Made by a program: the position numbers and the translations under genes
Shown: positions 1-64,000 of the stretch, piece by piece
Layout: every line of letters begins with the position of its first letter
Numbering within the stretch: position 1 is the stretch's first letter
The notes under the pieces: generated by a model
Told to the model about the DNA's origin: nothing
Database searches by the model: none
What the model saw: the letters and a program-made list of their open reading frames with translations, nothing else
Assembly (NCBI GenBank): GCA_903837605.1
Contig: CAILVF010000041.1
Location: 11,524-75,523 of the forward strand
Source: an uncultured Bacteroidales bacterium
Lineage (GTDB): Bacteria; Bacteroidota; Bacteroidia; Bacteroidales; FEN-979
Length of the DNA stretch: 64,000 nucleotides
Direction of reading: 5' to 3'

Positions 1-313
1 TTTCTTTTCCATGTTCCGGTTTGCTAAAAGGGTGAAGGAAACTGGTACAAATGTATCTTATTTTCCGATTTTTACTTTCAATATTCAAGGTTTAATATTT
101 TTATCGGGATATAGTTATATTTGCATTAAGGCTAGTCAGAGCCAAAAATTAAACCCGGGCATTCAGGTCATGTCATCCATTCCGATCCATGAAATAGTTA
201 CCAACACAATGGATAGCCATTGGCAGTTCGTCCCGGTACAATGCAACCGGAATTCTTGTATTTTACGAATTACGATTTTTTTTTAATTTACGATTCACCA
301 TACATCCTAAGTT

Positions 314-1909
314 ATGTGCAGATCCTATCTCTTTTTGCTGTTCATGTGGTTCTCAGCCTTGACCCTCCGGGCGCAGACCATTTCCACTCCTGTTCCTCCT
401 CCTTTAAAGCAAGATTTTGAAGGGATCCTGTCATTTTTATCTTCCGACTGGATGGAGGGTCGTGAAACAGGTACGCGGGGCGCCTCAATGGCAGCAGACT
501 ATGTTGCCTCCATGATGCAGCTCAATGGTTTGATACCATACGGTGACGCAAAAATAACGAGCAACCCTGGATCCCCGGTAAACCCCGCTCTGACCTTTTT
601 TCAGAATTTTAAGATAATCCGATGCCGTGTTGAAAGATCTTCCCTTGAATTGATCAGGAATTCTTCAGAGGGAGAACCTGTGATCATTTTCGCCCGCGGC
701 ACCGATTTTCTCGTTGACCCCGTTCCGTTTGCCAGGGAAGCTGAGGCAGCTGTTGTATTTGTCGGCTATGGTATTGAAGCCCCTGGAAAGGGTTATAATG
801 ATTACGCTGGTGCAGATGTCAGAAACAAGGTGGTCGTGGTTGTCGATGGGTATCCCGGTCACGCGGATACCACCTCCTTCGCCTGGAAAAAGCTGGGCAG
901 ATCTTTTGAGAATGACTATGCGACCATAAGGAAGAAACTAAAACTTGCTGAAAGACATGGAGCGGCAGCTGTGGTTTTTGTCGACCCGGATGTTTTAAAC
1001 AACAAAATAAATGAACTCAGATCCGGAGACGGAGATTATGAAAATCCCCGTCATTATTTACCCGGCGATACAGGAAAGCTGAAAACACCCTGCTTCACAC
1101 TTGGAACAGATGCAATTCTGCAACTCCTGGATGGTACCGGAATCGACCTGCCGGGATTTGAAAAAAAAGCAGCCGGAGACCTTTTACCTGCTTCCAGGTT
1201 GATCCAGGGCAAAAAACTCAGGTTCTCGGTCACTGTCAGTTCCGAAGAGGTGCCGATCAGGAATGTCATTGGAATGATACAGGGTATCGACACAACGATG
1301 AACATCATTATAGGGGGGCATTATGATCATTTGGGTGTAAGGAAAGGCGAGGTCTATAACGGGGCTGACGACAACGCTTCAGGTGTGGCTGGAATGCTCG
1401 CCCTGGCAAAGGCATGGTCTTCTCATCCCGGGAAGCCCCCATGTAATCTCATTTTTGCCGCCTGGATCGGGGAGGAGAGAGGAAAATTGGGTAGTACCTA
1501 CTACGCGATGCATTCACGGCTGGTTCCAAGGCAGGTTTCCCTGGTCATCAATATGGATATGATCTCACGGAGTGCCCCGGAAGACACGGGAAGGATAGGA
1601 CTTAGCATCGGGACCCTGACCCTGAATGAAGACCTGAGATCCCTGGCAAAAAAAGTCAATTCAAAACTTGAGCATCCTTTTGTACTTGAACTCTGGGATG
1701 TGACCGGCGCAACAGGAAGTGATTACCGGCCATTTTCCGACCGGAAAGTTCCAATCCTGACCTTTCATGCCGGTTTCCCGGTTGAATACCATACACCCCT
1801 GGATGATTTCGCCAGGGTTGATCTTCACAAGATGGAGCAGATCCTGAAAATAGTGAATGATTGCCTGTGGGAAACATTGAAGAATCCACCATTGAGAGAT
1901 AAACACTGA
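314..1909 (+). CDS. Secreted M28-family zinc aminopeptidase with PA-domain insert
   Basis: 531-aa ORF. Signal-like N-terminus MCRSYLFLLFMWFSALTLRAQT. M28 metal-ligand contexts HYDHLG, GADDNASGVAGMLALAKAW, GEERGKLGS and NMDMIS. Confidence 0.85.
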   Translation: MCRSYLFLLFMWFSALTLRAQTISTPVPPPLKQDFEGILSFLSSDWMEGRETGTRGASMAADYVASMMQLNGLIPYGDAKITSNPGSPVNPALTFFQNFKIIRCRVERSSLELIRNSSEGEPVIIFARGTDFLVDPVPFAREAEAAVVFVGYGIEAPGKGYNDYAGADVRNKVVVVVDGYPGHADTTSFAWKKLGRSFENDYATIRKKLKLAERHGAAAVVFVDPDVLNNKINELRSGDGDYENPRHYLPGDTGKLKTPCFTLGTDAILQLLDGTGIDLPGFEKKAAGDLLPASRLIQGKKLRFSVTVSSEEVPIRNVIGMIQGIDTTMNIIIGGHYDHLGVRKGEVYNGADDNASGVAGMLALAKAWSSHPGKPPCNLIFAAWIGEERGKLGSTYYAMHSRLVPRQVSLVINMDMISRSAPEDTGRIGLSIGTLTLNEDLRSLAKKVNSKLEHPFVLELWDVTGATGSDYRPFSDRKVPILTFHAGFPVEYHTPLDDFARVDLHKMEQILKIVNDCLWETLKNPPLRDKH

Positions 1910-1965
1910 ATTCAAAACTGCAGGCCGTATTCCCATTTTATGTTCATAACCAAAAACTTATAGAG

Positions 1966-3423
1966 ATGAAGTATCCGGAAGTCAGGAATTATATCAATGG
2001 GGAGTTTGTTCCCTCCATAACCAACCGAACCCTCGATGTTATTTCCCCTATTGATGGGACAATCCTTTCAAAGACACCGCTCTCCGGTCCCCTGGATCTT
2101 GATGATGCCGTAGCTAAGGCGCAGCAGGCTTTTTTGATATGGTCAAAGGTTCCGATCAAAGAGCGTGTCCAGGTATTCTACCGGTATAAGGCGCTGCTTG
2201 AAAAGAACATAACAGCGTTATCAGAGCTGATCAGTGAAGAGAACGGAAAGACATTCGATGAGGCAAAGGCAGAGATTGAAAAGAGTATCGAACTTACTGA
2301 GTTCGCCTGCTCCCTGCCACAGATGATTGGAGGCGAGATCCTGGAGGTTAGCAGGGGCGTGGAGTGCCGCTCCGAAGTGTGCCCGGTGGGTGTTGTTGCC
2401 AGTATAGTACCGTTCAATTTTCCAAGCATGGTTCCGCACTGGACCATTCCCAATGCCCTGGCCCTGGGGAATACCATGATATTGAAACCCTCTGAAGTTG
2501 TCCCCCTGAGTGCGATGAGAATTGCAGGATTGCTCCGGGAAGCCGGTTTACCTGCGGGAGTGTTTAATGTTGTGAACGGGGATCGCAGCCTTGTAGAGGC
2601 TATTTGCGATCATCCGGGCATTGATACGCTGTCATTTGTAGGCTCAACGAAGGTGGCTAAAATCGTGTATGCCAGGGCTGCCTCCAAATTTAAAAGGGCG
2701 CTGGCATTGGGCGGGGCAAAAAACCACCTGGTTGTTCTGCCCGATGCAAACCCATCAATGACCGCTGCAAATGTGGCTGCTTCCATGTCGGGATGCGCCG
2801 GCCAGCGTTGCATGGCCGCTTCTGTCATGATAGCGGTAGGTGATTGTGAGGCCATTATCGGGCTTGTTTGTGCGGAAGCAAAAAAAATCATCCCGGGGAA
2901 GAACCTGGGATCGGTGATCTCCGGCGCAGCGAAAGAGAGGATTGAAAATTTCATCACTGAAGCCGAAAACCAGGGTGCCAGGATCCTTGTTGATGGAAGA
3001 AACGTGATTGTGGAGGGAAAGGAAAACGGGTTTTATGTGGGCCCTACTGTCATCGACCAGGTTTCTCCCGGCATGAGTGTGGTCAACGAAGAAATTTTCG
3101 GACCGGTACTCTCCATCATCAGGGTGAATAATCTTGATGAAGCACTGGCTATCGAAAATTCCAACCCTTATGGGAATGCGGCAGCAATCTATACCCAAAG
3201 CGGCGGTATGGCAAAATATCTGGCCGACAATGCCAGCGCCGGGATGATAGGGGTCAATATCGGCGTACCGGTCCCAAGAGAACCCTTCTCATTTGGCGGC
3301 TGGAACGACTCAAAATTCGGGGTTGGTGATCTTACCGGGAAAAGCTCCATTCATTTCTGGACGAAGCTGAAAAAAATTACAACAAAGTGGAACCCTGAAG
3401 CAGGAATAAACTGGATGAGCTGA
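1966..3423 (+). CDS. mmsA: CoA-acylating methylmalonate/malonate-semialdehyde dehydrogenase (ALDH superfamily)
   Basis: 485-aa ORF. ALDH catalytic Cys context GCAGQRCMA, GGAKNH, EEIFGPVL, and the C-terminal PFSFGGWNDSKFG motif typical of MmsA/IolA-type enzymes. Confidence 0.85.
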   Translation: MKYPEVRNYINGEFVPSITNRTLDVISPIDGTILSKTPLSGPLDLDDAVAKAQQAFLIWSKVPIKERVQVFYRYKALLEKNITALSELISEENGKTFDEAKAEIEKSIELTEFACSLPQMIGGEILEVSRGVECRSEVCPVGVVASIVPFNFPSMVPHWTIPNALALGNTMILKPSEVVPLSAMRIAGLLREAGLPAGVFNVVNGDRSLVEAICDHPGIDTLSFVGSTKVAKIVYARAASKFKRALALGGAKNHLVVLPDANPSMTAANVAASMSGCAGQRCMAASVMIAVGDCEAIIGLVCAEAKKIIPGKNLGSVISGAAKERIENFITEAENQGARILVDGRNVIVEGKENGFYVGPTVIDQVSPGMSVVNEEIFGPVLSIIRVNNLDEALAIENSNPYGNAAAIYTQSGGMAKYLADNASAGMIGVNIGVPVPREPFSFGGWNDSKFGVGDLTGKSSIHFWTKLKKITTKWNPEAGINWMS

Positions 3424-3450
3424 AAAGTAATAATTTAAATCAAACAACCA

Positions 3451-4800
3451 ATGCAAGAGGAAATAGTATCCCAGCAGGAAAAGGACGTAATCCGTAAGAA
3501 CAGCCTTGATTTCACTTTGTTCTCGTGGTCTAAACAGGCAGGCCTGAACCCGATCAATGTCCACCATGCCAAAGGCGTCTATCTTTATGATTATGACGGG
3601 AAGCGGTATCTTGATTTTTCATCACAGCTGATGAATGTAAACATAGGCCATGGGCATCCAGCAGTAAGGGAGGCTGTTTCACGGCAGATGGAAGAGGTCA
3701 GCTATGTATATCCCGGTATGATCACCAAAGCAAGGGGTGAGCTGGGGAAAAAGTTATCGGAGATCACACCGGGAAGCCTGACAAAGACATTTTTTACCCT
3801 GGGAGGGGCCGAGTCGGTCGAAAATGCCGTTAAGATTGCAAGGATCTATAGCGGAAGGTTTAAGATAATTACCTTTTACCAGTCATTTCATGGGGCGTCT
3901 TACGGTGCTTTCTCAGCCGGTGGCGACCCGCGCCGGCATGCCGTCGACAGCCAGGCGGCACCCAATTTCATTCATGTTGAGAATCCCTATTGTTACCGCT
4001 GTCCCTGGAACAGTCAAACACCAGGGGAATGTTCTGATATCTGCTCGGCCCATGTTGAACGGGTGATAAAGTATGAAAATCCTGACAGTGTGGCGGCTAT
4101 TTTGTTTGAAGGGGAATCCGGTACTTCAGGATGCATCAAATATCCCCCGGGATACTGGCAAAAAATCAAGGCCATAGCCGATAAATACGGGATCCTGATC
4201 ATTTCAGATGAAGTCATGAGCGGTTTCGGCCGGACCGGGAAAATGTTCGGTATAGATCACCATGGGGTCGAACCTGATATCCTCTGCATGGCAAAGGGTC
4301 TCACCTCGGGGTATATTCCTCTGGGAGGCATTGTGGTTTCTGAGAAAATCGCTAAACATTTCGACAACAACCCCCTTCCGCTGGGGCTTACCTATTCGGC
4401 CCATCCGGTGGCATGTGCTGCGGCAAATGCAGTCATTGACATTTATGAAAAGGAAGGGCTGGTGGAAAATGCAGCCCTCATGGGAAAGTACATTGAAGAG
4501 CGGGTCGGAGAACTGAAAAAGAAGCACATTTCTATTGGCGATTACCGGAACACAGGATTGCTGGGCTGTATTGAACTCGTTAAGAACAGGGAAACCAAAG
4601 AGCCTATGGCCCCATGGAATGCAAAACCGGCTGAAATGGAGATAATGAACAGGGTAGCGGCGAGGATCAGGGAACTGGGAATGTTTACGTTTGTCCGCTG
4701 GAACTATATTTTCACGGCACCTCCTTTATGCATTACAAAAGAGCAGATCGACGAAGGGCTGCAAATCATATCCGATGCCATAGCATTAGCTGAAAAATAG
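3451..4800 (+). CDS. Class-III PLP aminotransferase (omega-amino acid:pyruvate / beta-alanine-type transaminase)
   Basis: 449-aa ORF, 28 nt downstream of mmsA. Motifs GGAESVENAVKIAR, ISDEVMSGFGRTGKMFG, ILCMAKGLTSGYIPLG (PLP lysine context) and TYSAHP. Confidence 0.85.
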   Translation: MQEEIVSQQEKDVIRKNSLDFTLFSWSKQAGLNPINVHHAKGVYLYDYDGKRYLDFSSQLMNVNIGHGHPAVREAVSRQMEEVSYVYPGMITKARGELGKKLSEITPGSLTKTFFTLGGAESVENAVKIARIYSGRFKIITFYQSFHGASYGAFSAGGDPRRHAVDSQAAPNFIHVENPYCYRCPWNSQTPGECSDICSAHVERVIKYENPDSVAAILFEGESGTSGCIKYPPGYWQKIKAIADKYGILIISDEVMSGFGRTGKMFGIDHHGVEPDILCMAKGLTSGYIPLGGIVVSEKIAKHFDNNPLPLGLTYSAHPVACAAANAVIDIYEKEGLVENAALMGKYIEERVGELKKKHISIGDYRNTGLLGCIELVKNRETKEPMAPWNAKPAEMEIMNRVAARIRELGMFTFVRWNYIFTAPPLCITKEQIDEGLQIISDAIALAEK

Positions 4801-4849
4801 GAAACTAGGACCCTGCTTCACGGAATTTGATGTAAAATGAAGTTATTCA

Positions 4850-5020
4850 CTAAAGTTTCAGACCTGCTTTTTCGTAAGCAAAAAGGATACTTCCGGGCAT
4901 GGCTGCGCTATGTACCCAGGCAGGCCCTGCCGGCTGAAGAGTATAGACCGCTCCGAGCAGCCCGATATTGACAGCAAGACTATTTTTCACGATGTAATAA
5001 CATATTGATATCGTTTTCAT
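4850..5020 (-). CDS. Possible small hydrophobic protein (56 aa), function unknown
   Basis: Internal ATG of the 76-aa ORF gives MKTISICYYIVKNSLAVNIGLLGAVYTLQPAGPAW... It lies directly downstream of the YdcF-like gene on the same strand. No recognisable family. Confidence 0.25.
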   Translation of the reverse strand: MKTISICYYIVKNSLAVNIGLLGAVYTLQPAGPAWVHSAAMPGSILFAYEKAGLKL

Positions 5021-5036
5021 CACAGCTTTCGAGTAA

Positions 5037-5693
5037 CTATTTTTTTCCCTCAGGTTCAGCTTTCCTGATTTCAAACCCAAGGGTCCCCATGATACGATTT
5101 ATAATATTCTCTCTTTGAGGGAGTGGTACAAAATCGCTTATGTAAGCCTCTGACGGATCAATTTTAATTGATAGATCAATTGTAAAACAACGGAGTGAAT
5201 CATAAACGATAGGAATAAAAACGACCGGTATACCATAATCCCAGGCATAGGCTTTAAGGCCCGCTGACTGGTTTGGATCGGTAGCAACTGCAATCTTTTC
5301 AAAGCCCATTTTTTTTGCAATCCGGTAAGAATAGATGAGGTTTTCAGTGCTGTGTTTTGCCTTTATTTCAGAAAAGACATGTTTCTCAGGGATGCCCAAT
5401 GCAATGGCATACATAGCCATGATCTTCCCTTCCACATAGGGCGAATAGACGGCGTTGCCTGAAAAGATCACATTACGGGCGATCCCTTTCTTGTAAAGAT
5501 AATAAGACCAGACAACACGGTCCTTCATGATATTGCTTGTCCAGTCCTGATCCTGGTAGGGGATGCCTGGTACTATCAAAACGTCATAAGGCGCTGTTGC
5601 AAGGGCTTTATGGTATGATTTTACCGGAGAAGCGCATGAAAGAAATAGGAGAAAACAAGCGCCCAGATATAAAACCCCGGGTGTTTTCATCAT
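5037..5693 (-). CDS. YdcF/ElyC/SanA (DUF218) family lipoprotein
   Basis: 218-aa ORF. Signal plus lipobox FLLFLSCAS. DUF218-like blocks VLIVPGIPY, FSGNAVYSPYVEG and KHSTENL. Confidence 0.75.
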   Translation of the reverse strand: MMKTPGVLYLGACFLLFLSCASPVKSYHKALATAPYDVLIVPGIPYQDQDWTSNIMKDRVVWSYYLYKKGIARNVIFSGNAVYSPYVEGKIMAMYAIALGIPEKHVFSEIKAKHSTENLIYSYRIAKKMGFEKIAVATDPNQSAGLKAYAWDYGIPVVFIPIVYDSLRCFTIDLSIKIDPSEAYISDFVPLPQRENIINRIMGTLGFEIRKAEPEGKK

Positions 5694-5745
5694 AGGGGAA
5701 TGAAATTGTTAAAAGGAAAGATCATAACTATTTTGCCGGAGAGGT

Positions 5746-6228
5746 TTAGCCTCTGTTTAGAAAATAATAAGCCGAATTAAGGATGCTTGCAAAAGTGACC
5801 CACAAAAGGTAAGGGATATTGATATAAGCAGCTATTGGTTTGATTTTATAAAAGAGGGAAAGCATTATGACAATAGCGATCCATAAAATTATTATTTCAG
5901 ACAATGCAACACCAATCATTTTGAAATAAAAGAAAAGGAAGCTCCATCCGAAGTTTAACATCAATTGCAGCAAAAATGCAAAGATTGCCAGGTTACGTTC
6001 TTTCCCTGAATCGAGTTTCCAGATAAGAAACAGCGATATACCAAGAAGAATGTACAGTGTTGTCCAAACCGGGCCAAACACCCAGTTTGGGGGATTAAAA
6101 GAAGGACGGTTGAGGGATGCATACCATCCAGGCACTGCTTTTGCAGTGAATATTCCGGCTATAGCCCCGGCTCCCAGGGGCAATACCAGGGAGACCGCCA
6201 GCTTTAAGACAGTATTTGCCCGTTTCAT
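5746..6228 (-). CDS. tspO: TspO/MBR tryptophan-rich sensory protein
   Basis: 160-aa, five-helix ORF with the family signature WYASLNRPSFNPPNWVFGPVWTTLYILLGISL and a Trp-rich C-terminal half. Confidence 0.9.
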   Translation of the reverse strand: MKRANTVLKLAVSLVLPLGAGAIAGIFTAKAVPGWYASLNRPSFNPPNWVFGPVWTTLYILLGISLFLIWKLDSGKERNLAIFAFLLQLMLNFGWSFLFFYFKMIGVALSEIIILWIAIVIMLSLFYKIKPIAAYINIPYLLWVTFASILNSAYYFLNRG

Positions 6229-6501
6229 AAAAAGCTTAAGTGAATAGCAGTGTAAAAGTAGACATTGTTAGAAACAATAGCATGTTATTCTTTTATTGCT
6301 CTATAAGTTGTCAAAACGGATCCTGTGACCACCTGTCGCCGGTTTTGGCTGGCCGCCATATAATATTAGCAATCACTGAAATGAAAAAAGCAGGCTGTTC
6401 CGGTGAAGGCTGGTCAATTTGTGAGGTTCTTCCAACTCGTGGATTGAATGAAAGGAAAGTGGGTCTTAAGGGACTTTCATGCTCAAGGATTGCTCGGGGG
6501 A

Positions 6502-6858
6502 TTAAAATCTGTTCACTGCCACAAAAATTGAAAGCACCAGAAAAATGATTGTTGCCGGAATATCTTTGTATTCCTTTTTGCGGAAATGATAGCCCATGGC
6601 GAGGGTCATTATTATTGCAATACCGCATGCAGCCAGGGGTGTCAGAATTGGTAAAATGTTCATGTACACAGGCAGGAACAGCCCGATTGCCCCGATCATT
6701 TTTGAGGAGCAGATGAAGTAGCGCAACCAGTCGGGAAATTCCTTAACCCATGAGAGTTTCTTTGACAATTTTTCTTTCGGAAGAAGGATGATTACCAATC
6801 CGGAAGTGAAGAAAACAGTGGCAAGAATGCCTTGAATAATCCATAATGTTGTGTTCAT
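6502..6858 (-). CDS. DoxX-like small integral membrane protein
   Basis: 118-aa ORF with four predicted helices. Its start codon overlaps the methyltransferase stop (ATGA overlap at 6855-6858), implying an operon. Confidence 0.6.
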   Translation of the reverse strand: MNTTLWIIQGILATVFFTSGLVIILLPKEKLSKKLSWVKEFPDWLRYFICSSKMIGAIGLFLPVYMNILPILTPLAACGIAIIMTLAMGYHFRKKEYKDIPATIIFLVLSIFVAVNRF

Positions 6859-7547
6859 GATGTTTTGGTTTTAATTGTGAATGGTTTTGTTATTGTTTCA
6901 ATTGTTGCATTATTGTTAAAAACCAGGCAAGAAGAATACCCGAGGCTTTCATTGACTGAATAGTCCTTCAGCCAGGTTTGCTTTTGCCATTTTCTCCCCC
7001 TGCAGGATGTAGCCATCCGCCATAGAGGGAAAGTCCAGTTATAGGCAGATAGAGGAAATGTTTTTGCTTCCGGGAATGCCGAAATAATTGACTTCCGACC
7101 GGTTGGCGTCAGAACGATTACTTTTCCTCCCGGCTTAAGCACCCTGAGCGCCTCCTGCAATAACCATGTTTTCGTGTGATCATCAAGCAGGAATAACACG
7201 GAGCAAAATGTAACCAAGTCGAATTCATTATTTGCGAATTCAAGCGGGGCATCCCGTTTTTGATATAGAAAGGAAATGTTTTCCGTCTTCAGATTTCTCC
7301 TTGCCTCATCAATCATTGATTCATCAATATCGATCCCGGTGATAACCAGGCTGGCATCCTGCGAATGGAGCAATTCAGGTAATTTACCGGGGCCGGTCCC
7401 TATATCGAGTATCTTTTTCGCGGAAGAACCAATAATAATGGATTCTGCTACCGGTTGTAAAAATTCAAGGTACCACGAGCTTTTAGTTGCTTTTGTAAAA
7501 AGAGACATGTGTATGGTTTTATAATTATTGTCATTGTGAATAGTCAA
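6855..7547 (-). CDS. Class I SAM-dependent methyltransferase
   Basis: 230-aa ORF. Motif I ILDIGTGPGKL, post-I GIDIDESM, and LKPGGKVIVL. The true start may be the internal MSLFTK (7508). Confidence 0.8.
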   Translation of the reverse strand: MTIHNDNNYKTIHMSLFTKATKSSWYLEFLQPVAESIIIGSSAKKILDIGTGPGKLPELLHSQDASLVITGIDIDESMIDEARRNLKTENISFLYQKRDAPLEFANNEFDLVTFCSVLFLLDDHTKTWLLQEALRVLKPGGKVIVLTPTGRKSIISAFPEAKTFPLSAYNWTFPLWRMATSCRGRKWQKQTWLKDYSVNESLGYSSCLVFNNNATIETITKPFTIKTKTS

Positions 7548-7601
7548 AGCTGTTAAAATGCATAAACAAGATATAAAGAATATATAGTATAGGTAAAAAA
7601 A

Positions 7602-8024
7602 TTATTTCGAGTCAAGTATATCCTTTAATGTAGTTCTTTTCAATTCAGCTTTCATGACCTCTTCAACCCGGGTTAGCCTGTCAGTTACCGCTTTTTTTAC
7701 GGCATTGGGCCGTCGCCCCGATACTTTGATTTCAAAGTTGGTGTGAAACAGTGATTTTTGATTTTCAATCGCCAGTAAAATGTCGAGCAGATTGATTTGT
7801 TCGTTATTTTTTGCAAATCGGACTCCCCCGTTGATCCCTTCCTTCGATTCCAGGATGCCGGCCCTGATGAAATTGTTAAAGATCACCGTGAGAGTAGGTT
7901 TCGGAATATCCAGCAATTCTGACATCACTTTGGCAGAGATATACTCTGTTTCACCTCTTCTGATTTTATCAGATATAAAAACCAGGACCAGGATAGACTT
8001 AGAAAAGGAAAGTGAATATGCCAT
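7602..8024 (-). CDS. Rrf2-family winged-helix transcriptional regulator
   Basis: 140-aa ORF. Typical Rrf2 N-terminus (MAYSLSFSKSILVLVFI...YISAKVMSELLDIPKPTLTVIFNNFIRAGILESKEGINGG). No Cys cluster is visible, so it is probably not Fe-S binding. Confidence 0.8.
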   Translation of the reverse strand: MAYSLSFSKSILVLVFISDKIRRGETEYISAKVMSELLDIPKPTLTVIFNNFIRAGILESKEGINGGVRFAKNNEQINLLDILLAIENQKSLFHTNFEIKVSGRRPNAVKKAVTDRLTRVEEVMKAELKRTTLKDILDSK

Positions 8025-8051
8025 AACTAAATATACTTAATACTCAGTTTG

Positions 8052-8059
8052 CAAATTTA
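8052..8059 (-). promoter_or_regulatory. Bacteroidota -7 promoter box TAAATTTG for the Rrf2 operon
   Basis: The reverse complement of CAAATTTA matches TAnnTTTG, 27 nt upstream of the Rrf2 ATG. It overlaps the palindrome TTTGCAAA (8048-8055). Confidence 0.45.
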
Positions 8060-8085
8060 CACAGGTTTTTCTGTTTTCCAAAATT

Positions 8086-8592
8086 TTATTCTTTTATTAT
8101 CTTGCCTGTTTCTGCCCCGGAGTTGCAATTTAATTTCAGTATATAAACTCCTTTTGGAAGTTCACTTACGTCAATGTCTGCTTTAGCTTGTTGCACCTGC
8201 TGTTGCAAAAGGATTTGTCCCTGCAGATTGTAAATTGAAAAAAGAGAATGCTCAGAAGTGCCTGTAATAACAGTTAATTTCCCGGAAGCAGGATTGGGAT
8301 ACAGGTTGAGAACGTGTTTATTTTTTCCAGAATTATCAATGACAGAAGTTACATTTTGGCAATTAAATTTTACTACAACCGCTGATCCGGCATTAACCTG
8401 GAATTTTGTCGTATGCGAGGTAACTGGCAATGATGTCCAATTATAGTCAGGAATTGTTCCCATTGAATTTACCACCTGTCCGCCAAGCCTCACATTTAAT
8501 GTATCAAGCGGATAAAGAGTAATCTTTATCGTATCCTCTGAGAAACAAGCGATAGAAAAAAGAAAAAGAAAGATGCAGCAAAAATGTCTCAT
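8086..8592 (-). CDS. Small secreted protein with T9SS C-terminal sorting domain
   Basis: 168-aa ORF. Signal peptide MRHFCCIFLFLFSIACFS. C-terminal LYPNPASGKLTV...GVYILKLNCNSGAETGKIIKE matches the Por_Secre_tail pattern. Confidence 0.7.
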   Translation of the reverse strand: MRHFCCIFLFLFSIACFSEDTIKITLYPLDTLNVRLGGQVVNSMGTIPDYNWTSLPVTSHTTKFQVNAGSAVVVKFNCQNVTSVIDNSGKNKHVLNLYPNPASGKLTVITGTSEHSLFSIYNLQGQILLQQQVQQAKADIDVSELPKGVYILKLNCNSGAETGKIIKE

Positions 8593-8629
8593 GATGAAGT
8601 AGGGTTGTCTTGATTATCATTGTCTTTGT

Positions 8630-10087
8630 TTATGGTTTTTGTGCCGGAGTCTTCGTTTCCGTGGTTTCCGCCCAGCCTGGCTTTTTGAAGAACCTGAAAA
8701 GCCAGAAAGGCAGCATCCAGATAAATGTCCCTATGATCATCATCAGAAAATACCCCCAGAACGAAATGTTTGTGACCCCGCTGGGACGGCTCAGGGCCAT
8801 GATTCCCGAGAAGACTGTTGAAAGGAAACCCAGCCCTGCAATGATCCACACCCCGGGTTTCCCTCCAAAGATCTTAAAAGGCCTGAGAGTATCCGGCTGC
8901 TTGTAACGCAGCTTGATGACAGCGGCAAAAATGGGCAGGTAATAAATACATAAAAGTGTAGTGGTATAGGAAGAAAACACCCAGTATACTTCATTGATCC
9001 CGGGAATTATTGCCATTGCAATTGCCAGGAATGTAATGAGGATTCCCTGGACCATCAAGGTACCGGTAGGAGAACCGTACTTATTTTCTTTACGGAAAAA
9101 TTTAGGCAGGGTCCCTGCTTTCGAGATCGGCACCATGCTTAACAGAGGCCCGAGCATCCAGGTGCTCATCAGTGATATTCCGCCAATGGCCAGTAGAATG
9201 GCCATAACAGGGACGGCCCATTTCATTCCGAAAGCCGCGAACATTGTCTCTGTAACCTGGATCACGCCCCCGTTAAGGGAGATATCCTTCAGCGGAATGA
9301 CAATCGCGATGGGCAGCGTTCCCATGACACTAAGAACAAAGATCAGGATAGTGGCAAAGAACATCGCCCGGGGATATGACTTCTGGGGATTTGAAACCTG
9401 GCTTGCATAGTAGCCCGACATCTCGATGCCGGCAAATGTCAGGATGATGGAGGATGAATAGACAAGTGCGCCAATATCCAGTTTCGGGACAAGTCCCGAC
9501 CAGGTAAAAGGCGGCAGCTGGCTGGGCTTCCCGGTAATGATCCATGCCAGGCCCAGGAGGATCAGCACGAGAGAAGGTATAATTGCACCCAGCAGGGTCC
9601 CGGTGGAGCTCAATTTTGCCGCGATTGCCGGACCAAGGAAATTGAACAGGGTCAGGCCCCACCATACGACCAGCATCACGATGGCCAGAAAAACCTGGTT
9701 AGGTAATCCAAGGATGTGGGCGTGAGGGTCGGGGCTGAAAATATAGGCAACCGAAACTGCAATAAAAGACAGGACAGTGGGATACCAGGGGATATTCTCA
9801 ACTACAACTGCCCAAATTGCCATGAAACCTGTTTTCGTATTGAAGGCTTCCTCTATCCATGAATAAATACCACCTTCACTGGGCCAGGCTGAAGCCAGTT
9901 CAGCCGATACCAGGGCAAGAGGAAGAAGAAAGAGAAAAGAGCCTACAAAATACCACGTGATCAATTGCCAGCCTTCATCGGCCATGCTAGGGTAATTCCT
10001 GACCGATAAAACGGCCGCGACGCTGATCATGGAAAGCATCAGCACGCCCATGGTCTTCTTTTTCGGTGTTTGTTGGAGATCGCTCAT
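8630..10087 (-). CDS. APC-superfamily amino-acid antiporter, GadC-like
   Basis: About 12-TM ORF. The N-terminal block VRNYPSMADEGWQLITWYFVGSFLFLLPLALVSAELASAWPSEGGIYSWIEEAF resembles GadC more than AdiC or CadB. The start is set at MSDLQQTPKKK (10087), 11 nt after the decarboxylase stop. Confidence 0.85.
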   Translation of the reverse strand: MSDLQQTPKKKTMGVLMLSMISVAAVLSVRNYPSMADEGWQLITWYFVGSFLFLLPLALVSAELASAWPSEGGIYSWIEEAFNTKTGFMAIWAVVVENIPWYPTVLSFIAVSVAYIFSPDPHAHILGLPNQVFLAIVMLVVWWGLTLFNFLGPAIAAKLSSTGTLLGAIIPSLVLILLGLAWIITGKPSQLPPFTWSGLVPKLDIGALVYSSSIILTFAGIEMSGYYASQVSNPQKSYPRAMFFATILIFVLSVMGTLPIAIVIPLKDISLNGGVIQVTETMFAAFGMKWAVPVMAILLAIGGISLMSTWMLGPLLSMVPISKAGTLPKFFRKENKYGSPTGTLMVQGILITFLAIAMAIIPGINEVYWVFSSYTTTLLCIYYLPIFAAVIKLRYKQPDTLRPFKIFGGKPGVWIIAGLGFLSTVFSGIMALSRPSGVTNISFWGYFLMMIIGTFIWMLPFWLFRFFKKPGWAETTETKTPAQKP

Positions 10088-10098
10088 ATAACAGAAAT

Positions 10099-12381
10099 TT
10101 AATCTTTTATGCAATACATTCGATACGTACCATTTTCATTTTCAATCCCGTGAATATCATGTTCGAATCCGGGAAACTTATTATCAAAATCCTGGAGGGT
10201 TTTTAAATAGGCTAAAACAGGCTCATTTATCAAACCGGCCCGTTCACCACCCATAAGCAACGGAATTCCCGGCGGATATGGAACAATTCCTCCGGCCATT
10301 ATCCTTCCCTGGGATTGTTCAAGGGTAACCCTTTCCACATTGTTTTTAACAAGGCGGCTGTATGCCCCGGCCGGTGTCATCACCGGTTCGGGCAAGGACG
10401 AAAATGCTTCATCCAGCAATTGCAGCTGCCTTGAATCACGCTTGAATTCATGCATCTCACTCGCAAGCTGCGGCAGTGATTTCCCTTTGTAAACCCCGGG
10501 GTATTTTTCAACCAGGTCGGGAAAAACATCGTCCAGCATGGCATTTTCATCGTACAGGGACTTGAAACTGAAAAACCTTGTGGTAAGTGTTCCCCATTTT
10601 CCCTTGGTTATACCCATTGAAAAGAGGAAAAGTACGCTGTAATCGCCCGACTTCTCATTGATTATCCCTTCGCAATCGAGGTATTTGACCAGAAGTGCAG
10701 CCGGTATGCCCCATGGAGACAGGGATCCGTCACGCTCCACACCTGGTGTCAGTACGGTTACTTTGATAGGATCCAGCATGGCGTACCCGTCATCGATATT
10801 TCCGAAGCCATGCCAGTTTTCGCCGGGATGAAGAACCCAGCAGGAGGGTTCCCTGGTCAGTAATTCAATCGGGGCATCTGCATAATTGATACGCTTGCCG
10901 GTTGCCGGATTAGTGACCTCATCGGGTTGCCACATCTCAAACCACCAGTCTTTCGTATTATCGCTCATGATCTTCCTGCGTATCCTCGCCATGGTTGTAC
11001 GGAAGGTAACAGCTTCCATGATGCTTTCATCGGTAAGGGACTTCCCCATCGGGCCGTCCATCATCTTTGCCGAAACATCACAGGAGGCAATTATGGCATA
11101 GGAAGGTGAAGTAGATGTGTGCATCATGAAGGATTCATTGAACCTGTTGTGCTCTATAGGCTCACGCCCTTCTTTTACGTGCACCATTGAAGCCTGCGAA
11201 ATGGCAGCGAGCAGCTTATGGGTTGACTGTGAGGCAAACACTGTGGGAGCATCGGGATCCCTCACCCCGTCCCTCATTGCGTGGCGATCCCTGTACATGG
11301 GGTTGAACCTGGCATACGCGTACCAGGCTTCATCAAAATGAAGCCTGGGAACGATTTTCCCCAGCAGATGTTCCACTTCAACGGCATTATAACAAACCCC
11401 GTCGTAGGTGGAATTTGTTACGACTGCATATACCGGGGCGGCTGACTTGTCGGGGACCAGGGGGCATTCACTGATCTTTTTCCTGATGGTCAAGGCATTC
11501 ATCTGGTCTTTACGGATAGGTCCTATGATACCCAGGTGATTCCTTACCGGGATCATCCATACCGGCCTCGCACCTGTGAGGATGGTCGAATGCTCAAGCG
11601 ATTTATGGCAGTTACGGTCAATAAGCACCACATCTCCTTCCACGGCACAGGCCATGAAGATGATCTTGTTCGCTGTGGAAGTCCCATTGGTGACATAATA
11701 CGTGCGGTCGGCGCCAAACACTTTTGCGGCAAACCGTTCCCCGGCTCCTATGGCCCCTGAATGATCGAGAAGAGAGCCAAGTTCCCCCACGGAGATGGAG
11801 AGATCGGAACGAAACAACTGTTCCCCGAAGAAATTATAAAATATCCTCCCGGCAGGAGATTTCAGGAAAGCTGTACCACCTGTATGGCCGGGAGTATGCC
11901 AGGAATACTCAAAATCGTCGGCAAAATTGACCAGGGCTTCGAAAAACGGAGGCAACAGGCGGTTGCGGTACCTGCGGGCAGCCGCTTCGACACGCCCGGC
12001 AATAAAATCACGGGTATCTTCCAGTATCCAGAAATTTTCGGAAATGATCCTTTCTATTTCCAAAGGGATCGTCATCAGCACATCAGGCCTTATCGATAAA
12101 AAAATCGGGATCTCATGGTTCCTGCTCCGTATGTTCAGGATCAGTTTCTGCGCCAGGTTGCGGTTCTCTACGATCAATGGGTCCCAGTCAACGATCACCG
12201 CATCGAGTTCTGGCAACCTGATAATTCCTGACAAGGCCGATTCAAATGATTTCCATTCCGTTACATTGACTTCGATATCGTTCATCTTCCTGATCAGCTC
12301 ATGCATGGCATGGCCTCCGGGAGTGTCTTTCGACAATTCGTCATCCACGATGGCGATGCTCAGCCTTTCGTACAGATACAT
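10099..12381 (-). CDS. Biodegradative (large, wing-domain) Orn/Lys/Arg decarboxylase, PLP-dependent
   Basis: 760-aa ORF. CheY-like wing domain at the N-terminus (LSIAIVDDEL...DAVIVDWD). Motifs TPGHTGG, YYVTNGTSTANKI, and the PLP-lysine motif SQSTHKLL. Size is closest to the AdiA/CadA/SpeF class. Confidence 0.9.
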   Translation of the reverse strand: MYLYERLSIAIVDDELSKDTPGGHAMHELIRKMNDIEVNVTEWKSFESALSGIIRLPELDAVIVDWDPLIVENRNLAQKLILNIRSRNHEIPIFLSIRPDVLMTIPLEIERIISENFWILEDTRDFIAGRVEAAARRYRNRLLPPFFEALVNFADDFEYSWHTPGHTGGTAFLKSPAGRIFYNFFGEQLFRSDLSISVGELGSLLDHSGAIGAGERFAAKVFGADRTYYVTNGTSTANKIIFMACAVEGDVVLIDRNCHKSLEHSTILTGARPVWMIPVRNHLGIIGPIRKDQMNALTIRKKISECPLVPDKSAAPVYAVVTNSTYDGVCYNAVEVEHLLGKIVPRLHFDEAWYAYARFNPMYRDRHAMRDGVRDPDAPTVFASQSTHKLLAAISQASMVHVKEGREPIEHNRFNESFMMHTSTSPSYAIIASCDVSAKMMDGPMGKSLTDESIMEAVTFRTTMARIRRKIMSDNTKDWWFEMWQPDEVTNPATGKRINYADAPIELLTREPSCWVLHPGENWHGFGNIDDGYAMLDPIKVTVLTPGVERDGSLSPWGIPAALLVKYLDCEGIINEKSGDYSVLFLFSMGITKGKWGTLTTRFFSFKSLYDENAMLDDVFPDLVEKYPGVYKGKSLPQLASEMHEFKRDSRQLQLLDEAFSSLPEPVMTPAGAYSRLVKNNVERVTLEQSQGRIMAGGIVPYPPGIPLLMGGERAGLINEPVLAYLKTLQDFDNKFPGFEHDIHGIENENGTYRMYCIKD

Positions 12382-12384
12382 GAA

Positions 12385-12392
12385 ACCTCCTT
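12385..12392 (-). promoter_or_regulatory. Canonical Shine-Dalgarno AAGGAGGT in front of the decarboxylase start
   Basis: The mRNA-sense sequence reads ...ACAAAGGAGGTTTCATG, with 3 nt between the motif and the ATG. No comparable SD was seen upstream of the other start codons I checked in this window. Confidence 0.6.
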
Positions 12393-12628
12393 TGTTATTA
12401 TGTAAATAAAATAATACAGTGTAATATCTCCTCCGGTATGATGAGGGATCCGGTTATTGGGACTTGGTATGGGATTAATACCCATGAGGTGAAGATTCCA
12501 AGTAAAATTAATTAAACTTTTCACTATTTCATATTTATATTTTATTTCAGCTGATTGATACGATTATCTCAAAACTAACAAGCCCCTGTTTTTTTTTGCA
12601 AGGCTGTGAATAAGCTGAACTATGGTCA

Positions 12629-12636
12629 TATCTTTG
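12629..12636 (+). promoter_or_regulatory. -7 promoter box TATCTTTG
   Basis: Matches TAnnTTTG, 17 nt upstream of the ATG at 12654. This supports that ATG as the real start of the membrane-protein gene. Confidence 0.5.
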
Positions 12637-12653
12637 TAATGTATTCAGCAAGA

Positions 12654-13106
12654 ATGAAGTTCAGGATAAAAGAATGGATCCGGAGATACGCCTGGGCGGA
12701 AGTCATCAGCACCATCTTCACCTTTCTCTGCGGATGGGCCTCATCGTGCATAACGAAAAATGCCGTAGCTATTGCCTATGCCGGAACCCTCGGTGCTGCA
12801 GCAGGGTTTTATGGTTTTATCTTTACCAGGGATATTTACAACAGTTATTTAAAGCATGAACCGGAGTCAATCCGGGCAAAAATCCTGCTTGTTGCCAGGT
12901 GCCTGAGAAATATGGGATTTGAATTCGGCCTTGCCGAACTGCTTGATTTCCTCGTGATCCGTCCCTTCTGCCTGCTATACGGTCCTGTCATTCTGAAAAA
13001 TTACTTCTGGGGGATCCTTGCCGGTAAAACAGTTGCCGATATCATCTTTTTTACCATTTCGATACTTATGTTCGAGATACGGAAAAAACATTTTCATTGG
13101 TTCTGA
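12654..13106 (+). CDS. Hypothetical 4-TM membrane protein
   Basis: 150-aa product MKFRIKEWIRRYAWAEVISTIFTFLCGW... with four hydrophobic segments. No family recognised. Located 34 nt upstream of the porin gene. Confidence 0.5.
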   Translation: MKFRIKEWIRRYAWAEVISTIFTFLCGWASSCITKNAVAIAYAGTLGAAAGFYGFIFTRDIYNSYLKHEPESIRAKILLVARCLRNMGFEFGLAELLDFLVIRPFCLLYGPVILKNYFWGILAGKTVADIIFFTISILMFEIRKKHFHWF

Positions 13107-13140
13107 TAATTACCAGAATAAGCTAAAAATCATAAACAAT

Positions 13141-14298
13141 ATGGAAAAGATCTTCAAATGGTTCAGGTCCATTTTCATGGTAATGGCCTTACTGATGGCA
13201 TTTCAGGTTTGCCTTAACGCCCAGAACAAAGTCGACAGTCTGACCGATGAGTTGAAAACCGAAATATTTAAAAGGATGAAGCATTTTACATTCGGGTTTT
13301 ATGTGGATGCCTATTATAACGGAACTATCAACAGCAAGAGTGACACTTCAAATTTGGTGCCTTTCGCAAGCAACTGCCCTGTGCAGAACCAGATCCGAAT
13401 GAATGTTGCAGCCATAGAGATAGGCTATACGGCTGATAAAGTAAGAGGAATGCTTGCACTACAGTTTGGAGATGCTCCCGACTTGCTGGCTTTACCGGAG
13501 TCCCAGTTTATTAAAAACCTGAGGCAGGCCAATTTCGGATTTCACGTGAGTAAAAAACTGTGGCTTGATTTTGGCTATTTCATTAATCCTGTCGGGTTGG
13601 AATCAACCTGGCCTGTCCTGAACGACCTTAGTACGGTAAGTATTGGCGGGTATTATGAACCGGGGAGTGTGCTCGGTGTAAAACTTACCTGGAATGCATC
13701 TGATAAATTCTCAGGAGGAATTATGTTTGGAAATCCTTATTCCCTGGCTTACGAAAAAAACACCCATATTGCTGCTCTTATATTTATCAATTACCAGCCC
13801 ACCCCCAGGCTTACATTCAACTATAACAATGTCTTTGGCAACCAGGCTGTGAAGAACGCACAGGTAAAGAATGATATTCTTTACAACAACTTCATTGTTC
13901 AGTACGATCCGGTTGATCAGCTTTTCTTTACGGGCCAGCTTGATTTTGCTGCACAAACCAACAGCCGGATGTCTCCCGATACCAATAAAATCGCTACCAT
14001 GTTTTCGGGCCTGATCGAGGTGAAGTATCTCTTTCTGTCAAAATTTGCAATCACCGGACGGTATGAATTTTTCAATGATTATGATGGTTTTCTCTCAGGT
14101 GTGTATTCCTACAATAACAAGCAGCGTGGGCTTTTTACTCAGGGATTTTCGGCCGGCCTGGAGTTCAAACCCATTAAAATAGGCTATATCAGGATGGAAT
14201 ACAGGCATTTATATGCTGACCATGGCAATGATGTTTTCATGAGTGGTAAGAGTGACCAGTTACAGTCTGTTGTTTTTACAACGGGAATAAGATTCTGA
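13141..14298 (+). CDS. Outer-membrane beta-barrel porin (OmpL/bbp2-like)
   Basis: The start was moved to MEKIFKWFRSIFMVMALLMAFQVCLNAQ (signal peptide). Alternating beta-strand pattern, FGFYVDAYYNG near the N-terminus, and a terminal aromatic residue (...FTTGIRF). Confidence 0.65.
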   Translation: MEKIFKWFRSIFMVMALLMAFQVCLNAQNKVDSLTDELKTEIFKRMKHFTFGFYVDAYYNGTINSKSDTSNLVPFASNCPVQNQIRMNVAAIEIGYTADKVRGMLALQFGDAPDLLALPESQFIKNLRQANFGFHVSKKLWLDFGYFINPVGLESTWPVLNDLSTVSIGGYYEPGSVLGVKLTWNASDKFSGGIMFGNPYSLAYEKNTHIAALIFINYQPTPRLTFNYNNVFGNQAVKNAQVKNDILYNNFIVQYDPVDQLFFTGQLDFAAQTNSRMSPDTNKIATMFSGLIEVKYLFLSKFAITGRYEFFNDYDGFLSGVYSYNNKQRGLFTQGFSAGLEFKPIKIGYIRMEYRHLYADHGNDVFMSGKSDQLQSVVFTTGIRF

Positions 14299-14460
14299 CA
14301 TTGCTCCTGGTTGGCTCATGCCTTTCCGGTCCGGCTATCCTGATCCCCGGCATCCTGCATCGGGAGTAAAATAACCCGGTGTTTAATACCCATGGTCAGG
14401 CTGCCTGATGACTAATGCCTGATTCATCGAACTCGGTCATCCGCAGTCAGAAATAATTAT

Positions 14461-14468
14461 TATCTTTG
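14461..14468 (+). promoter_or_regulatory. -7 promoter box TATCTTTG
   Basis: Matches TAnnTTTG upstream of the 14503/14557 ORF. Confidence 0.4.
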
Positions 14469-14556
14469 ATGACAGCTGTTAACATTACGAATAATTAAAG
14501 GAATGGAAACAGGTATGTTAACCAAATATCCCGGGCATAAAATTAAAACACGAAGT

Positions 14557-15252
14557 ATGAAAAAAATGTTTTTTTTACTTATTATGGCTTTGCTTGCAGG
14601 TATTGAAAGAGGATCTGCACAGGCAGACATGAAGGAAACCATATCGGTAATCAAAAAAGACCTTGTACAAAGCAAGGCACAAATGAGGCAGTATTCCTGG
14701 ATTGAGACCACTAAAACCTGGATAAAGGGTGAACTGAAATCAACAAAACAAAATCAATGTTATTATAGTGTGGATGGAAAGCTCATTAAAGTTGCAACAG
14801 GTGGTACTGATCAGCAAAAAGCTCCAGGTGGATTGAAAGGAAAGATTATTGCAAACAAAAAAGAAGATATGGCTGAATATGTTGCCAAAGCCATGGATAA
14901 GATCAGTGATTACCTGCCTCCCGACGGTGACAAGGTTCAGAAGATCTATGAATCAGGCAAAGTTGGCATCCAGATTCTGGATCCGGGAAAAAAGTTCAAA
15001 CTCGGTTTCCCTGGTTATCTTCAGCAAGGGGATCAGTTGTTTATTTCTATGGACATGGGTAATCAAAAACTAATGGCTTTATCAGTCAATACATACATTG
15101 ATAACCCTTCGGAAAAGGTGATTTTTGATGTGACTTACGACACTCTCCCTGATGGCACACAGTATGCTGCTTCAACAGTATTGGTGGCTGATGCAAAAAA
15201 TCTGAAGCTTGTTGTTGAGGAATCAGGTTTCAGGAAAGGATCCGGACAATAA
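14557..15252 (+). CDS. Secreted hypothetical protein
   Basis: The start is set at MKKMFFLLIMALLAGIERGSAQA (signal peptide); the ORF is open from 14503. No family recognised. Confidence 0.6.
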   Translation: MKKMFFLLIMALLAGIERGSAQADMKETISVIKKDLVQSKAQMRQYSWIETTKTWIKGELKSTKQNQCYYSVDGKLIKVATGGTDQQKAPGGLKGKIIANKKEDMAEYVAKAMDKISDYLPPDGDKVQKIYESGKVGIQILDPGKKFKLGFPGYLQQGDQLFISMDMGNQKLMALSVNTYIDNPSEKVIFDVTYDTLPDGTQYAASTVLVADAKNLKLVVEESGFRKGSGQ

Positions 15253-15265
15253 TCCGGGTATCCCC

Positions 15266-15673
15266 TTAATTTATTTCATTAATCAGGGAAGCAATTGTTT
15301 CAAAGGCATTCTCGTCTTTACGAACATAATGTTCAGCCCCTTTCTGAATCGTCTTCGCAGCAATGCCGTAATGTTCCTGGCTTGACAAAATAATCACATG
15401 AATTGCCGGGTCGTATTTTTTAATTGCCCCAAGAATTTCGATTCCGTTTGCGGCATCTTTGGATACAGAATTGAGATAATAATCCAGTACTACGACATCC
15501 GGACTTTCATAAAGGTGTTTTAAACATTCTTCACCCGTTAAAAAAGTGGAAACATGATGGGGGACTTCCCTGGTAAGCCAATCTTTCATTGCTTCGGTAA
15601 GCATCGCATCATCATCCACGATGAATATTTTCTTTAGTTTCCCGGTTTCCATGGTTCCTTGTTTAAGATACAA
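15266..15673 (-). CDS. Stand-alone response-regulator receiver protein (REC only)
   Basis: 135-aa ORF. Motifs KIFIVDDD, VVVLDYYL (phospho-acceptor Asp context), ILSSQ, and a conserved Lys region. No output domain. Located 15 nt downstream of the hybrid kinase. Confidence 0.85.
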   Translation of the reverse strand: MYLKQGTMETGKLKKIFIVDDDAMLTEAMKDWLTREVPHHVSTFLTGEECLKHLYESPDVVVLDYYLNSVSKDAANGIEILGAIKKYDPAIHVIILSSQEHYGIAAKTIQKGAEHYVRKDENAFETIASLINEIN

Positions 15674-15688
15674 TTATAGTTTTTTTTA

Positions 15689-18600
15689 TTATCCGATCGT
15701 TTTCAGTTCAATGATTGCAGTTTCGATTTGCCGGATCAGGTGCAAAACATTTTCTTTGACCTGATCAGGATTAATTTCTTCACGGCATTGTTTCTCAATA
15801 ATGTCGGAAAGATTTTTCGCATCGTGCATTCCCATCATCATGAATTTTGTTTTATGACCATGCACCTGGATGGCGATCTCCTGAAAATCATCCTGATTCA
15901 ATACCCCGTTGATTTTTTCAATGAACGGCCGTGCAGAATCAAGGAATATGTGAATGTACTTTTGCATTTTTTCCTTATCGCCCAGGCAAAAATGTTCAAG
16001 ATATGCCATGTCGGTAACCCTGGATGGTTGTTTCCCTTTTGAAATTGGCAAAGCTTCTTTGTTAACTTTCAGTTCAATATTTAAAACCTGTGCGATCCCA
16101 GTGATCAGCTGTTGTGCATTGAATGGTTTAGGAATATACGAATTCATTCCGGCTTCCCTGCATTTTTCAAGGTCGGTACGAAGCACGCTGGCTGTTAATC
16201 CAATGATTGGGATATCCTTCGCCGCACTTTCAACATTTGCACGGATAGCTCTCGTGGCATCAAATCCATTCATAACAGGCATTTGAACATCCATCAATAT
16301 TACGTCAAATTTCATTTTACCGACTAAATCAGTGACCTCCTGCCCGTTCAATGCTTCCCAGATTTCAAGGTTTGCTTTCGAGATCAGCGTGTCCCTGGCG
16401 ACAATCCGGTTGTATTCGTTATCATCCGCAATTAAAATTTTCAATCCGTCCAAAATACTTCCATCCACACTTTGCTCCGATCCCTTAAGCTGTTCCAGGC
16501 GGTCAGCAGAACCATATTCTAATTTTACAGAAAATGAAAATGTTGTTCCTGATCCTTCCCGGCTCTCTATTTCAATTTTGCCTCCCATCATTCCAACCAG
16601 TTGCCTCGAGATGCTCAATCCTAATCCGGTACCCCCATGTTTACGGGTGTCGGACACATTGACTTGTGAAAAATTTTCAAAGACCGTTTGCAGTTTATCT
16701 TGTGGTATCCCGATTCCCGTATCAATAACAGCAAATCGTACTTCCTGGTTTTCGCCCCTCACCTCAATTGTAACACTTCCTTTTTCAGTGAATTTTATGG
16801 CATTGCCTGCAAGATTCATCAGCACCTGGTTCAAACGTGCCGGATCACCTATCACAATATCGGGCACATCAGGCATTATTATGGACATAAATGCTAAGCC
16901 TTTTTCTTCTGCCCGGTGCTGAAGCGTTTGCTTTACCTGGTCCACCAGATCGGTTAAAGAAAAGTCAATATGTTCCAGTTCCATTTTACCGGCTTCGATC
17001 TTTGAAAGATCAAGTATGTCATTGATGATGTGCAGCAGGTTTTCACCGGATTTTTTAATTCTTTCCAGATAAAATCTTTGCTTTTCTTCGAGTGAGGTTT
17101 CCAAAACAAGATCTGTCATCCCCATCACAGCATTCATGGGGGTGCGAATTTCATGGCTCATATTGGCAAGAAATTGCTGTTTGAACTGCTCAGACTTTTC
17201 TGCTTTGGCTCTCTGGCTTTCTGCTTCTTCTTTTTCTTTCCTTATTTCAACGGTGGCAATTTCCACCTCTTTCTCCAATTCTTTCTGACGTTGTCTGAAA
17301 CTTGCAATACGCCGGAAATAAAACGCTAAAACCAGCATCAATACAATCATGCCGGAACCCATGCGGGCCCACCAGGTTTTCCACCATGGAGGGCGGATAG
17401 TAAAGGTATACCGGAATTCTTTGCTCCAGCAGCCTTCGCTGTTCATGGCTTTTACTGTAAACGTATAGGTCCCTTGGGGGATATTGCCATAAGGGACTTC
17501 GGTACGGCCGGTCATACCGCTCCAGTTTTCATCCAGGCCTTCCAGTTTATATTTATATTTTACTTTTTGGCTTTGCTTTTGCGTAATCCCGATAAAATGG
17601 AAAGTCAGGTAATTATTATTATAGGCCAGGCTTAAATTCTGAGGTAAAAAATACCAGTTCGAAATGCTGTCAAATCTGACTTTATTTATCCTCACCCCGT
17701 TTCCCAATACCAGGCTGGTGTCTTTTTTCTTATAAAACTTCAGCCATGAAATGTTTTCGTTGAATAATTGGATGCCGGTCATCTGAATGTTCGGAGCTGA
17801 AGTATCAGCTTCATCACCTTCGGGGTGATAGGCGGTAAGCCTGTCATTTGTGCCGATCCAGATGATGCCCTTGTCATCCTCACCAATAGAAGTCCCGTTG
17901 CATCCGATTCCTAAAAAGCCATCTTCGTAAGTATAGTTTTTAAATAATGCCGGTTGATCGTCACTGCCGTTTGCTTTTGCTTTTGCCAGTTTCTCCATGT
18001 AGTCGGCCGATAATTTGCTCAGTCCTGAAAATGTACCAAACCACAGGTTTCCTCTTTTGTCCTGCAAAGCGCTCATCACGTTATTATCCAGGAGTCCTTC
18101 TTTTTCGGTAAAATACATGAAGGATTTCCCGTCGTAACGGCATACACCACCTCCCCTCGTAGCGAACCAGAAATACCCGTTACGGTCCTGGAGCATACCG
18201 GTTACATAATTATTGATCAAGCCCTCTTTTTCGGTAAAATGGGTAAACGATTTACCATCAAAGCGGTTCACGCCCAGGGGCGTGCTAAACCAGAGGTTCC
18301 CGTTTTTATCCTGGAGGGAATAAATAAGACTAGGATTGCTCAGCCCTTGTTTCTCAGCATATGTTGTAAAATATTTTCCGTCAAAACAGCATTCACCTTC
18401 GCTATCCGTGCCAAACCAAATGTTCCCGCTTTTATCCAGTAACATATTTTGCACATAATTGAATGCCAGTCCCTCTTTCTCGGTAAAATGCAAGAAGGAC
18501 TTCCCGTCGTAACAATACGCTCCGTTTCCCCAGGTACCAAACCAGATGTTTCCGCTTTTATCCTGAATGATGGAAGGGAGCAATTGATCGCTCAATCCTT

Positions 18601-20032
18601 CTTTTTGCGTGAACCGGGTAAAGGATTTTCCATCATACCGGTTTGCGCCTCCTGCCCAGGTTCCGAACCAGATATTTCCGTCTTTATCCTGAAAAATACT
18701 GAGGACCCGTTTGTCGCTGAGGCCTTCAGCTTCAGTATAATGTGTAAAAATGCTGCCGTTGTAACGGCTCACGCCGCTTCCCGCCCCGCCTATCCAGATG
18801 GTCCCGTTTTTATCCTGGAAAAGGCTGTATACGGTATGATTGCTCAAACCTTCTTTCTCTGATAAATGTTCGAATGTTTTGCCATCATATCTGAATAAAC
18901 CATCCTCATGGGTACCGAACCAAAGATCTCCGTTTTTATCCTGAATAATATCACCAACGGTCTTATTGCCCAAACCTTCTTTCCCGTTATACTGTAAAAA
19001 AGATTTTCCGTCATAACAACATACACCATTTCGACTTATACTGAACCAGATGTTGCCATTTTTATCTTCCAGCATACAGGGAACAGAAATATTGGTCAGG
19101 CCTTCCTTTGGGGTAAAATGCTTAATGGTTTTGCCGTCATAGCAAAAGACTCCGTTTGAAAAAGTGCCGAACCAAAGATTTCCGCTTTTATCCTGTATTA
19201 TGGATGAAATAGTATTCTTCGTGTTTTCGGACTGTATGCTGAAATTTGTAAAGGTTTTCCCATCGTATTTGCTGATGTGTCCGTTCAGTGCGCCTATCCA
19301 TATATTCCCGCTTCTATCCTGCATTATTGCTTTTATAACATGATAGCACAAGCCTTCTTTCTGAGTAAAATTTGTGAATTTTTTTCCGTCAAACCGGCTC
19401 ACGCCCCCGCCCCAGGTTCCGAACCACATGTTTCCGCTTTTGTCCTGAAGAATACAGGTGACAAAATCATTGCTCAGGCCTTCCTTGGTAGTAAAATGGG
19501 TAAAGTATTTTCCGTCATAACGGGTGGCGCCGCCTCCTGCAGTGGCGAACCACAGGTTCCCGTTATGGTCCTGCATAATGGAAAATATATTGTTATGCTT
19601 CAGGCCCTGGAGTTTGGTAAAGGAGCTGAAGTTCTTCGGGTTGTTGTCTTTGATATAGGCGTCTTTGACCAGCACCATTTCAGGCTCAGAGGCCATAAAC
19701 GGACTGTCAATGGCCGGAATTGTTTTTTGAATGAAAATACTGTCTTCTCCGGGCTTGTATATTCTGGGGGTGCCTGCCTTTACTACTTTGGGAGTTCCGG
19801 CAGGAAAAATATTGGTATTTGTCAATATGATTTCTGGTTTGCCTGCTTTTACTGCCAAAGGGTGACCTGCCAGAACGGTTTTTGGTTTTGCCATACTGTC
19901 GCGTGGTACAACAAAGCCTTTAGCTTCTGTTACTTTGGGGGAACAAGTATTTGGGCTTTCATGTTTTTGCTGCTCATGGCAGGCGATCAGGGAAAGAAAA
20001 AAAACCGTACCCAACAGGATCGTTGATTTCAT
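15689..20032 (-). CDS. Hybrid sensor histidine kinase: lipoprotein signal, about 12 regulator-propeller repeats, Y_Y_Y, TM, HisKA, HATPase, REC, HPt
   Basis: 1447-aa ORF. Repeated QDKSGNxWFGTxxGGxxRYDGKxFTHFT units. Y_Y_Y-like YKLEGLDENWSG...GTYTFTVKAMNSEG. H-box SHEIRTPMNAV. G-box GGTGLGLSISRQL. REC ILIADDNEYNR...LMDVQMPVMNG. C-terminal HPt QVHGHKTKFMMMG. Confidence 0.9.
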   Translation of the reverse strand: MKSTILLGTVFFLSLIACHEQQKHESPNTCSPKVTEAKGFVVPRDSMAKPKTVLAGHPLAVKAGKPEIILTNTNIFPAGTPKVVKAGTPRIYKPGEDSIFIQKTIPAIDSPFMASEPEMVLVKDAYIKDNNPKNFSSFTKLQGLKHNNIFSIMQDHNGNLWFATAGGGATRYDGKYFTHFTTKEGLSNDFVTCILQDKSGNMWFGTWGGGVSRFDGKKFTNFTQKEGLCYHVIKAIMQDRSGNIWIGALNGHISKYDGKTFTNFSIQSENTKNTISSIIQDKSGNLWFGTFSNGVFCYDGKTIKHFTPKEGLTNISVPCMLEDKNGNIWFSISRNGVCCYDGKSFLQYNGKEGLGNKTVGDIIQDKNGDLWFGTHEDGLFRYDGKTFEHLSEKEGLSNHTVYSLFQDKNGTIWIGGAGSGVSRYNGSIFTHYTEAEGLSDKRVLSIFQDKDGNIWFGTWAGGANRYDGKSFTRFTQKEGLSDQLLPSIIQDKSGNIWFGTWGNGAYCYDGKSFLHFTEKEGLAFNYVQNMLLDKSGNIWFGTDSEGECCFDGKYFTTYAEKQGLSNPSLIYSLQDKNGNLWFSTPLGVNRFDGKSFTHFTEKEGLINNYVTGMLQDRNGYFWFATRGGGVCRYDGKSFMYFTEKEGLLDNNVMSALQDKRGNLWFGTFSGLSKLSADYMEKLAKAKANGSDDQPALFKNYTYEDGFLGIGCNGTSIGEDDKGIIWIGTNDRLTAYHPEGDEADTSAPNIQMTGIQLFNENISWLKFYKKKDTSLVLGNGVRINKVRFDSISNWYFLPQNLSLAYNNNYLTFHFIGITQKQSQKVKYKYKLEGLDENWSGMTGRTEVPYGNIPQGTYTFTVKAMNSEGCWSKEFRYTFTIRPPWWKTWWARMGSGMIVLMLVLAFYFRRIASFRQRQKELEKEVEIATVEIRKEKEEAESQRAKAEKSEQFKQQFLANMSHEIRTPMNAVMGMTDLVLETSLEEKQRFYLERIKKSGENLLHIINDILDLSKIEAGKMELEHIDFSLTDLVDQVKQTLQHRAEEKGLAFMSIIMPDVPDIVIGDPARLNQVLMNLAGNAIKFTEKGSVTIEVRGENQEVRFAVIDTGIGIPQDKLQTVFENFSQVNVSDTRKHGGTGLGLSISRQLVGMMGGKIEIESREGSGTTFSFSVKLEYGSADRLEQLKGSEQSVDGSILDGLKILIADDNEYNRIVARDTLISKANLEIWEALNGQEVTDLVGKMKFDVILMDVQMPVMNGFDATRAIRANVESAAKDIPIIGLTASVLRTDLEKCREAGMNSYIPKPFNAQQLITGIAQVLNIELKVNKEALPISKGKQPSRVTDMAYLEHFCLGDKEKMQKYIHIFLDSARPFIEKINGVLNQDDFQEIAIQVHGHKTKFMMMGMHDAKNLSDIIEKQCREEINPDQVKENVLHLIRQIETAIIELKTIG

Positions 20033-20099
20033 GATGAATCGGTTAAGTTAAAAGGACGTTAGCTTATGAAGATGCCGAATGAGGTTCTTACATCCATAA

Positions 20100-20107
20100 C
20101 AAAAATA
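20100..20107 (-). promoter_or_regulatory. -7 promoter box TATTTTTG for the hybrid kinase
   Basis: The reverse complement of CAAAAATA matches TAnnTTTG, 68 nt upstream of the ATG at 20032. Confidence 0.35.
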
Positions 20108-20270
20108 AAACTTATTTTCAAAATCTCCTATATGCACCCGGGAAATCGGGCAGCTATTATCTCCTTTGGTACCACCAATCGGGAATACGGCATGCGAAAT
20201 ATAAAAAAGGCCACCCAGGCCGGCTTGCTCCGCACGGCCAATTATTTTAAATGATAAGCCACGATCTTCA

Positions 20271-20278
20271 TAAATTTG
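20271..20278 (+). promoter_or_regulatory. -7 promoter box TAAATTTG
   Basis: Matches TAnnTTTG, 24 nt upstream of the ATG at 20303. Confidence 0.5.
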
Positions 20279-20302
20279 CAAAACATAACGGTGTAAATTC
20301 AA

Positions 20303-22582
20303 ATGAAAATGACAAGAACCGTGGTGACCCTCTCATGGGCCCTTGTATTCACAGCATTCTCAACACTGATACCCGGGCAGACAAACAATACTTATCAATG
20401 GGCTGATTCAGTATTGACTTTACAAGAGAAGATCGGACAGCTTAACCAATACAACGACGATTGGGATGCCACGGGCCCTGTCACGGTTGGCCCGAATAAA
20501 GCGGAACAGGTTAAAAATGGCGAATTGCAACCACTGCCAAATTGTGTAAGCGTTCAACGGACGCTTCAGGGGCAATCGATCGCTATGCAGTCACGGATAT
20601 CAACTCCTCTCTTCTTCGGTCAGGATGCAATACATGAATGCAAAACCACATTCCCTTTAGGGGAATCCACCAACCGGGATTTGGCTGTGATCGATCCTCC
20701 GTTCAAGGCAGCGGCAGATGCAGGGGTGGCAAGGAATATGACCTCCTTTAACGATCAGTCCTATTATAAGCTTACCACTTCGAACGGTTTGATAGTGGCC
20801 GTTTATGATGCGAAAAAAGGATGTGTTGATTATGTCTTCCCCCATATTTTCGCTACCATCGATTCGGCCACTTACGTCGATCCTTTCATGGGGAATGTTT
20901 TCCTCGACACGGGAGAGACCCCGTTGGAGACCGGTTACCAGGAAAATACACATGTGATCCGGGTTCAATACCCGTCGTTCTCGGTCCGCTACTTTGCCTC
21001 TTTCATACGTGGTGACAAGGTGTTTTATATTGCGATAAAGGGTAAGAGGGAGCAGGTTGATAAGATAAAATGGAGAGGTGAGCATGGTGCCGGTAAAACG
21101 CTCAGCGGGAATACCCAATTATGCAACCCGTTGCAGGATTTGCCGGTTCGGCTGCATGGAACCCTGATAAAAGGCACAACCACCCTCTGCCTGGATAAGG
21201 GAGTCGTTGAGAAGTACTTCCTCTTTTCTTTGACCGACGCTAATCATACAGATACAGCAATTATCTCTAAGGCTGTATCTGCTCTGACCAAAGATGGAAG
21301 TTCACTGGCCGATGAAGAGGTGAATTTCATGAAAAGGGTTTTCAAGCGGTGCAGGATCCCGGCAAACCTGACCCCCCTGGAGAGAAATGTGGTTGAGCAA
21401 TCGATCTCAGTTTTTAAAATGTCGCAGGTTTCCGATAACGAAGTGTTCCCCTTGTCGCACGGACAAATTCTGGCCTCTTTGCGGCCAGGATTGTGGCATG
21501 TGTCATGGGTGCGCGATGGCAGTTATGCCATCCAGTCGATGACTCGTTTGGGAATGTTTGATGAATCAAGGAAAGCATTGCAATTTATGCTCTGCGCCAA
21601 AGCCGGGAAATACCGTTCTTACAAGTATACTGACGGGAAAGTCTATGGCCCTGGTGTTGATTATCAGATTTCTCTTACACGTTATTATGGCAATGGGGAA
21701 GAGGAGTGCGACTACAACGAGTACGGACCCAATATCGAGTATGATGATTTCGGGCTGTTCCTCATTGCATACAGCGATTATATAGACCGAAGCGGCGACA
21801 CAGCATTCTTTCGCAGATGGAATACACTGGTTGGGGAGAAGGTGGCCGATGTTACGATTCATTGCATCGGTCCCGATTCCTTGATCATGGCAGATTCCGG
21901 TCCATGGGAACACCATTTGCAGAAGACACGCCACTACACTTTCACTTCGGCCGTCTGCGCCCGGGGGTTGTTTCAATATGCGCAGCTTCAAAAGAAATTC
22001 GGACTGCCAGGTGAGAAGTATGCCATGGCTGCCCAACGGGTTAAAAAGGGCATTGTGTCTCATATGCTTCGCCGGGAAGGGTATTTCATGGGGAATTCAA
22101 CGGATACAGCTCAATCGGAACACGAACATTTTGATGCCGGCGTTTATGAACTGTTTGCGAATGGCTTGATGACCGACAAAGCATTGTTTGCATCACATCT
22201 TAAAGGTTGCAATCGTGCTTTACATATTCCGGGTGATCGTCAGGGTTACATTCGGTTGAATAGTAATGATCCCTACGAGAATCAGGAGTGGGTATTTATC
22301 AACCTTAGAATTGCTAATGCCTGTTTGTTGTTCGGTGAAAGAGATCAAGCTGCCACATTGATCAACCATGTAACTTTCCAAGCCAGCCATAATTTTAATA
22401 CTGTTCCGGAAATGTACAGCAATAAAGACCAGATGACCAGGGTCCCTGCCAATTTTTACAATTGGAATATCTGGTGCAACTGCATCAGGCAGGAAAGCAA
22501 TCAGTACATTGGAGCCATACCGATGGTTGGATATGGATCGGGTGCTTACATTTTAGCTCTGTATCGTTTTTATGGCTGGTAA
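20303..22582 (+). CDS. Secreted GH15-family glycoside hydrolase (glucoamylase/glucodextranase/trehalase-like) with an N-terminal GH3-derived remnant
   Basis: 759-aa ORF with a signal peptide. Residues about 38-150 carry GH3 N-terminal blocks (LTLQEKIGQL, TPLFFGQDAIHECKTTFP, MTSFND). The rest is GH15-like (WHVSWVRDGSYAIQSM, GPWEHH, (alpha/alpha)6-type C-terminal half). Confidence 0.75.
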   Translation: MKMTRTVVTLSWALVFTAFSTLIPGQTNNTYQWADSVLTLQEKIGQLNQYNDDWDATGPVTVGPNKAEQVKNGELQPLPNCVSVQRTLQGQSIAMQSRISTPLFFGQDAIHECKTTFPLGESTNRDLAVIDPPFKAAADAGVARNMTSFNDQSYYKLTTSNGLIVAVYDAKKGCVDYVFPHIFATIDSATYVDPFMGNVFLDTGETPLETGYQENTHVIRVQYPSFSVRYFASFIRGDKVFYIAIKGKREQVDKIKWRGEHGAGKTLSGNTQLCNPLQDLPVRLHGTLIKGTTTLCLDKGVVEKYFLFSLTDANHTDTAIISKAVSALTKDGSSLADEEVNFMKRVFKRCRIPANLTPLERNVVEQSISVFKMSQVSDNEVFPLSHGQILASLRPGLWHVSWVRDGSYAIQSMTRLGMFDESRKALQFMLCAKAGKYRSYKYTDGKVYGPGVDYQISLTRYYGNGEEECDYNEYGPNIEYDDFGLFLIAYSDYIDRSGDTAFFRRWNTLVGEKVADVTIHCIGPDSLIMADSGPWEHHLQKTRHYTFTSAVCARGLFQYAQLQKKFGLPGEKYAMAAQRVKKGIVSHMLRREGYFMGNSTDTAQSEHEHFDAGVYELFANGLMTDKALFASHLKGCNRALHIPGDRQGYIRLNSNDPYENQEWVFINLRIANACLLFGERDQAATLINHVTFQASHNFNTVPEMYSNKDQMTRVPANFYNWNIWCNCIRQESNQYIGAIPMVGYGSGAYILALYRFYGW

Positions 22583-22612
22583 AGCGGGTACTGTGGAAAA
22601 ATCAATTTGCGG

Positions 22613-23812
22613 TTATTGTTTTATGAATTTCTTCACCGTAATTCCTTCTTCAGTTTTGACTTTGATTAAATAAATTCCTGATGATAAATTTGCCAGATCC
22701 ACCATGGACTGAATACCAGTTGACCTTAATTTTTTCAGTATTTGCCCTTCGGGATTTAAAATTTCAATTTCGCATTTTTTAGTGCATCCAATTGTGAGTT
22801 TATTCTTAGCCGGATTGGGAAAAACAGTGATGTTTAATGCATTGTTTCCATCATTAATCCCCGTACCCAGGCAACTTCGCATTGGGGCACTTACCGTCAC
22901 AAATGCCGGATCAACAGTGATAATGCGATAAGATCGGTTAAATGCTGCGGCAGTTTGAACATAGCGCGTGCCTCCGGGCCTGTTTTCACCGACCGTATCT
23001 CCCTTTCTGTTCGCGACTACGTTTTGATGTTCATGCCCGGCAAGCACTACATCCACATGATTTGAATCACAAATATTAAGAAAAGTGGTCCTGTTGTTTT
23101 GAAGGGAGTTGGTAGCCGAATCTAAAACAGATGCAGTGTAAGGAGTGCCATCAGAGTTTGTGCCGGCCGCATTAACGGGTGGATGATGCATTACGATAAT
23201 TTTCCGTTTGCTGCTGTTACTGCTTAAAATGTTTCTGAGCCAGTTGATTTGCGCATTTGAAAGCCCGGTTCCCATGATGAGAGCTGGGTCGGGGGGATAG
23301 CCGTACGGACTGTCATGACCAGAACGCATACACACAATAATGGCGAGGTCAGTCTGAATTACATAATCGGTATCAGGTGTAATATATTTCGGATAATAAA
23401 ACAGTGTATCATTTGATATGGGCAGGCCGATTGAATCGAATCCCGTCCAGTATTCGTGGTTGCCCGGTGTGAAATAAATGGGTATGGTTTTAGCAGAATC
23501 AATGAAATAGGCGCCAACAGCCGGGTTTGTAAGAGCAGGCGGGAACAGGTGTTGTATAATTGCAGGATACATGCCCAACGGTTGCATGTTGCCTATGTCG
23601 GAAATATCACCCGTAACCAGAACAAATGCGGGTTTGGGATTCAGACCGGCAAATTCTTTTATGGCACATACGAAGTACTGTGCATTGGTATCACTGTTTG
23701 CAGCAGGGGTAGTCGACACGTGCATGTCGCTGATATGAATAAAAGAAAGTTGGGCGAAAGAGCACAAGTTTGCAATACAAATTATTCCGAAAAGTAAAAT
23801 CTGTTTTTTCAT
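22613..23812 (-). CDS. Calcineurin-like metallophosphoesterase with T9SS C-terminal sorting domain
   Basis: 399-aa ORF. Phosphoesterase motifs ISDMHV, TGDISD, GNHEYW, MHHPP and GHEHQN. C-terminal VFPNPAKNKLTI...GIYLIKVKTEEGITVKKFIKQ. Confidence 0.85.
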   Translation of the reverse strand: MKKQILLFGIICIANLCSFAQLSFIHISDMHVSTTPAANSDTNAQYFVCAIKEFAGLNPKPAFVLVTGDISDIGNMQPLGMYPAIIQHLFPPALTNPAVGAYFIDSAKTIPIYFTPGNHEYWTGFDSIGLPISNDTLFYYPKYITPDTDYVIQTDLAIIVCMRSGHDSPYGYPPDPALIMGTGLSNAQINWLRNILSSNSSKRKIIVMHHPPVNAAGTNSDGTPYTASVLDSATNSLQNNRTTFLNICDSNHVDVVLAGHEHQNVVANRKGDTVGENRPGGTRYVQTAAAFNRSYRIITVDPAFVTVSAPMRSCLGTGINDGNNALNITVFPNPAKNKLTIGCTKKCEIEILNPEGQILKKLRSTGIQSMVDLANLSSGIYLIKVKTEEGITVKKFIKQ

Positions 23813-24170
23813 GGTTCATTATTGTTACAGGTCGGGGTTATTATTTATTCAGGAATTGTTAAATTCTGTTTGCTGCATTTTGACTGAGATTGTCATAACA
23901 GACTGGAGAATCAAAGCTATGGCAAACCCCTTATGGAAACTCATTGAATGAATCTAATATGGCGATTCCGGATATTTTGAAAGTGAACACAGTTTATCTC
24001 TCGAACAAGGTAAAGGTACAGTATTGCAATCCTCAATGCAAGATAAACTGGTTTTTAAATATAAAGCAAACATGTAGATTTTGGTTTATTCTTTAATTAG
24101 ACTATTTCGCAAGTAATTTTATTTAATTCTTCCCGTTCATTGGATAGCTATTAATTAAATTAAATTAGAG

Positions 24171-24491
24171 ATGAGAAGAAAGACAATGCTTGCAGTAATT
24201 CTATTTTCCGCTGCTTTGATAGTTGCTTGCAAAAAAAGCAGCACCAATCCAAGTTTTACACCGGACTGCACAGGCGCAGCGAAATCATTCAGCAGGGATG
24301 TTTTACCGGTTTTCCAAAGCGTTTGTTCAACTTGTCATTCAAATTTCTCAAGCTATTCGAAGATATATGCAGACAGGTCTGCAATCAGAAGTAGGATTGT
24401 TGATGGGAGTATGCCCCAGAACAGCTCTGCATCAACAACACAATTGAATAACGTCGTTTGTTGGATTGACAATGGTGCGCCTAACAATTAA
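24171..24491 (+). CDS. Small lipoprotein with a single c-type heme-binding motif
   Basis: 106-aa ORF. Lipobox AALIVAC. CSTCH (CxxCH) followed by a GSMPQ candidate distal Met. The layout resembles the planctomycete-type cytochrome c domain. Confidence 0.55.
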   Translation: MRRKTMLAVILFSAALIVACKKSSTNPSFTPDCTGAAKSFSRDVLPVFQSVCSTCHSNFSSYSKIYADRSAIRSRIVDGSMPQNSSASTTQLNNVVCWIDNGAPNN

Positions 24492-24509
24492 TTCTTGCAA
24501 TAACAGTTT

Positions 24510-24900
24510 TTCAAAGCAGGCGCTTATAATCAACCGAAGGTTATCATAGGCTGCGGCCTTGTACTTCTTAACGGAAGTTCATATGGTATTTTAGCCGTTG
24601 ACGTCGAAACCCAGCGATTTTTATTTTCCAACCCAGCCATCTGCAAACTATTCGGATATACAGAAGAAGAGTTTCAGAGGCTTCGTATTGAAAATTTGGT
24701 ACCAAAGGAATCATTGAACCTTGTGATGTCGGAGGTTGCCTCCCAGATGCAGTGAGAGAAACCCATATCTTATGCTCAAACCTGCCTTAGAAAGGCGGAA
24801 CGATTTTCCATGCTGATATTGCCGGCGCTCCCATTGTTCTTAGGGAAGAAAATGCAGCGTTGGCTTTTTCAATGATGTGACCGAACGCAAACAACTATCT
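24510..24900 (+). pseudogene. Decayed PAS-domain sensor fragment
   Basis: Frame 0 (from 24585) reads GILAVDVETQRFLFSNPAICKLFGYTEEEFQRLRIENLVPKESLNLVMSEVASQMQ, then TGA at 24753. The PAS continuation GGTIFHADIAGAPIVL is in a second frame (24794) and GFFNDVTERKQL in a third (24862). No start codon and no kinase domain. Confidence 0.7.
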
Positions 24901-24948
24901 CTGCGTTTCTTCCGTGAAAAAACTAATGCTGATCCCGGTTTTTCCGGA

Positions 24949-26277
24949 TTAATTATCCCTGATGCATCTCACTGAACATCCGCCTTTTTTAAAGGGGAAC
25001 AGAGAGTATATGTCGCTGTAACACCAGCGCAGGCTTCGGTACCATGCTGAATTGGTATTATAAGATGTGGCAGTCCAGAAACTGCAATCGTGATTGTTAT
25101 CCGGAGCCAGGCTCCATGCGCCTGTGGCAGTCCTGTAATTTGTGCAAAGTGCTGTAAACCCTGCAGCATTCAATCCATAGGTCGAATCCATGTATGCCCA
25201 TCGGGTATTGCAGCCTTCCTTCAAAATCCTTCCGATTTCAGTGCCTGTACCACCAAGAGCTGTTGTATCAATGGCAGGGTCAAGGAACTTCTCTAAAATA
25301 TTCCATTCATGGTTAGAAGCGACATGCCATCCTGAGGGGCAGATATTCCGGGAATTGGAGACTGCATAGAAATTGTACAGGTGACCGTAATATTGCCCTT
25401 CGGAAGGAAGATTATGATAATCACACCATGCCCCTGTGCTGAGATTCCCCCAGGCAGCGCTGTCGGTCACATTGGGAATATCCGACCCGTCCCGGTATTT
25501 GGTGGTTTTCAGGTTTTCCTCCATCCATAGTTGTGAACCTATCTGAACAACAGCATAATGATTGCTGTCGGCATCGGCGCATTGTACAAAATTGAAAGTC
25601 ACCGACTGACTTTGATGTGGAAAAAGCATGCTGACTGTTCTGAAATTTCCTGATTTTCCAGTTAGTTTCAGTGTGTCACCGGGATTGAAGAGCATGTTTA
25701 TTAATGATTTTGTTTTCAGGATGTCTTTCCGGGTTTCTGGTCCCTGTAAATAATGTCCCTTTTTTGTACCACCTTGAGGCCCTGTATTTATTACCGGCGG
25801 TTCGGCAGGACAGGATGCAGTGCTGATCAGTTTCGACGTATACAGATATTCATTCGATTCAATTTCCAGGTAGTACATACCTGAAGGAATCCCATACAGA
25901 ACAAACCCCTGGCGACCTTCCTGAAAGAACTCTTTTTTCTGCAGGATCATTTTCCCAGCCATATCGTATATCAGGATGCCGGCATTACCTGCTGCTGCCG
26001 CCTCAAATTCAACAGAACAATTTCCCGGTGAAGGATTCGGATAAATTTTCATTTGGTACTCATTTGGACGGAGTTCCCCATTGATCCCGACTATTGGTGT
26101 AAGGTTTAATGTATCTGATCCGGCGACGGTAAGGCTGGTACATTGTGACAGGTTCTCCACTTTTACCGAATCAATACTTGTGCCCGCACTTGTTCCTTCA
26201 AAATTGATTTTATAATTCTGTGCGTGACTTTGAAAAACGGCAATCATCATTAATATTGAAAAGGCAATAGTTTTCAT
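24949..26277 (-). CDS. Secreted protein with C-terminal FISUMP (Fibrobacter succinogenes major paralogous) domain and an internal T9SS-CTD-like beta-sandwich
   Basis: 442-aa ORF with a signal peptide. Residues about 77-152 read IYPNPSPGNCSVEFEA...GMYYLEIESNEYLYTSKLI. C-terminal IGSQLWMEENLKTTKYRDGS...GHLYNFYAV...CPSGWHVASNHEW matches the FISUMP pattern. Confidence 0.8.
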   Translation of the reverse strand: MKTIAFSILMMIAVFQSHAQNYKINFEGTSAGTSIDSVKVENLSQCTSLTVAGSDTLNLTPIVGINGELRPNEYQMKIYPNPSPGNCSVEFEAAAAGNAGILIYDMAGKMILQKKEFFQEGRQGFVLYGIPSGMYYLEIESNEYLYTSKLISTASCPAEPPVINTGPQGGTKKGHYLQGPETRKDILKTKSLINMLFNPGDTLKLTGKSGNFRTVSMLFPHQSQSVTFNFVQCADADSNHYAVVQIGSQLWMEENLKTTKYRDGSDIPNVTDSAAWGNLSTGAWCDYHNLPSEGQYYGHLYNFYAVSNSRNICPSGWHVASNHEWNILEKFLDPAIDTTALGGTGTEIGRILKEGCNTRWAYMDSTYGLNAAGFTALCTNYRTATGAWSLAPDNNHDCSFWTATSYNTNSAWYRSLRWCYSDIYSLFPFKKGGCSVRCIRDN

Positions 26278-26514
26278 ATTTCACTTGTATTAATGTCTTT
26301 TGGTCCTTGTGTTTTCAGGTTGATGATTGCCTTTTAAAGGTCATCTGTTTTATTGATCTTTAAAATTCAGCCTGGTTGCCTGAAAAAATGTTTTTGCCGT
26401 TAAGATAGGCTTATTGACAGTCGGTTAACGTGAATGGTAATGTTAGACCGTTTTAAAGTATTCTGTTTGAGCGGCTTTTCGGTATTAACAAGGGAATGAG
26501 TTATGCTTTTATAC

Positions 26515-26522
26515 TATCTTTG
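26515..26522 (+). promoter_or_regulatory. -7 promoter box TATCTTTG
   Basis: Matches TAnnTTTG, 25 nt upstream of the ATG at 26548. Confidence 0.5.
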
Positions 26523-26547
26523 AATGCTAAATCAAAACATACATCCT

Positions 26548-27288
26548 ATGAAAACAAAATATGGTTTTATCCTGGCAGTTATAATCTCATTAATAAGTAT
26601 TGATGCTTTCGCCCAGTTATCAAAGGTAATTGTATTTGCCCCAAAAGGCGAGAAATTCACCCTGTTTATTGGCGGCAGTAATCAGAACAGCCGTCCAGAA
26701 TCCAGAGTTGAGGCTGACGTCCCGGGTGGTCCGACTTTTAAAATAGTGCTAACATTCAGTGATCCGTCAATTAAAGAAATAAGCAAGCTTGTGTTCAACA
26801 AAATGAACACGACTTTTTATTACAAGGTGGATAAAAACCCTAAAGGAGTCTATGTACTTGAATCCACTTCATCAGAATGGTCTGACGTGAAAACAACACC
26901 ATCGGAAATTCCGGCGCCTGCAGCTGAAAATAAGAAAACGGCAGCATCAAAAGAAAGCGTTAAAACTGAAAAAAACACGGATGGCAAAGGTTGTTCTAAT
27001 CCCATGGAGGAATCAGCTTTTATAGCCTCCCTCGTATCGGTCTCAGCACCTCCTTTTGATCCCCCGAAACTTTCCGCCGCAAAAAAACTTGCCACTGAAC
27101 ATTGTCTGACATCAACACAAGTGAAAGAAGTAATTTATGTGTTCGACAACGAATCGACCCGGCTTACTTTTGCGAAATTTGCTTATGATCACACCTGGGA
27201 TATTCAAAATTACAGCGATGTCGCCGATGCCCTTCATTCCTCTAAATCGAAAAAGGACCTGGAAGATTACATTAACTCCAAAAAATGA
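26548..27288 (+). CDS. Secreted DUF4476-like protein
   Basis: The start is set at MKTKYGFILAVIISLISIDAFAQ. The C-terminal block MEESAFIASL...KLSAAKKLATEHCLTSTQVKEVIYVFDNESTRLTFAKFAYDH resembles DUF4476. Confidence 0.65.
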   Translation: MKTKYGFILAVIISLISIDAFAQLSKVIVFAPKGEKFTLFIGGSNQNSRPESRVEADVPGGPTFKIVLTFSDPSIKEISKLVFNKMNTTFYYKVDKNPKGVYVLESTSSEWSDVKTTPSEIPAPAAENKKTAASKESVKTEKNTDGKGCSNPMEESAFIASLVSVSAPPFDPPKLSAAKKLATEHCLTSTQVKEVIYVFDNESTRLTFAKFAYDHTWDIQNYSDVADALHSSKSKKDLEDYINSKK

Positions 27289-27411
27289 TCAGCGGGCCGG
27301 ATTAACCCGACAGATTATCCATTTCCATAATTTCAATAAAGTACTCTCAGAAAGATTGACTACTTTCGACGCCGGATTCTGAAAAACTTATTATGACAAA
27401 TACCTGAAGCA

Positions 27412-29760
27412 ATGCATAGATCTATCAGCACGATGAGAAGTTCATTATTATTGATACTGTTTTGTATCCTGTCAGCCGGTTATTCTTTCGGGCAAACAGG
27501 CCCGGAGATATTTAAACCCGTATATTTCGACGTATCTCCCCCCTTGAGGGACCTGGTGAAGACCGTTCCCGAGAAAGCCGATAATTCCTGGAAAGTGATA
27601 CTGAACCATTTTAATGCGAAAAAAAGGCAGGGTGCGCAGTTTCCTTCCGACTGGAAAGACCCCCTGGTAAGGAATGACATTAAATTCAGAGCCACATCCC
27701 AGGATACCATTGTGGCAAATTTTGACGGCAACAGCAACGGGCAGGGATATGATCCTCCTGATGTAACCGGACAAGTTGGGCCGGATCATTATTTCGCCCT
27801 GGTGAACTGTCATTTTTCCATTTATAACAAGGCAGGAACAAAGCTATTGGGACCTGTGGGCAACTCTGTTATCTGGAACGGGATGCCTGGTAACATGAAC
27901 GGAGGTGATGGTATTGTGATGTATGATGCAGCTGCTGACCGTTGGTTTTTCTCACAGTTATCATATCCTTCGGGATATAATTATGTAATGATTGCCGTCT
28001 CTATGACGAATGATCCTACAGGCAGCTGGTATCGCTGGGAATATAGTTTTAACGGCCTGCCCGATTATCCCAAATTCGGGATTTGGCCCGACGGGTATTA
28101 TATGTCGGTTAACAGGTTCCCAAGCGGTTACGACGGCACAGGACAGGCGGTTTTTGACCGCGCGGCCATGATTGCAGGTAATGCATCAGCACAAATGCTG
28201 TATTTCACACTACCGGCATCAAACAATGCGTATTCCTTGCTTCCCTCGAGTTGTGACGGGGCATTTCCACCCACCGGGACTCCGAATTATTTTGTTTATA
28301 TGAATGAATTCCCTCCCTATCTTGGAGTGTTTGAGTTTCATGTTGACTGGTCGAATCCATCAAATTCCACATTCGGGAATGAGCTTCGGTTGCCAGTATC
28401 TGCCTTCAATTCAAACCTGGGCGGGATACCTCAGAAAGGGACAACCACACCGGCTGAAGTCCTCTCTGACCGCCTGATGTACAGGTTGCAGTTTCGCAAA
28501 TTCAGCGACCACTGGTCAATGGTTTGCAATCATACTGTGAATGCCGGATCAAACATTGCCGGTGTTCGCTGGTATGAGATGCAGAAACCCAACGGGAATC
28601 CCTGGAATGTATACCAGCAGTCAACATATGCCCCGGGTGACGGGAATTGCCGCTGGATGGCAAGTACAGCAATGGATACTGCCAATAACATAGCTCTCGG
28701 TTTCTCAATTTCTAGCAGTACCATGTTTCCTTCCATAAAATATGCGGGAAGGATGAAGAATGACGTACTGAATACGATGCCGCTTCCCGAAAGGGGAATC
28801 GTATACGGCACCGGGTCCAATACCTCCATGGATGGGGGGAGTACCTGCCGCTGGGGAGATTACAGCTCCATGACCGTCGATCCCTCTGACGGCACCACGT
28901 TCTGGTATACCCAGCAGTATTTGGCCGGCATGGGAACAAACTGGATTACAAGAATTGCATCGTTTAATTTTTTCAATATCCTGAGTGTATCAGCCACAGC
29001 CAATCCTTTTTCGACCTGCCAGGGCGACACCGCCTATCTTAACTGTCTTGTTGCAGGCGGCTCGGGTACATACTCGTATTCATGGACGTCAAACCCGGCC
29101 GGGTTTACATCAACCCTGAAAAATCCGGCAGCGGCACCCCAGGTTTCCACTACATTCATTCTTTCTGTTAGTGACGGGATAAAGACTGTAAAAGATTCCG
29201 TTCATTTAGTTGTTCATAAAAAAGCCACGGCTTTTGCCGGTAATGACACGATCTATTGTTCGTATGTGCCTGAATTTACGGTGCAAGGCAACGCTACAGA
29301 ATATAATGAAACACTATGGATGACTCTTGGTGACGGCCATTTCACCGACCCGATGAACCCGGTAACGCAATACTTTCCATGGGTCCAGGATAAATTAAAC
29401 GGTGTTGATCTGATATTCGCGGCTCATTCTGTCTCACCCTGCTCAGGTGTGTCTTATGACACTGTTCATATTTCATTTGATGAATGTACAGGTGTAAATG
29501 CGATATCACAGGATTTTACAGTCAGTATCCGGCCCAATCCTTCTAAGGGTTCGATTGACTTGCGGATGATTAATCCCGGGACAGAAACTGTAAATATTGA
29601 TATTACCGATCTGACAGGACGTGAGATTTTCAGGAAAACCTACCCCAATCCGGGTAATTATGTGAAAGACCACCTTAATCTCTCAATACCCGGGGGAATA
29701 TATTTAATGCATATCAAAACCAAAACGGTGGCCAGGACTGAAAAAATAATTATTCAATAA
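27412..29760 (+). CDS. Large secreted protein of unknown function with Ig/PKD-like modules and T9SS C-terminal sorting domain
   Basis: 782-aa ORF with a signal peptide. An uncharacterised N-terminal domain of about 500 aa (GDGIVMYDAAADRWFF, DYPKFGIWPDGYYMSVN, CRWGDYSSMTVDP). CTD IRPNPSKGSIDL...GIYLMHIKTKTVARTEKIIIQ. Confidence 0.75.
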   Translation: MHRSISTMRSSLLLILFCILSAGYSFGQTGPEIFKPVYFDVSPPLRDLVKTVPEKADNSWKVILNHFNAKKRQGAQFPSDWKDPLVRNDIKFRATSQDTIVANFDGNSNGQGYDPPDVTGQVGPDHYFALVNCHFSIYNKAGTKLLGPVGNSVIWNGMPGNMNGGDGIVMYDAAADRWFFSQLSYPSGYNYVMIAVSMTNDPTGSWYRWEYSFNGLPDYPKFGIWPDGYYMSVNRFPSGYDGTGQAVFDRAAMIAGNASAQMLYFTLPASNNAYSLLPSSCDGAFPPTGTPNYFVYMNEFPPYLGVFEFHVDWSNPSNSTFGNELRLPVSAFNSNLGGIPQKGTTTPAEVLSDRLMYRLQFRKFSDHWSMVCNHTVNAGSNIAGVRWYEMQKPNGNPWNVYQQSTYAPGDGNCRWMASTAMDTANNIALGFSISSSTMFPSIKYAGRMKNDVLNTMPLPERGIVYGTGSNTSMDGGSTCRWGDYSSMTVDPSDGTTFWYTQQYLAGMGTNWITRIASFNFFNILSVSATANPFSTCQGDTAYLNCLVAGGSGTYSYSWTSNPAGFTSTLKNPAAAPQVSTTFILSVSDGIKTVKDSVHLVVHKKATAFAGNDTIYCSYVPEFTVQGNATEYNETLWMTLGDGHFTDPMNPVTQYFPWVQDKLNGVDLIFAAHSVSPCSGVSYDTVHISFDECTGVNAISQDFTVSIRPNPSKGSIDLRMINPGTETVNIDITDLTGREIFRKTYPNPGNYVKDHLNLSIPGGIYLMHIKTKTVARTEKIIIQ

Positions 29761-29965
29761 CAAAATCTTCCCGGCTGGTCACATCAGCCTGTCAGCATTA
29801 TCAGGTTTTTACCATTTCCTTTTGAATGGCATAGGTTTACGCATTCTCGCCAGCAGGAGCAGGGGAACAATGACGTAAGGAAGGTTGACCTCAAGGTTTT
29901 AGCAGGTTCAGCAACCAATCCCCTTTTATCGCGTCATATGTTTATAAACCTCATAGATCTGCATT

Positions 29966-30691
29966 ATGGAAATATCAATTCAAGGCGTTTCAAAGAAATA
30001 CAGGGGCAATAAATTCGGTCTGAAGGATTTTAACCTGGAGCTTAAAAACGGGATCATGGGCCTGATCGGCCCAAACGGAGCCGGGAAATCGACACTGATG
30101 CGGATCCTTGCAACGATCTCAAAGCCTACCGAAGGGAAGATCACTCTTGACGGCATGGATATCGTAAAGCACCCCGATACCGTGAGAAAAATACTCGGTT
30201 ACCTTCCCCAGGATTTCGGGGTATACCCCAATCTCACAGCCATGGAATTCCTTGAATACATTGCAGCAATAAAGGGGTTCACAGGAAAAGGCCTAAAACT
30301 AAGGATTGAAGCCCTGCTCGAAGAGCTCAACCTCACTACGGTCAGGAACAGGCCGATCGGGACTTACTCGGGAGGCATGAAGCAGAGAATAGGGATCGCC
30401 CAGGTACTGCTTGGTGATCCTAAGCTGCTGATCCTCGACGAACCTACAGTAGGCCTTGATCCCGAAGAGAGGGTGCGTTTCCGTAACCTGCTTACTGAAC
30501 TGTCGGGGGAACGTATCGTTATCCTTTCATCCCATATTGTCTCAGACATTGAGACAATGGCAAACGATGTCACCATAATTTTCCAGGGCAGGGTACTTGA
30601 ACACAGCTTCTCAACGGAGAAAGGTACTTTGGAAGACACCTACCTGAATGTTATTGCATTTGCAAAAAGCGGAGGGAACCATGTTCTCTGA
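29966..30691 (+). CDS. ABC transporter ATP-binding protein (ABC-2 type)
   Basis: 241-aa ORF. Walker A GPNGAGKST, signature YSGGMKQR, Walker B LLILDEPT, and H-loop SSHIV. Confidence 0.9.
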   Translation: MEISIQGVSKKYRGNKFGLKDFNLELKNGIMGLIGPNGAGKSTLMRILATISKPTEGKITLDGMDIVKHPDTVRKILGYLPQDFGVYPNLTAMEFLEYIAAIKGFTGKGLKLRIEALLEELNLTTVRNRPIGTYSGGMKQRIGIAQVLLGDPKLLILDEPTVGLDPEERVRFRNLLTELSGERIVILSSHIVSDIETMANDVTIIFQGRVLEHSFSTEKGTLEDTYLNVIAFAKSGGNHVL

Positions 30692-32270
30692 TTACTCGGC
30701 GGGAAGTATCTATCATATCGCCAGGGCCGATTTTCTGCAGAGGACCCGCAGCTATTATTTCCTTATTGCCATCGGCGTATGTGTGTTCATCATCTATTCA
30801 TTTGTCCCTGCTCTCAATGCAGGTTATACCATAGTATCCCTGGGCAACTACCGGGGATTCTATAACTCAGCCTGGATCGGGAGCATGGTTTCAATGTGTG
30901 TTCCTTTTTTTGCCCTGATAGGCTTTTATCTTATAAACAATGCTGTAAAACGGGATTTTGATACGGGTGTGGGACAGATCATCGCGACAACGCGTATCAA
31001 CAAGGTTCAATACCTAACCGGGAAAATGTTCAGTAATTTCGCAGTACTTCTGCTGATGCTTCTGGTTATTGCAGTGATGACCATAGTGATGTTCCTGGTC
31101 AGGGGAGAAACCACACAACTGGAATTGGGTAAATTGCTGTTACCACTTCTTATCATAACAGTTCCAGCCATGTTCATTATTGCAGCCCTGGCCCTGTTTT
31201 TCGATTCATTAAGCGGTCCGGGCAGGGGATTCACTAACATCGCTTATTTCTTTGTCTGGATATTCCTGGTTTCATCAGGCATGTTGTCGCAGGCGACAGA
31301 CGTTTTCGGCGTCGATACCTGCATGCTTGAAATACAGAGATCCGTCGCTGCTGCGCATCCAGACTGGAACGGGCAGCATGGAACCGGTATTCTAATCATC
31401 GATTCAATCGGGAGGTGCAAAGTGTTTACCTGGGAAGGAATGCACTGGACTGGTTGGATCATTCTTCAACGCATTTTCTGGATGTGCGCTGCGTTTGGAT
31501 TGGTCCTGCTTGCTTCCCTGCGTTTTAACAGGTTCGATGCTTCCGGGGTAAAAGAGAAAAAGCAGAAAAAAGCCTGGTTCCAAAAGACAGGGCCTGCTGT
31601 TGCTGCAGATATCACTGCGCCACTCCGCATCAGATACCGTGATCTGCCTGCGGCTGTGGCAAGGTTCAGTTTTTTCAGCCTGGTTAAGGCTGAGTTGCAA
31701 CTTATGCTCAGGGGCAGGTCAAAGTTCTGGTTGATCCTCACTGCCGGGTTGTTCATTGCAACCGTATTTGCTCCTCTTGATTTCTCATATAAATTTGGAT
31801 TGCCCTTGCTATGGTTCCTCCAGGTGCTTATCCTTTCGAAACTGGGATGCAGGGAACTGATAAACCGCTGCAATGAATACATATTTTCAGCTGCTTTCCC
31901 GCTTCGCCGTCAGTTACCCGCAACCCTTTGCTCTGCCATTTTAGTCATGCTGTCGCTGGCTGTCCCTGTATTGTTCAGGGAATTCTTCTCAGGTAATATG
32001 TATGCTGTCTATGCCATTATTGTGGGAGCAGTCTTCATTCCTGCCTTTGCAGTCTCCTCAGGGATTATAAGCGGGGGAAGCAAATTGTTTGAAGTAGTAT
32101 TTACGATTATGGTTTATGGCATCCTGTATTCCGTCCCTTACTTTGATTTTACAGGCGGAGTCCCGGGTTCAAAGGAACTGGGCATAGCAAATTACTTGCT
32201 TGCAACTGCTTTGATCCTGGTCATCCTGTCTTTCCTGGTCAGAAAAAGGCAGATCATGCACTCGGCTTAA
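30681..32270 (+). CDS. Multi-pass ABC-2-like permease / membrane protein
   Basis: About 529 aa starting at MFSDYSAGSIYHI, overlapping the ATPase stop by 11 nt. More than 10 hydrophobic helices. No specific family recognised. Confidence 0.65.
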   Translation: MFSDYSAGSIYHIARADFLQRTRSYYFLIAIGVCVFIIYSFVPALNAGYTIVSLGNYRGFYNSAWIGSMVSMCVPFFALIGFYLINNAVKRDFDTGVGQIIATTRINKVQYLTGKMFSNFAVLLLMLLVIAVMTIVMFLVRGETTQLELGKLLLPLLIITVPAMFIIAALALFFDSLSGPGRGFTNIAYFFVWIFLVSSGMLSQATDVFGVDTCMLEIQRSVAAAHPDWNGQHGTGILIIDSIGRCKVFTWEGMHWTGWIILQRIFWMCAAFGLVLLASLRFNRFDASGVKEKKQKKAWFQKTGPAVAADITAPLRIRYRDLPAAVARFSFFSLVKAELQLMLRGRSKFWLILTAGLFIATVFAPLDFSYKFGLPLLWFLQVLILSKLGCRELINRCNEYIFSAAFPLRRQLPATLCSAILVMLSLAVPVLFREFFSGNMYAVYAIIVGAVFIPAFAVSSGIISGGSKLFEVVFTIMVYGILYSVPYFDFTGGVPGSKELGIANYLLATALILVILSFLVRKRQIMHSA

Positions 32271-32313
32271 CTAATTATAAAGGCGGCAAATAATCCAGTA
32301 TGAAATCTGCGGA

Positions 32314-35300
32314 TCATTGCTTCATAAAAGATTTCAAACGGGAGAGGTAATCCATCCTGTTTGCATCGGAAAGCTGGTAGTCAAACTGACCTAACGACTG
32401 CTGAAGATCGAAATAATCCTTCAGCAGGGAATAATAGGAATTGTTTCGCGACATGCTGCTGACAATGAACTGCTGCTGGGCATCCAGCACATCGAGTATG
32501 CTTTTTTTCCCGAGCAGGTATTGATTGGTCACCAGTTCAAGGTTTTTACGGCCGGCGGTTTCGGCTAGCAGCCATTGCTGGTGGCCGAGGTAATCCGACA
32601 TTAATGTGGTGAGGTTACTGCGGATGACCGATTCGAGCTTATCCAGCTGTGACTGACGTTCACTCCTGCGCTGGGCCAGCGTGAGACGCGCCTTCTGCAT
32701 GGTGGCGTTATTCTTCAAACCCGTAAACAGGGGGAGCTCCACCCTGGCCTGGATGTTCCATGTATCGTCAGGAGCAGGGAAGGGCCAATCAGAAGGCATG
32801 GTCTGGTATAGCCGGTTCGTATAACTTCCCGAAGCGGTGGTATTCGGAATAAACCTCGAGATATTGGCCGAACGGGCAGCGCGCTGCTGGGCGGCTATCA
32901 GGAAGTCATACTGATGTATCACCGGTGATTTGTCTTTCCCTTCCCTGACCAGGAAATTACTTAGTTTATCAAGCCTGATAGGATCTTCGAGTATGCGGTA
33001 GAACTCCGGATCGGCTATGAGAAGGCCGGAGGTCTCAAGCTCCACATCAGCCAGGTTGTATGAAACGAGATACCTCACATGGATCAGCTCAAGCAGGGTA
33101 AATACCGACTGTGTCATGGTGGAATAGGCGTTGATCACATCCTTTTTGGCTTTGGCTACTTCGATCTGCCAGCGGTAAACTTCATTTTCCCCTACTGAAC
33201 CCGATTCTTTTTTCATTTTCGAGATCTCGAGGTTCGATCTGCTGATCATCAGGTTATTGAGTAACAACATGAAATTATGCCTGTTTTCGAGAATGCTCAG
33301 ATAAGCCCTGGCCGTCTGGTTTCCGATATCCAGCTTCCGGGTGTTCAGATCTTCAACCAATGCCTGCTGGTTCGAGGCAGTGACCCTGAGGTTGGACCAG
33401 ACAGGTTCTGAATAAACCGACTGTGAGATGCTTCCGGTAGCAGATACCATCTGGGGCGCCTGGTAATTTTTACTGTCGTTCAAAGCGCCTACGACATATG
33501 CATCGAGGCTGGGAAGCAGGCTGGATCGCGCAATATCGATATTTTTAGCGCCGGCTTTCACTTCGAACTTTTTCGCGACCAAAGCCTGGTTGCTGTCTAA
33601 AGCAAGTGCCATTATCTCCCTGAGCTGAACGAACTGAACCGAAGTATCCTGTTTGAGCAGGTCAACGATGGTAGCCTCTGTAAGAATATCCCAGGAAAGT
33701 ATTTTTAATCCGAGTTTGGCAAAGGTGGTCAGGTTCAGGAAAAGCCCCCTTCCCGACAGCAGTTCAACCGGGAGGGAAGAAGCATTCTCCCCTAGCAGTA
33801 CCTGCTGTATATCGAGCGCTATTCGTTTCGAAAGCCGGTCGATAAGCCGGGGATACAATGAAGCAAGCACACCTTCCTCCACATCGCCCTGGTCAAATCC
33901 GAAACTAGGCAGCTTACGGGCCGTCAGTGAATCGACGAGCATTTTGAATTGCCCTGAGGGCATTTTAAAAAGGGCGTCCACGTAAACTGCATTGGTTTCT
34001 TTTGGCAGGGCCCTGATGATTTCCAGAGCCGAAGTATCGCAAAGGATCATATTGATCCTGACCCCGTTGATGGTGTCGAAATTGGTGAAAGGCCGGTGTT
34101 CAGGATTCAGGATGTCCATATAATCCTTGCTCACCAGGATAGACAGGTCATCGAAATTCGCGATCTTTTTCATCTCGGCGAACTCATTTTCAATAGCGGG
34201 TTTTAGCTGGATGTAAGCCAGGTTATTAACCCCGCTGCTGCCATGGTTATAAGGAATACCCTGGAGCTGGTAATTCACGACAGGGGCTGCGATCACAGGT
34301 TTTGAAAGATTTTTCCGGTGACAGAGGTCATGGGCTGCTATTATGCCGAGCGACACAATGATGTCCACCTTATTATCGGCCAGCAGCCTGTCGTTGACAG
34401 CTTTTACGCTTCCCATGGTCCATTGGCCCGTGGTGAGTTCCGCAGGCTCGGTAAACACGATATCGACCTGTCCCGACATCAGGCTTCTGATCTCCTTCTC
34501 CATGGTGGAGAGGTAAAGTGAATTTGAGCGCGCCGGGCCGTCAAATACTATGGCGACGTGCACCGCATGCATATTGAATTCGAGAGGTTTCTGCGCCTTT
34601 GCCTGGGAGTTGGCAGCCAGGGAGAAGAATATCCCCAGGAGTATGGTAACCACAGCAGGCAGGGCAGCATGCCTGCTGCGTTTCCGTTCATCGCGTTTTT
34701 CCATAAATCGGGCCACTTTTTCATAAATGATGGGAACGACCACCAGGGTAAGGAACATGGAACTGGTAAGTCCCCCGATAAGGGCCCATGCCAGTCCGTT
34801 CTTCCATTCGGCACCGGCACCTGCAGCGGTGGCGATAGGCAGCATCCCGAAGACCATCGCGAAGGTGGTCATGAAAATCGGGCGGATACGCATCCTGCCC
34901 GCGTCGATAAGAGCGTCGAATATCGATTCGCCTTCCGACCTTTTTTCATTGGTACGGTCCACGATGAGTATGGCATTCTTGGCAACCAGTCCAACCATCA
35001 TGATAATGCCCAGGATAGAGAATACGTTGATTGTATTATGGGTGAATGCCAGTGCCAGGATAGCCCCTATAAGGGCTACAGGGATTGAGAACAGCACGAC
35101 AAAGGGGTAAATAAAGGAGTCATACAGGATAACCATGATGAAATATACGAAGATCACTGCAGCGACTAGGGCTGCGAAAAGACTCAGGAAGGAAGTCATC
35201 ATCTCTTCCTGGTCACCGCCGAAGCCGATAACTGTGCCCCCGGCTTTGGCGGTTCCCAACCTTGCAGAAAATGCCTGGACCACCGAACCCGCGGGGGAGC

Positions 35301-37752
35301 CGTCGGTATATGCGCTCACGGTAGTGAGGGCATTGCGGTTCTTGCGCTCCAGCTTCGTAGGCCCTGAGGCCTGGTATATGTTGGCGAACTGCTGCAGTTC
35401 AATGATCTTGTTCTTGCTGTTGATAAACGAAAGATGTGCGATGTCGTCAGGGTTGGTTCTGTCAAATTTATCAAGCGCCACGCGGATATCAAACTGGTTT
35501 GATCCGTCCCGGTATTTCGAGTCGTTATTCCCGGTGAGCGCTACCTGCAGGGCCGAACCCACATCGCTTACACTCAGCCCGAGGGCCGCCATCTTCTGAC
35601 GGTCGATCTCAACACGGGTTTCGGGGTTACCCCTGGTGGCAGAGAACCGAAGGTACGTAACGCCCGGAGTCAGTATAAGCGCTTTTGCGACCATGTCGGC
35701 CGACTTCATGATCGAGTCATAACTTATGCCGGTTATCTCTACCTGGACCGGAGCCGAGCTGGCTCCCCCGGTAAAGCCGATCTGGTTCACAAACACCTTC
35801 ACACCCGGGATCTTGTCGGTAAGTAATTTGACCTTTGAACCCAGTTCGGCTGTGGATAATGAACGCTTGTTTTTCGCACAGATTGAAACCACGATCTCAG
35901 TTTCGTTATCGGCACTTACCCCGTCGCTGCCTTTCCCCACATTGGTGAGGATGTTCGTTACTTCGGGCAGGGTTGAGATGATCTCTTCAATTTTCCGGCT
36001 CTGGCGGTTGTTGCTTTCAAGCGTGGTTCCCGGGGCGTATTCAAGGGCCACCGAGAACTGGCTGCGGTCGGTCTGTTTCATGAATTCAAACCCGGTCAGC
36101 CCGGCTGCGGGGATAATCAGGCTTATGATGAGGCCCGAGGCAACGACGAACAGCACCTTATAAGGATTTCCAAGGCTCCATCCGAGGATCATTGCGTACT
36201 TGCCGGTGAGCCATTTGAAGGCCCCTTCAAAGACCTTCCCGAAACGGTTCAGAAGGCTTTGGGAGTCTATGGATTCCAGTTTGGCAAAGCGGGATGCGAG
36301 GATGGGGGTGACTGTAAAAGAGACCAGAAGGCTGGTGAGGGTCGAAACGAGTATGATGATGGAGAATCCGCGGATGATATCGCCTATGAGCCCAGTGGTC
36401 AAGGCCAGGGGGACGAATACCACGATGTCGACAAAGGTGATGGAGATGGCTGCAAAACCGATCTCGTTGCGGCCCCTGATAGAGGCAGTGAGCTTGTCTT
36501 CACCCTTTTCGAGGTGATGGTAGATATTCTCAAGAACCACGATACTGTCGTCGACCAGGATACCAATTACCAGCGACAGAGCCAGCAAGGTGAACAGGTT
36601 GAGCGACATTCCGAAGATCCACATCACTACGAAGGCCGTGGTGAGAGAGCAGGGAATAGAAACCATGACGATGAGTGAAGTGCGCACCGAATGAAGGAAA
36701 AGGAACATCACGGCAGCCACCAGCAAAATAGCAAGCATAAGATCTTCCATCACGGCACGGGCAGCAGCCATAGTAAATATGCTCTGGTCGTCGGCTATGT
36801 CAAAATGAAGGCCCACTCCCTTATAATCGGCCTCAAGCACTTTTAATTCCTTTCGCAGCAGCTCGCATACCTTGACCATATTGGCATCGTTTTGCTTCTG
36901 GATCTCAAGCCCCAGTGAATTGATGCCGTTGAACCTGCTGATGAGGGTAGGGTCAACGGTTGCATCATGGATCTCGGCGATATCGCGAAGACGGATCTCG
37001 CCACCCTCTTTGGAATAGCCTACGACCAGGTTCTTCATTTCCTCAAGGGAAGTGAACTTGCCTGCAACACGAACCACGTACTGGTGAAGGGGATCTTTTA
37101 ATTTTCCTGTCGGGAAATCCAGATTGGCTGCATTGATGAAGTTGGCAACCTGGCTTATAGACAGGGAGTAGGACCTGACTTTCTGGGCATCGATGTTAAC
37201 CTTTATCTCCCTTTTCAGCCCGCCGTTAATACTGATATTTCCAACACCCTGCACCCTTGAAAGACGGGGTTTGATCTGGTCGTCGACCAGGGTGTAAAAC
37301 CTGGCAGGGGACAGGCTGGAAGTAAGTGAAAGCCTCAACACCGGGATCTGGCTCACCGAATAGGTCAGTAAAGAAGGGGTTTTAATCTCTTTAGGCAGGG
37401 TTGAGAGAATTTCATTCACCTTCCTTTGTACATCCTGAACAGCGACATTAATGGTTGCATTCCTGTAAAATTCTATGGCGATGAGTGAAAGTCCTTCGTA
37501 TGAAGTGGAGCTGATATTCTTCACTTTCTCGATCCCCGAAAGGGCATCTTCAATAGGACGGGTGACATTGTTTTCCACTTCGCCAGGTGAAGCTCCGGGG
37601 TATTGGGTTTTGACGGTGACATAAGGCTGATCTATCTTGGGCAGCAGCTCGTAACCAAGCTGGTAATACCCGAAAACCGCCAGCATTCCCAGGGCCAGAA
37701 AGATCACAATGATAAATGACGGGCGTTTTATCGCTAATTCGGTTATCGACAT
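32314..37752 (-). CDS. RND efflux permease fused in frame to a signal/TM segment, a periplasmic-binding-like domain and a TolC-family outer-membrane factor
   Basis: Uninterrupted 1812-aa ORF. Residues 1-1016 are a complete 12-TM RND pump (MSITELAIKRPSFIIVIF..., VLENI, ...VVVPIIYEKVARF). Residues 1017-1051 are MEKRDERKRSRHAALPAVVTILLGIFFSLAANSQA. Residues from about 1372 are OEP/TolC-like (LREIMALALDSNQALVAKKFEVKAGAKNIDIARSSLLPSLDAY...). Confidence 0.8.
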   Translation of the reverse strand: MSITELAIKRPSFIIVIFLALGMLAVFGYYQLGYELLPKIDQPYVTVKTQYPGASPGEVENNVTRPIEDALSGIEKVKNISSTSYEGLSLIAIEFYRNATINVAVQDVQRKVNEILSTLPKEIKTPSLLTYSVSQIPVLRLSLTSSLSPARFYTLVDDQIKPRLSRVQGVGNISINGGLKREIKVNIDAQKVRSYSLSISQVANFINAANLDFPTGKLKDPLHQYVVRVAGKFTSLEEMKNLVVGYSKEGGEIRLRDIAEIHDATVDPTLISRFNGINSLGLEIQKQNDANMVKVCELLRKELKVLEADYKGVGLHFDIADDQSIFTMAAARAVMEDLMLAILLVAAVMFLFLHSVRTSLIVMVSIPCSLTTAFVVMWIFGMSLNLFTLLALSLVIGILVDDSIVVLENIYHHLEKGEDKLTASIRGRNEIGFAAISITFVDIVVFVPLALTTGLIGDIIRGFSIIILVSTLTSLLVSFTVTPILASRFAKLESIDSQSLLNRFGKVFEGAFKWLTGKYAMILGWSLGNPYKVLFVVASGLIISLIIPAAGLTGFEFMKQTDRSQFSVALEYAPGTTLESNNRQSRKIEEIISTLPEVTNILTNVGKGSDGVSADNETEIVVSICAKNKRSLSTAELGSKVKLLTDKIPGVKVFVNQIGFTGGASSAPVQVEITGISYDSIMKSADMVAKALILTPGVTYLRFSATRGNPETRVEIDRQKMAALGLSVSDVGSALQVALTGNNDSKYRDGSNQFDIRVALDKFDRTNPDDIAHLSFINSKNKIIELQQFANIYQASGPTKLERKNRNALTTVSAYTDGSPAGSVVQAFSARLGTAKAGGTVIGFGGDQEEMMTSFLSLFAALVAAVIFVYFIMVILYDSFIYPFVVLFSIPVALIGAILALAFTHNTINVFSILGIIMMVGLVAKNAILIVDRTNEKRSEGESIFDALIDAGRMRIRPIFMTTFAMVFGMLPIATAAGAGAEWKNGLAWALIGGLTSSMFLTLVVVPIIYEKVARFMEKRDERKRSRHAALPAVVTILLGIFFSLAANSQAKAQKPLEFNMHAVHVAIVFDGPARSNSLYLSTMEKEIRSLMSGQVDIVFTEPAELTTGQWTMGSVKAVNDRLLADNKVDIIVSLGIIAAHDLCHRKNLSKPVIAAPVVNYQLQGIPYNHGSSGVNNLAYIQLKPAIENEFAEMKKIANFDDLSILVSKDYMDILNPEHRPFTNFDTINGVRINMILCDTSALEIIRALPKETNAVYVDALFKMPSGQFKMLVDSLTARKLPSFGFDQGDVEEGVLASLYPRLIDRLSKRIALDIQQVLLGENASSLPVELLSGRGLFLNLTTFAKLGLKILSWDILTEATIVDLLKQDTSVQFVQLREIMALALDSNQALVAKKFEVKAGAKNIDIARSSLLPSLDAYVVGALNDSKNYQAPQMVSATGSISQSVYSEPVWSNLRVTASNQQALVEDLNTRKLDIGNQTARAYLSILENRHNFMLLLNNLMISRSNLEISKMKKESGSVGENEVYRWQIEVAKAKKDVINAYSTMTQSVFTLLELIHVRYLVSYNLADVELETSGLLIADPEFYRILEDPIRLDKLSNFLVREGKDKSPVIHQYDFLIAAQQRAARSANISRFIPNTTASGSYTNRLYQTMPSDWPFPAPDDTWNIQARVELPLFTGLKNNATMQKARLTLAQRRSERQSQLDKLESVIRSNLTTLMSDYLGHQQWLLAETAGRKNLELVTNQYLLGKKSILDVLDAQQQFIVSSMSRNNSYYSLLKDYFDLQQSLGQFDYQLSDANRMDYLSRLKSFMKQ
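33669..34572 (-). other. Periplasmic-binding-protein-like (ABC_sub_bind-like) domain preceding the TolC-like part
   Basis: Alternating beta-alpha pattern: HVAIVFDGP, VDIIVSLGIIAAHDL, KPVIAAPVVN, SSGVNNLAYI, LSILVSKDY, NAVYVDALF. Assigned by resemblance only. Confidence 0.4.
34600..34704 (-). other. Internal in-frame ATG plus Sec-signal-peptide-like / 13th TM segment at the RND-OMF junction
   Basis: Codon 1017 is ATG (34704-34702). It is followed by a basic n-region KRDERKRSRH, a 19-residue hydrophobic core AALPAVVTILLGIFFSLAA, and an SQA|K small-residue -3/-1 site. Confidence 0.6.
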
Positions 37753-37767
37753 GGCAGCTGTTTTGTA

Positions 37768-38817
37768 TTATTTGACAATGATAACCTTCAGGTTGTTGGA
37801 AAGATTGTTCTGGCCGCTGGTCACTACCATCTCCCCTTCTTCAAGCCCGTTCAGCACTTCAAGCAGCTGTCCCGATTCACGCCCAATGGTTATATTCCTT
37901 AAGGAAGCTATATTTCCTTTGATTACGAAAACCTGGGCATTCTTAACACTCCCGATCAGGGCGTCGCGGGAAATTGCGATAGCGTCGCGGGAAGTGATGG
38001 AGGTGAAATTAATCCGCCCGAACATCCCTCCTTTCAATGGGAAAGCGGCGCTGTTCGGAAGATGGATCTCAACAGGATACGTATGGGCTTCGTCGGCTTT
38101 GGAAGCGATATTGTCGACATGGCCCAAAAACCGGTGGCCCGGGTAGACATCGGTTGTGATCTCCACGCTGTCACCGGGATGAAGCACAAAGGCGTCTTTT
38201 TCAGAGATGCTCACTTTCACCTTCATGGTGGAGATATCAACGATGTTCCCGATTGATGAATTCTGCTGGATATAGGAACCCTCGTTGACTTTTTTAGTGT
38301 TGATGGTGCCGTTGATCGGGGCTTTGACCTTGGTGTCGTCAAGGGCTCTTTTGGCCCTGGTCAGGTCATTCTCGGCCGCCTGCATATCGAGCCTGGAAAT
38401 GTCGAGTTGGGATGCCGAGATAGAGTTTTGCTCGTACAGGGTCTTGTTGCGGTCGAAATCGCGTTTTGCTTTGAAATAATTGATCTCCTGCCTGGCCAGA
38501 TCCGATTTTATAATGGCATCATCGATCTCAACAAGTACAGTGCCTTTTTTGACCTGGTCGCCTATCTTGAAATTCAATCGCGTTATCATCCCTTTTGCTT
38601 CGGATATGATTTCCACATCATTTTCGGGATCTATCAGCCCGACCATGCTTACCAGGTTGGTCAGCGACTTTTTTATTACCGTGTCGATAGTGACAGGAAC
38701 ATTGCTGAGCACCTCCTGCCTGCCTGAATTTTCTTTTTTATGACCCAGAAAAAAAAGCCCTGCGATGATCAGGATCACGACCACCGAAGCGATAATGGTA
38801 AAATAGAGTTTTTTCAT
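37768..38817 (-). CDS. RND efflux periplasmic adaptor (membrane fusion protein, HlyD/AcrA family)
   Basis: 349-aa ORF. N-terminal anchor helix, lipoyl/hairpin/beta-barrel blocks (GDQVKKGTVLVEIDD, coiled-coil QLDISRLDMQAAENDLTRAKRALDDTKVKAPINGTI). Located 15 nt upstream of the RND start. Confidence 0.9.
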   Translation of the reverse strand: MKKLYFTIIASVVVILIIAGLFFLGHKKENSGRQEVLSNVPVTIDTVIKKSLTNLVSMVGLIDPENDVEIISEAKGMITRLNFKIGDQVKKGTVLVEIDDAIIKSDLARQEINYFKAKRDFDRNKTLYEQNSISASQLDISRLDMQAAENDLTRAKRALDDTKVKAPINGTINTKKVNEGSYIQQNSSIGNIVDISTMKVKVSISEKDAFVLHPGDSVEITTDVYPGHRFLGHVDNIASKADEAHTYPVEIHLPNSAAFPLKGGMFGRINFTSITSRDAIAISRDALIGSVKNAQVFVIKGNIASLRNITIGRESGQLLEVLNGLEEGEMVVTSGQNNLSNNLKVIIVK

Positions 38818-38934
38818 GGTTCTGAAATTTTTCGCATCCGGTTGAATACCCTCAAATCTCCATTCCGGGAGTTGCTTTTTTTAAGTTTGATGAAAGATTT
38901 GCACAAAAGAAATTTATCATCGTTGTGCAACATT

Positions 38935-38942
38935 CAAAGATA
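38935..38942 (-). promoter_or_regulatory. -7 promoter box TATCTTTG for the efflux operon
   Basis: The reverse complement of CAAAGATA matches TAnnTTTG, about 118 nt upstream of the adaptor ATG, in the 240-nt gap after the response regulator. Confidence 0.45.
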
Positions 38943-39057
38943 TGAAAATCACTGTTGGATTTTGAACTGGAAATGAAATATCCTGATGGTGTGAAAAAAG
39001 AAATGCAAATGAAATGAACAACCCTGAAGGTTTTATTCTGTATCAGAGGGCAATAAT

Positions 39058-39759
39058 CTATTTTGCAGGAACATTAAAAATGAAACCGACTCCAAATACA
39101 TTCTCAATACTTAAATCCGGATCTTCCTTAAGGTATTTACGTATTTTAGTGATAAACACATCCAGGCTGCGGCCGAAAAAATAGTCGTTCTCACCCCACA
39201 GGTCTTTTAACAGTTCTTCACGTTTTATTACAGTATTCGGGTGTGCGGATAAATAGTTTAGTATATCACTTTCCTTTTCGGTGATTCGCCTTGCTTTACC
39301 AGCAATGGCCAGGGATTGATTATGAAAGTCAAATGTATATTCACCGATTTTAATAGTTCCGGTCCTCACTTCACTTATATTTTCTGGGATCCTGCGGATA
39401 ACAGCTTTAATTTTCCAGAGCAATTCCTCCTCATCAAATGGCTTGGTGATATAATCATCAGCACCCAAACCATATCCTTTTAATTTATATTCCCTTAAAG
39501 ACTTTGCCGTAATAAAAATGACGGGTATCTTTTTATCCTTTAACCTGATCTCTTTTGCAAGGGTAAACCCATCCATTTTCGGCATCATGACATCCAGCAA
39601 GCACAGATCAAAAGGATTGAACTGAAATGCTTTTAACGCCAACTCCCCGTCTTTACAAAGTTTCACATCAAACCCTTCGGCATCCAGGTAATCAACTAAA
39701 AGGACTCCTAAGTTGAGATCATCCTCCGCAAGTAATATTTTGAACCGTTTCTCAGGCAT
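39058..39759 (-). CDS. OmpR/PhoB-family response regulator (REC plus winged-helix)
   Basis: The start is set at MPEKRFKILLAEDD, 2 nt after the kinase stop. Phospho-acceptor context DLCLLDVMMPKMDG. C-terminal trans_reg_C-like LTEKESDILNYL...VFGVGFIF. Confidence 0.9.
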   Translation of the reverse strand: MPEKRFKILLAEDDLNLGVLLVDYLDAEGFDVKLCKDGELALKAFQFNPFDLCLLDVMMPKMDGFTLAKEIRLKDKKIPVIFITAKSLREYKLKGYGLGADDYITKPFDEEELLWKIKAVIRRIPENISEVRTGTIKIGEYTFDFHNQSLAIAGKARRITEKESDILNYLSAHPNTVIKREELLKDLWGENDYFFGRSLDVFITKIRKYLKEDPDLSIENVFGVGFIFNVPAK

Positions 39760-41005
39760 TGGGAAATGTAATAATGAATGATGTCCCTTTTCCTTTTTCG
39801 CTCTGAAGTTCAATTGTTCCTCCATGCAATTCAACAACCTTTTTTACGTAAGCCAAACCGAGACCAAATCCCTTCACATCATGTACGTCCCCGGTAGGGA
39901 CCCGGAAAAATTTATCGAACACTTTCTTTTGATATTCCTTTTCAATACCGATACCATCATCGGAAACAGCAACAACTAAATTGTAACCAATATTGGATGT
40001 TTGAATGCATAATTCAGGTTTTTCCCCGGAATATTTAACGGCGTTGTCAATCAGGTTGCAAAACGAATTTATCAGATGTGTACGGTCTCCAATTACCATA
40101 AACTGCCCGGCATCCAGGTTTAATTTTATGTTCCCATGTTTGTTTTCGATCTGCAAGCTGATACATTTTAATGCTGCATTGATCAACTCGTGAAAATCCA
40201 ATTCCGATTTGTGTAAAGGGATCTCGCCTCTTTCAAGTGCAGTCATGCTTAACACCTGCTCAACCTGAAGCCTTAACTTTTCATTCTCTTCAATAATTAT
40301 TCCCGAGTAATGTTTTATTTTATCTCCTTCCTTAATGGCAGAATCCTTTAGTATCATCTTTCCTGCCAGGGCAATGTTTGTTAAAGGTGTTTTAAATTCA
40401 TGGGTCATATTGTTTAAAAAGTCGGTGGTATGCTCCGAAATTTCTTTCTCCCTGATAAATGACAGAATTGTTCGCCAGAACATGATAAGCACGATAATTA
40501 TCAGGATGACTGAAGTGATGAAAAGTGTTCCCATCTCCGCGATAATGAATTGCTTTTTCTCAGGGAAAATAAGTTTCAATTCTACTTCTTTTTTACTGCC
40601 CACATCTTCCAAAGGTTTATTATAAATGAGGTTTGCAGAACGGCTTTCATTTAACGTTGTCAGGTATCCAGGTTTTGCGACTACAAAAGAATATTCAATA
40701 TGAATGTTGTAAAACTTCATATAATGAGTTAGCAAGGAATCAATCTTATGGACTTCATCCTTTCCCAATTTCACAGCTATTCCCGGGGTACTATCCATTT
40801 CGACGCAAGCTCCGATTTTTATACAGGTTTCTTTATCAGAACGGAGAGCGTCGGTTGTTCTTGAAAGAACCATATTGGCCTTTTCATTAAACAACTCTTC
40901 TTTTATTTTGGCTGTCTGTAAGATCCAATTCACCTGAATTATCAGCACCATTGCTAATGCGATGGATGAAATTGCGATAAGCAGCCAGGTTCGGTTTGGT
41001 TTCAT
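39752..41005 (-). CDS. Two-TM sensor histidine kinase (HisKA plus HATPase_c)
   Basis: The start is set at MKPNRTWLLIAISSIALAMVL. H-box THEFKTPLTNI, N-box LIDNAVKY, G-boxes DDGIGI and GFGLGLAYVKKVVELHGG. Confidence 0.85.
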   Translation of the reverse strand: MKPNRTWLLIAISSIALAMVLIIQVNWILQTAKIKEELFNEKANMVLSRTTDALRSDKETCIKIGACVEMDSTPGIAVKLGKDEVHKIDSLLTHYMKFYNIHIEYSFVVAKPGYLTTLNESRSANLIYNKPLEDVGSKKEVELKLIFPEKKQFIIAEMGTLFITSVILIIIVLIMFWRTILSFIREKEISEHTTDFLNNMTHEFKTPLTNIALAGKMILKDSAIKEGDKIKHYSGIIIEENEKLRLQVEQVLSMTALERGEIPLHKSELDFHELINAALKCISLQIENKHGNIKLNLDAGQFMVIGDRTHLINSFCNLIDNAVKYSGEKPELCIQTSNIGYNLVVAVSDDGIGIEKEYQKKVFDKFFRVPTGDVHDVKGFGLGLAYVKKVVELHGGTIELQSEKGKGTSFIITFPNA

Positions 41006-41109
41006 TTGATTCCACAAAATTAGCCATTTAAAATGGCTTTTAAGCACCAATAACAAGTCATTAACAACTCAATAACCAGTCAATAACAGGACTCCAGTTG
41101 ATTTAAAAC

Positions 41110-41117
41110 TACTTTTG
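41110..41117 (+). promoter_or_regulatory. -7 promoter box TACTTTTG
   Basis: Matches TAnnTTTG, 24 nt upstream of the ATG at 41142. Confidence 0.5.
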
Positions 41118-41141
41118 CCTTACAAACTTTAAATTTAAACC

Positions 41142-41744
41142 ATGAAAAATATACTTATCGCTATGTTCGTGCTTGGTCTCACGTTATCCTGTATCGTTGA
41201 CAATGGAGGGCAGCCTGCTGAAAACGGAAAGCTTTCCGGCCATGCATCATACAGGGACGCATACACATCGGCCAATTATGCAGATGCGGGATGTTTGATT
41301 TATGCAATCAGCGAAGCTGATTTCAGATCATCGGGATATGGCGACCTTAAAAATGTGATTGAAAGGTTCCAGGGATACAAATACGATTATCTGCTGTCAA
41401 TTTATAATTCAATAGATCCTTTCAGAAATAGCAAAATGCGTGACAATTTTGACACATTGTCGGATTTTACCTTCAAATTCATCAGAGGATTTAAAAAATT
41501 AACCGGTATCGTAAAAGCGGTAACAGACGGTACTGGAAATTATACTTTAAGTTTAAAGCCGGGCAAATATTACCTTCTGGTTATTTCAGGCAGTGTAAAA
41601 AGCGATAACCTTGCTGAATCCAAAGGCAATATCGGTTATAAAATCGTGGATGTAAACTCAGCCCAGGAGACAATTCAGAATATGATCTTTCAGAAGTATG
41701 ATATGACCGGGATCATGGTGGCCAGAAACCTTTCAGGATGTTAA
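41142..41744 (+). CDS. Hypothetical lipoprotein
   Basis: 200-aa ORF. Lipobox LGLTLSC. The segment TDGTGNYTLSLKPGKYYLLVIS suggests a carboxypeptidase-regulatory-like beta-sandwich. Confidence 0.6.
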   Translation: MKNILIAMFVLGLTLSCIVDNGGQPAENGKLSGHASYRDAYTSANYADAGCLIYAISEADFRSSGYGDLKNVIERFQGYKYDYLLSIYNSIDPFRNSKMRDNFDTLSDFTFKFIRGFKKLTGIVKAVTDGTGNYTLSLKPGKYYLLVISGSVKSDNLAESKGNIGYKIVDVNSAQETIQNMIFQKYDMTGIMVARNLSGC

Positions 41745-41911
41745 TCCCGGGAAACAGAAAATGATTTAATCCCGGCATGTTAATAATTTCCCCGGCCTGT
41801 CTTTCCTAAACGGGAAAAAACCTGCAAGGGATGAGCCTGTTTTTTTAGTATTTTTACTGGAATTAGAAGATGGTTCACATGAATTAATGGTGTAACTGAT
41901 CCGGTATAAAG

Positions 41912-43363
41912 ATGGTTTCTTTCCAAAATTGTGATCGGGATAATCTTCATAGAATAGCTTCTTCACTGAAATTAGTGATTCCACTCCTTGTGTGCTTTTT
42001 ATCAGCAACTCCTGTCTTCTCACAAAAGCATACAATCCATGGAATTGTAAAAGATGAGGTAACCCAATCTCCTGTCGCTGATGTGGATATAAAGATCAAC
42101 GGTACAAACAGGGGAGCCGTGACAGATAAAGACGGCAGGTTCACATTGATCCTTGACAAGGTTCCCTCATCGGTCACTCTTTCCTGTATCGGCTATGAGA
42201 TGGTTTATTATGATATAATCAAAACCTCTTCCAAATCCCTTGAACTGATCATGAGACCGAGGGTATATAGCCTCAAAGAAGTTGAGATTTCGGCCGAAAG
42301 ATTCAGATATGTATTCAGGGACATGAGTTATTCTGTTCTTGACTATGAAATTATGGATGACAACCTCCTGTTACTCGTTTTCAGGGGGAACCTGAAAAGA
42401 ACGGAGCTCATTCTTCTTACCCTGACAGGTGACACAATCTCAATTATACCCGTTCCTGAACAAAAACCCAGTAAACTGTATAAGGATTTCCTCGGCAATA
42501 TTCACTATGTGTCGACCAGGGGGAATGCCTATCAATGCTACTATAACGATACTCTGAAACAATTCGGGTTTGTTTGCAAAACAACGTATGATTCCTTGCT
42601 CAGGGCTGTCAAGCCATTTGTATTTATGGCGACCGACCGCTTTTATTTTCAGGAATTCACCCCTGACGGATTTGGCACAAATATTGGATTTTATGATAAG
42701 GAGCACAAAAAAAATTATGTCAGGTATATTTCAGGAGAAACTTCACGAAGAAAATATTTTGATGATGTAAAGTTTTACAACCTGTGGAATGATCAGCTTC
42801 AGAATTCAGCAGCACAACTTTCAGCTAAAGGAAATACAGAAAGAAAAAATCAAGCGGTAACAATTGATCCCCAAATGGAAAACCCGGCTCGTTACAGCGA
42901 GGATGATTTTCATGCGACAAAAAAGTTTTATGGCGGAAAGATAAATGCACCTATTGTGAAACTCGGTGAAAACAATATGGCGATCTTTAATTTTTCGGAG
43001 GATAAAATCGAGATGATGGACCAAAACGGCAAAGTTTATAAAACAGTGCCGATCAGTTTTCATAAAGACATTGACGATAACCCGCTTTCATCATTGTTTT
43101 CTGCCTTCATCCCGGTGGAATGGAAATGGAGGGGAAACATCATAGTAGATGAATATTTCAGATGCGCATATACCATTTTCCAGAAAAACTGGATAACCCA
43201 GTTAAAGAAAATTGATGTTGAAACAGGAAATCTGACCACCTCGTATGAACTCCCTTTTGCCTTTCCCGAAAAGATCAGGATCTACAAGGGGGTTGCTTAT
43301 TTTCTCCTGCTTGGTGTCGGGCAAAATGAAAACTGGAAGCTGGCGAGGTTCAAACTGTTATAA
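41912..43363 (+). CDS. CarboxypepD_reg-like domain protein, function unknown
   Basis: 483-aa ORF. After the signal sequence, IHGIVKDEVTQSPVADVDIKINGTNRGAVTDKDGRFTLILDKVPSSVTLSCIGYE matches the CarbopepD_reg_2 pattern. The remainder is unassigned. Confidence 0.65.
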   Translation: MVSFQNCDRDNLHRIASSLKLVIPLLVCFLSATPVFSQKHTIHGIVKDEVTQSPVADVDIKINGTNRGAVTDKDGRFTLILDKVPSSVTLSCIGYEMVYYDIIKTSSKSLELIMRPRVYSLKEVEISAERFRYVFRDMSYSVLDYEIMDDNLLLLVFRGNLKRTELILLTLTGDTISIIPVPEQKPSKLYKDFLGNIHYVSTRGNAYQCYYNDTLKQFGFVCKTTYDSLLRAVKPFVFMATDRFYFQEFTPDGFGTNIGFYDKEHKKNYVRYISGETSRRKYFDDVKFYNLWNDQLQNSAAQLSAKGNTERKNQAVTIDPQMENPARYSEDDFHATKKFYGGKINAPIVKLGENNMAIFNFSEDKIEMMDQNGKVYKTVPISFHKDIDDNPLSSLFSAFIPVEWKWRGNIIVDEYFRCAYTIFQKNWITQLKKIDVETGNLTTSYELPFAFPEKIRIYKGVAYFLLLGVGQNENWKLARFKLL

Positions 43364-43377
43364 CAGTCTCATATTTT

Positions 43378-44661
43378 TCAACCCGGCAATTTTTTTATTA
43401 TCAGCTTGTCGATGCGGTTCCCGTCAAGATCAACCACTTCGAGCTCATACCCCATATAAACAAGCTTCTCCCCGGGTGCAGGGATGTGTTTCATCGCGTT
43501 TGTGACAAGGCCGGCCACGGTGTTGAATTTTACCTTTTTGTCGAGGCCCTCAAGCCCGAATTTATAGGCAAACTCGGTGTACGGCATCTGTCCGTCGACC
43601 AGCCAGCTCCCGTCTTCCCTCCGGTGGATCTGGGGTTTATCTGAACCGCCCCTGTTGATATCCCCTACAATGGCTTCGAGGATGTCGTTAAGTACGACCA
43701 TGCCGACAATGGATCCGTATTCGTCGACCACCAATCCGTAATGAACATTTTTTTCCCTGAACAATTCAAGCGTTTCATAGGTCGTAAGAGACTCCAGGAT
43801 CAGCTGCGCAGGCTTAATGTAATTCTCAAGTACCAGTTCGTCATTGAGATTAAATCCCAGTAACAGTTTTTTAAGAGAGACCACCCCGACCAGGTTATTC
43901 AGGTTATTGCGGCAAACGGGGTATACCGAATGGAGCCCCGGCTGGATCTTTTTCCACAGGTCAGCGCTGCTTTCATTGATATCAAGCCATGTCACTTCCG
44001 AATAATGGGTCATCAGTGAAGCGATCTTCTGGTCCCCGAGATGGAAAACCCTGTCGACGATATGCTGCTCCATTTTCTGAACATCACCTCCCATTGCTCC
44101 TTCAAGCACCAGGGCACGGATCTCTTCTTCAGTTACTTTATTGTCGGCGGATGGCTTTACCCTGAGAAGCCTGAGGATGATGTCGCTGAGCCTGGTCAGC
44201 AGCCAGGTGACCGGGATGAGGATCTTTGAAAGGATCACGGCCGGAGGGACCATCACTTTGGAAACGCTTTCGGGATTCATCAGGCCGATGCGTTTGGGGA
44301 CAAGCTCACCGATAAGCATTGCGACCAGGGTAACGATGATCACGACAATGGCCAGCGCCAGGGTACTTGCAGTTGGCCCTGACATCCCTGCGGAGATAAG
44401 GAGCGAAGCCATTCCTTCCGAAATCTTTGCCCCGCTGAAAACCCCGGTAAGGATACCGATGAGAGTTACCGCGATCTGAACTGTGGATAGCACGCCTGCC
44501 GGCTTGCTTAACTGGTCAAGCGCAGCTTTTGCGCCCTTATTCCCCGACCTGGCATCTATCTCGAGCTTGCTCCTCCTGGAGGAGACCAGCGCAATCTCTG
44601 TCATTACAAAAAGTCCGTTGACCAGGAACAGGGCAAACAGGATAATAATTTCTGTGATCAT
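43378..44661 (-). CDS. CNNM/hemolysin-family transporter (DUF21, CBS pair, CorC_HlyC)
   Basis: 427-aa ORF. N-terminal DUF21 helices (FVMTEIALVSSRRSKLE), a CBS pair, and C-terminal CorC-type GEKLVYMGYELEVVDLDGNRIDKLIIKK. Confidence 0.9.
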   Translation of the reverse strand: MITEIIILFALFLVNGLFVMTEIALVSSRRSKLEIDARSGNKGAKAALDQLSKPAGVLSTVQIAVTLIGILTGVFSGAKISEGMASLLISAGMSGPTASTLALAIVVIIVTLVAMLIGELVPKRIGLMNPESVSKVMVPPAVILSKILIPVTWLLTRLSDIILRLLRVKPSADNKVTEEEIRALVLEGAMGGDVQKMEQHIVDRVFHLGDQKIASLMTHYSEVTWLDINESSADLWKKIQPGLHSVYPVCRNNLNNLVGVVSLKKLLLGFNLNDELVLENYIKPAQLILESLTTYETLELFREKNVHYGLVVDEYGSIVGMVVLNDILEAIVGDINRGGSDKPQIHRREDGSWLVDGQMPYTEFAYKFGLEGLDKKVKFNTVAGLVTNAMKHIPAPGEKLVYMGYELEVVDLDGNRIDKLIIKKLPG

Positions 44662-47075
44662 ATACCGATATTTTGAGATGGGTTAATTATAATGTCCCGC
44701 CTTGGAACAGGAATTTTAATATTATTTTCTTTCATTATTTTAAAGACTGAGAACTGTACTTCGCTCCTGATGCTGCGACCCTGGCTGTAGTCGGAAACCC
44801 AGAAAAGCATTTCAAAATCCATGGCAAATTGCCCCACCCCCAGAAAGTAGACTAACGGTTCGGGTTGCTGCAATATCATTGGGTGTTTTCGCAGGATTTC
44901 CATTACAAGACCCTGGACGAATTGGGGATCCGAATCATATGCTACGCCTAAGGGTACTTCCATCCTGCGTTTCTTGTCAGAAAGGGTCCAGTTTATCACC
45001 TCTTTGGAGATCAGCTGCCCGTTGGGAACGATCACTTCGGCCCCGTCGAATGTGTGAATGTTGCTTGCACGAAGATCAATGGATTTTACATTGCCTATAA
45101 GCGGGCCAACCTGTACCGTATCACCAATCTGTATCGGCCTCTCAAAAAGCAGGATCAGTCCCGAGACTACATTGCTGAAAATGGATTGCAATCCGAACCC
45201 TATTCCAACACTGAATGCCCCAAGGATGATCGTCGCTTTGTCCATCGGGATACCTGTTGCATAGAATGCCAGGAAAAAACCGAAAACAATCATCACATAT
45301 TTCAAGCCCATGGAAATGGTGTGGGGCAATCCTTTTGATAAGGACAAGCGGTTGAGTACATCCTTTTCCAGAAGCACCTGAAGGAACCTGGCCAAAAAAA
45401 ACGAAATAAAAATGACTGCAAAAAAGAGCAAAACTCCATCAAGGGAAAAACTGGCATCCCCGATGGTAAATTTGTAGGTGAATACCGAAACGATCAGGTT
45501 ATAAGCAATACTCCGTATATGAAAAGAATTCAGGAAAATTGCAAACCAGTATATTATCGTCAGAGTGTTCAGGATCAGGAAAGATCTGTGCTTTAACATC
45601 TCACCGTAAAGCCTGATGGAATTAACTTTGCGGCCCCGGCGTGAATCAATTACTGATGCAACGACGCCATTTACCATGATGGCCGCAACAATCAGGAGCA
45701 CGATGCTGAGGATATTGACAAACACGGCATTGATGGTTATCGAAGTCAGGATCATCCTGCCGGTCAGGTTGGCGATCAGCCCGGTTAATGCAAGCGAAAT
45801 ATGAAGAACAAGGAAAATATTGACAAGGTATTTCTGGTAAGTTTTGATTTTGATCTTCCTGAAATTTATAAACAGCACCAGCAGCATTATGAACTCGGAA
45901 ACTGCTATCAGAAAATACATCATGCGGGAGAGCAATGCATCGGAAGAGGCCAGGATTAGAAAAATGAAAAGAACAAGGATGATGATAAAAGAATACAGGT
46001 AAACGTGGTATTTCCTGTCGAGGATCTTTTTAAGCAGGCTGATTATAGGATAAGCATACAGGTAGGCTACAAGTTCACGGAAAACCATAGGACGGGCCGA
46101 AAAAATAAATTCGACTGAAATAAGGCTCAATATCGTAGCAGCCATCAGGGGTTGCGAAAGAAGGACCATCAGCTTCTCTTTGTAAAACCTTCCAAAGCCT
46201 TCCAGGTTAATGCTGGTCCTTTTTTTAAGAAGGTAAAAAAACCATAACAGGACTGAAAAGAGCATTAAAAGAATAATGACTGATCCCTTTTGGGTTCCCA
46301 GGTAAGAGAGCAGTTCCTTTATCCTCAGATTTTTAAAGTTTTTAAATGCATCGGCAACAGCCGAAATGTAATTCCTCCTGAAATCAAGTCTGAAGAGGGG
46401 AGGATGGTCGACTTTGAATGAATTCAATTCTTTACGGCTGATAAGGGATATCGTTCTCTGAAGAGCAAAGTCGATCTTGATCCCCAGGGTAATGTTCTTT
46501 TCCATGATACCAATAATGGTATTGGTCTTCCTGCCGAGCATGTTGAGTGAAGAATCGATGAAAACGATAGTGGTTGTGAGGTTTGCAGGAACCGGCATGT
46601 TCGGGAAATCCTTTTGCATCTGGTCCCTGGTATTTTTCCATTTGGCCGCTTCCTGGTTCATCCAGGTGGTTATCTCATCGAGGGTCTTTATGATCTGGCT
46701 AAGCTGCTTTTCTTCTTCTGCATTTTCACGCTGCTCCTGCTCCAGAAGTACTTTCCTGTTTACAATTAGGATGATTTTGACTTCGGGGTCATTCTGGTCG
46801 AGCGGCTTTAAAATGTTGGTATCTATCCTTGAGCTGATGATTTCATTTTTTGCCCTGAGCATCCTGATTGTCCCCGGGGGAGGCAGATTACGGAATGCCT
46901 GTCTCGTTTTGTGCATGAGTTCCACTGACTTGACAGGAATATCGCTGACTTTAATGGTTTCCGGCTGTTGTTTCTTTTGTTCGGACTGCTTTTCGGGTAC
47001 TCCCTGAGCAAAAGAAGGAGGTTGAACCACAATTCCACAAAAGCAAATAAACAGGAACAGAATAATTTGTTTCAT
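44658..47075 (-). CDS. Large MscS-family mechanosensitive channel (MscK/KefA-like)
   Basis: 805-aa ORF. Signal sequence plus periplasmic coiled region, about 10 TM helices, and the MscS core GFGLQSIFSNVVSGLILLFERPIQIGDTVQVGPLIGNV. The stop overlaps the CNNM start (ATGA). Confidence 0.85.
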   Translation of the reverse strand: MKQIILFLFICFCGIVVQPPSFAQGVPEKQSEQKKQQPETIKVSDIPVKSVELMHKTRQAFRNLPPPGTIRMLRAKNEIISSRIDTNILKPLDQNDPEVKIILIVNRKVLLEQEQRENAEEEKQLSQIIKTLDEITTWMNQEAAKWKNTRDQMQKDFPNMPVPANLTTTIVFIDSSLNMLGRKTNTIIGIMEKNITLGIKIDFALQRTISLISRKELNSFKVDHPPLFRLDFRRNYISAVADAFKNFKNLRIKELLSYLGTQKGSVIILLMLFSVLLWFFYLLKKRTSINLEGFGRFYKEKLMVLLSQPLMAATILSLISVEFIFSARPMVFRELVAYLYAYPIISLLKKILDRKYHVYLYSFIIILVLFIFLILASSDALLSRMMYFLIAVSEFIMLLVLFINFRKIKIKTYQKYLVNIFLVLHISLALTGLIANLTGRMILTSITINAVFVNILSIVLLIVAAIMVNGVVASVIDSRRGRKVNSIRLYGEMLKHRSFLILNTLTIIYWFAIFLNSFHIRSIAYNLIVSVFTYKFTIGDASFSLDGVLLFFAVIFISFFLARFLQVLLEKDVLNRLSLSKGLPHTISMGLKYVMIVFGFFLAFYATGIPMDKATIILGAFSVGIGFGLQSIFSNVVSGLILLFERPIQIGDTVQVGPLIGNVKSIDLRASNIHTFDGAEVIVPNGQLISKEVINWTLSDKKRRMEVPLGVAYDSDPQFVQGLVMEILRKHPMILQQPEPLVYFLGVGQFAMDFEMLFWVSDYSQGRSIRSEVQFSVFKIMKENNIKIPVPRRDIIINPSQNIGI

Positions 47076-47125
47076 ACAATGGAATTTAGTTTATAGCCAA
47101 CCCCGACCCTGGTCAGGCAATCAAG

Positions 47126-49672
47126 TTATAATTTCAGCAATTTCAGGCTGCCCGAAAATCTTTTTCCACTTGCAGCAATGATGTATAATCCGGAAGGTAT
47201 ATCCAGTGAATTATTATCCAGCCTGAACGGGACATTCTGCCTGCCCCGCGGTAGGTTCCCGTCAAAAACTTTTTTTACAACCTTGCCATTCAACGCATAC
47301 AGGCTGATTGAGACTTTGTCATCCGCAGGCAGGTAAAAAGAAAGAGTTGTCGTGCTTTGGACCGGGTTTGGGGAGGCCGACAATGCAATCTTCCCGACGG
47401 CATTTAATGTTGGGATGCCTGTGAGGATATCGTCGAGATTGGCCCTGTAGGCCGACAATCCATAAGTTCCGGCAACAAGGGTGCGTGTTGGCGCATGTAT
47501 CTTCAGAGTGTATACGGGAACTGCAGGCATCCCGTCCCATATCCATGACCAGGTTTGTCCGCCGTCGGATGTCCCATATAACCCGGCGTCGGTTGCAACG
47601 ATGATCCTTCCGGGGATATCAGGATCTACAACGATATCATCCACGGGAAACTCAGGGAGGTTGCCTGAAATATCCGACCAGTGCTGGCCCAGGTCGACTG
47701 ATTTAAAGACATGGGGGAGGGGTTCATCCCAACGGAATCCCGACAGTGTAACATATAAAGTCTGGGCATCAAAGGGATCGGCTTTGACATGGGTAATCCA
47801 CCTCTGTGGGAGGCCGGTCGAGATATCCTGCCAGGTCTGCCCGTCGTTGGTGGAGATATGTACCATCCCGTCGCCGCTGCCAGTTATTACGATTGAAGGA
47901 TTGACAGTTGAAATATCAATTGTTGTAAGGGTATAGAAATAATTAGTGCCACCCTGGGTGAGATCTTCGCTGACGGCTTGCCAGGAATGGCCCTTATCAG
48001 TAGTTTTCCATACACGGTATGTCCCAAAATAAAGGATGGATGGGTCCTGGGAGTGCATGGCCAGGGGAGCCGACCAGTTCACCCGGTCGCCCGCCATAGG
48101 GCCGGAAATATATTGCATGCTGTTCCCTCCATTTATTGACCGGTAGAGATTCCCGTTCTGGTATTCGGCGTAGAGTATATCTGAATTGGTATAATCCACG
48201 AGACAATACATGCCATCGCCTCCGAGTATTGGCTGCCAGTCGCTGGTACCGCCTGTAAGAGTACGAATGGAATTGTTGTCCTGGGTGCCTCCGTATATCC
48301 TTTGAGGAAGCTGGTAATCGATATCAATGGCGTAGAACTGGGTCAACGGGAGGTTGTTAATCTTGGTCCATCCGTTTCCATAATTTGATGTGAAGTATAA
48401 TCCCCCGTCATTACCTTCGAGAATACGATTGTTGTTTAAAAAACACATGGCATGATTATCCACATGAATATTGTTATTGGTGATATCGGTCCAGGAGCTC
48501 CCCCCGTTGTCAGTGCGGTAAAGATCCACTCCCATCACATATACCCGGTCGGGGTTATCGGGATGTATCCTGATCTGGCCGAAGTACCATCCGAAGTTAC
48601 TGCTCATTCCCTGAAGGGCGGCGTCGTTGGTCCTGGTCCAGGATGATCCGCCATCAGATGACTTGTATACGCCCACTTCTTCATTATCCATATCATAACA
48701 GGCGTAAAGAATATCAGGATTGGATTTTGATATATCTATGCCTATCCTTCCTACATTGCTCCCCTTTGGGAGGCCATTGGTAAGTTCACTCCATGTTGTG
48801 CCCCCGTCGGTACTCTGCCAGATCCCCGATGACTGGCCGAAAGAACGGCGGTATACAAGACCGCGGCAACGTTCCCACATGGCAGCATAGATGATCTGGG
48901 GATTTGCAGGATTCTGAACCAGGTCGATGGCTGAAGTGGAATCGGTAAGATAAAGGACTTTATCCCAGGTTTGCCCGCAATCGTTGCTTCGGAAAACTCC
49001 GCGTTCATCATTAGTGGTAAAGAGATTGCCGCAGGCTGCGGCAAAGATCCGGTTCGAATTCGAATAATCCACAAGTACCCTTCCGATATAAGCCGAATGG
49101 GTAAGCCCCATATGCTGCCATGTGGTTCCGGCATCGGTAGATCTGTATATGCCGTCGCCCAGGAAGCTGAAGCTGGAAGAATTGGCTTCACCGGTTCCGC
49201 ACCAGATTGTATCGGGATGGCTTGGATCAATGGCGATATCGCCAACCGAGATCACAGGGACATCACTGAACAGGTTGGTCCAGGTATTTCCTGAATCGGT
49301 GGTCTTCAGTATCCCTCCGGTGGAAGCGCCTGTATAAATAATTTCAGGATGCCCGGCCGGGGATTCCACATCGGTTATCCTGCCGCCAATGTTGTCGGGG
49401 CCGGCGAATGTCCATGGATTGGATCGTTTTACCTGCGCCCTCATCATTTTCCTTGTTTGCTCCAGTGCATCAAGGTATGCTACAGGATTGATCTTCCCAT
49501 ATGGGAATGCCCTTTGCATGGCCATCCAGTCACTGGGATCCGGTCCGGGTTTTACCCGTTTCGATCCTGACTGATCGTCATGGTTGATTACCTGGTAAAT
49601 CAGAATTCCTGCCATGACCAGGACAAGGGCTCCTATTCCCTGGAACAGGATGAAAAATCTTTTCTTTTTCAT
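47126..49672 (-). CDS. BNR/Asp-box double beta-propeller protein (sortilin/GH74-like) with T9SS C-terminal sorting domain
   Basis: 848-aa ORF. About 12 Asp-boxes (TTDSGNTW, STDAGTTW, STDGGTTW, SSDGGSSW, TDNGGSSW, TTDKGHSW, TSDGGQTW...). C-terminal SASPNPVQSTTTLSFYL...GLYIIAASGKRFSGSLKLLKL. Confidence 0.8.
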   Translation of the reverse strand: MKKKRFFILFQGIGALVLVMAGILIYQVINHDDQSGSKRVKPGPDPSDWMAMQRAFPYGKINPVAYLDALEQTRKMMRAQVKRSNPWTFAGPDNIGGRITDVESPAGHPEIIYTGASTGGILKTTDSGNTWTNLFSDVPVISVGDIAIDPSHPDTIWCGTGEANSSSFSFLGDGIYRSTDAGTTWQHMGLTHSAYIGRVLVDYSNSNRIFAAACGNLFTTNDERGVFRSNDCGQTWDKVLYLTDSTSAIDLVQNPANPQIIYAAMWERCRGLVYRRSFGQSSGIWQSTDGGTTWSELTNGLPKGSNVGRIGIDISKSNPDILYACYDMDNEEVGVYKSSDGGSSWTRTNDAALQGMSSNFGWYFGQIRIHPDNPDRVYVMGVDLYRTDNGGSSWTDITNNNIHVDNHAMCFLNNNRILEGNDGGLYFTSNYGNGWTKINNLPLTQFYAIDIDYQLPQRIYGGTQDNNSIRTLTGGTSDWQPILGGDGMYCLVDYTNSDILYAEYQNGNLYRSINGGNSMQYISGPMAGDRVNWSAPLAMHSQDPSILYFGTYRVWKTTDKGHSWQAVSEDLTQGGTNYFYTLTTIDISTVNPSIVITGSGDGMVHISTNDGQTWQDISTGLPQRWITHVKADPFDAQTLYVTLSGFRWDEPLPHVFKSVDLGQHWSDISGNLPEFPVDDIVVDPDIPGRIIVATDAGLYGTSDGGQTWSWIWDGMPAVPVYTLKIHAPTRTLVAGTYGLSAYRANLDDILTGIPTLNAVGKIALSASPNPVQSTTTLSFYLPADDKVSISLYALNGKVVKKVFDGNLPRGRQNVPFRLDNNSLDIPSGLYIIAASGKRFSGSLKLLKL

Positions 49673-49801
49673 ACTCAGCTTTACATGTGATGTTTTTTGC
49701 CCGGTTTGAAATGCAACTCAACATCCGCAGTTAAAAGGCTAAGTTACAAAAAAAAATACCCGCCATGGCTTTTGGGCTAAGGAGGTTTATTGATATTGAC
49801 T

Positions 49802-49809
49802 TATCTTTG
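49802..49809 (+). promoter_or_regulatory. -7 promoter box TATCTTTG
   Basis: Matches TAnnTTTG, 36 nt upstream of the ATG at 49846. Confidence 0.45.
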
Positions 49810-49845
49810 AAATCATAACAAGCACAAACCTGGGAGATCATTAAC

Positions 49846-50706
49846 ATGAAGAATAAAATAAAAAAAGTCAAGGGGTCTGCAGTAACTTTCCTGCTGACCG
49901 CAATTTTAGTTGTTGCTGGTAATTATGCCTTTTCCCAGAATGACGCAGAAGGCAGTAAAGACCCATCCCTGTTTACAAGGATGCCAGGCTATCACATTTA
50001 CAGGTATGATGATTTACAATTCGATCAGTTCGAATTCAAAGTCAGCGACAGTAAAACCCGGATTGTACAGGGGCATTCCCTTTTTATTATCTATGACCCC
50101 AATGATAATATTCAGGCACCAAGCCCCCTGCAGATTGGCCATAATTATATAAACGCCGCTAAATCAGTAGGTGGACAGCTTGTATATGAATTTCATGATC
50201 CGGGAGAAGATGTGGTGGTGAAGGTCGTTAAAAACAATATGGAAACCTGGGCTTATATAACTGCAAACGGAAACGGCTCCTACTCTATTCATCTTATCGA
50301 AAAGGAAGAAATGAAACAGGATGTCGTTGCTGATGCCAGTACAATGGATAAGAGCATTAAAGAAACAGGCAAAGCAACCCTTTACGGAATTTATTTTGAT
50401 ACTGGCAAGGCGGATGTGAAACCCGAATCCCAGCCGGCCTTGAAGGAAATCGCAAAATTACTTCAAACCGAAGCGGGTCTCAAACTCTATGTTGTTGGAC
50501 ATACTGATAATAAAGGAATTTTTGAAGCAAATCAGAAATTGTCGCTGGACCGTGCGGTTGCCATTGTAAATACCCTGGTAAACAAGTATAGTATAGCGGT
50601 ATCGCGACTGAAAGCCTGCGGTGACGGGCCAACCGCACCTGTTGCCAGCAATGATTCGGAAGAAGGTCGTTCGCTTAACCGGCGTGTTGAGTTGGTTAAG
50701 CAATAA
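49846..50706 (+). CDS. OmpA-family (peptidoglycan-associated) protein
   Basis: 286-aa ORF with a signal peptide. C-terminal OmpA_C block IYFDTGKADVKPESQPALKEIAKLL...YVVGHTDNKG...NQKLSLDRAVAIVNTL...NRRVELV. Confidence 0.85.
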   Translation: MKNKIKKVKGSAVTFLLTAILVVAGNYAFSQNDAEGSKDPSLFTRMPGYHIYRYDDLQFDQFEFKVSDSKTRIVQGHSLFIIYDPNDNIQAPSPLQIGHNYINAAKSVGGQLVYEFHDPGEDVVVKVVKNNMETWAYITANGNGSYSIHLIEKEEMKQDVVADASTMDKSIKETGKATLYGIYFDTGKADVKPESQPALKEIAKLLQTEAGLKLYVVGHTDNKGIFEANQKLSLDRAVAIVNTLVNKYSIAVSRLKACGDGPTAPVASNDSEEGRSLNRRVELVKQ

Positions 50707-50821
50707 TTAAACCGTCAGAAATAACTTATAAGAAGATTCAGAAAAACAGGTTGTTTCGCTGTGTTTGGGGTTTCATGATATTCCAGAAGAATAGCGTTAC
50801 TTTGTAAAAAAATCGGGTGAT

Positions 50822-51439
50822 ATGAAACATCATCGGTTTTGCTTCATATTATTACTATTTCTATCCTCAGTGCTTTCATGTTCCGTGCTTGCCCAATCAT
50901 GGGATTTTATCAAAGAAAAGGAAGGTATAAAAATATACACCCGTAAGGAAGCCGGGAAATCACTGAAGTCGTATAAAGGGGTTGCCGACATTAATGCACC
51001 GGCGGAAAAAGTTTTTGCCCTGATCGAGGATGTTAACAATACAGACTGGTGGGATAAGAACTTTAACCAGATCAGGGTGCTGCTTTATGAGAAGAATAAA
51101 CGAGCGCAGTATTACCTGGTTTATAATTTACCCTGGCCGGTCATTGATCGCGACTTGTGCGTGGATGTTACAGTTACAATTGACCAGGTTACCGGGGTGA
51201 GGCGGATAACGGCTGTTCCCCTCAGCGGGGTCTACCCTGAAAGCCAGGATATGATCAGGATCAAAGAGTACAGGCAAACCTGGACTGTCGAACCTGCAGG
51301 AAAAGAAAGATCCCATGTGGTACTTGAAGGGTATATTGACCCGGCCGGAAGCATACCTGACTGGATCTCCAATATGCTGATCGTTGATTCACCGGTAAAT
51401 GCCATCAGCGGGATCAGGGAGAGAATGGAAAAAAAATAG
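50822..51439 (+). CDS. Secreted START/SRPBCC lipid-binding-fold protein
   Basis: 205-aa ORF with a signal peptide. START-like layout (WDFIKEKEGIKIYTRK...SYKGVADINAPAEKVFALIEDV...DWWDK...PWPVIDRDLC). Confidence 0.7.
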   Translation: MKHHRFCFILLLFLSSVLSCSVLAQSWDFIKEKEGIKIYTRKEAGKSLKSYKGVADINAPAEKVFALIEDVNNTDWWDKNFNQIRVLLYEKNKRAQYYLVYNLPWPVIDRDLCVDVTVTIDQVTGVRRITAVPLSGVYPESQDMIRIKEYRQTWTVEPAGKERSHVVLEGYIDPAGSIPDWISNMLIVDSPVNAISGIRERMEKK

Positions 51440-51574
51440 ATCGGGCTGCATTGTTTTTATGTCTGTACAGCGTTATCCCTGTTCAGTTTCAGGTAAAACA
51501 TCAGTAAAAGGTACATTTACATGATTAATATGCTCATTTACGCATTTGTGCTTGCAATCGCCTGATTGCCGGGG

Positions 51575-51582
51575 TATCTTTG
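51575..51582 (+). promoter_or_regulatory. -7 promoter box TATCTTTG
   Basis: Matches TAnnTTTG, 16 nt upstream of the ATG at 51599. Confidence 0.5.
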
Positions 51583-51598
51583 TACAAATATTACCTCA

Positions 51599-54106
51599 AT
51601 GTTAAAAAATTACAGAGCACTCTGGATCTTTTTGGTCGCTACCATCATCATAACTTCATGTAAAAAAAATGAGTCCGACCCCGGAACATCGGCGGCGGAT
51701 ATGAAGAATTTGAATATTTCTCCGGCGTTCAGCTGGGAAACATCCCGTGATGTGACCTTTCAGATCTCCTCTGATCATGCGACGCTGATCAATATCACTT
51801 CAGCAACCGGTGATATACAGTATTACCGTGGCTTCTACAACGGGGTTGACAATAGTTTCCCTGTAAAACTTACCATCCCCGCTTATATCGGGCAGGTAAT
51901 GGTGAACGGTATCTCTGTGGCAATCACAGGGGCTGTGGTTCAGGTTAATTTAACGAATGCATTAAAGAATGCTGCGGATAGCCGCCTGAAAGATATTCCT
52001 GCCCAGGGTTTGATCGCTGCCTGGCATTTTGATGAAAATACCGGAACAACGGCCGGCGATGCAATAGGTGGTCATAATGGCGTCATCAGCGGAGCCACAT
52101 GGGTAAATGGTATCAGGGGAAGTGCGCTTCAGTTCGATGGAACCAGCAACCAGGTTCAGATACCCAAAGCCGGGTTTAACCCGACAGGAAACAGTATCAG
52201 TTTCTCATTCTGGTTCAAGCTGAATGCAATAGGTGATAATGGCAGCTTCATTTATCAGAATGTAAAGTATAATATAAGTATGGACGCCCAGGGGCGTGTA
52301 GGATTTGCAATATATACGCCGGTTTGGGCATCGGTTAATGCGGGATTTACCAACCGGGTCCTGGATACCGACTGGCATCATGCTGTTATGACATATGATG
52401 GTTCCACAATGAAAATATTTTTGGATGGCTTGTACAGGACTTCTATAGCCAATACCGGGAATCTGCAAATTTCAGCCTCGGATGTTTACATTGGGAGGCA
52501 GGGAACCATTACTCCTTTTAAAGGTATCATTGATGAGATGTTGATGTATGACCGGGCTCTGACAGATGCGGAAGTGATTCAAATATATGGTTCAACCCCT
52601 GATCCCGGGACCGGGAGCGACAACCTGGTTTCATATTATAAACTTGATGAAAATGCCGGAACTGTGGCTAACGACAGTAAAGGAACAAATACAGGAACCA
52701 TTACAGGAGCAACCTGGGGGCAGGGTATTTCGGAAAGTTGTCTTGTGTTCGACGGAACAACAGGGGCCGTAAAGGTTCCCAGCAAATTAAACCTGAACCC
52801 TGTTTACGGAATTACGATGATGGCCTGGGCTAAGACCAATAAAAACCTGACTACTAAAATTTTTCAAAAAGGAGATTTTGATGGTCATGGTCTCGGACAG
52901 GGAAACTGGGATGGCTGGGGAGGTCAGATCAGGCTTGTCGGTAACATCACACACGTATTGAGCTGGGGGGGCGGACTTCCAGTTTTAAACCAGTGGTATC
53001 ATATTGCTATGACTTATGACGGGCAGATGATGAAATTATATGTAAATGGCCAGCTCAGGAACAGTCTTGCTGTAACAGGTTTATTGTATGTGAACAGCAG
53101 GGATTTATCGATTGGTTCGGATGATGGCGCCCAGAAATTTTTCAACGGATCCATCGATGAATGTAAGTTTTTCAACAGGGCCCTGGATCAGACAGAGATA
53201 CAGGCAAATTTCTCGCAAACCGGGAATGTGCCTGACCAGGATGGAGACGGTGTTGCCGATGCCGATGATGCTTATCCCAAAGATCCGGCCAGGGCATTCA
53301 ATAATTACTTCCCAGTAACAGGGTTTGGAACCCTCGCTTTCGAAGATCTGTGGCCGAATACCGGCGATTATGATTTCAACGACCTGGTACTTGACTATCG
53401 CTTTATAACGGTGACAAATGCAAATAACAAGGTGACGGAAGTAGTATCAACATTTGTTATCAGGGCTATCGGGGCCGGCTATCAGAACGGGTTTGGTTTC
53501 CAGTTGCCGGGAACCGGCATTGCCGCAGCAGACCTGGAAGTTGCAGGGGCTAAACTAAGGGAAAGTTTTATACAACTGAACCCCAACGGGACAGAAGCAG
53601 GCCAGGAAAAGATCACTGTGATCGTATTCGACAATGTTAATAAGATCATGCCATCGCCTGGAGGTTTTGGCGTCAATACCGTGCCGGGAGCCACCTATGT
53701 GAAACCCGACACCACCATCATAACACTTAGCTTCAAACCCAATACCTATTCCATTACGGATGTCGGGATAGGCAATTTCAATCCTTTCCTGTTTGTCAAT
53801 CTTGACAGGGGAAAAGAAATCCATTTACCCAACTATCTGCCGACAAGCCTGGTCAACCAGGCGTATTTCAAGACTGGAGAGGATAATTCCGACCCGGCAT
53901 CAGGCACTTATTATAAGACAAAAACAAATCTGCCATGGGCGATCAATATCTCCTCGGGACTTGATTACACTGTTGAGTCGGCGCAAATTTCAAGTGCATA
54001 TCTGAAGTTTGCAGGCTGGGCTCAGTCGGCAGGCGTTCAGTATCCTGACTGGAACCTTAAGAACAGCGGTTACAGGAATGAGGCAAATATATACCAGGTG
54101 CCTTAA
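51599..54106 (+). CDS. Lipoprotein with two LamG/concanavalin-like domains, a Ca-binding TSP3-like motif and a C-terminal LruC domain
   Basis: The start is set at MLKNYRALWIFLVATIIITSCKK (lipobox). Two LamG_3-type repeats (WHFDENTGTTAGD...WHHAVMTYDGSTMKIFLDG...IDEMLMYDRAL, and YYKLDENAGTVAND...WYHIAMTYDGQMMKLYVNG...IDECKFFNRAL). DQDGDGVADADDAYPKDP followed by LAFEDLWPNTGDYDFNDLVLDYRF (LruC hallmark). Confidence 0.8.
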   Translation: MLKNYRALWIFLVATIIITSCKKNESDPGTSAADMKNLNISPAFSWETSRDVTFQISSDHATLINITSATGDIQYYRGFYNGVDNSFPVKLTIPAYIGQVMVNGISVAITGAVVQVNLTNALKNAADSRLKDIPAQGLIAAWHFDENTGTTAGDAIGGHNGVISGATWVNGIRGSALQFDGTSNQVQIPKAGFNPTGNSISFSFWFKLNAIGDNGSFIYQNVKYNISMDAQGRVGFAIYTPVWASVNAGFTNRVLDTDWHHAVMTYDGSTMKIFLDGLYRTSIANTGNLQISASDVYIGRQGTITPFKGIIDEMLMYDRALTDAEVIQIYGSTPDPGTGSDNLVSYYKLDENAGTVANDSKGTNTGTITGATWGQGISESCLVFDGTTGAVKVPSKLNLNPVYGITMMAWAKTNKNLTTKIFQKGDFDGHGLGQGNWDGWGGQIRLVGNITHVLSWGGGLPVLNQWYHIAMTYDGQMMKLYVNGQLRNSLAVTGLLYVNSRDLSIGSDDGAQKFFNGSIDECKFFNRALDQTEIQANFSQTGNVPDQDGDGVADADDAYPKDPARAFNNYFPVTGFGTLAFEDLWPNTGDYDFNDLVLDYRFITVTNANNKVTEVVSTFVIRAIGAGYQNGFGFQLPGTGIAAADLEVAGAKLRESFIQLNPNGTEAGQEKITVIVFDNVNKIMPSPGGFGVNTVPGATYVKPDTTIITLSFKPNTYSITDVGIGNFNPFLFVNLDRGKEIHLPNYLPTSLVNQAYFKTGEDNSDPASGTYYKTKTNLPWAINISSGLDYTVESAQISSAYLKFAGWAQSAGVQYPDWNLKNSGYRNEANIYQVP

Positions 54107-54158
54107 CAGGCAGTATTGATTTCAACATCAGTACAGATTTGGTATTACCGTATAGCTC

Positions 54159-55787
54159 TTACGACAAGGTGCGCAGATTCTCAAGTTTCTTCTTTTCAAG
54201 AAAACTATGGATATCGCCAAGGTGTTCTTTTACCCTCTTATTGCCGAATTCATACACTTTGGAAACAAGCCCGTCAAGGAAATCACGGTCATGAGACACA
54301 AGTATAAGTGTGCCATCGTAATCCTTCAAAGCGTTTTTCAGGATATCCTTTGTACGCAGGTCAAGATGATTGGTAGGCTCATCGAGGATTAGGAGGTTGA
54401 CCGGCTCAAGCAGGAGTTTGATCATGGCGAGCCGGGTTCGTTCCCCGCCCGAAAGAACTTTCACTTTCTTGTTCCAGTCATCACCACCGAACATAAATGC
54501 CCCCAGCAGGTCTCTGATCTTTGTGCGGATGTCGCCTTTGGCAACATCGTCAATCGTTTCAAATACGGTTAATTCTTCGTTAAGCAGGGAAGCTTCATTT
54601 TGTGCGAAATAACCGATCATGGTATTGTGGCCAATCGTAAGATTGCCATCGTGGGCAGTTTCGCCCATCAGGATTTTCACCAGGGTTGATTTCCCTTCAC
54701 CGTTTTTTCCTACAAATGCAACGCGTTCACCACGCTCTATGCTGAACGAGGCATGAGAAAATACAGTATGATCACCATAGTTTTTTGAGACATCTTCAAG
54801 TATCACCGGGTAACTCCCCGAACGGGGCGAAGGCGGGAACCTCAGGCGAAGCGCGGAAGTGTCCTCTTCGTCTATTTCAATAGGGGTTATTTTTTCCAGC
54901 ATTTTAACGCGGGACTGCACCTGGTTGGTCTTTGAATAAGTCCCCCTGAACCTCTCGATAAAATCCTGGTTTTCATTGATGAATTTCTGTTGCTCGTCAT
55001 ACTGCTTCTGTTGCTGCTGCCGCCTGTCTTTCCGAAGTACAAGGTAGGATGAGTAATTCACTTTGTAGTCATAGATACGTCCCAGGGTCACTTCTATGGT
55101 CCGTGTGGTGATATTGTCGACAAAGGCACGGTCGTGCGAGATAACGATCACGGCTTTTGCGCTGTTAATGAGGAAATCCTCGAACCACTGTATCGACTCT
55201 ATGTCCATATGGTTTGTAGGTTCGTCGAGCAGTATGAGGTCAGGTTTTTTCAGCAGGATTTTTGCCAGTTCGATACGCATGCGCCATCCGCCGCTGAATT
55301 CCCCTGTTGGCCGGTGAAAATCTTCACGCAGGAATCCCAGTCCCAGCAGTATCTTTTCAACTTCGGCATCGTAGTTGGTATCTCCAAGGGAATAATATTT
55401 TTCGCTCAGGGCCGAGACCCTTTCTATCAGTTCATAATATCCGGCCGACTCATAATCGTCGCGGGTTGCCAATTGCAAGTTCAGCTCCTCGATTTCTTTC
55501 TCCATTTCAAGGACATGGGCAAATGCCTGGGCGGCTTCTTCGAAACCACTGCGGCTGTCGACGGTGAGCAGGTGTTGCGGCAGGTAGGCTATCACGGCAT
55601 CCTTTGGCGCCGACACCTTCCCCCTCGTAGGAGTTTTATTACCGGCAATTATTTTAAGAAGGGTTGATTTTCCTGCCCCATTCTTACCCATAAGCGCGAT
55701 CCGGTCCTTATCGTTAATTGCAAAAGAAATATCTTTAAACAGCGTAGTCCCTCCAAACTCCACGGTAAGCCCATCAACTGAAATCAT
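54159..55787 (-). CDS. ABC-F family ATPase (two ABC domains, no TM)
   Basis: 542-aa ORF. Two Walker A motifs (GKNGAGKST, GKNGEGKST), two signature motifs (FSGGWRMR, LSGGERTR), two Walker B motifs (LILLDEPTNH, LLILDEPTNH), and an interdomain linker. Confidence 0.9.
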   Translation of the reverse strand: MISVDGLTVEFGGTTLFKDISFAINDKDRIALMGKNGAGKSTLLKIIAGNKTPTRGKVSAPKDAVIAYLPQHLLTVDSRSGFEEAAQAFAHVLEMEKEIEELNLQLATRDDYESAGYYELIERVSALSEKYYSLGDTNYDAEVEKILLGLGFLREDFHRPTGEFSGGWRMRIELAKILLKKPDLILLDEPTNHMDIESIQWFEDFLINSAKAVIVISHDRAFVDNITTRTIEVTLGRIYDYKVNYSSYLVLRKDRRQQQQKQYDEQQKFINENQDFIERFRGTYSKTNQVQSRVKMLEKITPIEIDEEDTSALRLRFPPSPRSGSYPVILEDVSKNYGDHTVFSHASFSIERGERVAFVGKNGEGKSTLVKILMGETAHDGNLTIGHNTMIGYFAQNEASLLNEELTVFETIDDVAKGDIRTKIRDLLGAFMFGGDDWNKKVKVLSGGERTRLAMIKLLLEPVNLLILDEPTNHLDLRTKDILKNALKDYDGTLILVSHDRDFLDGLVSKVYEFGNKRVKEHLGDIHSFLEKKKLENLRTLS

Positions 55788-55806
55788 TCATTTATTTTTT
55801 GAGGCG

Positions 55807-55814
55807 CAAAGATA
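55807..55814 (-). promoter_or_regulatory. -7 promoter box TATCTTTG for the ABC-F gene
   Basis: The reverse complement of CAAAGATA matches TAnnTTTG, 19 nt upstream of the ATG at 55787. Confidence 0.5.
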
Positions 55815-55961
55815 CCTGAATTTACATCAGCGGAAACCCTCATCCGCAGTAAGTCTTTATACTGAAACCGATAAAAAAACCAAATCTGGCGAATACAAGT
55901 CGTTTACAAAGATTCTGAGGACAATTACTTATTTCTCCTCGCAAATTGGGCTGATTGGGAT

Positions 55962-55969
55962 TACCTTTG
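55962..55969 (+). promoter_or_regulatory. -7 promoter box TACCTTTG
   Basis: Matches TAnnTTTG, 12 nt upstream of the ATG at 55982. Confidence 0.45.
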
Positions 55970-55981
55970 ATAAAAAAAGAA

Positions 55982-58294
55982 ATGGGAACCCCGTCATTTT
56001 TCAGAAACAGATTTCAACAATTCAACATAGCTGTCGGCATTGTTATTTTAATTTTCGCACTCGAAGGCTGTCATAAAAATTCCGACACTTCTCAGAACGG
56101 AACAACACCTATTGGTCAGCTCAGGTTTCCCTCCACATTCAACTGGGAAGCATCGAGGGCGATTTCACTTTCAGCAGGGATTACCATGCTCCCGTCTGAG
56201 ATAGGAAATCTTTGCCGGATCTCGGTTTTTGACGGAGATCCCTTAAAAGGAGGTAAACTTCTGGTAACAGGCTCGGCAGGTTATGGATCGCCTTTTGAAA
56301 CACAGTTCAATGTTGCATCAAGCCTGAATTATTTATACCTCAAAGGAGAGGACGGCGGCGCCTTCAATTTTACCGACAGCGTGAAGGTTTCCGGCCAGGT
56401 TACCTATAATTTCACACAAGCATCTTTAAAAAGTATTGATGCAACAACCTCCGACCCAGATTGCAGCGGTGCAACACCCTCGAAAACACTTTCAGGAAAT
56501 CAAACCGTGTCCCTTACAAACGGGTCCCTGTATTATGTGACCGATAGTTTTACGGGAACAATAAACTTCGGTGGCAGCGGCGCCTCCATTAATGTATGCG
56601 GCACCTTGCATCCTGCTGCCATCAATAATATGAATGCAAACTGCATGATCACTGTAACACAGGGGGGATCGTTTATTTACGACGGGACACTTACCGTTGG
56701 TGACGGAACCCGAATCACTGCTTACGGCAACTCTCATGTACAACTGGGTGGTCTTACTATGAACGGAACAACCGCGAGACTTAGAAATTACTGTAACGAT
56801 TGGGTAATCGGATCAGCATTCTCGCCGAACGGCTTTATAGAGAACTACGGGACACTGGTATTAAACAGCGACCTGAATATCAATGTAAACTCAGGGACTT
56901 TCGTGACAACCTCATCTATTACAGTCGGGGGCAACCTTAACATCAATTCAGTTATTACGAACAACGGCCCTATAGAGGTTTTTGGTTCTTTGAACCTGAA
57001 TAACGCAACATTTTATCATAACTGTAAGCTGCTGATCCATCAGAACCTGAACCTGAACAGCGGCAACCTTACCATGAACGGAGCATACCTCAAGGAGTTC
57101 GGCGAATTGCAGGTTAACCAGGGAGCTACCCTGCTGCTGAAAAACAATTCAATGATATCGACCGCCACTTATAAACAAAGCACCGATATCCAGGGAACAG
57201 GAGGAAGGAGTGAAATTAAGATATCCGGATCGGGCCAGATCATTGGAACTAACAAGGTAAACGGGTCCATCGAAACGATAACTCCTTCCGGCACATTGAC
57301 GACCGGGGGCAATGCAAATTTTACCAATGGTGCAACACTGACTTCAATCGCGACGGCAAAAAATGTCCTGCAGGTCTCAACATGCAATCCCGAAGGGGTT
57401 GGAGGAACTCCTCCCCCGACCGATACCGACGGAGACGGGATCGCAAACAGCCTGGATCAATACCCATCGGACCCTACCCGTGCATTCGACAATTATTATC
57501 CGTCGCAGACAGCTTATGGCACCCTGGTTTTCGAAGATCTGTGGCCGGCCATGGGGGATTACGATTTGAATGACCTGGTGCTGGACTACCGTGTGCAAAC
57601 AGTCACAAACGCTTTGAATAATGTTGTTGATATTAAAATCAATTATTATGTTCGTGCGGCAGGCGCAGGTTACAGTAACGGATTCGGCTTCCAACTTGAC
57701 GGTGTATTGCCGGGGCAGATCGCATCGGTTACAGGATATTCCCTGAAAAATTCTTATATATCATTGGCAGGCAGCGGAGTGGAAAATGGCCAACAACAGG
57801 CTGTAATTATTGTTTTCGATGATTTCAACAATGTAATCCACAGGAATGGATCGGGGACTTTTTTCAATACTGTCCCTGGCGAACCAAAGGGAACTGCCGA
57901 TACGGTTAAAATCAATATCCATATGACCTCACCCCTTGCTCAATCCATTGTTGGCACTCCGCCATATAACCCATTTTTAATAAAAAATAAGGACAGAAGC
58001 ATCGAGATCCATCTTGCGGATAAACCCCCTACATCCCTTGCAAATACAGCACTTTTTGGTACTTCTGCCGACAACTCCAATATTGCTGCAGGGCGCTATT
58101 ACAAAACTTCCAATAATCTTCCCTGGGGGCTTAACCTGCCGGTAACTTTCGATTATGTTACGGAAACCACACCGATCAATTCGGGGTATTTGTTTTTCGT
58201 CAACTGGGCACAGTCAGGAGGGGTGAACTACCCTGATTGGTATACAAACAAGGCAGGATATCGCAATACCGATTATATTTACCAGGGTAAATAG
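55982..58294 (+). CDS. Lipoprotein with an Asn/Gly-rich beta-helix-like central region and a C-terminal LruC domain
   Basis: The start is set at MGTPSFF...ILIFALEGC (lipobox). Central GGNLNINSVITNNGPIEVFGSLNLNNATF...NLNLNSGNLTMNG. DTDGDGIANSLDQYPSDP followed by LVFEDLWPAMGDYDLNDLVLDYRV. The C-terminal ~290 aa are roughly half identical by eye to the 51599 gene. Confidence 0.8.
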   Translation: MGTPSFFRNRFQQFNIAVGIVILIFALEGCHKNSDTSQNGTTPIGQLRFPSTFNWEASRAISLSAGITMLPSEIGNLCRISVFDGDPLKGGKLLVTGSAGYGSPFETQFNVASSLNYLYLKGEDGGAFNFTDSVKVSGQVTYNFTQASLKSIDATTSDPDCSGATPSKTLSGNQTVSLTNGSLYYVTDSFTGTINFGGSGASINVCGTLHPAAINNMNANCMITVTQGGSFIYDGTLTVGDGTRITAYGNSHVQLGGLTMNGTTARLRNYCNDWVIGSAFSPNGFIENYGTLVLNSDLNINVNSGTFVTTSSITVGGNLNINSVITNNGPIEVFGSLNLNNATFYHNCKLLIHQNLNLNSGNLTMNGAYLKEFGELQVNQGATLLLKNNSMISTATYKQSTDIQGTGGRSEIKISGSGQIIGTNKVNGSIETITPSGTLTTGGNANFTNGATLTSIATAKNVLQVSTCNPEGVGGTPPPTDTDGDGIANSLDQYPSDPTRAFDNYYPSQTAYGTLVFEDLWPAMGDYDLNDLVLDYRVQTVTNALNNVVDIKINYYVRAAGAGYSNGFGFQLDGVLPGQIASVTGYSLKNSYISLAGSGVENGQQQAVIIVFDDFNNVIHRNGSGTFFNTVPGEPKGTADTVKINIHMTSPLAQSIVGTPPYNPFLIKNKDRSIEIHLADKPPTSLANTALFGTSADNSNIAAGRYYKTSNNLPWGLNLPVTFDYVTETTPINSGYLFFVNWAQSGGVNYPDWYTNKAGYRNTDYIYQGK

Positions 58295-58319
58295 GATCAA
58301 ATATGTAAAGCGTAAGATC

Positions 58320-59303
58320 ATGAAAATAAACAGAATCGGCAGGATCACCGGCATTACAGTTCTGGTGTTGTTACTGATACTGGTCGTATCGGTCAGTTAC
58401 ATTTTTTTCATACTTCCCAGGTTCCCGGTGCCTCAAATAAAAGTGGAATTAACTCCCGACCGGATTGCAAGGGGGAAATACCTTGCAAATCACGTCAGCG
58501 TATGTATTGATTGTCATTCAACTCGCGACTGGTCTAAATTTTCAGGACCTATGATTTCAGGTACAGAAGGGAAAGGAGGGGAAAGGTTTAGCCGCGAAAT
58601 GGGACTTCCCGGTGAATTTTTTGCAACCAACATAACTCCTGATAAACTTTCCGGCTGGTCTGACGGGGAAATTTATCGTGCAATCGTCAATGGGGTTGGC
58701 AAAGGGAACAGAGCGTTATTTCCTATAATGCCTTATCAATATTACCGCTATTTCAGCACCGGGGATGTTTACGCCATCATTGCATATCTAAGGACCATTC
58801 CTTCGATTGCCTCCCAGCCTCCTGCCTCAAAAGCTGATTTCCCTGTGAATATTATCATGCATACTTTCCCTCAGCCTGCTGAGCCAATGGTTATCCCTCC
58901 AAAAACCGATACTGTCGGTTATGGTAGGTATCTTGTTTCCATTGCAGTATGCAAGGATTGTCACACCCCGTTCTTAAAAAATAAACCGGATGAAAAAATG
59001 GCGTTTGCGGGAGGCAGGGAATTTAAAATGCCTACCGGGACAATCCTGGCTTCAAATATTACTCCCGACAAAGAAACGGGAATAGGTAATTGGACAAAGC
59101 AACGTTTTGTTGCACGGTTCAAGGCCTTTGAGCTTTCAGGATTTACTCCTCCGCCTGTTGAGGGTACCGATATGGTTACAGTCATGCCCTGGACCATGTA
59201 TGCTGGTATGGATACTTCTGACCTGGAAGCGATATTTGCATACCTCAGGACCCAGGCACCTGTAAAGCATGCAATGACACTCTGGACTCCTTCTTTGAAA
59301 TAG
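58320..59303 (+). CDS. Membrane-anchored diheme c-type cytochrome
   Basis: 327-aa ORF. N-terminal TM ITGITVLVLLLILVVSVSYIFFIL. Two CxxCH motifs (CIDCH, CKDCH), each followed by a Met-Pro context (IMPY, VMPW). Confidence 0.8.
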   Translation: MKINRIGRITGITVLVLLLILVVSVSYIFFILPRFPVPQIKVELTPDRIARGKYLANHVSVCIDCHSTRDWSKFSGPMISGTEGKGGERFSREMGLPGEFFATNITPDKLSGWSDGEIYRAIVNGVGKGNRALFPIMPYQYYRYFSTGDVYAIIAYLRTIPSIASQPPASKADFPVNIIMHTFPQPAEPMVIPPKTDTVGYGRYLVSIAVCKDCHTPFLKNKPDEKMAFAGGREFKMPTGTILASNITPDKETGIGNWTKQRFVARFKAFELSGFTPPPVEGTDMVTVMPWTMYAGMDTSDLEAIFAYLRTQAPVKHAMTLWTPSLK

Positions 59304-59363
59304 GGTTTAATCCAGGCTCCCCATTAAATTGATATTTCGGTTGGGAAATTAGAGAATTTTGCA

Positions 59364-59371
59364 TACATTTG
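59364..59371 (+). promoter_or_regulatory. -7 promoter box TACATTTG
   Basis: Matches TAnnTTTG, 21 nt upstream of the ATG at 59393. Confidence 0.5.
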
Positions 59372-59392
59372 ATTGAAACAAACCCTGGGAAG

Positions 59393-62300
59393 ATGAATCT
59401 GAGGGCCCTTTTCTTACTTATTTTACTTTATATTCAGGCCTATCCCGCCCATGCCCAGTTACAATTATCCACAGCATTGTCTCTGCCCGGGCTGAAGGTT
59501 GATAACTGGCAGATGGACCAGGGGCTTCCAGTGAATTCAGTAATGACAATTGCACAATCTGCCGATGGATGGATGTTTTTCGGAACAGAAGAAGGGTTTG
59601 TGAAATTTGACGGAACGGCTTTCGCCCTGATTAATAAATCAAACATCCCCGGGCTCAAGGTGAATTTTATCAGTACCTTACTGGGCGGGCGTGACACGAG
59701 CCTATGGATAGGAACCGAAGGGGATGGTTTACTCCGATATAAGAACAATACATACACAAAATTCACTAAAGCCAACGGGTTATCCGATAACCGGGTTTAT
59801 ACCCTGAATGAGGATCCCCAGGGGGGATTATGGGTGGGAACTTCTGGAGGGGGGGTGAATTTCCTGAAATCAGGAATAATCACTACGTATGATACCATGC
59901 ATGGATTGGCAAATAATTATGTTCGCGCCATCGCATTGGATCCAAAAGGCAGGATCTGGATCGGAACTCAAAAAGGGCTTTCAGTTATTGAAAACGGGAA
60001 AATTAGAAATTACTTTAAAAAAGACGGTCTTTCAGATGATTTCATTGAAACCCTCGCTTTTGATAAAGCGCAGAACCTATGGATAGGAACAAAGGGCGGG
60101 GGTGTGAATGTATTCAAACAAAATAAATTTTTTGTTTATACGGAAAAAGACGGGCTCACCAATAATGCGGTCACCGCGCTTTGTTTCGACACGAATGAAG
60201 TCCTCTGGATAGGAACCAATGGTGGAGGAATTACAAGGATGGCCAATGGAAAATTTTCACCGTTTACCACCAAAGAAGGACTTTCAAGTAATCTCATCGT
60301 TGCGCTCTTTCATGACCGTGAGGGGAATGTATGGGCCGGGACTTCGGGAGCCGGAATTGACCGCATAAAAAGGAAATCAATTCAGACCCTGACAAGCCGC
60401 GATGGCCTGCCGGGGGACGTGATACTGCCAGTATTTGAAGATCATCAGGGTGTTTTATGGTTTGGAGTGGCCGGAAAGGGACTATGCAGGCTGGTAAATG
60501 GGAGAGTACAGAATTTTTCCCGGCCCGACGGGCTGCCCGATCACCTGGTACTCACGATAGGGGAAGACTTGAATTACAATCTCTGGATAGGAACTGCAGG
60601 GGGCGGCCTGAGTTGCTTTAAAAATAAGAAGTTTATTACTTATACCACCGAAAACGGATTATCCAACAATGTTGTTGTCGCAGTGTATTGCGACAGGGCC
60701 GGGATACTGTGGGCAGGAACCACAGGAGGGGGAATTAACCGTTTCAGTGATGGAAAATTCAGTTCGATAACAACCAAACAAGGTTTATCGAACGACAATG
60801 TAAACAGTATCCTGGAAGACCGGGAAGGAAATTTATGGGTTGGGACCAATAATGGGTTAAATAAGATCAGGGACAATAAAATAATAATTATCAATGAACA
60901 GAGCGGATTGTCCAATGATTATGTTTTATCATTATATGAGGACCCGGAAAAAAATTTATGGGTTGGGACTGCCGATGGGCTAAACCTTATCACTAACGGA
61001 AAAATCACAAAAATCAATACTCAGGATGGACTGGTTAATGACGTAGTTCTTAAAATTCTTGAGGATGATTTCGGATATTTCTGGATTAGCTGCAATAAGG
61101 GGATTTATAAAGTCAGGAAACAGGATTTGCTGGATTTTGCAGGGCTGAAGAGAAAATCCATTATCCCCGTTTCTTATGGAAAAGCCGACGGTTTAGAGTC
61201 AACAGAATGCAATGGAGGTATTTCTCCTGCCGGCTGCAGGGCCCGCGACGGGAGGCTGCTGTTCCCCACAATGAAAGGGATATCTGTCATCGATCCGAAA
61301 ATGATGAATATTGTTTCTTCGGATTTTTCTCCCATTTTCATTGAAGAATTTTTTGTTGATGGCCAGGTCGTGGATATTTCATCCCCTGTATCAATTCCAT
61401 CTTATTCCAACAGGCTTGAATTCCGGTTCGCAGCGCTTAATTATACTAACCCGGGCAGGATAAGTTACCGGTACATCCTTACAGGTTTTGACAAGCATTG
61501 GATAGAATGCGGCACACACAGAATGGCTTCCTACACCAATATCCCAAGCGGAACCTATACGTTTAAAGTGATGGCTTCGAATGCAAACGGGCAATGGGAT
61601 GAGCGTAAATACAGCGAATTGAAATTCCAATTAAAACCTCTTTTTTTCCGTTCGTTCACTTTTTATTTCATTGCAGTGGTTTTGATTTTATTGCTGATTT
61701 TCTTTGTATCATATTATTTCATTGAGCGTTTTCATCGTAACAGGTTAAGTCTGCTGGTGGAAAAAAGAACTCAGGAGCTTCACCAGAAGATGATTGCCCA
61801 GATGCAAACCCAGGAAGAACTGCAAAAAACCAACTTCGAATTACTTATTGCCAAGGAGCAGGCCGAATCCAGTGACCGTCTGAAATCGGCATTTATGAAA
61901 AACATCTCCCATGAAATCCGTACACCCCTTAACGGGATTCTTGGATTTAACGAGTTGCTTGCCGAACCTGACCTTACAAATGAAGAAAGGAAACATTACT
62001 TTGCAATTATCAGATCCAACAGTGACAGGTTAATGAATACAGTGACCGAATACATGGATATGTCACTTATTGCTTCCGGGAATCAGGAAGTAGTGAAGAA
62101 GGTATTTTCACCGGGAGATTTGTTAAACGAGATTTATGATCAATTTATTCATACCTGTCTCACGAAAAAACTGGAGTTAGAAATCCAGATCTCAGCAGAA
62201 GGAGGAAATTTGCAGATCAACTCCGATTATGTCTTGCTGAAAAAAGTTTTATGCCACTTACTGGATAACGCTGTGAAATTCACTGATAATGGTAAAGTCC

Positions 62301-62974
62301 GGTATGGATTTGAAGTTAAAAGCCAGGACCTGCAGTTCTTTGTAAAAGATACGGGAGTAGGCATTAATCCTCAATTGTATGAGGCAATTTTCGACACATT
62401 TACGCAGGAAAACCTATCGGATACCCGCGGCCACGAAGGAAGCGGATTAGGTTTATCGATTGTAAAAGGGATTGTAAAATTACTGGGAGGCCGTATCTGG
62501 GTTGAATCAATCAAAGGGGAAGGTTCATCATTCTTTCTCACGATACCATTTGAAAAGAACTCTTTTGAATCACCGGTTATTAGTGCCATTCCGGTTACTT
62601 CAACATGTATGCCCCTGGTCCTTGTTGCCGATGACGATACGTCAGCCAGCCTCCTGGTGGAAAGGATACTCGATAAGGAAGGCGTAAAAGTAATGGTTGT
62701 AACTGACGGCCAAAAGGCGGTTGATGCCTGCCGGCAAACCCCTGAGATTTCGTTGGTTTTAATGGATATAAAAATGCCGTTTCTCGATGGACTTGCAGCT
62801 ACGAAATTAATCAAAGCGCATAACCCGCTTTTACCTGTGATAGCCATAACTGCTTATGCGCAGAGCGGGGATGAGAACCGGGCGCTTGAAGCCGGCTGCA
62901 ACGACTATATTGCCAAGCCATATACCCGGGAGTTGTTGACAGGCAAATTGAAAAAGTACGGGATTATAAGATAA
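59393..62974 (+). CDS. Hybrid sensor histidine kinase: regulator-propeller repeats, Y_Y_Y, TM, HisKA, HATPase, REC
   Basis: The start is set at MNLRALFLLILLYIQAYPAHAQ. Repeats of the LWIGTxGGGxxR type. Y_Y_Y-like YRYILTGFDKHW...GTYTFKVMASNANG. H-box SHEIRTPLNGI, G-box GSGLGLSIVKG, REC VLVADDD...LMDIKMPFLDG. No HPt and no DNA-binding domain. Confidence 0.9.
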   Translation: MNLRALFLLILLYIQAYPAHAQLQLSTALSLPGLKVDNWQMDQGLPVNSVMTIAQSADGWMFFGTEEGFVKFDGTAFALINKSNIPGLKVNFISTLLGGRDTSLWIGTEGDGLLRYKNNTYTKFTKANGLSDNRVYTLNEDPQGGLWVGTSGGGVNFLKSGIITTYDTMHGLANNYVRAIALDPKGRIWIGTQKGLSVIENGKIRNYFKKDGLSDDFIETLAFDKAQNLWIGTKGGGVNVFKQNKFFVYTEKDGLTNNAVTALCFDTNEVLWIGTNGGGITRMANGKFSPFTTKEGLSSNLIVALFHDREGNVWAGTSGAGIDRIKRKSIQTLTSRDGLPGDVILPVFEDHQGVLWFGVAGKGLCRLVNGRVQNFSRPDGLPDHLVLTIGEDLNYNLWIGTAGGGLSCFKNKKFITYTTENGLSNNVVVAVYCDRAGILWAGTTGGGINRFSDGKFSSITTKQGLSNDNVNSILEDREGNLWVGTNNGLNKIRDNKIIIINEQSGLSNDYVLSLYEDPEKNLWVGTADGLNLITNGKITKINTQDGLVNDVVLKILEDDFGYFWISCNKGIYKVRKQDLLDFAGLKRKSIIPVSYGKADGLESTECNGGISPAGCRARDGRLLFPTMKGISVIDPKMMNIVSSDFSPIFIEEFFVDGQVVDISSPVSIPSYSNRLEFRFAALNYTNPGRISYRYILTGFDKHWIECGTHRMASYTNIPSGTYTFKVMASNANGQWDERKYSELKFQLKPLFFRSFTFYFIAVVLILLLIFFVSYYFIERFHRNRLSLLVEKRTQELHQKMIAQMQTQEELQKTNFELLIAKEQAESSDRLKSAFMKNISHEIRTPLNGILGFNELLAEPDLTNEERKHYFAIIRSNSDRLMNTVTEYMDMSLIASGNQEVVKKVFSPGDLLNEIYDQFIHTCLTKKLELEIQISAEGGNLQINSDYVLLKKVLCHLLDNAVKFTDNGKVRYGFEVKSQDLQFFVKDTGVGINPQLYEAIFDTFTQENLSDTRGHEGSGLGLSIVKGIVKLLGGRIWVESIKGEGSSFFLTIPFEKNSFESPVISAIPVTSTCMPLVLVADDDTSASLLVERILDKEGVKVMVVTDGQKAVDACRQTPEISLVLMDIKMPFLDGLAATKLIKAHNPLLPVIAITAYAQSGDENRALEAGCNDYIAKPYTRELLTGKLKKYGIIR

Positions 62975-63012
62975 ATGAAACGTAGTTTTAACAACTGGAT
63001 TAAAGATTGATT

Positions 63013-63546
63013 ATGGCAGAAATATTACCGGGCGTAGGCTCAAGAGTAAAACATCCCCAGTTCGGGAAAGGCGTGATCATCCAGATCAGGTCGGATGCAT
63101 ATGAGATTTCATTTATTGAAATCGGCATAAGGATCATCAACAGGAATTTTGAAGGGCTCGAGATCATTGAAGCTGTTGAAACCTCCTCTGACATTACCAC
63201 CTATGAAAAACTTGAAAAAAGCCTTATCAGGGTGTTGCGGCAGTTCAGTGATGTGCAGGAGACTGTGCACCTGGGCGGGAAATGGACAGGTGGCAAACTG
63301 GTCATGTTCCCGGGAGACAAGAGCCTGAAAGAAAAGGAAGTCCCGATCGAAATGTTTTTCCACAAAATTGTCATGGTACGAGACAGGCTGCGGGTCCTGG
63401 AGCAGAAGATCAACACCAGCGCATTAAGCGATGAGGAAAAAGTGGAACTCCAGCAGTATATCACAAGAATATACGGAAGCCTCACAACATTCAATGTGCT
63501 TTTTAAGAACAAAGAGGACCAGTTTGTCGGGGATAAAGGAGCCTGA
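63013..63546 (+). CDS. Hypothetical protein with an N-terminal DUF3553/UvrD-C-tail-like motif
   Basis: 177-aa product MAEILPGVGSRVKHPQFGKGVIIQI... (GxRVxHxxFGxGxV pattern). The C-terminal half is predicted helical, with no recognised family. Confidence 0.55.
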   Translation: MAEILPGVGSRVKHPQFGKGVIIQIRSDAYEISFIEIGIRIINRNFEGLEIIEAVETSSDITTYEKLEKSLIRVLRQFSDVQETVHLGGKWTGGKLVMFPGDKSLKEKEVPIEMFFHKIVMVRDRLRVLEQKINTSALSDEEKVELQQYITRIYGSLTTFNVLFKNKEDQFVGDKGA

Positions 63547-63551
63547 AGATT

Positions 63552-64000
63552 TCAGTTGTTCAAATTCATTTCAAAAACGATTTCCCAGGCATTCCTGTTA
63601 TAGTAAAAATCGGAAGGCCTGACGATTTTTCCTTCGCACAAATGTATGAATTCATGAGGTTCATGATGATTGCTGCTGTTCCAGCCGCAAGTCCTTGCGT
63701 ATGCCTTGAGTACCAGTTCAGAGCAATATAAGGTATCGTCGGAGTTATTGAAATCAAAGCTGTAGGGGACACCCACTCTTTCGGATGCATGCATGCAGGC
63801 TTTTTCCATTTCACTTATCCCGCAGAATCTTGGTTTAAGAACAACAAAATCATCAGTCTTCAGAAAGTACTCCTCAAGCTCATTAATGATAACGCCATTG
63901 GTAGTTGCCTGGATGACTTTACCCCAGGGCATGATCATGGCGGTATGGGTCCAGTAGCCATAAATGAAGTAATTTGAGATCTGGAATTCCCTGCGGGAAA
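63552..64000 (-). CDS. YiiX-family permuted papain/NlpC-P60-like protein (5' end beyond the window)
   Basis: The reading frame stays open upstream of the annotated Met through ...YFIYGYWTHTAMIM to the window edge. His context (WTHTAM) and Cys context (GVPYSFDFNNSDDTLYCSELVLKAY) match the YiiX order. Confidence 0.6.
   Translation of the reverse strand, partial: SRREFQISNYFIYGYWTHTAMIMPWGKVIQATTNGVIINELEEYFLKTDDFVVLKPRFCGISEMEKACMHASERVGVPYSFDFNNSDDTLYCSELVLKAYARTCGWNSSNHHEPHEFIHLCEGKIVRPSDFYYNRNAWEIVFEMNLNN

Follow-up and report, generated by a model that had tools for sequence, protein, structure and literature searches.

In descriptions of tripartite efflux pumps the three proteins are each made on their own, and the matching of the amount and place of the channel to those of the pump has been inferred mostly from a few Proteobacteria. 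A polyprotein of comparable layout, the cytochrome b/c1 precursor FbcH of Bradyrhizobium japonicum, was reportedly described by Thöny-Meyer and colleagues in about 1989-1991. In it, one ORF is said to run from a polytopic inner-membrane protein through an internal signal sequence into a protein that faces the periplasm, and the precursor to be cut into two mature subunits of one complex. Extended channels have a parallel in Burkholderia Bucl8, whose extension is reportedly a C-terminal, surface-exposed collagen-like region. Our literature search found no published description of a natural fusion between an RND pump and an outer-membrane factor (OMF), just as the first-pass annotation of this DNA had known of no characterised system, and none is mentioned in the available portion of the review PMC8277102. 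Here we describe such a fusion in the window, that is, the whole 64,000-nt stretch of DNA analysed, from an uncultured Bacteroidales bacterium.

The fusion is a single ORF on the minus strand (32314..37752) that begins with ATG and encodes 1812 aa plus a stop, its four parts being, in order, an RND permease, a linker, a periplasmic-binding-protein-like (PBP) domain and a TolC-type OMF. This ORF coincides exactly with the uninterrupted 5439-nt frame noted at first pass, and the claim that the frame holds both an RND pump and a TolC-type factor is upheld by profile, fold and comparative evidence. The junction reads ...KVARF/MEKRDE..., with an ATG at 34704 and no stop. We compared about 28 distinct fused loci that are 52-96% identical (16 from genomes and 12 from metagenomes, with several further contigs). 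The MAGs come from lakes (ELA, Lac Pavin). The frame over the junction is open in 16/16 species-level genome loci and 12/12 metagenome loci, as well as in the contigs L001-L003. Orthologs at the 12 complete genome loci are 1812-1825 aa long, and the linkers compared among the fused loci measure 67, 71, 72 and 78 aa, differing by in-frame indels only. The exact protein belongs to a 27-member cluster at 90% identity; many proteins of this cluster are 1812-1813 aa long, and one was found on 35 contigs. All four segments of the ORF are under purifying selection, with dN/dS values across the three domains of 0.03-0.11 (RND 0.03-0.05, PBP 0.08-0.11, OMF 0.04-0.10). Synonymous divergence from the closest relatives (dS 0.24-0.5) indicates that the fused loci represent independent genomes.

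These observations confirm that the pump-channel fusion is real and no assembly artefact. Frameshifts elsewhere in the gene on two related metagenome contigs (in the RND part of L001 and in the PBP domain of L003) would fit a sequencing or assembly error, such as a missed stop or an indel, or a recent, functionless accident resembling a pseudogene. However, the junction is open in every locus, across many samples and assemblers, and the low dN/dS in three domains of loci that are independent by synonymous divergence speaks against decay. We give this reading virtually no credence, as the roughly 28 open junctions, the cluster membership and the dN/dS values effectively rule it out. A stop or frameshift between about 34610 and 34730, or orthologs split into two genes, had been named at the outset as what would undo the fusion; none of the orthologs has such an interruption at the junction, and all are likewise fused.

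The first 1016 residues (34705..37752, minus strand) form a full-length RND permease of the HAE-1 type, with 12 TM helices and an intact set of proton-relay motifs. Pfam ACR_tran (PF00873) matches aa 4-1013 over model positions 2-1020 of 1021 (813 bits), which bears out the earlier view of the first ~1016 codons as a complete permease, while NF033617 RND_permease_2 scores 742 bits, below the strict NCBI subfamily cut-off of 1250. The expected TM clusters are present in a hydropathy scan that is crude enough to merge TM9 with TM8, and the module carries ILVDDS (TM4 Asp-Asp), LVAKNAILIV (TM10 Lys) and RMRIRPIF (TM11 Arg), which we take to correspond to the proton-relay residues of AcrB. Where the chain of an HAE-1 pump ends in the cytoplasm after TM12, a further 796 aa follow here, together with a 13th hydrophobic segment.

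The fused ORF is preceded, at a distance of 15 nt, by a periplasmic adaptor (MFP) gene on the same strand (37768..38817; TIGR01730, 229 bits; HlyD_D23). The adaptor is anchored by an N-terminal TM segment and lacks a lipobox Cys, and an adaptor directly precedes the fusion in 17/17 orthologous loci. Since scans for sigma-70 promoters and terminators are uninformative for Bacteroidota, we searched for the Bacteroidetes-type -7 element TAnnTTTG instead. A match at 38935..38942 (minus strand), ~125 nt before the start of the adaptor gene, is a candidate operon promoter, as a motif match only and with 19 such matches on the same strand across the 64 kb. Membership of the response regulator and the histidine kinase encoded upstream was also considered and is not supported: they are absent from orthologous loci, and in L014 it is a homolog of orf200 that abuts the adaptor gene.

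At the other end of the protein, aa 1373-1812 with the stop (32314..33636, minus strand) constitute the TolC-type OMF. OEP (PF02321) matches in two stretches (99 bits), TIGR01844 (TolC) and TIGR01845 (NodT) match too, and the profile match to TolC in the PDB has E=5e-35. In an AF2 model of this part, a unit of two beta-strands and long helices occurs twice (four strands in total), and its Foldseek matches are TolC and ST50 (TM 0.80-0.83). The first-pass reading of the last ~440 codons as TolC/OEP-like is thus substantiated by both the profiles and the TolC fold of the model, and the module is predicted to be a trimeric outer-membrane channel. It is not encoded as a pre-protein of its own that starts with a signal peptide or lipobox; the signal-peptide-like segment is internal.

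The intervening domain (~aa 1063-1362; 33667..34566, minus strand) had been recognised at first pass as ~300 extra residues and left without a name. It can now be assigned to the PF04392 binding proteins: ABC_sub_bind matches aa 1122-1351 with 29.4 bits, above its gathering score of 25.9. The AF2 model adopts a type-I binding-protein fold, with Foldseek matches to 3LFT, 3LKV and 6HNI (TM 0.71-0.76). Invariant polar residues in the family alignment are D55, D110, R130, K135, S157, N161, Y164 and R294 (numbering of the 796-aa query). In fold and Pfam family the domain resembles the PF04392 solute-binding proteins 3LFT (with bound L-Trp), CD0873 (6HNI) and 3LKV. However, those receptors serve ABC importers, whereas here the domain sits covalently on an efflux channel in an operon with no importer genes, and at every locus it is joined to an OMF in an RND operon. 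The ABC genes at 29966-32270 lie on the opposite strand, are of the ABC-2 exporter type and recur among orthologous loci only at L014. Ligand sensing or docking as the role of the domain are guesses.

More distant relatives tell how this arrangement came about. They are stand-alone PBP-OMF proteins of ~800 aa with ordinary N-terminal signal peptides, and an exhaustive search of cluster representatives found them in at least 148 clusters at 50% identity (148 among the best 150 representatives). A profile search of a word-indexed database with a broad alignment (A1) added ordinary OMFs only, and a literature search for PF04392/ABC_sub_bind together with TolC found no paper on the family. TolC-type channels with an N-terminal solute-binding-protein domain form a large, apparently undescribed class. 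Two such proteins, P0010 (L004-L006) and P0013 (L007), are homologous to the fusion along its entire PBP-OMF portion (25-37% identity), and share with it the gene order and the place of the signal peptide relative to beta-strand 1. In their operons, adaptor and RND genes are followed by a stop, a spacer of 21-22 nt and the own ATG of the PBP-OMF gene, and the hydrophobic cores of their signal peptides are shorter; the fusion has neither stop nor spacer, and its core is longer. Because the distant relatives are separate genes behind a stop and ~21 nt, the fusion arose through loss of the stop. Comparison of the loci shows the ancestral layout, namely adaptor, RND, stop, ~21 nt and a PBP-OMF gene with its own signal peptide, and places the loss of the stop in one Bacteroidales/Prolixibacteraceae clade. 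By the same comparison, the PF04392 domain is a part of the OMF that predates the fusion.

The 37-aa linker between the RND and PBP parts (aa 1017-1053) is the former N-terminal Sec signal peptide of the once-separate downstream gene, with the n-h-c order kept. The basic stretch MEKRDERKRSRH (aa 1017-1028; 34669..34704, minus strand), the former n-region, starts with the non-conserved internal ATG at 34704. In the clade with 52-59% identity, Leu or Ile stands in place of the junction Met (the codon is CTT in L001 and CTG in L002), and K+R number 5-9 in this stretch in all fused loci. It is followed by the hydrophobic core AALPAVVTILLGIFFSLAA (19 residues, aa 1029-1047; 34612..34668, minus strand), predicted to be a 13th TM helix or an internal h-region. 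This is the 19-residue hydrophobic segment that the first-pass annotation had located between the halves, correctly so and with the N-in/C-out orientation; its ancestry as a signal peptide and the site behind it had escaped notice. That site ends the c-region NSQAKA (aa 1048-1053; 34594..34611, minus strand), where signal peptidase I (SPase I) is predicted to cut after A1053, so that the released part would begin with Q1054 (codon 34591-34593). Unlike an ordinary signal peptide, this one is located internally, after 1016 RND residues, and it has no Cys at +1. At the junction a conserved mRNA hairpin was considered as a cause of pausing or internal initiation and discarded, since its perfect 9-bp stem (34653-34678) occurs in none of the other loci, not even in L014 with its 96% identity.

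A hand-written -3/-1 rule, which served as our site finder, is satisfied in 20/20 fused linkers with Ala at -1 in 20/20, and Gln is fixed 12 aa before beta-strand 1 in 19/20 loci; as the fused loci share ancestry, such counts do not represent independent events. Four of four further linker variants also end in A/Q (the slash marking the cut), which brings the fixed Gln to 23 of 24 distinct linkers. In the stand-alone proteins, the median distance from the end of the signal peptide to beta-strand 1 is 7 aa. Outside the A-x-A/Q site, the fused linker has diverged to identities as low as 31-46%. Gln at +1 is a Bacteroidetes hallmark of SPase I cleavage (the Q-rule; PMC5837995, PMC10653852), by which AKA/Q is predicted to be a conserved SPase I site.

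On this basis we suggest a mechanism, which we hold to be reasonably probable, in which a polyprotein with 13 TM helices is cut at A1053/Q1054 and PBP-OMF is freed for the outer membrane. The operon would yield the adaptor and the polyprotein. With the stop lost, each ribosome that makes the RND pump continues into the channel gene. The chain emerging after TM12 would be cytoplasmic and its basic stretch would be kept inside, so that the former signal peptide could insert N-in/C-out as TM13 and Sec-dependent export of the ~760-aa PBP-OMF could begin. SPase I would then cut the conserved site, and the Gln exposed at the new N-terminus would probably cyclise to pyroglutamate, as happens with other SPase I substrates of Bacteroidetes. 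The freed PBP-OMF would be carried to the outer membrane and trimerise there, each channel protomer bearing at its N-terminus a PBP domain that hangs in the periplasm, and the pump would retain TM13 as a C-terminal appendage. The outcome would be a conventional tripartite pump (RND trimer, adaptor and OMF trimer) whose pump and channel subunits would be made obligatorily 1:1 and in one place. The conserved A-x-A/Q with its fixed +1 Gln amid a diverging linker favours cleavage, and the complete domains and folds in both halves favour a polyprotein of pump plus channel. Against cleavage count the hydrophobic core, whose median length of 19 in the fused proteins is significantly longer than the 14 of stand-alone signal peptides, and the Gly and Thr found at -1 of the fixed site in L014 and L017, respectively. 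Cores of TM length are typical of uncleaved signal anchors, and Thr is a poor residue for SPase I. Three mechanisms (cleaved polyprotein, tether and internal initiation) had been listed at first pass without a choice; the evidence favours the cleaved polyprotein.

In 20/20 loci, at least one codon that could serve as a start (ATG, GTG or TTG) is found no more than 5 codons from the RND end, so internal initiation could contribute. It is even conceivable that the channel is made mainly in this way, from near the junction (ATG 34704) and with its own signal peptide, the read-through fusion being a tolerated by-product. The product would have a normal though very basic signal peptide at its N-terminus, and the conserved cleavage site would be explained equally well. 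However, the candidate start varies, being an ATG at index 10/11 in one clade and only the Met/TTG in the RND tail (YEKM) in the other. A stop in the linker would be near-neutral under this reading and should have reappeared, yet none occurs in ~28 loci, and indels would have had no need to stay in frame. A motif search, which is weak evidence, found no TAnnTTTG within ~760 nt upstream. With no stop codon the full-length chain is in any case necessarily synthesised, and its fate would still require cleavage or a tether. We consider it unlikely that most of the channel stems from internal initiation.

The long core also bears on whether the chain is cut at all. TM13 might anchor the PBP domain at the inner membrane while the OMF resides in the outer membrane, so that one polypeptide would lie in both; in a variant of this reading the OMF part never arrives at the outer membrane. 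Besides a core of TM length that exceeds those of stand-alone signal peptides, P0104 fits such a tether, as this unrelated second architecture (kinase-TM-PBP-OMF) has a cytoplasmic domain ahead of the module. Yet an uncleaved anchor needs neither the A-x-A/Q site nor the fixed +1 Gln, and both are conserved. Between the site and the first PBP strand there are only ~12 residues. Going by the dimensions of AcrAB-TolC, the N-terminus of an OMF lies well over 100 Å from the inner membrane, and by our estimate a domain of ~60 Å and its two short linkers would have to stretch to cover this distance. To our knowledge, there is no case in which BAM or TAM inserts a barrel subunit while it remains attached to the inner membrane. 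We regard the tether as quite unlikely. It would be more speculative still to envisage a single uncleaved polypeptide of 13 inner-membrane helices and an outer-membrane beta-barrel segment with the PBP domain as a periplasmic strut or ligand-controlled coupler, an arrangement we deem very improbable. The TM-length core and P0104 keep an uncleaved chain under consideration, and the conserved A-x-A/Q argues against it. Should the chain be uncleaved, it would be a covalently continuous machine from pump to exit duct across the whole envelope.

Returning to the cleaved polyprotein, several consequences may be noted. In the fused clade 1:1 synthesis of pump and channel is hard-wired. If cleavage occurs, this would be a bacterial polyprotein whose products end in two different membranes, and a natural system for asking whether co-synthesis aids pump assembly. 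The pump would also keep a built-in 13th helix, for which AcrZ, a small partner with a single TM helix, offers a possible comparison. The PBP-OMF class, for its part, raises the possibility of ligand-responsive exit ducts. Public annotation calls the fused genes merely 'efflux RND transporter permease subunit', and genomes may on this account be miscounted as lacking a cognate channel.

Set beside the canonical AcrAB-TolC and MexAB-OprM, the modules are alike: an HAE-1-type RND pump, an adaptor encoded directly upstream and a channel of TolC fold. The differences are that pump and channel are one ORF, that the signal peptide is internal and that the channel carries a ~300-aa N-terminal PBP domain; once cut as proposed, pump and channel would assemble with the adaptor into a conventional tripartite RND system. 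Bucl8 (PMC7682875) is similar in having, within an efflux operon, a TolC-family channel with an extra non-channel domain, but its extension is C-terminal whereas the PF04392 domain is N-terminal and would be periplasmic. Like FbcH, the fusion is one ORF in which an internal signal sequence, here with a predicted SPase site, follows a polytopic inner-membrane protein. Cleavage has reportedly been shown by experiment for FbcH, whereas for the fusion the cut and its two mature products are predicted; and while neither product of FbcH leaves the inner membrane, the part freed here would cross the periplasm into the outer membrane.

The open reading frame that the first-pass annotation had placed at 32314–37752 is present on the minus strand, starts with ATG and encodes 1812 aa, and profile searches bear out both halves read in it. 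Its first part is a complete RND permease (Pfam ACR_tran, aa 4–1013, nearly the whole model, 813 bits), and its C-terminal part is a TolC-type outer-membrane factor, or OMF (OEP in two stretches, 99 bits; NCBIfam TolC and NodT). The middle domain, which had been left unexplained, is a periplasmic-binding-protein (PBP) domain, PF04392 ABC_sub_bind (aa 1122–1351, 29.4 bits against a gathering score of 25.9 in Pfam). NCBIfam assignments for the fused protein (RND_permease_2, TolC, NodT) are concordant with Pfam, and the RND part holds the motifs ILVDDS, LVAKNAILIV and RMRIRPIF, which, by comparison with AcrB, we take to be the proton-relay motifs. A crude hydropathy scan found the RND transmembrane (TM) clusters, the additional hydrophobic segment proposed between the halves (aa 1029–1047) and no hydrophobic segment C-terminal of aa 1047.

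An AlphaFold2 model of aa 1017–1812, built from a 12-sequence alignment (mean pLDDT 76.8, pTM 0.65), comprises a single helix at the N-terminus, a binding-protein fold of the alpha/beta type (query residues 47–346) and an OMF whose two repeats each have two strands and long helices. In the PDB, Foldseek matched the model to TolC, ST50 and OprM-type channels with target-normalised TM-scores of ~0.7–0.83 (0.80–0.83 for TolC and ST50), and the middle domain to 3LFT (L-Trp complex), 3LKV and CD0873/6HNI (TM 0.71–0.76); a profile search of PDB sequences returned the same families. Thus, the RND, PBP and OMF modules are each recognised by the profile and fold tests of their own family.

The DNA across the junction (...AAA GTG GCC CGA TTT ATG GAA AAA CGC...) is free of stops, and orthologous loci share the continuous frame. 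Scanning GTDB with each species represented by one genome, we found 16 loci at 52–96% identity, the closest being from Bacteroidales or Bacteroidota MAGs, and in all 16 the PBP-OMF frame runs upstream into the RND gene without a stop. The fused proteins measure 1812–1825 aa in the 12 genome loci that hold the complete gene, and the junction frame is also open in 12 further metagenome loci. ACR_tran, ABC_sub_bind and OEP occur in one product in four proteins retrieved with aa 1017–1812 (P0004, P0005, P0007 and P0009). Moreover, clustering at 90% identity places the exact window protein in a set of 27; many of these are 1812–1813 aa long, one was seen on 35 contigs, and NCBI names them 'efflux RND transporter permease subunit'. 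The linker from VPIIYEK to the DG motif is 67, 71, 72 or 78 aa long, and therefore all indels are in frame. Pairwise dN/dS between the window and the three closest genomes (dS 0.24–0.5) was 0.03–0.05 for the RND segment, 0.20–0.34 for the linker, 0.08–0.11 for the PBP domain and 0.04–0.10 for the OMF; these low values in all four segments indicate that every part is maintained coding sequence. The fusion is robustly real, and its architecture would surprise efflux specialists.

Three loci, L001–L003, are open at the junction despite frameshifts elsewhere in two of them. L001 (6575–8053 with 8001–12035) has a single frameshift in the RND part, and L003 (1683–5240 with 5311–7119) a single one in the PBP domain, at ...IQLKP|IENEF...; each is either a sequencing error or a sign of recent inactivation. 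The contig of L021 (SACF01000029.1), labelled Alphaproteobacteria, is probably mis-binned; only two residues set its junction and linker peptide apart from that of L016, a Bacteroidales locus, and both are 54% identical to the query.

As there is no stop, every pump chain must continue into the channel. Internal initiation near the junction might still be the main route to the channel, as an ATG, GTG or TTG lies within five codons of the RND end in every locus. However, this start codon is not kept at one position (one clade has ATG at index 10 or 11, the other only the YEKM Met or a TTG), the window's Met position is CTT in L001 and CTG in L002, and re-split genes are wholly absent, arguing that a stop there is not neutral. 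We consider this route unlikely.

The origin of the fusion is illuminated by relatives in which the PBP-OMF part stands alone. We searched 1.84 billion cluster representatives exhaustively with HMMER using aa 900–1812; the best 150 matches comprised one fused representative (P0035, 1812 aa, domains confirmed by Pfam), one odd architecture (P0104) and 148 stand-alone proteins, mostly ~750–880 aa, aligning to the PBP-OMF part only at 25–37% identity. Clustered at 50% identity, these stand-alone channels (P0036–P0182; loci L004–L008) make up 148 clusters or more (E-values 1e-79 to 1e-158), and TolC-type channels with an N-terminal PF04392 domain thus form a large family. One member, P0073, has an SH3_3 domain in front as well. 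Among three stand-alone genes examined, P0010 and P0013 come immediately after adaptor and RND genes, with a stop and 21–22 nt between them and the RND gene, and P0017 lies between two adaptor-RND pairs. Of 119 stand-alone representatives, 113 had an N-terminal signal peptide according to a rule-based site finder (median 24 aa, Ala at −1 in 104, Gln commonest at +1), and its end preceded the first PBP beta-strand by a median of 7 aa. In the fused proteins, the hydrophobic segment sits at this very place; the fusion is therefore the result of a lost stop codon at the end of the RND gene, the downstream signal peptide becoming internal. The PBP domain was joined to the channel before the fusion.

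The odd protein P0104 (L025:1–3574; GCA_035549935.1, DASZPT010000133.1) has 1190 aa, with a Hanks-type Ser/Thr kinase (aa 84–346), a hydrophobic segment followed by AEA|Q, PF04392 and an OMF. An adaptor gene comes next on this single 4.7-kb contig, whose end cuts the ORF. P0104 thus gives a second case, independent of the first, in which a cytoplasmic domain stands fused ahead of the PBP-OMF module.

The linkers of the 20 loci analysed first all have a basic stretch (K+R 5–9), a hydrophobic core and a −3/−1-rule site with Ala at −1. In 19 of these 20, a Gln precedes the strand-1 motif by exactly 12 residues, and four more linker variants from metagenomes also end in A|Q; the remaining linker falls to 31–46% identity in distant pairs. 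Most signal peptidase I (SPase I) substrates in Bacteroidetes expose a +1 Gln that is then cyclised to pyroglutamate (PMC5837995; PMC10653852). Taken with this habit, the conserved A|Q points to cleavage at A1053|Q1054 (nt 34594/34593). The basic stretch would remain cytoplasmic, the core would insert as TM13, and the PBP-OMF part would be exported and freed by SPase I, leaving TM13 with the pump; this most economical fate is, we infer, the probable one. The core (34612–34668 and its equivalents in L001–L037) is longer in fused than in stand-alone proteins (median 19 versus 14 uncharged residues; Mann-Whitney p ~8e-7, without correction for relatedness), which may be an adaptation to its role as a permanent 13th TM helix. 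The longer core also lends some support to an uncleaved chain of pump, TM13 and PBP-OMF, which would, however, leave the conserved A|Q unexplained and be geometrically strained by a rough estimate from AcrAB-TolC dimensions, and is unlikely. A perfect 9-bp inverted repeat (CAGCAGGCA...TGCCTGCTG) at 34653–34678, 26–51 nt downstream of the junction ATG, is kept in none of the orthologs and is therefore probably due to chance.

A gap of 15 nt separates the fused ORF from the end of a periplasmic adaptor gene upstream (349 aa; TIGR01730, 229 bits), and a match to the Bacteroidetes −7 promoter element TAnnTTTG lies ~125 nt upstream of the adaptor gene; a motif search within ~760 nt of the junction gave no match to this element. 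Further upstream on the same minus strand, an RprY-like response regulator and a histidine kinase (39058–41056) were considered as part of a conserved unit and rejected: at locus L014, which is 96% identical, the adaptor gene has the homolog of ORF 41142–41744 (orf200) as its immediate neighbour. The pair is missing there; either it was inserted in the window's lineage or L014 has lost it. As listed, the regulator ORF begins with TTG and shares 86 nt with the kinase gene, and it matches its profile only from residue 29 on; its true start thus probably lies further downstream. The window is Bacteroidota-like, with several T9SS Por_Secre_tail proteins and a Reg_prop/Y_Y_Y hybrid sensor. The T9SS sorting domain is C-terminal as a rule; in a 442-aa ORF at 24949–26277 (minus strand), Por_Secre_tail (aa 78–151) is N-terminal to Fib_succ_major (aa 244–440), and either two genes may have been read together here or the start may be mis-set. 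A 759-aa ORF at 20303–22582 (plus strand) has no Pfam match at E≤1e-5.

In the literature searched, whose coverage was incomplete, including the portion of review PMC8277102 that was available, we found no description of natural RND-OMF fusions or PBP-OMF proteins. The fused protein resembles an ordinary tripartite RND pump in its modules and likely in its final assembly, but departs from it in two usual features, since the RND chain runs past TM12 instead of ending there and the OMF has no pre-protein to itself. Mechanistically, the nearest known precedent is FbcH, the cytochrome b/c1 polyprotein of Bradyrhizobium. The mechanism suggested here would likely bring the architecture back to conventional assembly, and the system, once processed, would function as tripartite RND pumps ordinarily do.

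Follow-up and report, generated by a model that had tools for sequence, protein, structure and literature searches.

A signal-peptide-like segment inside a conserved fusion of an RND permease and a TolC-type outer-membrane factor in an uncultured Bacteroidales bacterium

Introduction

Efflux pumps of the AcrAB-TolC type are three-gene machines, and their parts reach two membranes by separate routes. We analysed a stretch of 64,000 nucleotides (the window) from an uncultured Bacteroidales bacterium (assembly GCA_903837605.1, contig CAILVF010000041.1, positions 11,524 to 75,523) that contains a pump of this kind in an unusual arrangement. As in the tripartite RND pumps AcrAB-TolC, MexAB-OprM and the Bacteroides system BmeABC, the same three components are encoded in one operon, and the TolC fold is shared. 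In contrast to those pumps, permease and channel are here one reading frame, joined by what appears to be the signal peptide of the channel, and about 300 additional residues give the channel a binding-protein-like domain.

A comparable arrangement is that of FbcH of Bradyrhizobium japonicum, which was reportedly described by Thony-Meyer and colleagues in about 1991 as a cytochrome b/c1 precursor that is split at an internal signal peptide. In both cases a polytopic inner-membrane protein, with its end in the cytoplasm, leads into an internal signal sequence, behind which comes an exported protein that belongs with it to one complex. The FbcH precursor is said to be processed into two proteins by a cleavage that was shown, whereas cleavage in the present protein is predicted. 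Both FbcH products stay at the inner membrane; the second product of our locus would instead reach the outer membrane.

Signal peptidase I sites of Bacteroidetes follow a Q-rule, as described in the available parts of PMC5837995 and PMC10653852. Like these signal peptides, the segment that we describe has a basic n-region and a hydrophobic h-region, with Gly close to where the h- and c-regions meet, small side chains at -3 and -1 of the predicted cut, and Gln at +1. Those signals stand at the N-terminus, whereas this one is preceded by 1016 residues and 12 membrane helices. Word searches of PMC4446572 and of the available part of PMC8277102 found no mention of a natural permease-channel fusion. 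Literature searches turned up no study of natural RND-channel fusions; for bacterial polyproteins with an internal signal, and for TolC proteins that contain a binding-protein domain, they gave no relevant result.

Results

The fused ORF spans 32314..37752 on the minus strand, the strand of all features described below unless stated otherwise, and its 1812 codons run without interruption in both the ORF list and the translation. The order in the 1812-residue chain is RND permease, signal-like segment, binding-protein-like domain and TolC channel. Residues 1-1016 (34705..37752) are an RND permease of the HAE1 type according to Pfam and NCBIfam: ACR_tran (PF00873) matches residues 4-1013 (E 3.4e-244) over profile positions 2-1020 of 1021, and RND_permease_2 matches residues 4-1014. 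Hydrophobic segments of the permease part extend to residues 991-1009, and it ends in a short cytoplasmic amphipathic tail (YEKVARF). Databases label the fused protein as a plain RND permease. Directly upstream lies the gene of a periplasmic adaptor (membrane-fusion protein) at 37768..38817, identified by the Pfam families HlyD_D23 (E 1.5e-29) and HlyD_3. Only 15 bases separate the end of the adaptor gene from the start of the fused ORF, and a match to TAnnTTTG, the promoter consensus used, is found upstream of the adaptor gene at 38942. On the other strand, ABC genes at 29966..32270 run convergent to the fused ORF.

Behind the junction the chain holds two recognizable domains. The first, at about residues 1063-1347 (33712..34566), has a periplasmic binding-protein-like alpha/beta fold in the AlphaFold2 model. 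Foldseek aligned this domain (model residues 47-331) with 3lft_B, 6hni and 3lkv at TM-scores of 0.73-0.76 on target, and Pfam placed ABC_sub_bind (PF04392) at residues 1122-1351 with 29.4 bits against a cut-off of 25.9. Its partner in the chain is TolC and not an ABC importer. The second, at about residues 1373-1812 (32317..33636), is a TolC-like outer-membrane factor, in which Pfam finds two stretches of OEP (PF02321). Foldseek hits for this part (model residues 357-796) were 1ek9, 7ng9 and 5bun, with TM-scores of 0.72-0.82 on target (1ek9_A: E 1.5e-18, TM-score 0.78 on target).

A search with the junction returned 28 database matches. Twenty-four of these are full-length, at 1810-1861 aa; they share the four Pfam domains of the fused ORF and show 33-88% identity over the junction. 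Among metagenome loci the junction frame was open in 16 of 17, the exception (L019) having a stop just behind the signal; in the order, the fused form was present in 3 of 401 genomes, namely this genome and two others. In other relatives the genes are unfused. At loci of this kind (L029-L033, L035, L041-L042) the RND gene stops and a separate gene for the binding domain and TolC begins within about 65 bases, and in L035 and L041 the channel ATG sits at the last codon of the RND frame as a start/stop overlap. The unfused channel genes all begin with an ATG and encode a signal peptide of their own, such as MKEKILFVIILFLLCGAAQA/QNK (a slash marks the cut here and below). With so short a gap, or with an overlap, a single-base error could join the two genes, and we considered whether sequencing or assembly had merged adjacent genes. 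This explanation is scarcely credible: the frame is continuous in the 24 independent protein clusters as well as in the metagenome loci and the two other genomes, and the fusion holds down to 52% identity within the main clade. Judged by these comparisons, the fused ORF is a conserved natural fusion and not an error.

The exported part also has stand-alone homologues. These proteins (for example P0037, 777 aa; loci L005-L010) have the same order of signal peptide, PF04392-like domain and TolC, with 23-36% identity to the exported part. Unlike the latter, they are encoded by separate genes with a true N-terminal signal, and no RND gene lies within 1.5 kb upstream in the six genomes of the same order. 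All six homologues from the order have N-terminal signals, five ending in A/Q and one in G/Q. Among the best 150 cluster representatives, 106 were stand-alone proteins of 740-900 aa, and 99 of the 106 had an N-terminal hydrophobic segment.

The earlier note on this DNA had described an ATG at codon 1017 followed by a basic n-region, an h-region and a c-region of small residues. The translation bears this out, and the pattern is conserved in relatives. A string search located MEKRDERK at residue 1017, and the residues after Met1017 read MEKRDERKRSRH AALPAVVTILLGIFFSLAA NSQAKAQKPLEF. The basic cytoplasmic stretch at residues 1011-1028 (EKVARFMEKRDERKRSRH; 34669..34722) contains 8 K/R against 4 D/E, and its basic character is found in all aligned relatives. 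Residues 1029-1047 (34612..34668) form a hydrophobic 19-mer with a mean Kyte-Doolittle value of 2.3, which could be an h-region or a 13th membrane helix. The c-region NSQAKA follows at residues 1048-1053 (34594..34611). Judged by eye on the alignment, the h-region of the relatives is shorter, at about 13-17 residues, and both its sequence and its length vary, with insertions and deletions. In the AlphaFold2 model the h-region is a helix with a pLDDT of about 52-68, model residues 32-40 around the cut site are disordered, and the first strand of the binding domain comes directly after.

The junction segment has every sequence feature of a Sec/signal peptidase I signal. It begins, however, at residue 1017 of 1812, and would stand at the N-terminus of a translated chain only if ATG 34704 were used as a start. 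It sits where the cytoplasmic C-terminus of the pump must cross to the periplasm. It is homologous in position to the N-terminal signal peptides of the unfused channel homologues, in agreement with the earlier suggestion that it resembles the N-terminus of an exported outer-membrane factor.

The same note had placed signal peptidase cleavage at SQA/KAQ (1051/1052). The comparative data point two residues further on. In the junction alignment of 26 family members the best-kept positions are A1053 (-1), which is Ala in 23, and Q1054 (+1; 34591..34593), which is Gln in 22 and His in 3. Position -3 (A1051 here) is S in 12, A in 5, V in 3, L in 3 and T in 2, or 25 of 26 together, and Gly occupies -7 in 17 of 26. 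Sites were scored with a 22-column log-odds matrix trained on half of 413 N-terminal signal-peptide sites from this genome. Site 1053/1054 (AKA/QKPL, between 34594 and 34593) received 18.1 bits, the top score in the whole protein and the 39th percentile of held-out real sites (median 19.0); the training sites had been picked by the same -3/-1/+1 rule, which makes those three columns circular, and with these left out it ranked at the 31st percentile among real signals that had been held out. A score as high occurred at a fraction of 5.2e-6 of the 381,347 interior positions in other proteins, so the pattern exceeds chance. SQA/K reached 6.1 bits with the same matrix and was dropped in favour of AKA/Q, which both family conservation and matrix score support. 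Cleavage is predicted after A1053, and Gln1054 would be the new N-terminus of the exported part.

This genome follows the Q-rule. Behind signal-like N-termini Gln stands at +1 in 21.7% of cases, against a background of 3.2%, and a (-3,-1) site followed by Gln was found in 432 of 1041 signal-like ORFs compared with 44 among 1094 hydrophobic control segments from protein interiors. The genome encodes a signal peptidase I (75 bits, 507-aa open frame). PF05096, the plant-type glutaminyl cyclase family, was matched only weakly in the genome, with 26.8 bits in a frame of 814 aa. From its predicted first residue, the mature exported part probably has an N-terminus blocked as pyroglutamate.

A stretch of 19 residues is long for a cleaved signal and would serve equally well as a stable membrane helix, for which its mean hydropathy is sufficient. 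It might then be a permanent anchor that is never cut, which would keep pump, binding-like domain and TolC channel in one covalent chain that reaches both membranes. AcrB and TolC are both trimers, and with pump and channel of equal symmetry a 1:1 tether is geometrically conceivable; in the model, the TolC fold starts about 320 residues after the helix. A plain anchor, however, needs neither small residues at -1 and -3 nor Gln at +1, yet these are the best-conserved positions of the junction. The free variation and the indels within the helix argue against specific packing, and the stand-alone homologues export the same domains by an ordinary N-terminal signal. We consider a permanent anchor unlikely.

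The in-frame ATG at codon 1017 (34702..34704) had been proposed as the start of a nested gene. The size given for its product, 796 aa from 32314..34704, was correct. Under this proposal, ribosomes would also or mainly start at ATG 34704 on the same mRNA, the signal of the 796-aa precursor would be cut at the same site, and read-through would give the fusion merely as a side product or in minor amounts. The unfused relatives lend it some support, as their channel gene begins at the junction and, in the two overlapping pairs, at the last RND codon itself. In each of the 20 fused loci examined, a start-capable codon (ATG, GTG or TTG) stands in frame at Tyr+3 or Tyr+7. Among 16,242 internal ATGs, the context of ATG 34704 ranks at the 94.9th percentile with a score of 1.61 bits. 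That score is nevertheless only at the 23.3rd percentile of real starts, and the fused ORF's own start scores 5.01 bits. Met1017 itself is kept in only 11 of the 26 aligned family members, and a Met here is a property of pump tails: among 55 distinct unfused RND tails, 34 place a Met no more than 8 residues from the conserved Tyr (motif YEIMEKIIAKF) and are followed by no nested gene, and 40 have ATG, GTG or TTG in that region. A start codon conserved in every fused locus was dropped as evidence for a nested start, given that unfused pump tails carry the same Met.

Synonymous sites gave no clear signal of an embedded start upstream of ATG 34704. For codons 991-1017, the ratio of synonymous change to expectation was 0.83-0.93 among the close group and about 1.0 for a second group (0.83-1.08 overall upstream of the ATG), which is within the normal range. 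The raw profile dips at codons 1008-1027, but the upstream codons are ordinary after correction for amino-acid make-up. Downstream, codons 1021-1030 stood at 0.62 of expectation, a value from a single small window with 77 pair-sites in the close group only. The TAnnTTTG motif is absent from the 396 bases upstream of ATG 34704; this weighs little, because an internal start on the same mRNA needs no promoter.

On these comparisons ATG 34704 is probably incidental, encoding a hydrophobic residue of the pump's tail helix at a position that is filled by Met in unfused pumps too. Some internal initiation may occur there. As a gene in its own right, the nested frame is improbable: Met1017 is patchily conserved, a Met is frequent in unfused tails, and the upstream synonymous sites are not unusually constrained. 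The start context is ambiguous. ATG 34704 should be annotated as a separate gene start only on the strength of data, and annotation of the signal should note that the predicted cut lies two residues past the obvious SQA motif.

Discussion

The reading that we favour, and hold to be fairly probable from the sequence comparisons, is that the junction segment is the signal peptide of a TolC-type factor that was made internal by in-frame fusion to the 3' end of an RND permease gene, and that it is cut after translocation. It rests on observations: the order of the domains, a conserved fusion, unfused gene pairs that are homologous to it, and a cut site that is conserved and scores well. The course that we infer for translocation, cleavage, the formation of pyroglutamate and the later fate of the two halves is as follows. 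Translation would begin at 37752 and yield the entire 1812-residue chain. Its 12 pump helices would enter the inner membrane, leaving the end of the pump part in the cytoplasm. The basic stretch 1011-1028 would remain inside, while the hydrophobic residues 1029-1047 would insert N-in/C-out and start Sec-dependent translocation of the 759 residues behind them. Signal peptidase I would then cut after Ala1053 (A-K-A/Q). The pump would keep an extra, 13th helix as a stub, and the part comprising the binding domain and TolC, beginning at Gln1054, would be released for assembly in the outer membrane. Gln1054 would probably be cyclised to pyroglutamate, as in other exported proteins of Bacteroidetes.

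A bolder possibility is an uncut chain: one polypeptide would be anchored in the inner membrane and form, at its other end, a channel in the outer membrane. A milder form of this idea is that full-length and internally started products together tune the ratio of pump to channel. We regard these proposals as doubtful.

In the present fusion, one reading frame encodes both the motor of the inner membrane and the duct of the outer membrane, and the export signal buried between them appears built to separate the two. If processing takes the predicted course, equal production of pump and channel would be hard-wired, and the permease would be left with a 13th helix. A signal placed behind 12 membrane helices would then also be a substrate for Sec and signal peptidase I.

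Results

A single uninterrupted frame of 1812 codons at 32314..37752 (minus strand), evident in both the ORF list and the translation, encodes a complete AcrB-type RND permease (residues 4-1013; E 3.4e-244, profile positions 2-1020 of 1021), a PF04392 (ABC_sub_bind) domain (residues 1122-1351; 29.4 bits, barely above the cut-off of 25.9), and two OEP (TolC) repeats in the C-terminal 440 residues, found by Pfam with concordant NCBIfam matches. Databases label the fused protein as an RND permease. A search with the junction (residues 990-1400) returned 28 proteins. Full-length fused relatives accounted for 24 of them, mainly from Bacteroidota/Bacteroidales metagenome bins, with 1810-1861 aa, the four Pfam domains unchanged, and 33-88% identity; the other four were three truncated pieces and P0029, a 1485-aa RND-TolC fusion without the middle domain. 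Among 401 genomes sampled across the order, the form of approximately 1820 aa occurred in three (this genome included), a stand-alone form of approximately 800 aa in six, and a 1480-aa RND-TolC frame in one. At the DNA level, 16 of 17 metagenome loci matching across the junction in one frame were open. The exception, L019 (contig Ga0172370_10021601), has an in-frame stop four codons past the predicted cut, near codon 145 of the matching frame; it reads SSSQAQQPV-stop-FKTGHV, and the near-identical cluster member P0010 has Lys at the stop position. Either the locus is a pseudogene or the stop is a sequencing error; taken as real, the stop would leave a pump with a 13th helix and no channel. The RND-channel fusion is natural and conserved, and an artefact is exceedingly improbable.

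Fusions of about 1480 aa from the same order (P0029 and the locus L011, G296:C1) join the RND permease straight onto TolC, with the binding-like domain absent. The internal signal of P0029 ends in SQA↓Q (FFLSTSINSQA↓QTKQ, arrow marking the cut).

For comparison, nine further metagenome loci carrying the closest unfused pumps were examined, eight of them with enough downstream DNA (L029-L033, L035, L041-L042). In all eight the RND frame ends and no more than about 65 bases separate it from the start of a distinct binding-domain-TolC gene; L035 and L041 have start and stop overlapping, with the channel ATG falling on the final codon of the RND frame. Every unfused channel gene begins with an ATG of its own and an ordinary signal peptide, whose end lies immediately before the binding domain's first strand (LLCGAAQA↓QNKSLKGSVTIGIVVDG in one case). 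This arrangement identifies the internal segment of the fused protein as the putative signal peptide of the channel, moved to the middle of a longer chain. Two fused proteins of 1861 aa, P0027 and P0028, share approximately 80% identity with the unfused L041 and L035 in the pump part and 68% in the channel part, versus only about 55% and 35%, respectively, with the clade of the window. This relationship indicates that the fusion arose at least twice and that the gene pairs giving rise to it had overlapping start and stop. Fused and unfused versions thus stand side by side within one subclade. Stand-alone binding-domain-TolC proteins are common and form a large family (P0037-P0193): a survey gave 1375 matches at E up to 0.001 (50%-identity cluster representatives), and among the best 150 inspected, 106 were 740-900 aa long, 99 of these 106 had an N-terminal hydrophobic segment, and one was a fused form.

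In a 26-sequence alignment the n-region was basic throughout, and the hydrophobic core was free to vary in sequence and length. The best-conserved columns over residues 1015-1063 were 1047 (position -7, Gly in 17/26), 1051 (-3; S12, A5, V3, L3, T2), 1053 (-1, Ala in 23/26), and 1054 (+1, Gln in 22/26 and His in 3/26). Together they form a signal peptidase I motif whose +1 Gln is typical of exported Bacteroidetes proteins, the Q-rule described in PMC5837995 and PMC10653852. This genome follows the Q-rule: among 1041 ORFs whose N-terminus resembles a signal, 432 have Gln directly after a (-3,-1) site, compared with 44 of 1094 hydrophobic segments from protein interiors, and Gln made up 21.7% of +1 positions at signal-like N-termini against a background of 3.2%. 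The genome also encodes a signal peptidase I. Half of 413 Q-rule sites from this genome served to train a 22-column matrix, and the other half were held out. The cut 1053/1054 (AKA↓Q) scored 18.1 bits, more than any other position in the 1812 residues. Among the held-out real sites this score ranks at the 39th percentile, and of 381,347 interior positions in the rest of the proteome a fraction of 5.2e-6 reach or exceed it. Since the Q-rule pattern was used to pick the training sites, columns -3, -1, and +1 are circular; with these removed, the segment ranked at percentile 31 among real signals. The earlier note had placed the cut two residues upstream (SQA↓K, 1051/1052), a site that scored 6.1 bits and gives way to 1053/1054. 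We consider unlikely an uncleaved tether, in which a 13th helix would keep the channel part joined to the pump.

The 796-aa part, modelled with AlphaFold2 (21-row alignment, mean pLDDT 81.4, Met1017 as residue 1), has a low-confidence helix at residues 16-32 and disorder at 32-40, flanking the predicted cut. Residues 47-331 (33712..34566, minus strand) form an alpha/beta domain closest to the PF04392-type binding proteins 3lft_B, 6hni, and 3lkv (TM-score 0.73-0.76 on target), and residues 357-796 match TolC, CmeC, OprM, and CusC (0.68-0.82 on target).

The earlier note had also suggested that codon 1017 might start a nested exported protein. Translation reproduced its ATG (34704..34702, minus strand), the residues behind it, the signal-like segment, and the length of 796 aa. 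An in-frame ATG, GTG, or TTG does lie 3 or 7 residues past Tyr1010, a conserved Tyr of the pump tail, in all 20 fused loci readable at the DNA level, but Met1017 itself occurs in only 11 of 26 relatives. The conservation of start codons is undercut by unfused pumps: of their 55 distinct tails, 34 place a Met no more than 8 residues from the equivalent Tyr, with YEIMEKIIAKF as the typical motif, and 40 have a codon able to start translation in that stretch. These Met positions lie on the hydrophobic face (i, i+4) of a short pump tail helix, which accounts for the Met without a nested gene. With a start-context matrix trained on half of 1658 unambiguous starts of this genome, ATG 34704 scored 1.61 bits, which ranks it at percentile 94.9 among 16,242 internal ATGs but only at percentile 23.3 among real starts held out of the training; the fused ORF's own start scored 5.01 and the adaptor 7.69. 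Relative to expectation, amino-acid-corrected synonymous change over codons 991-1017 was 0.83-0.93 for the 7 sequences of the close group and 0.99-1.08 for the 8 of a second group, both in the normal range, with no unusual constraint upstream of the ATG. A look-up of public RNA runs covering 34000..35400 returned none. Overall the evidence leans against a nested start, and a functionally important one is improbable.

An HlyD-type adaptor gene (37768..38817, minus strand) lies directly upstream of the fused ORF. Immediately 5' of this operon, on the same strand (39058..41056), a 434-aa histidine kinase and an OmpR-type response regulator, listed at 259 aa, are encoded. The regulator probably starts later than its listed TTG, because that start overlaps the kinase end by 86 bases and the receiver domain begins only at residue 34. 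In the 240-base gap between regulator and adaptor, a TAnnTTTG motif at 38942 (minus strand), about 125 bases 5' of the adaptor start at 38817, may mark the operon promoter; TAnnTTTG is the Bacteroidetes -7 promoter consensus. At 29966..32270 the plus strand encodes a 241-aa ABC ATPase and a 540-aa ABC-2-type membrane protein; these genes run towards the fused ORF, leaving a gap of 43 bases to its 3' end.

Discussion

Literature searches, and word searches of the accessible portions of tripartite-pump reviews, found no description of natural RND-channel fusions. Literature searches likewise found no papers on TolC proteins with an N-terminal PF04392-like binding-protein domain and nothing relevant on bacterial internal-signal polyproteins. 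The Bradyrhizobium FbcH cytochrome b/c1 precursor reportedly follows the same logic as the processing proposed here.

RND permeases have 12 helices, and their chain end is cytoplasmic. We propose that the fused protein probably contains an internal signal peptide that is cut after translocation, separating pump and channel. The 12 pump helices would insert with the chain end staying in the cytoplasm, the basic stretch would be retained inside by the positive-inside rule, and the hydrophobic stretch would insert N-in/C-out, beginning translocation of the following 759 residues. Signal peptidase I would then cut behind A1053; the pump would retain a 13th helix, and the binding-domain-TolC part, Gln1054 first, would proceed to the outer membrane.
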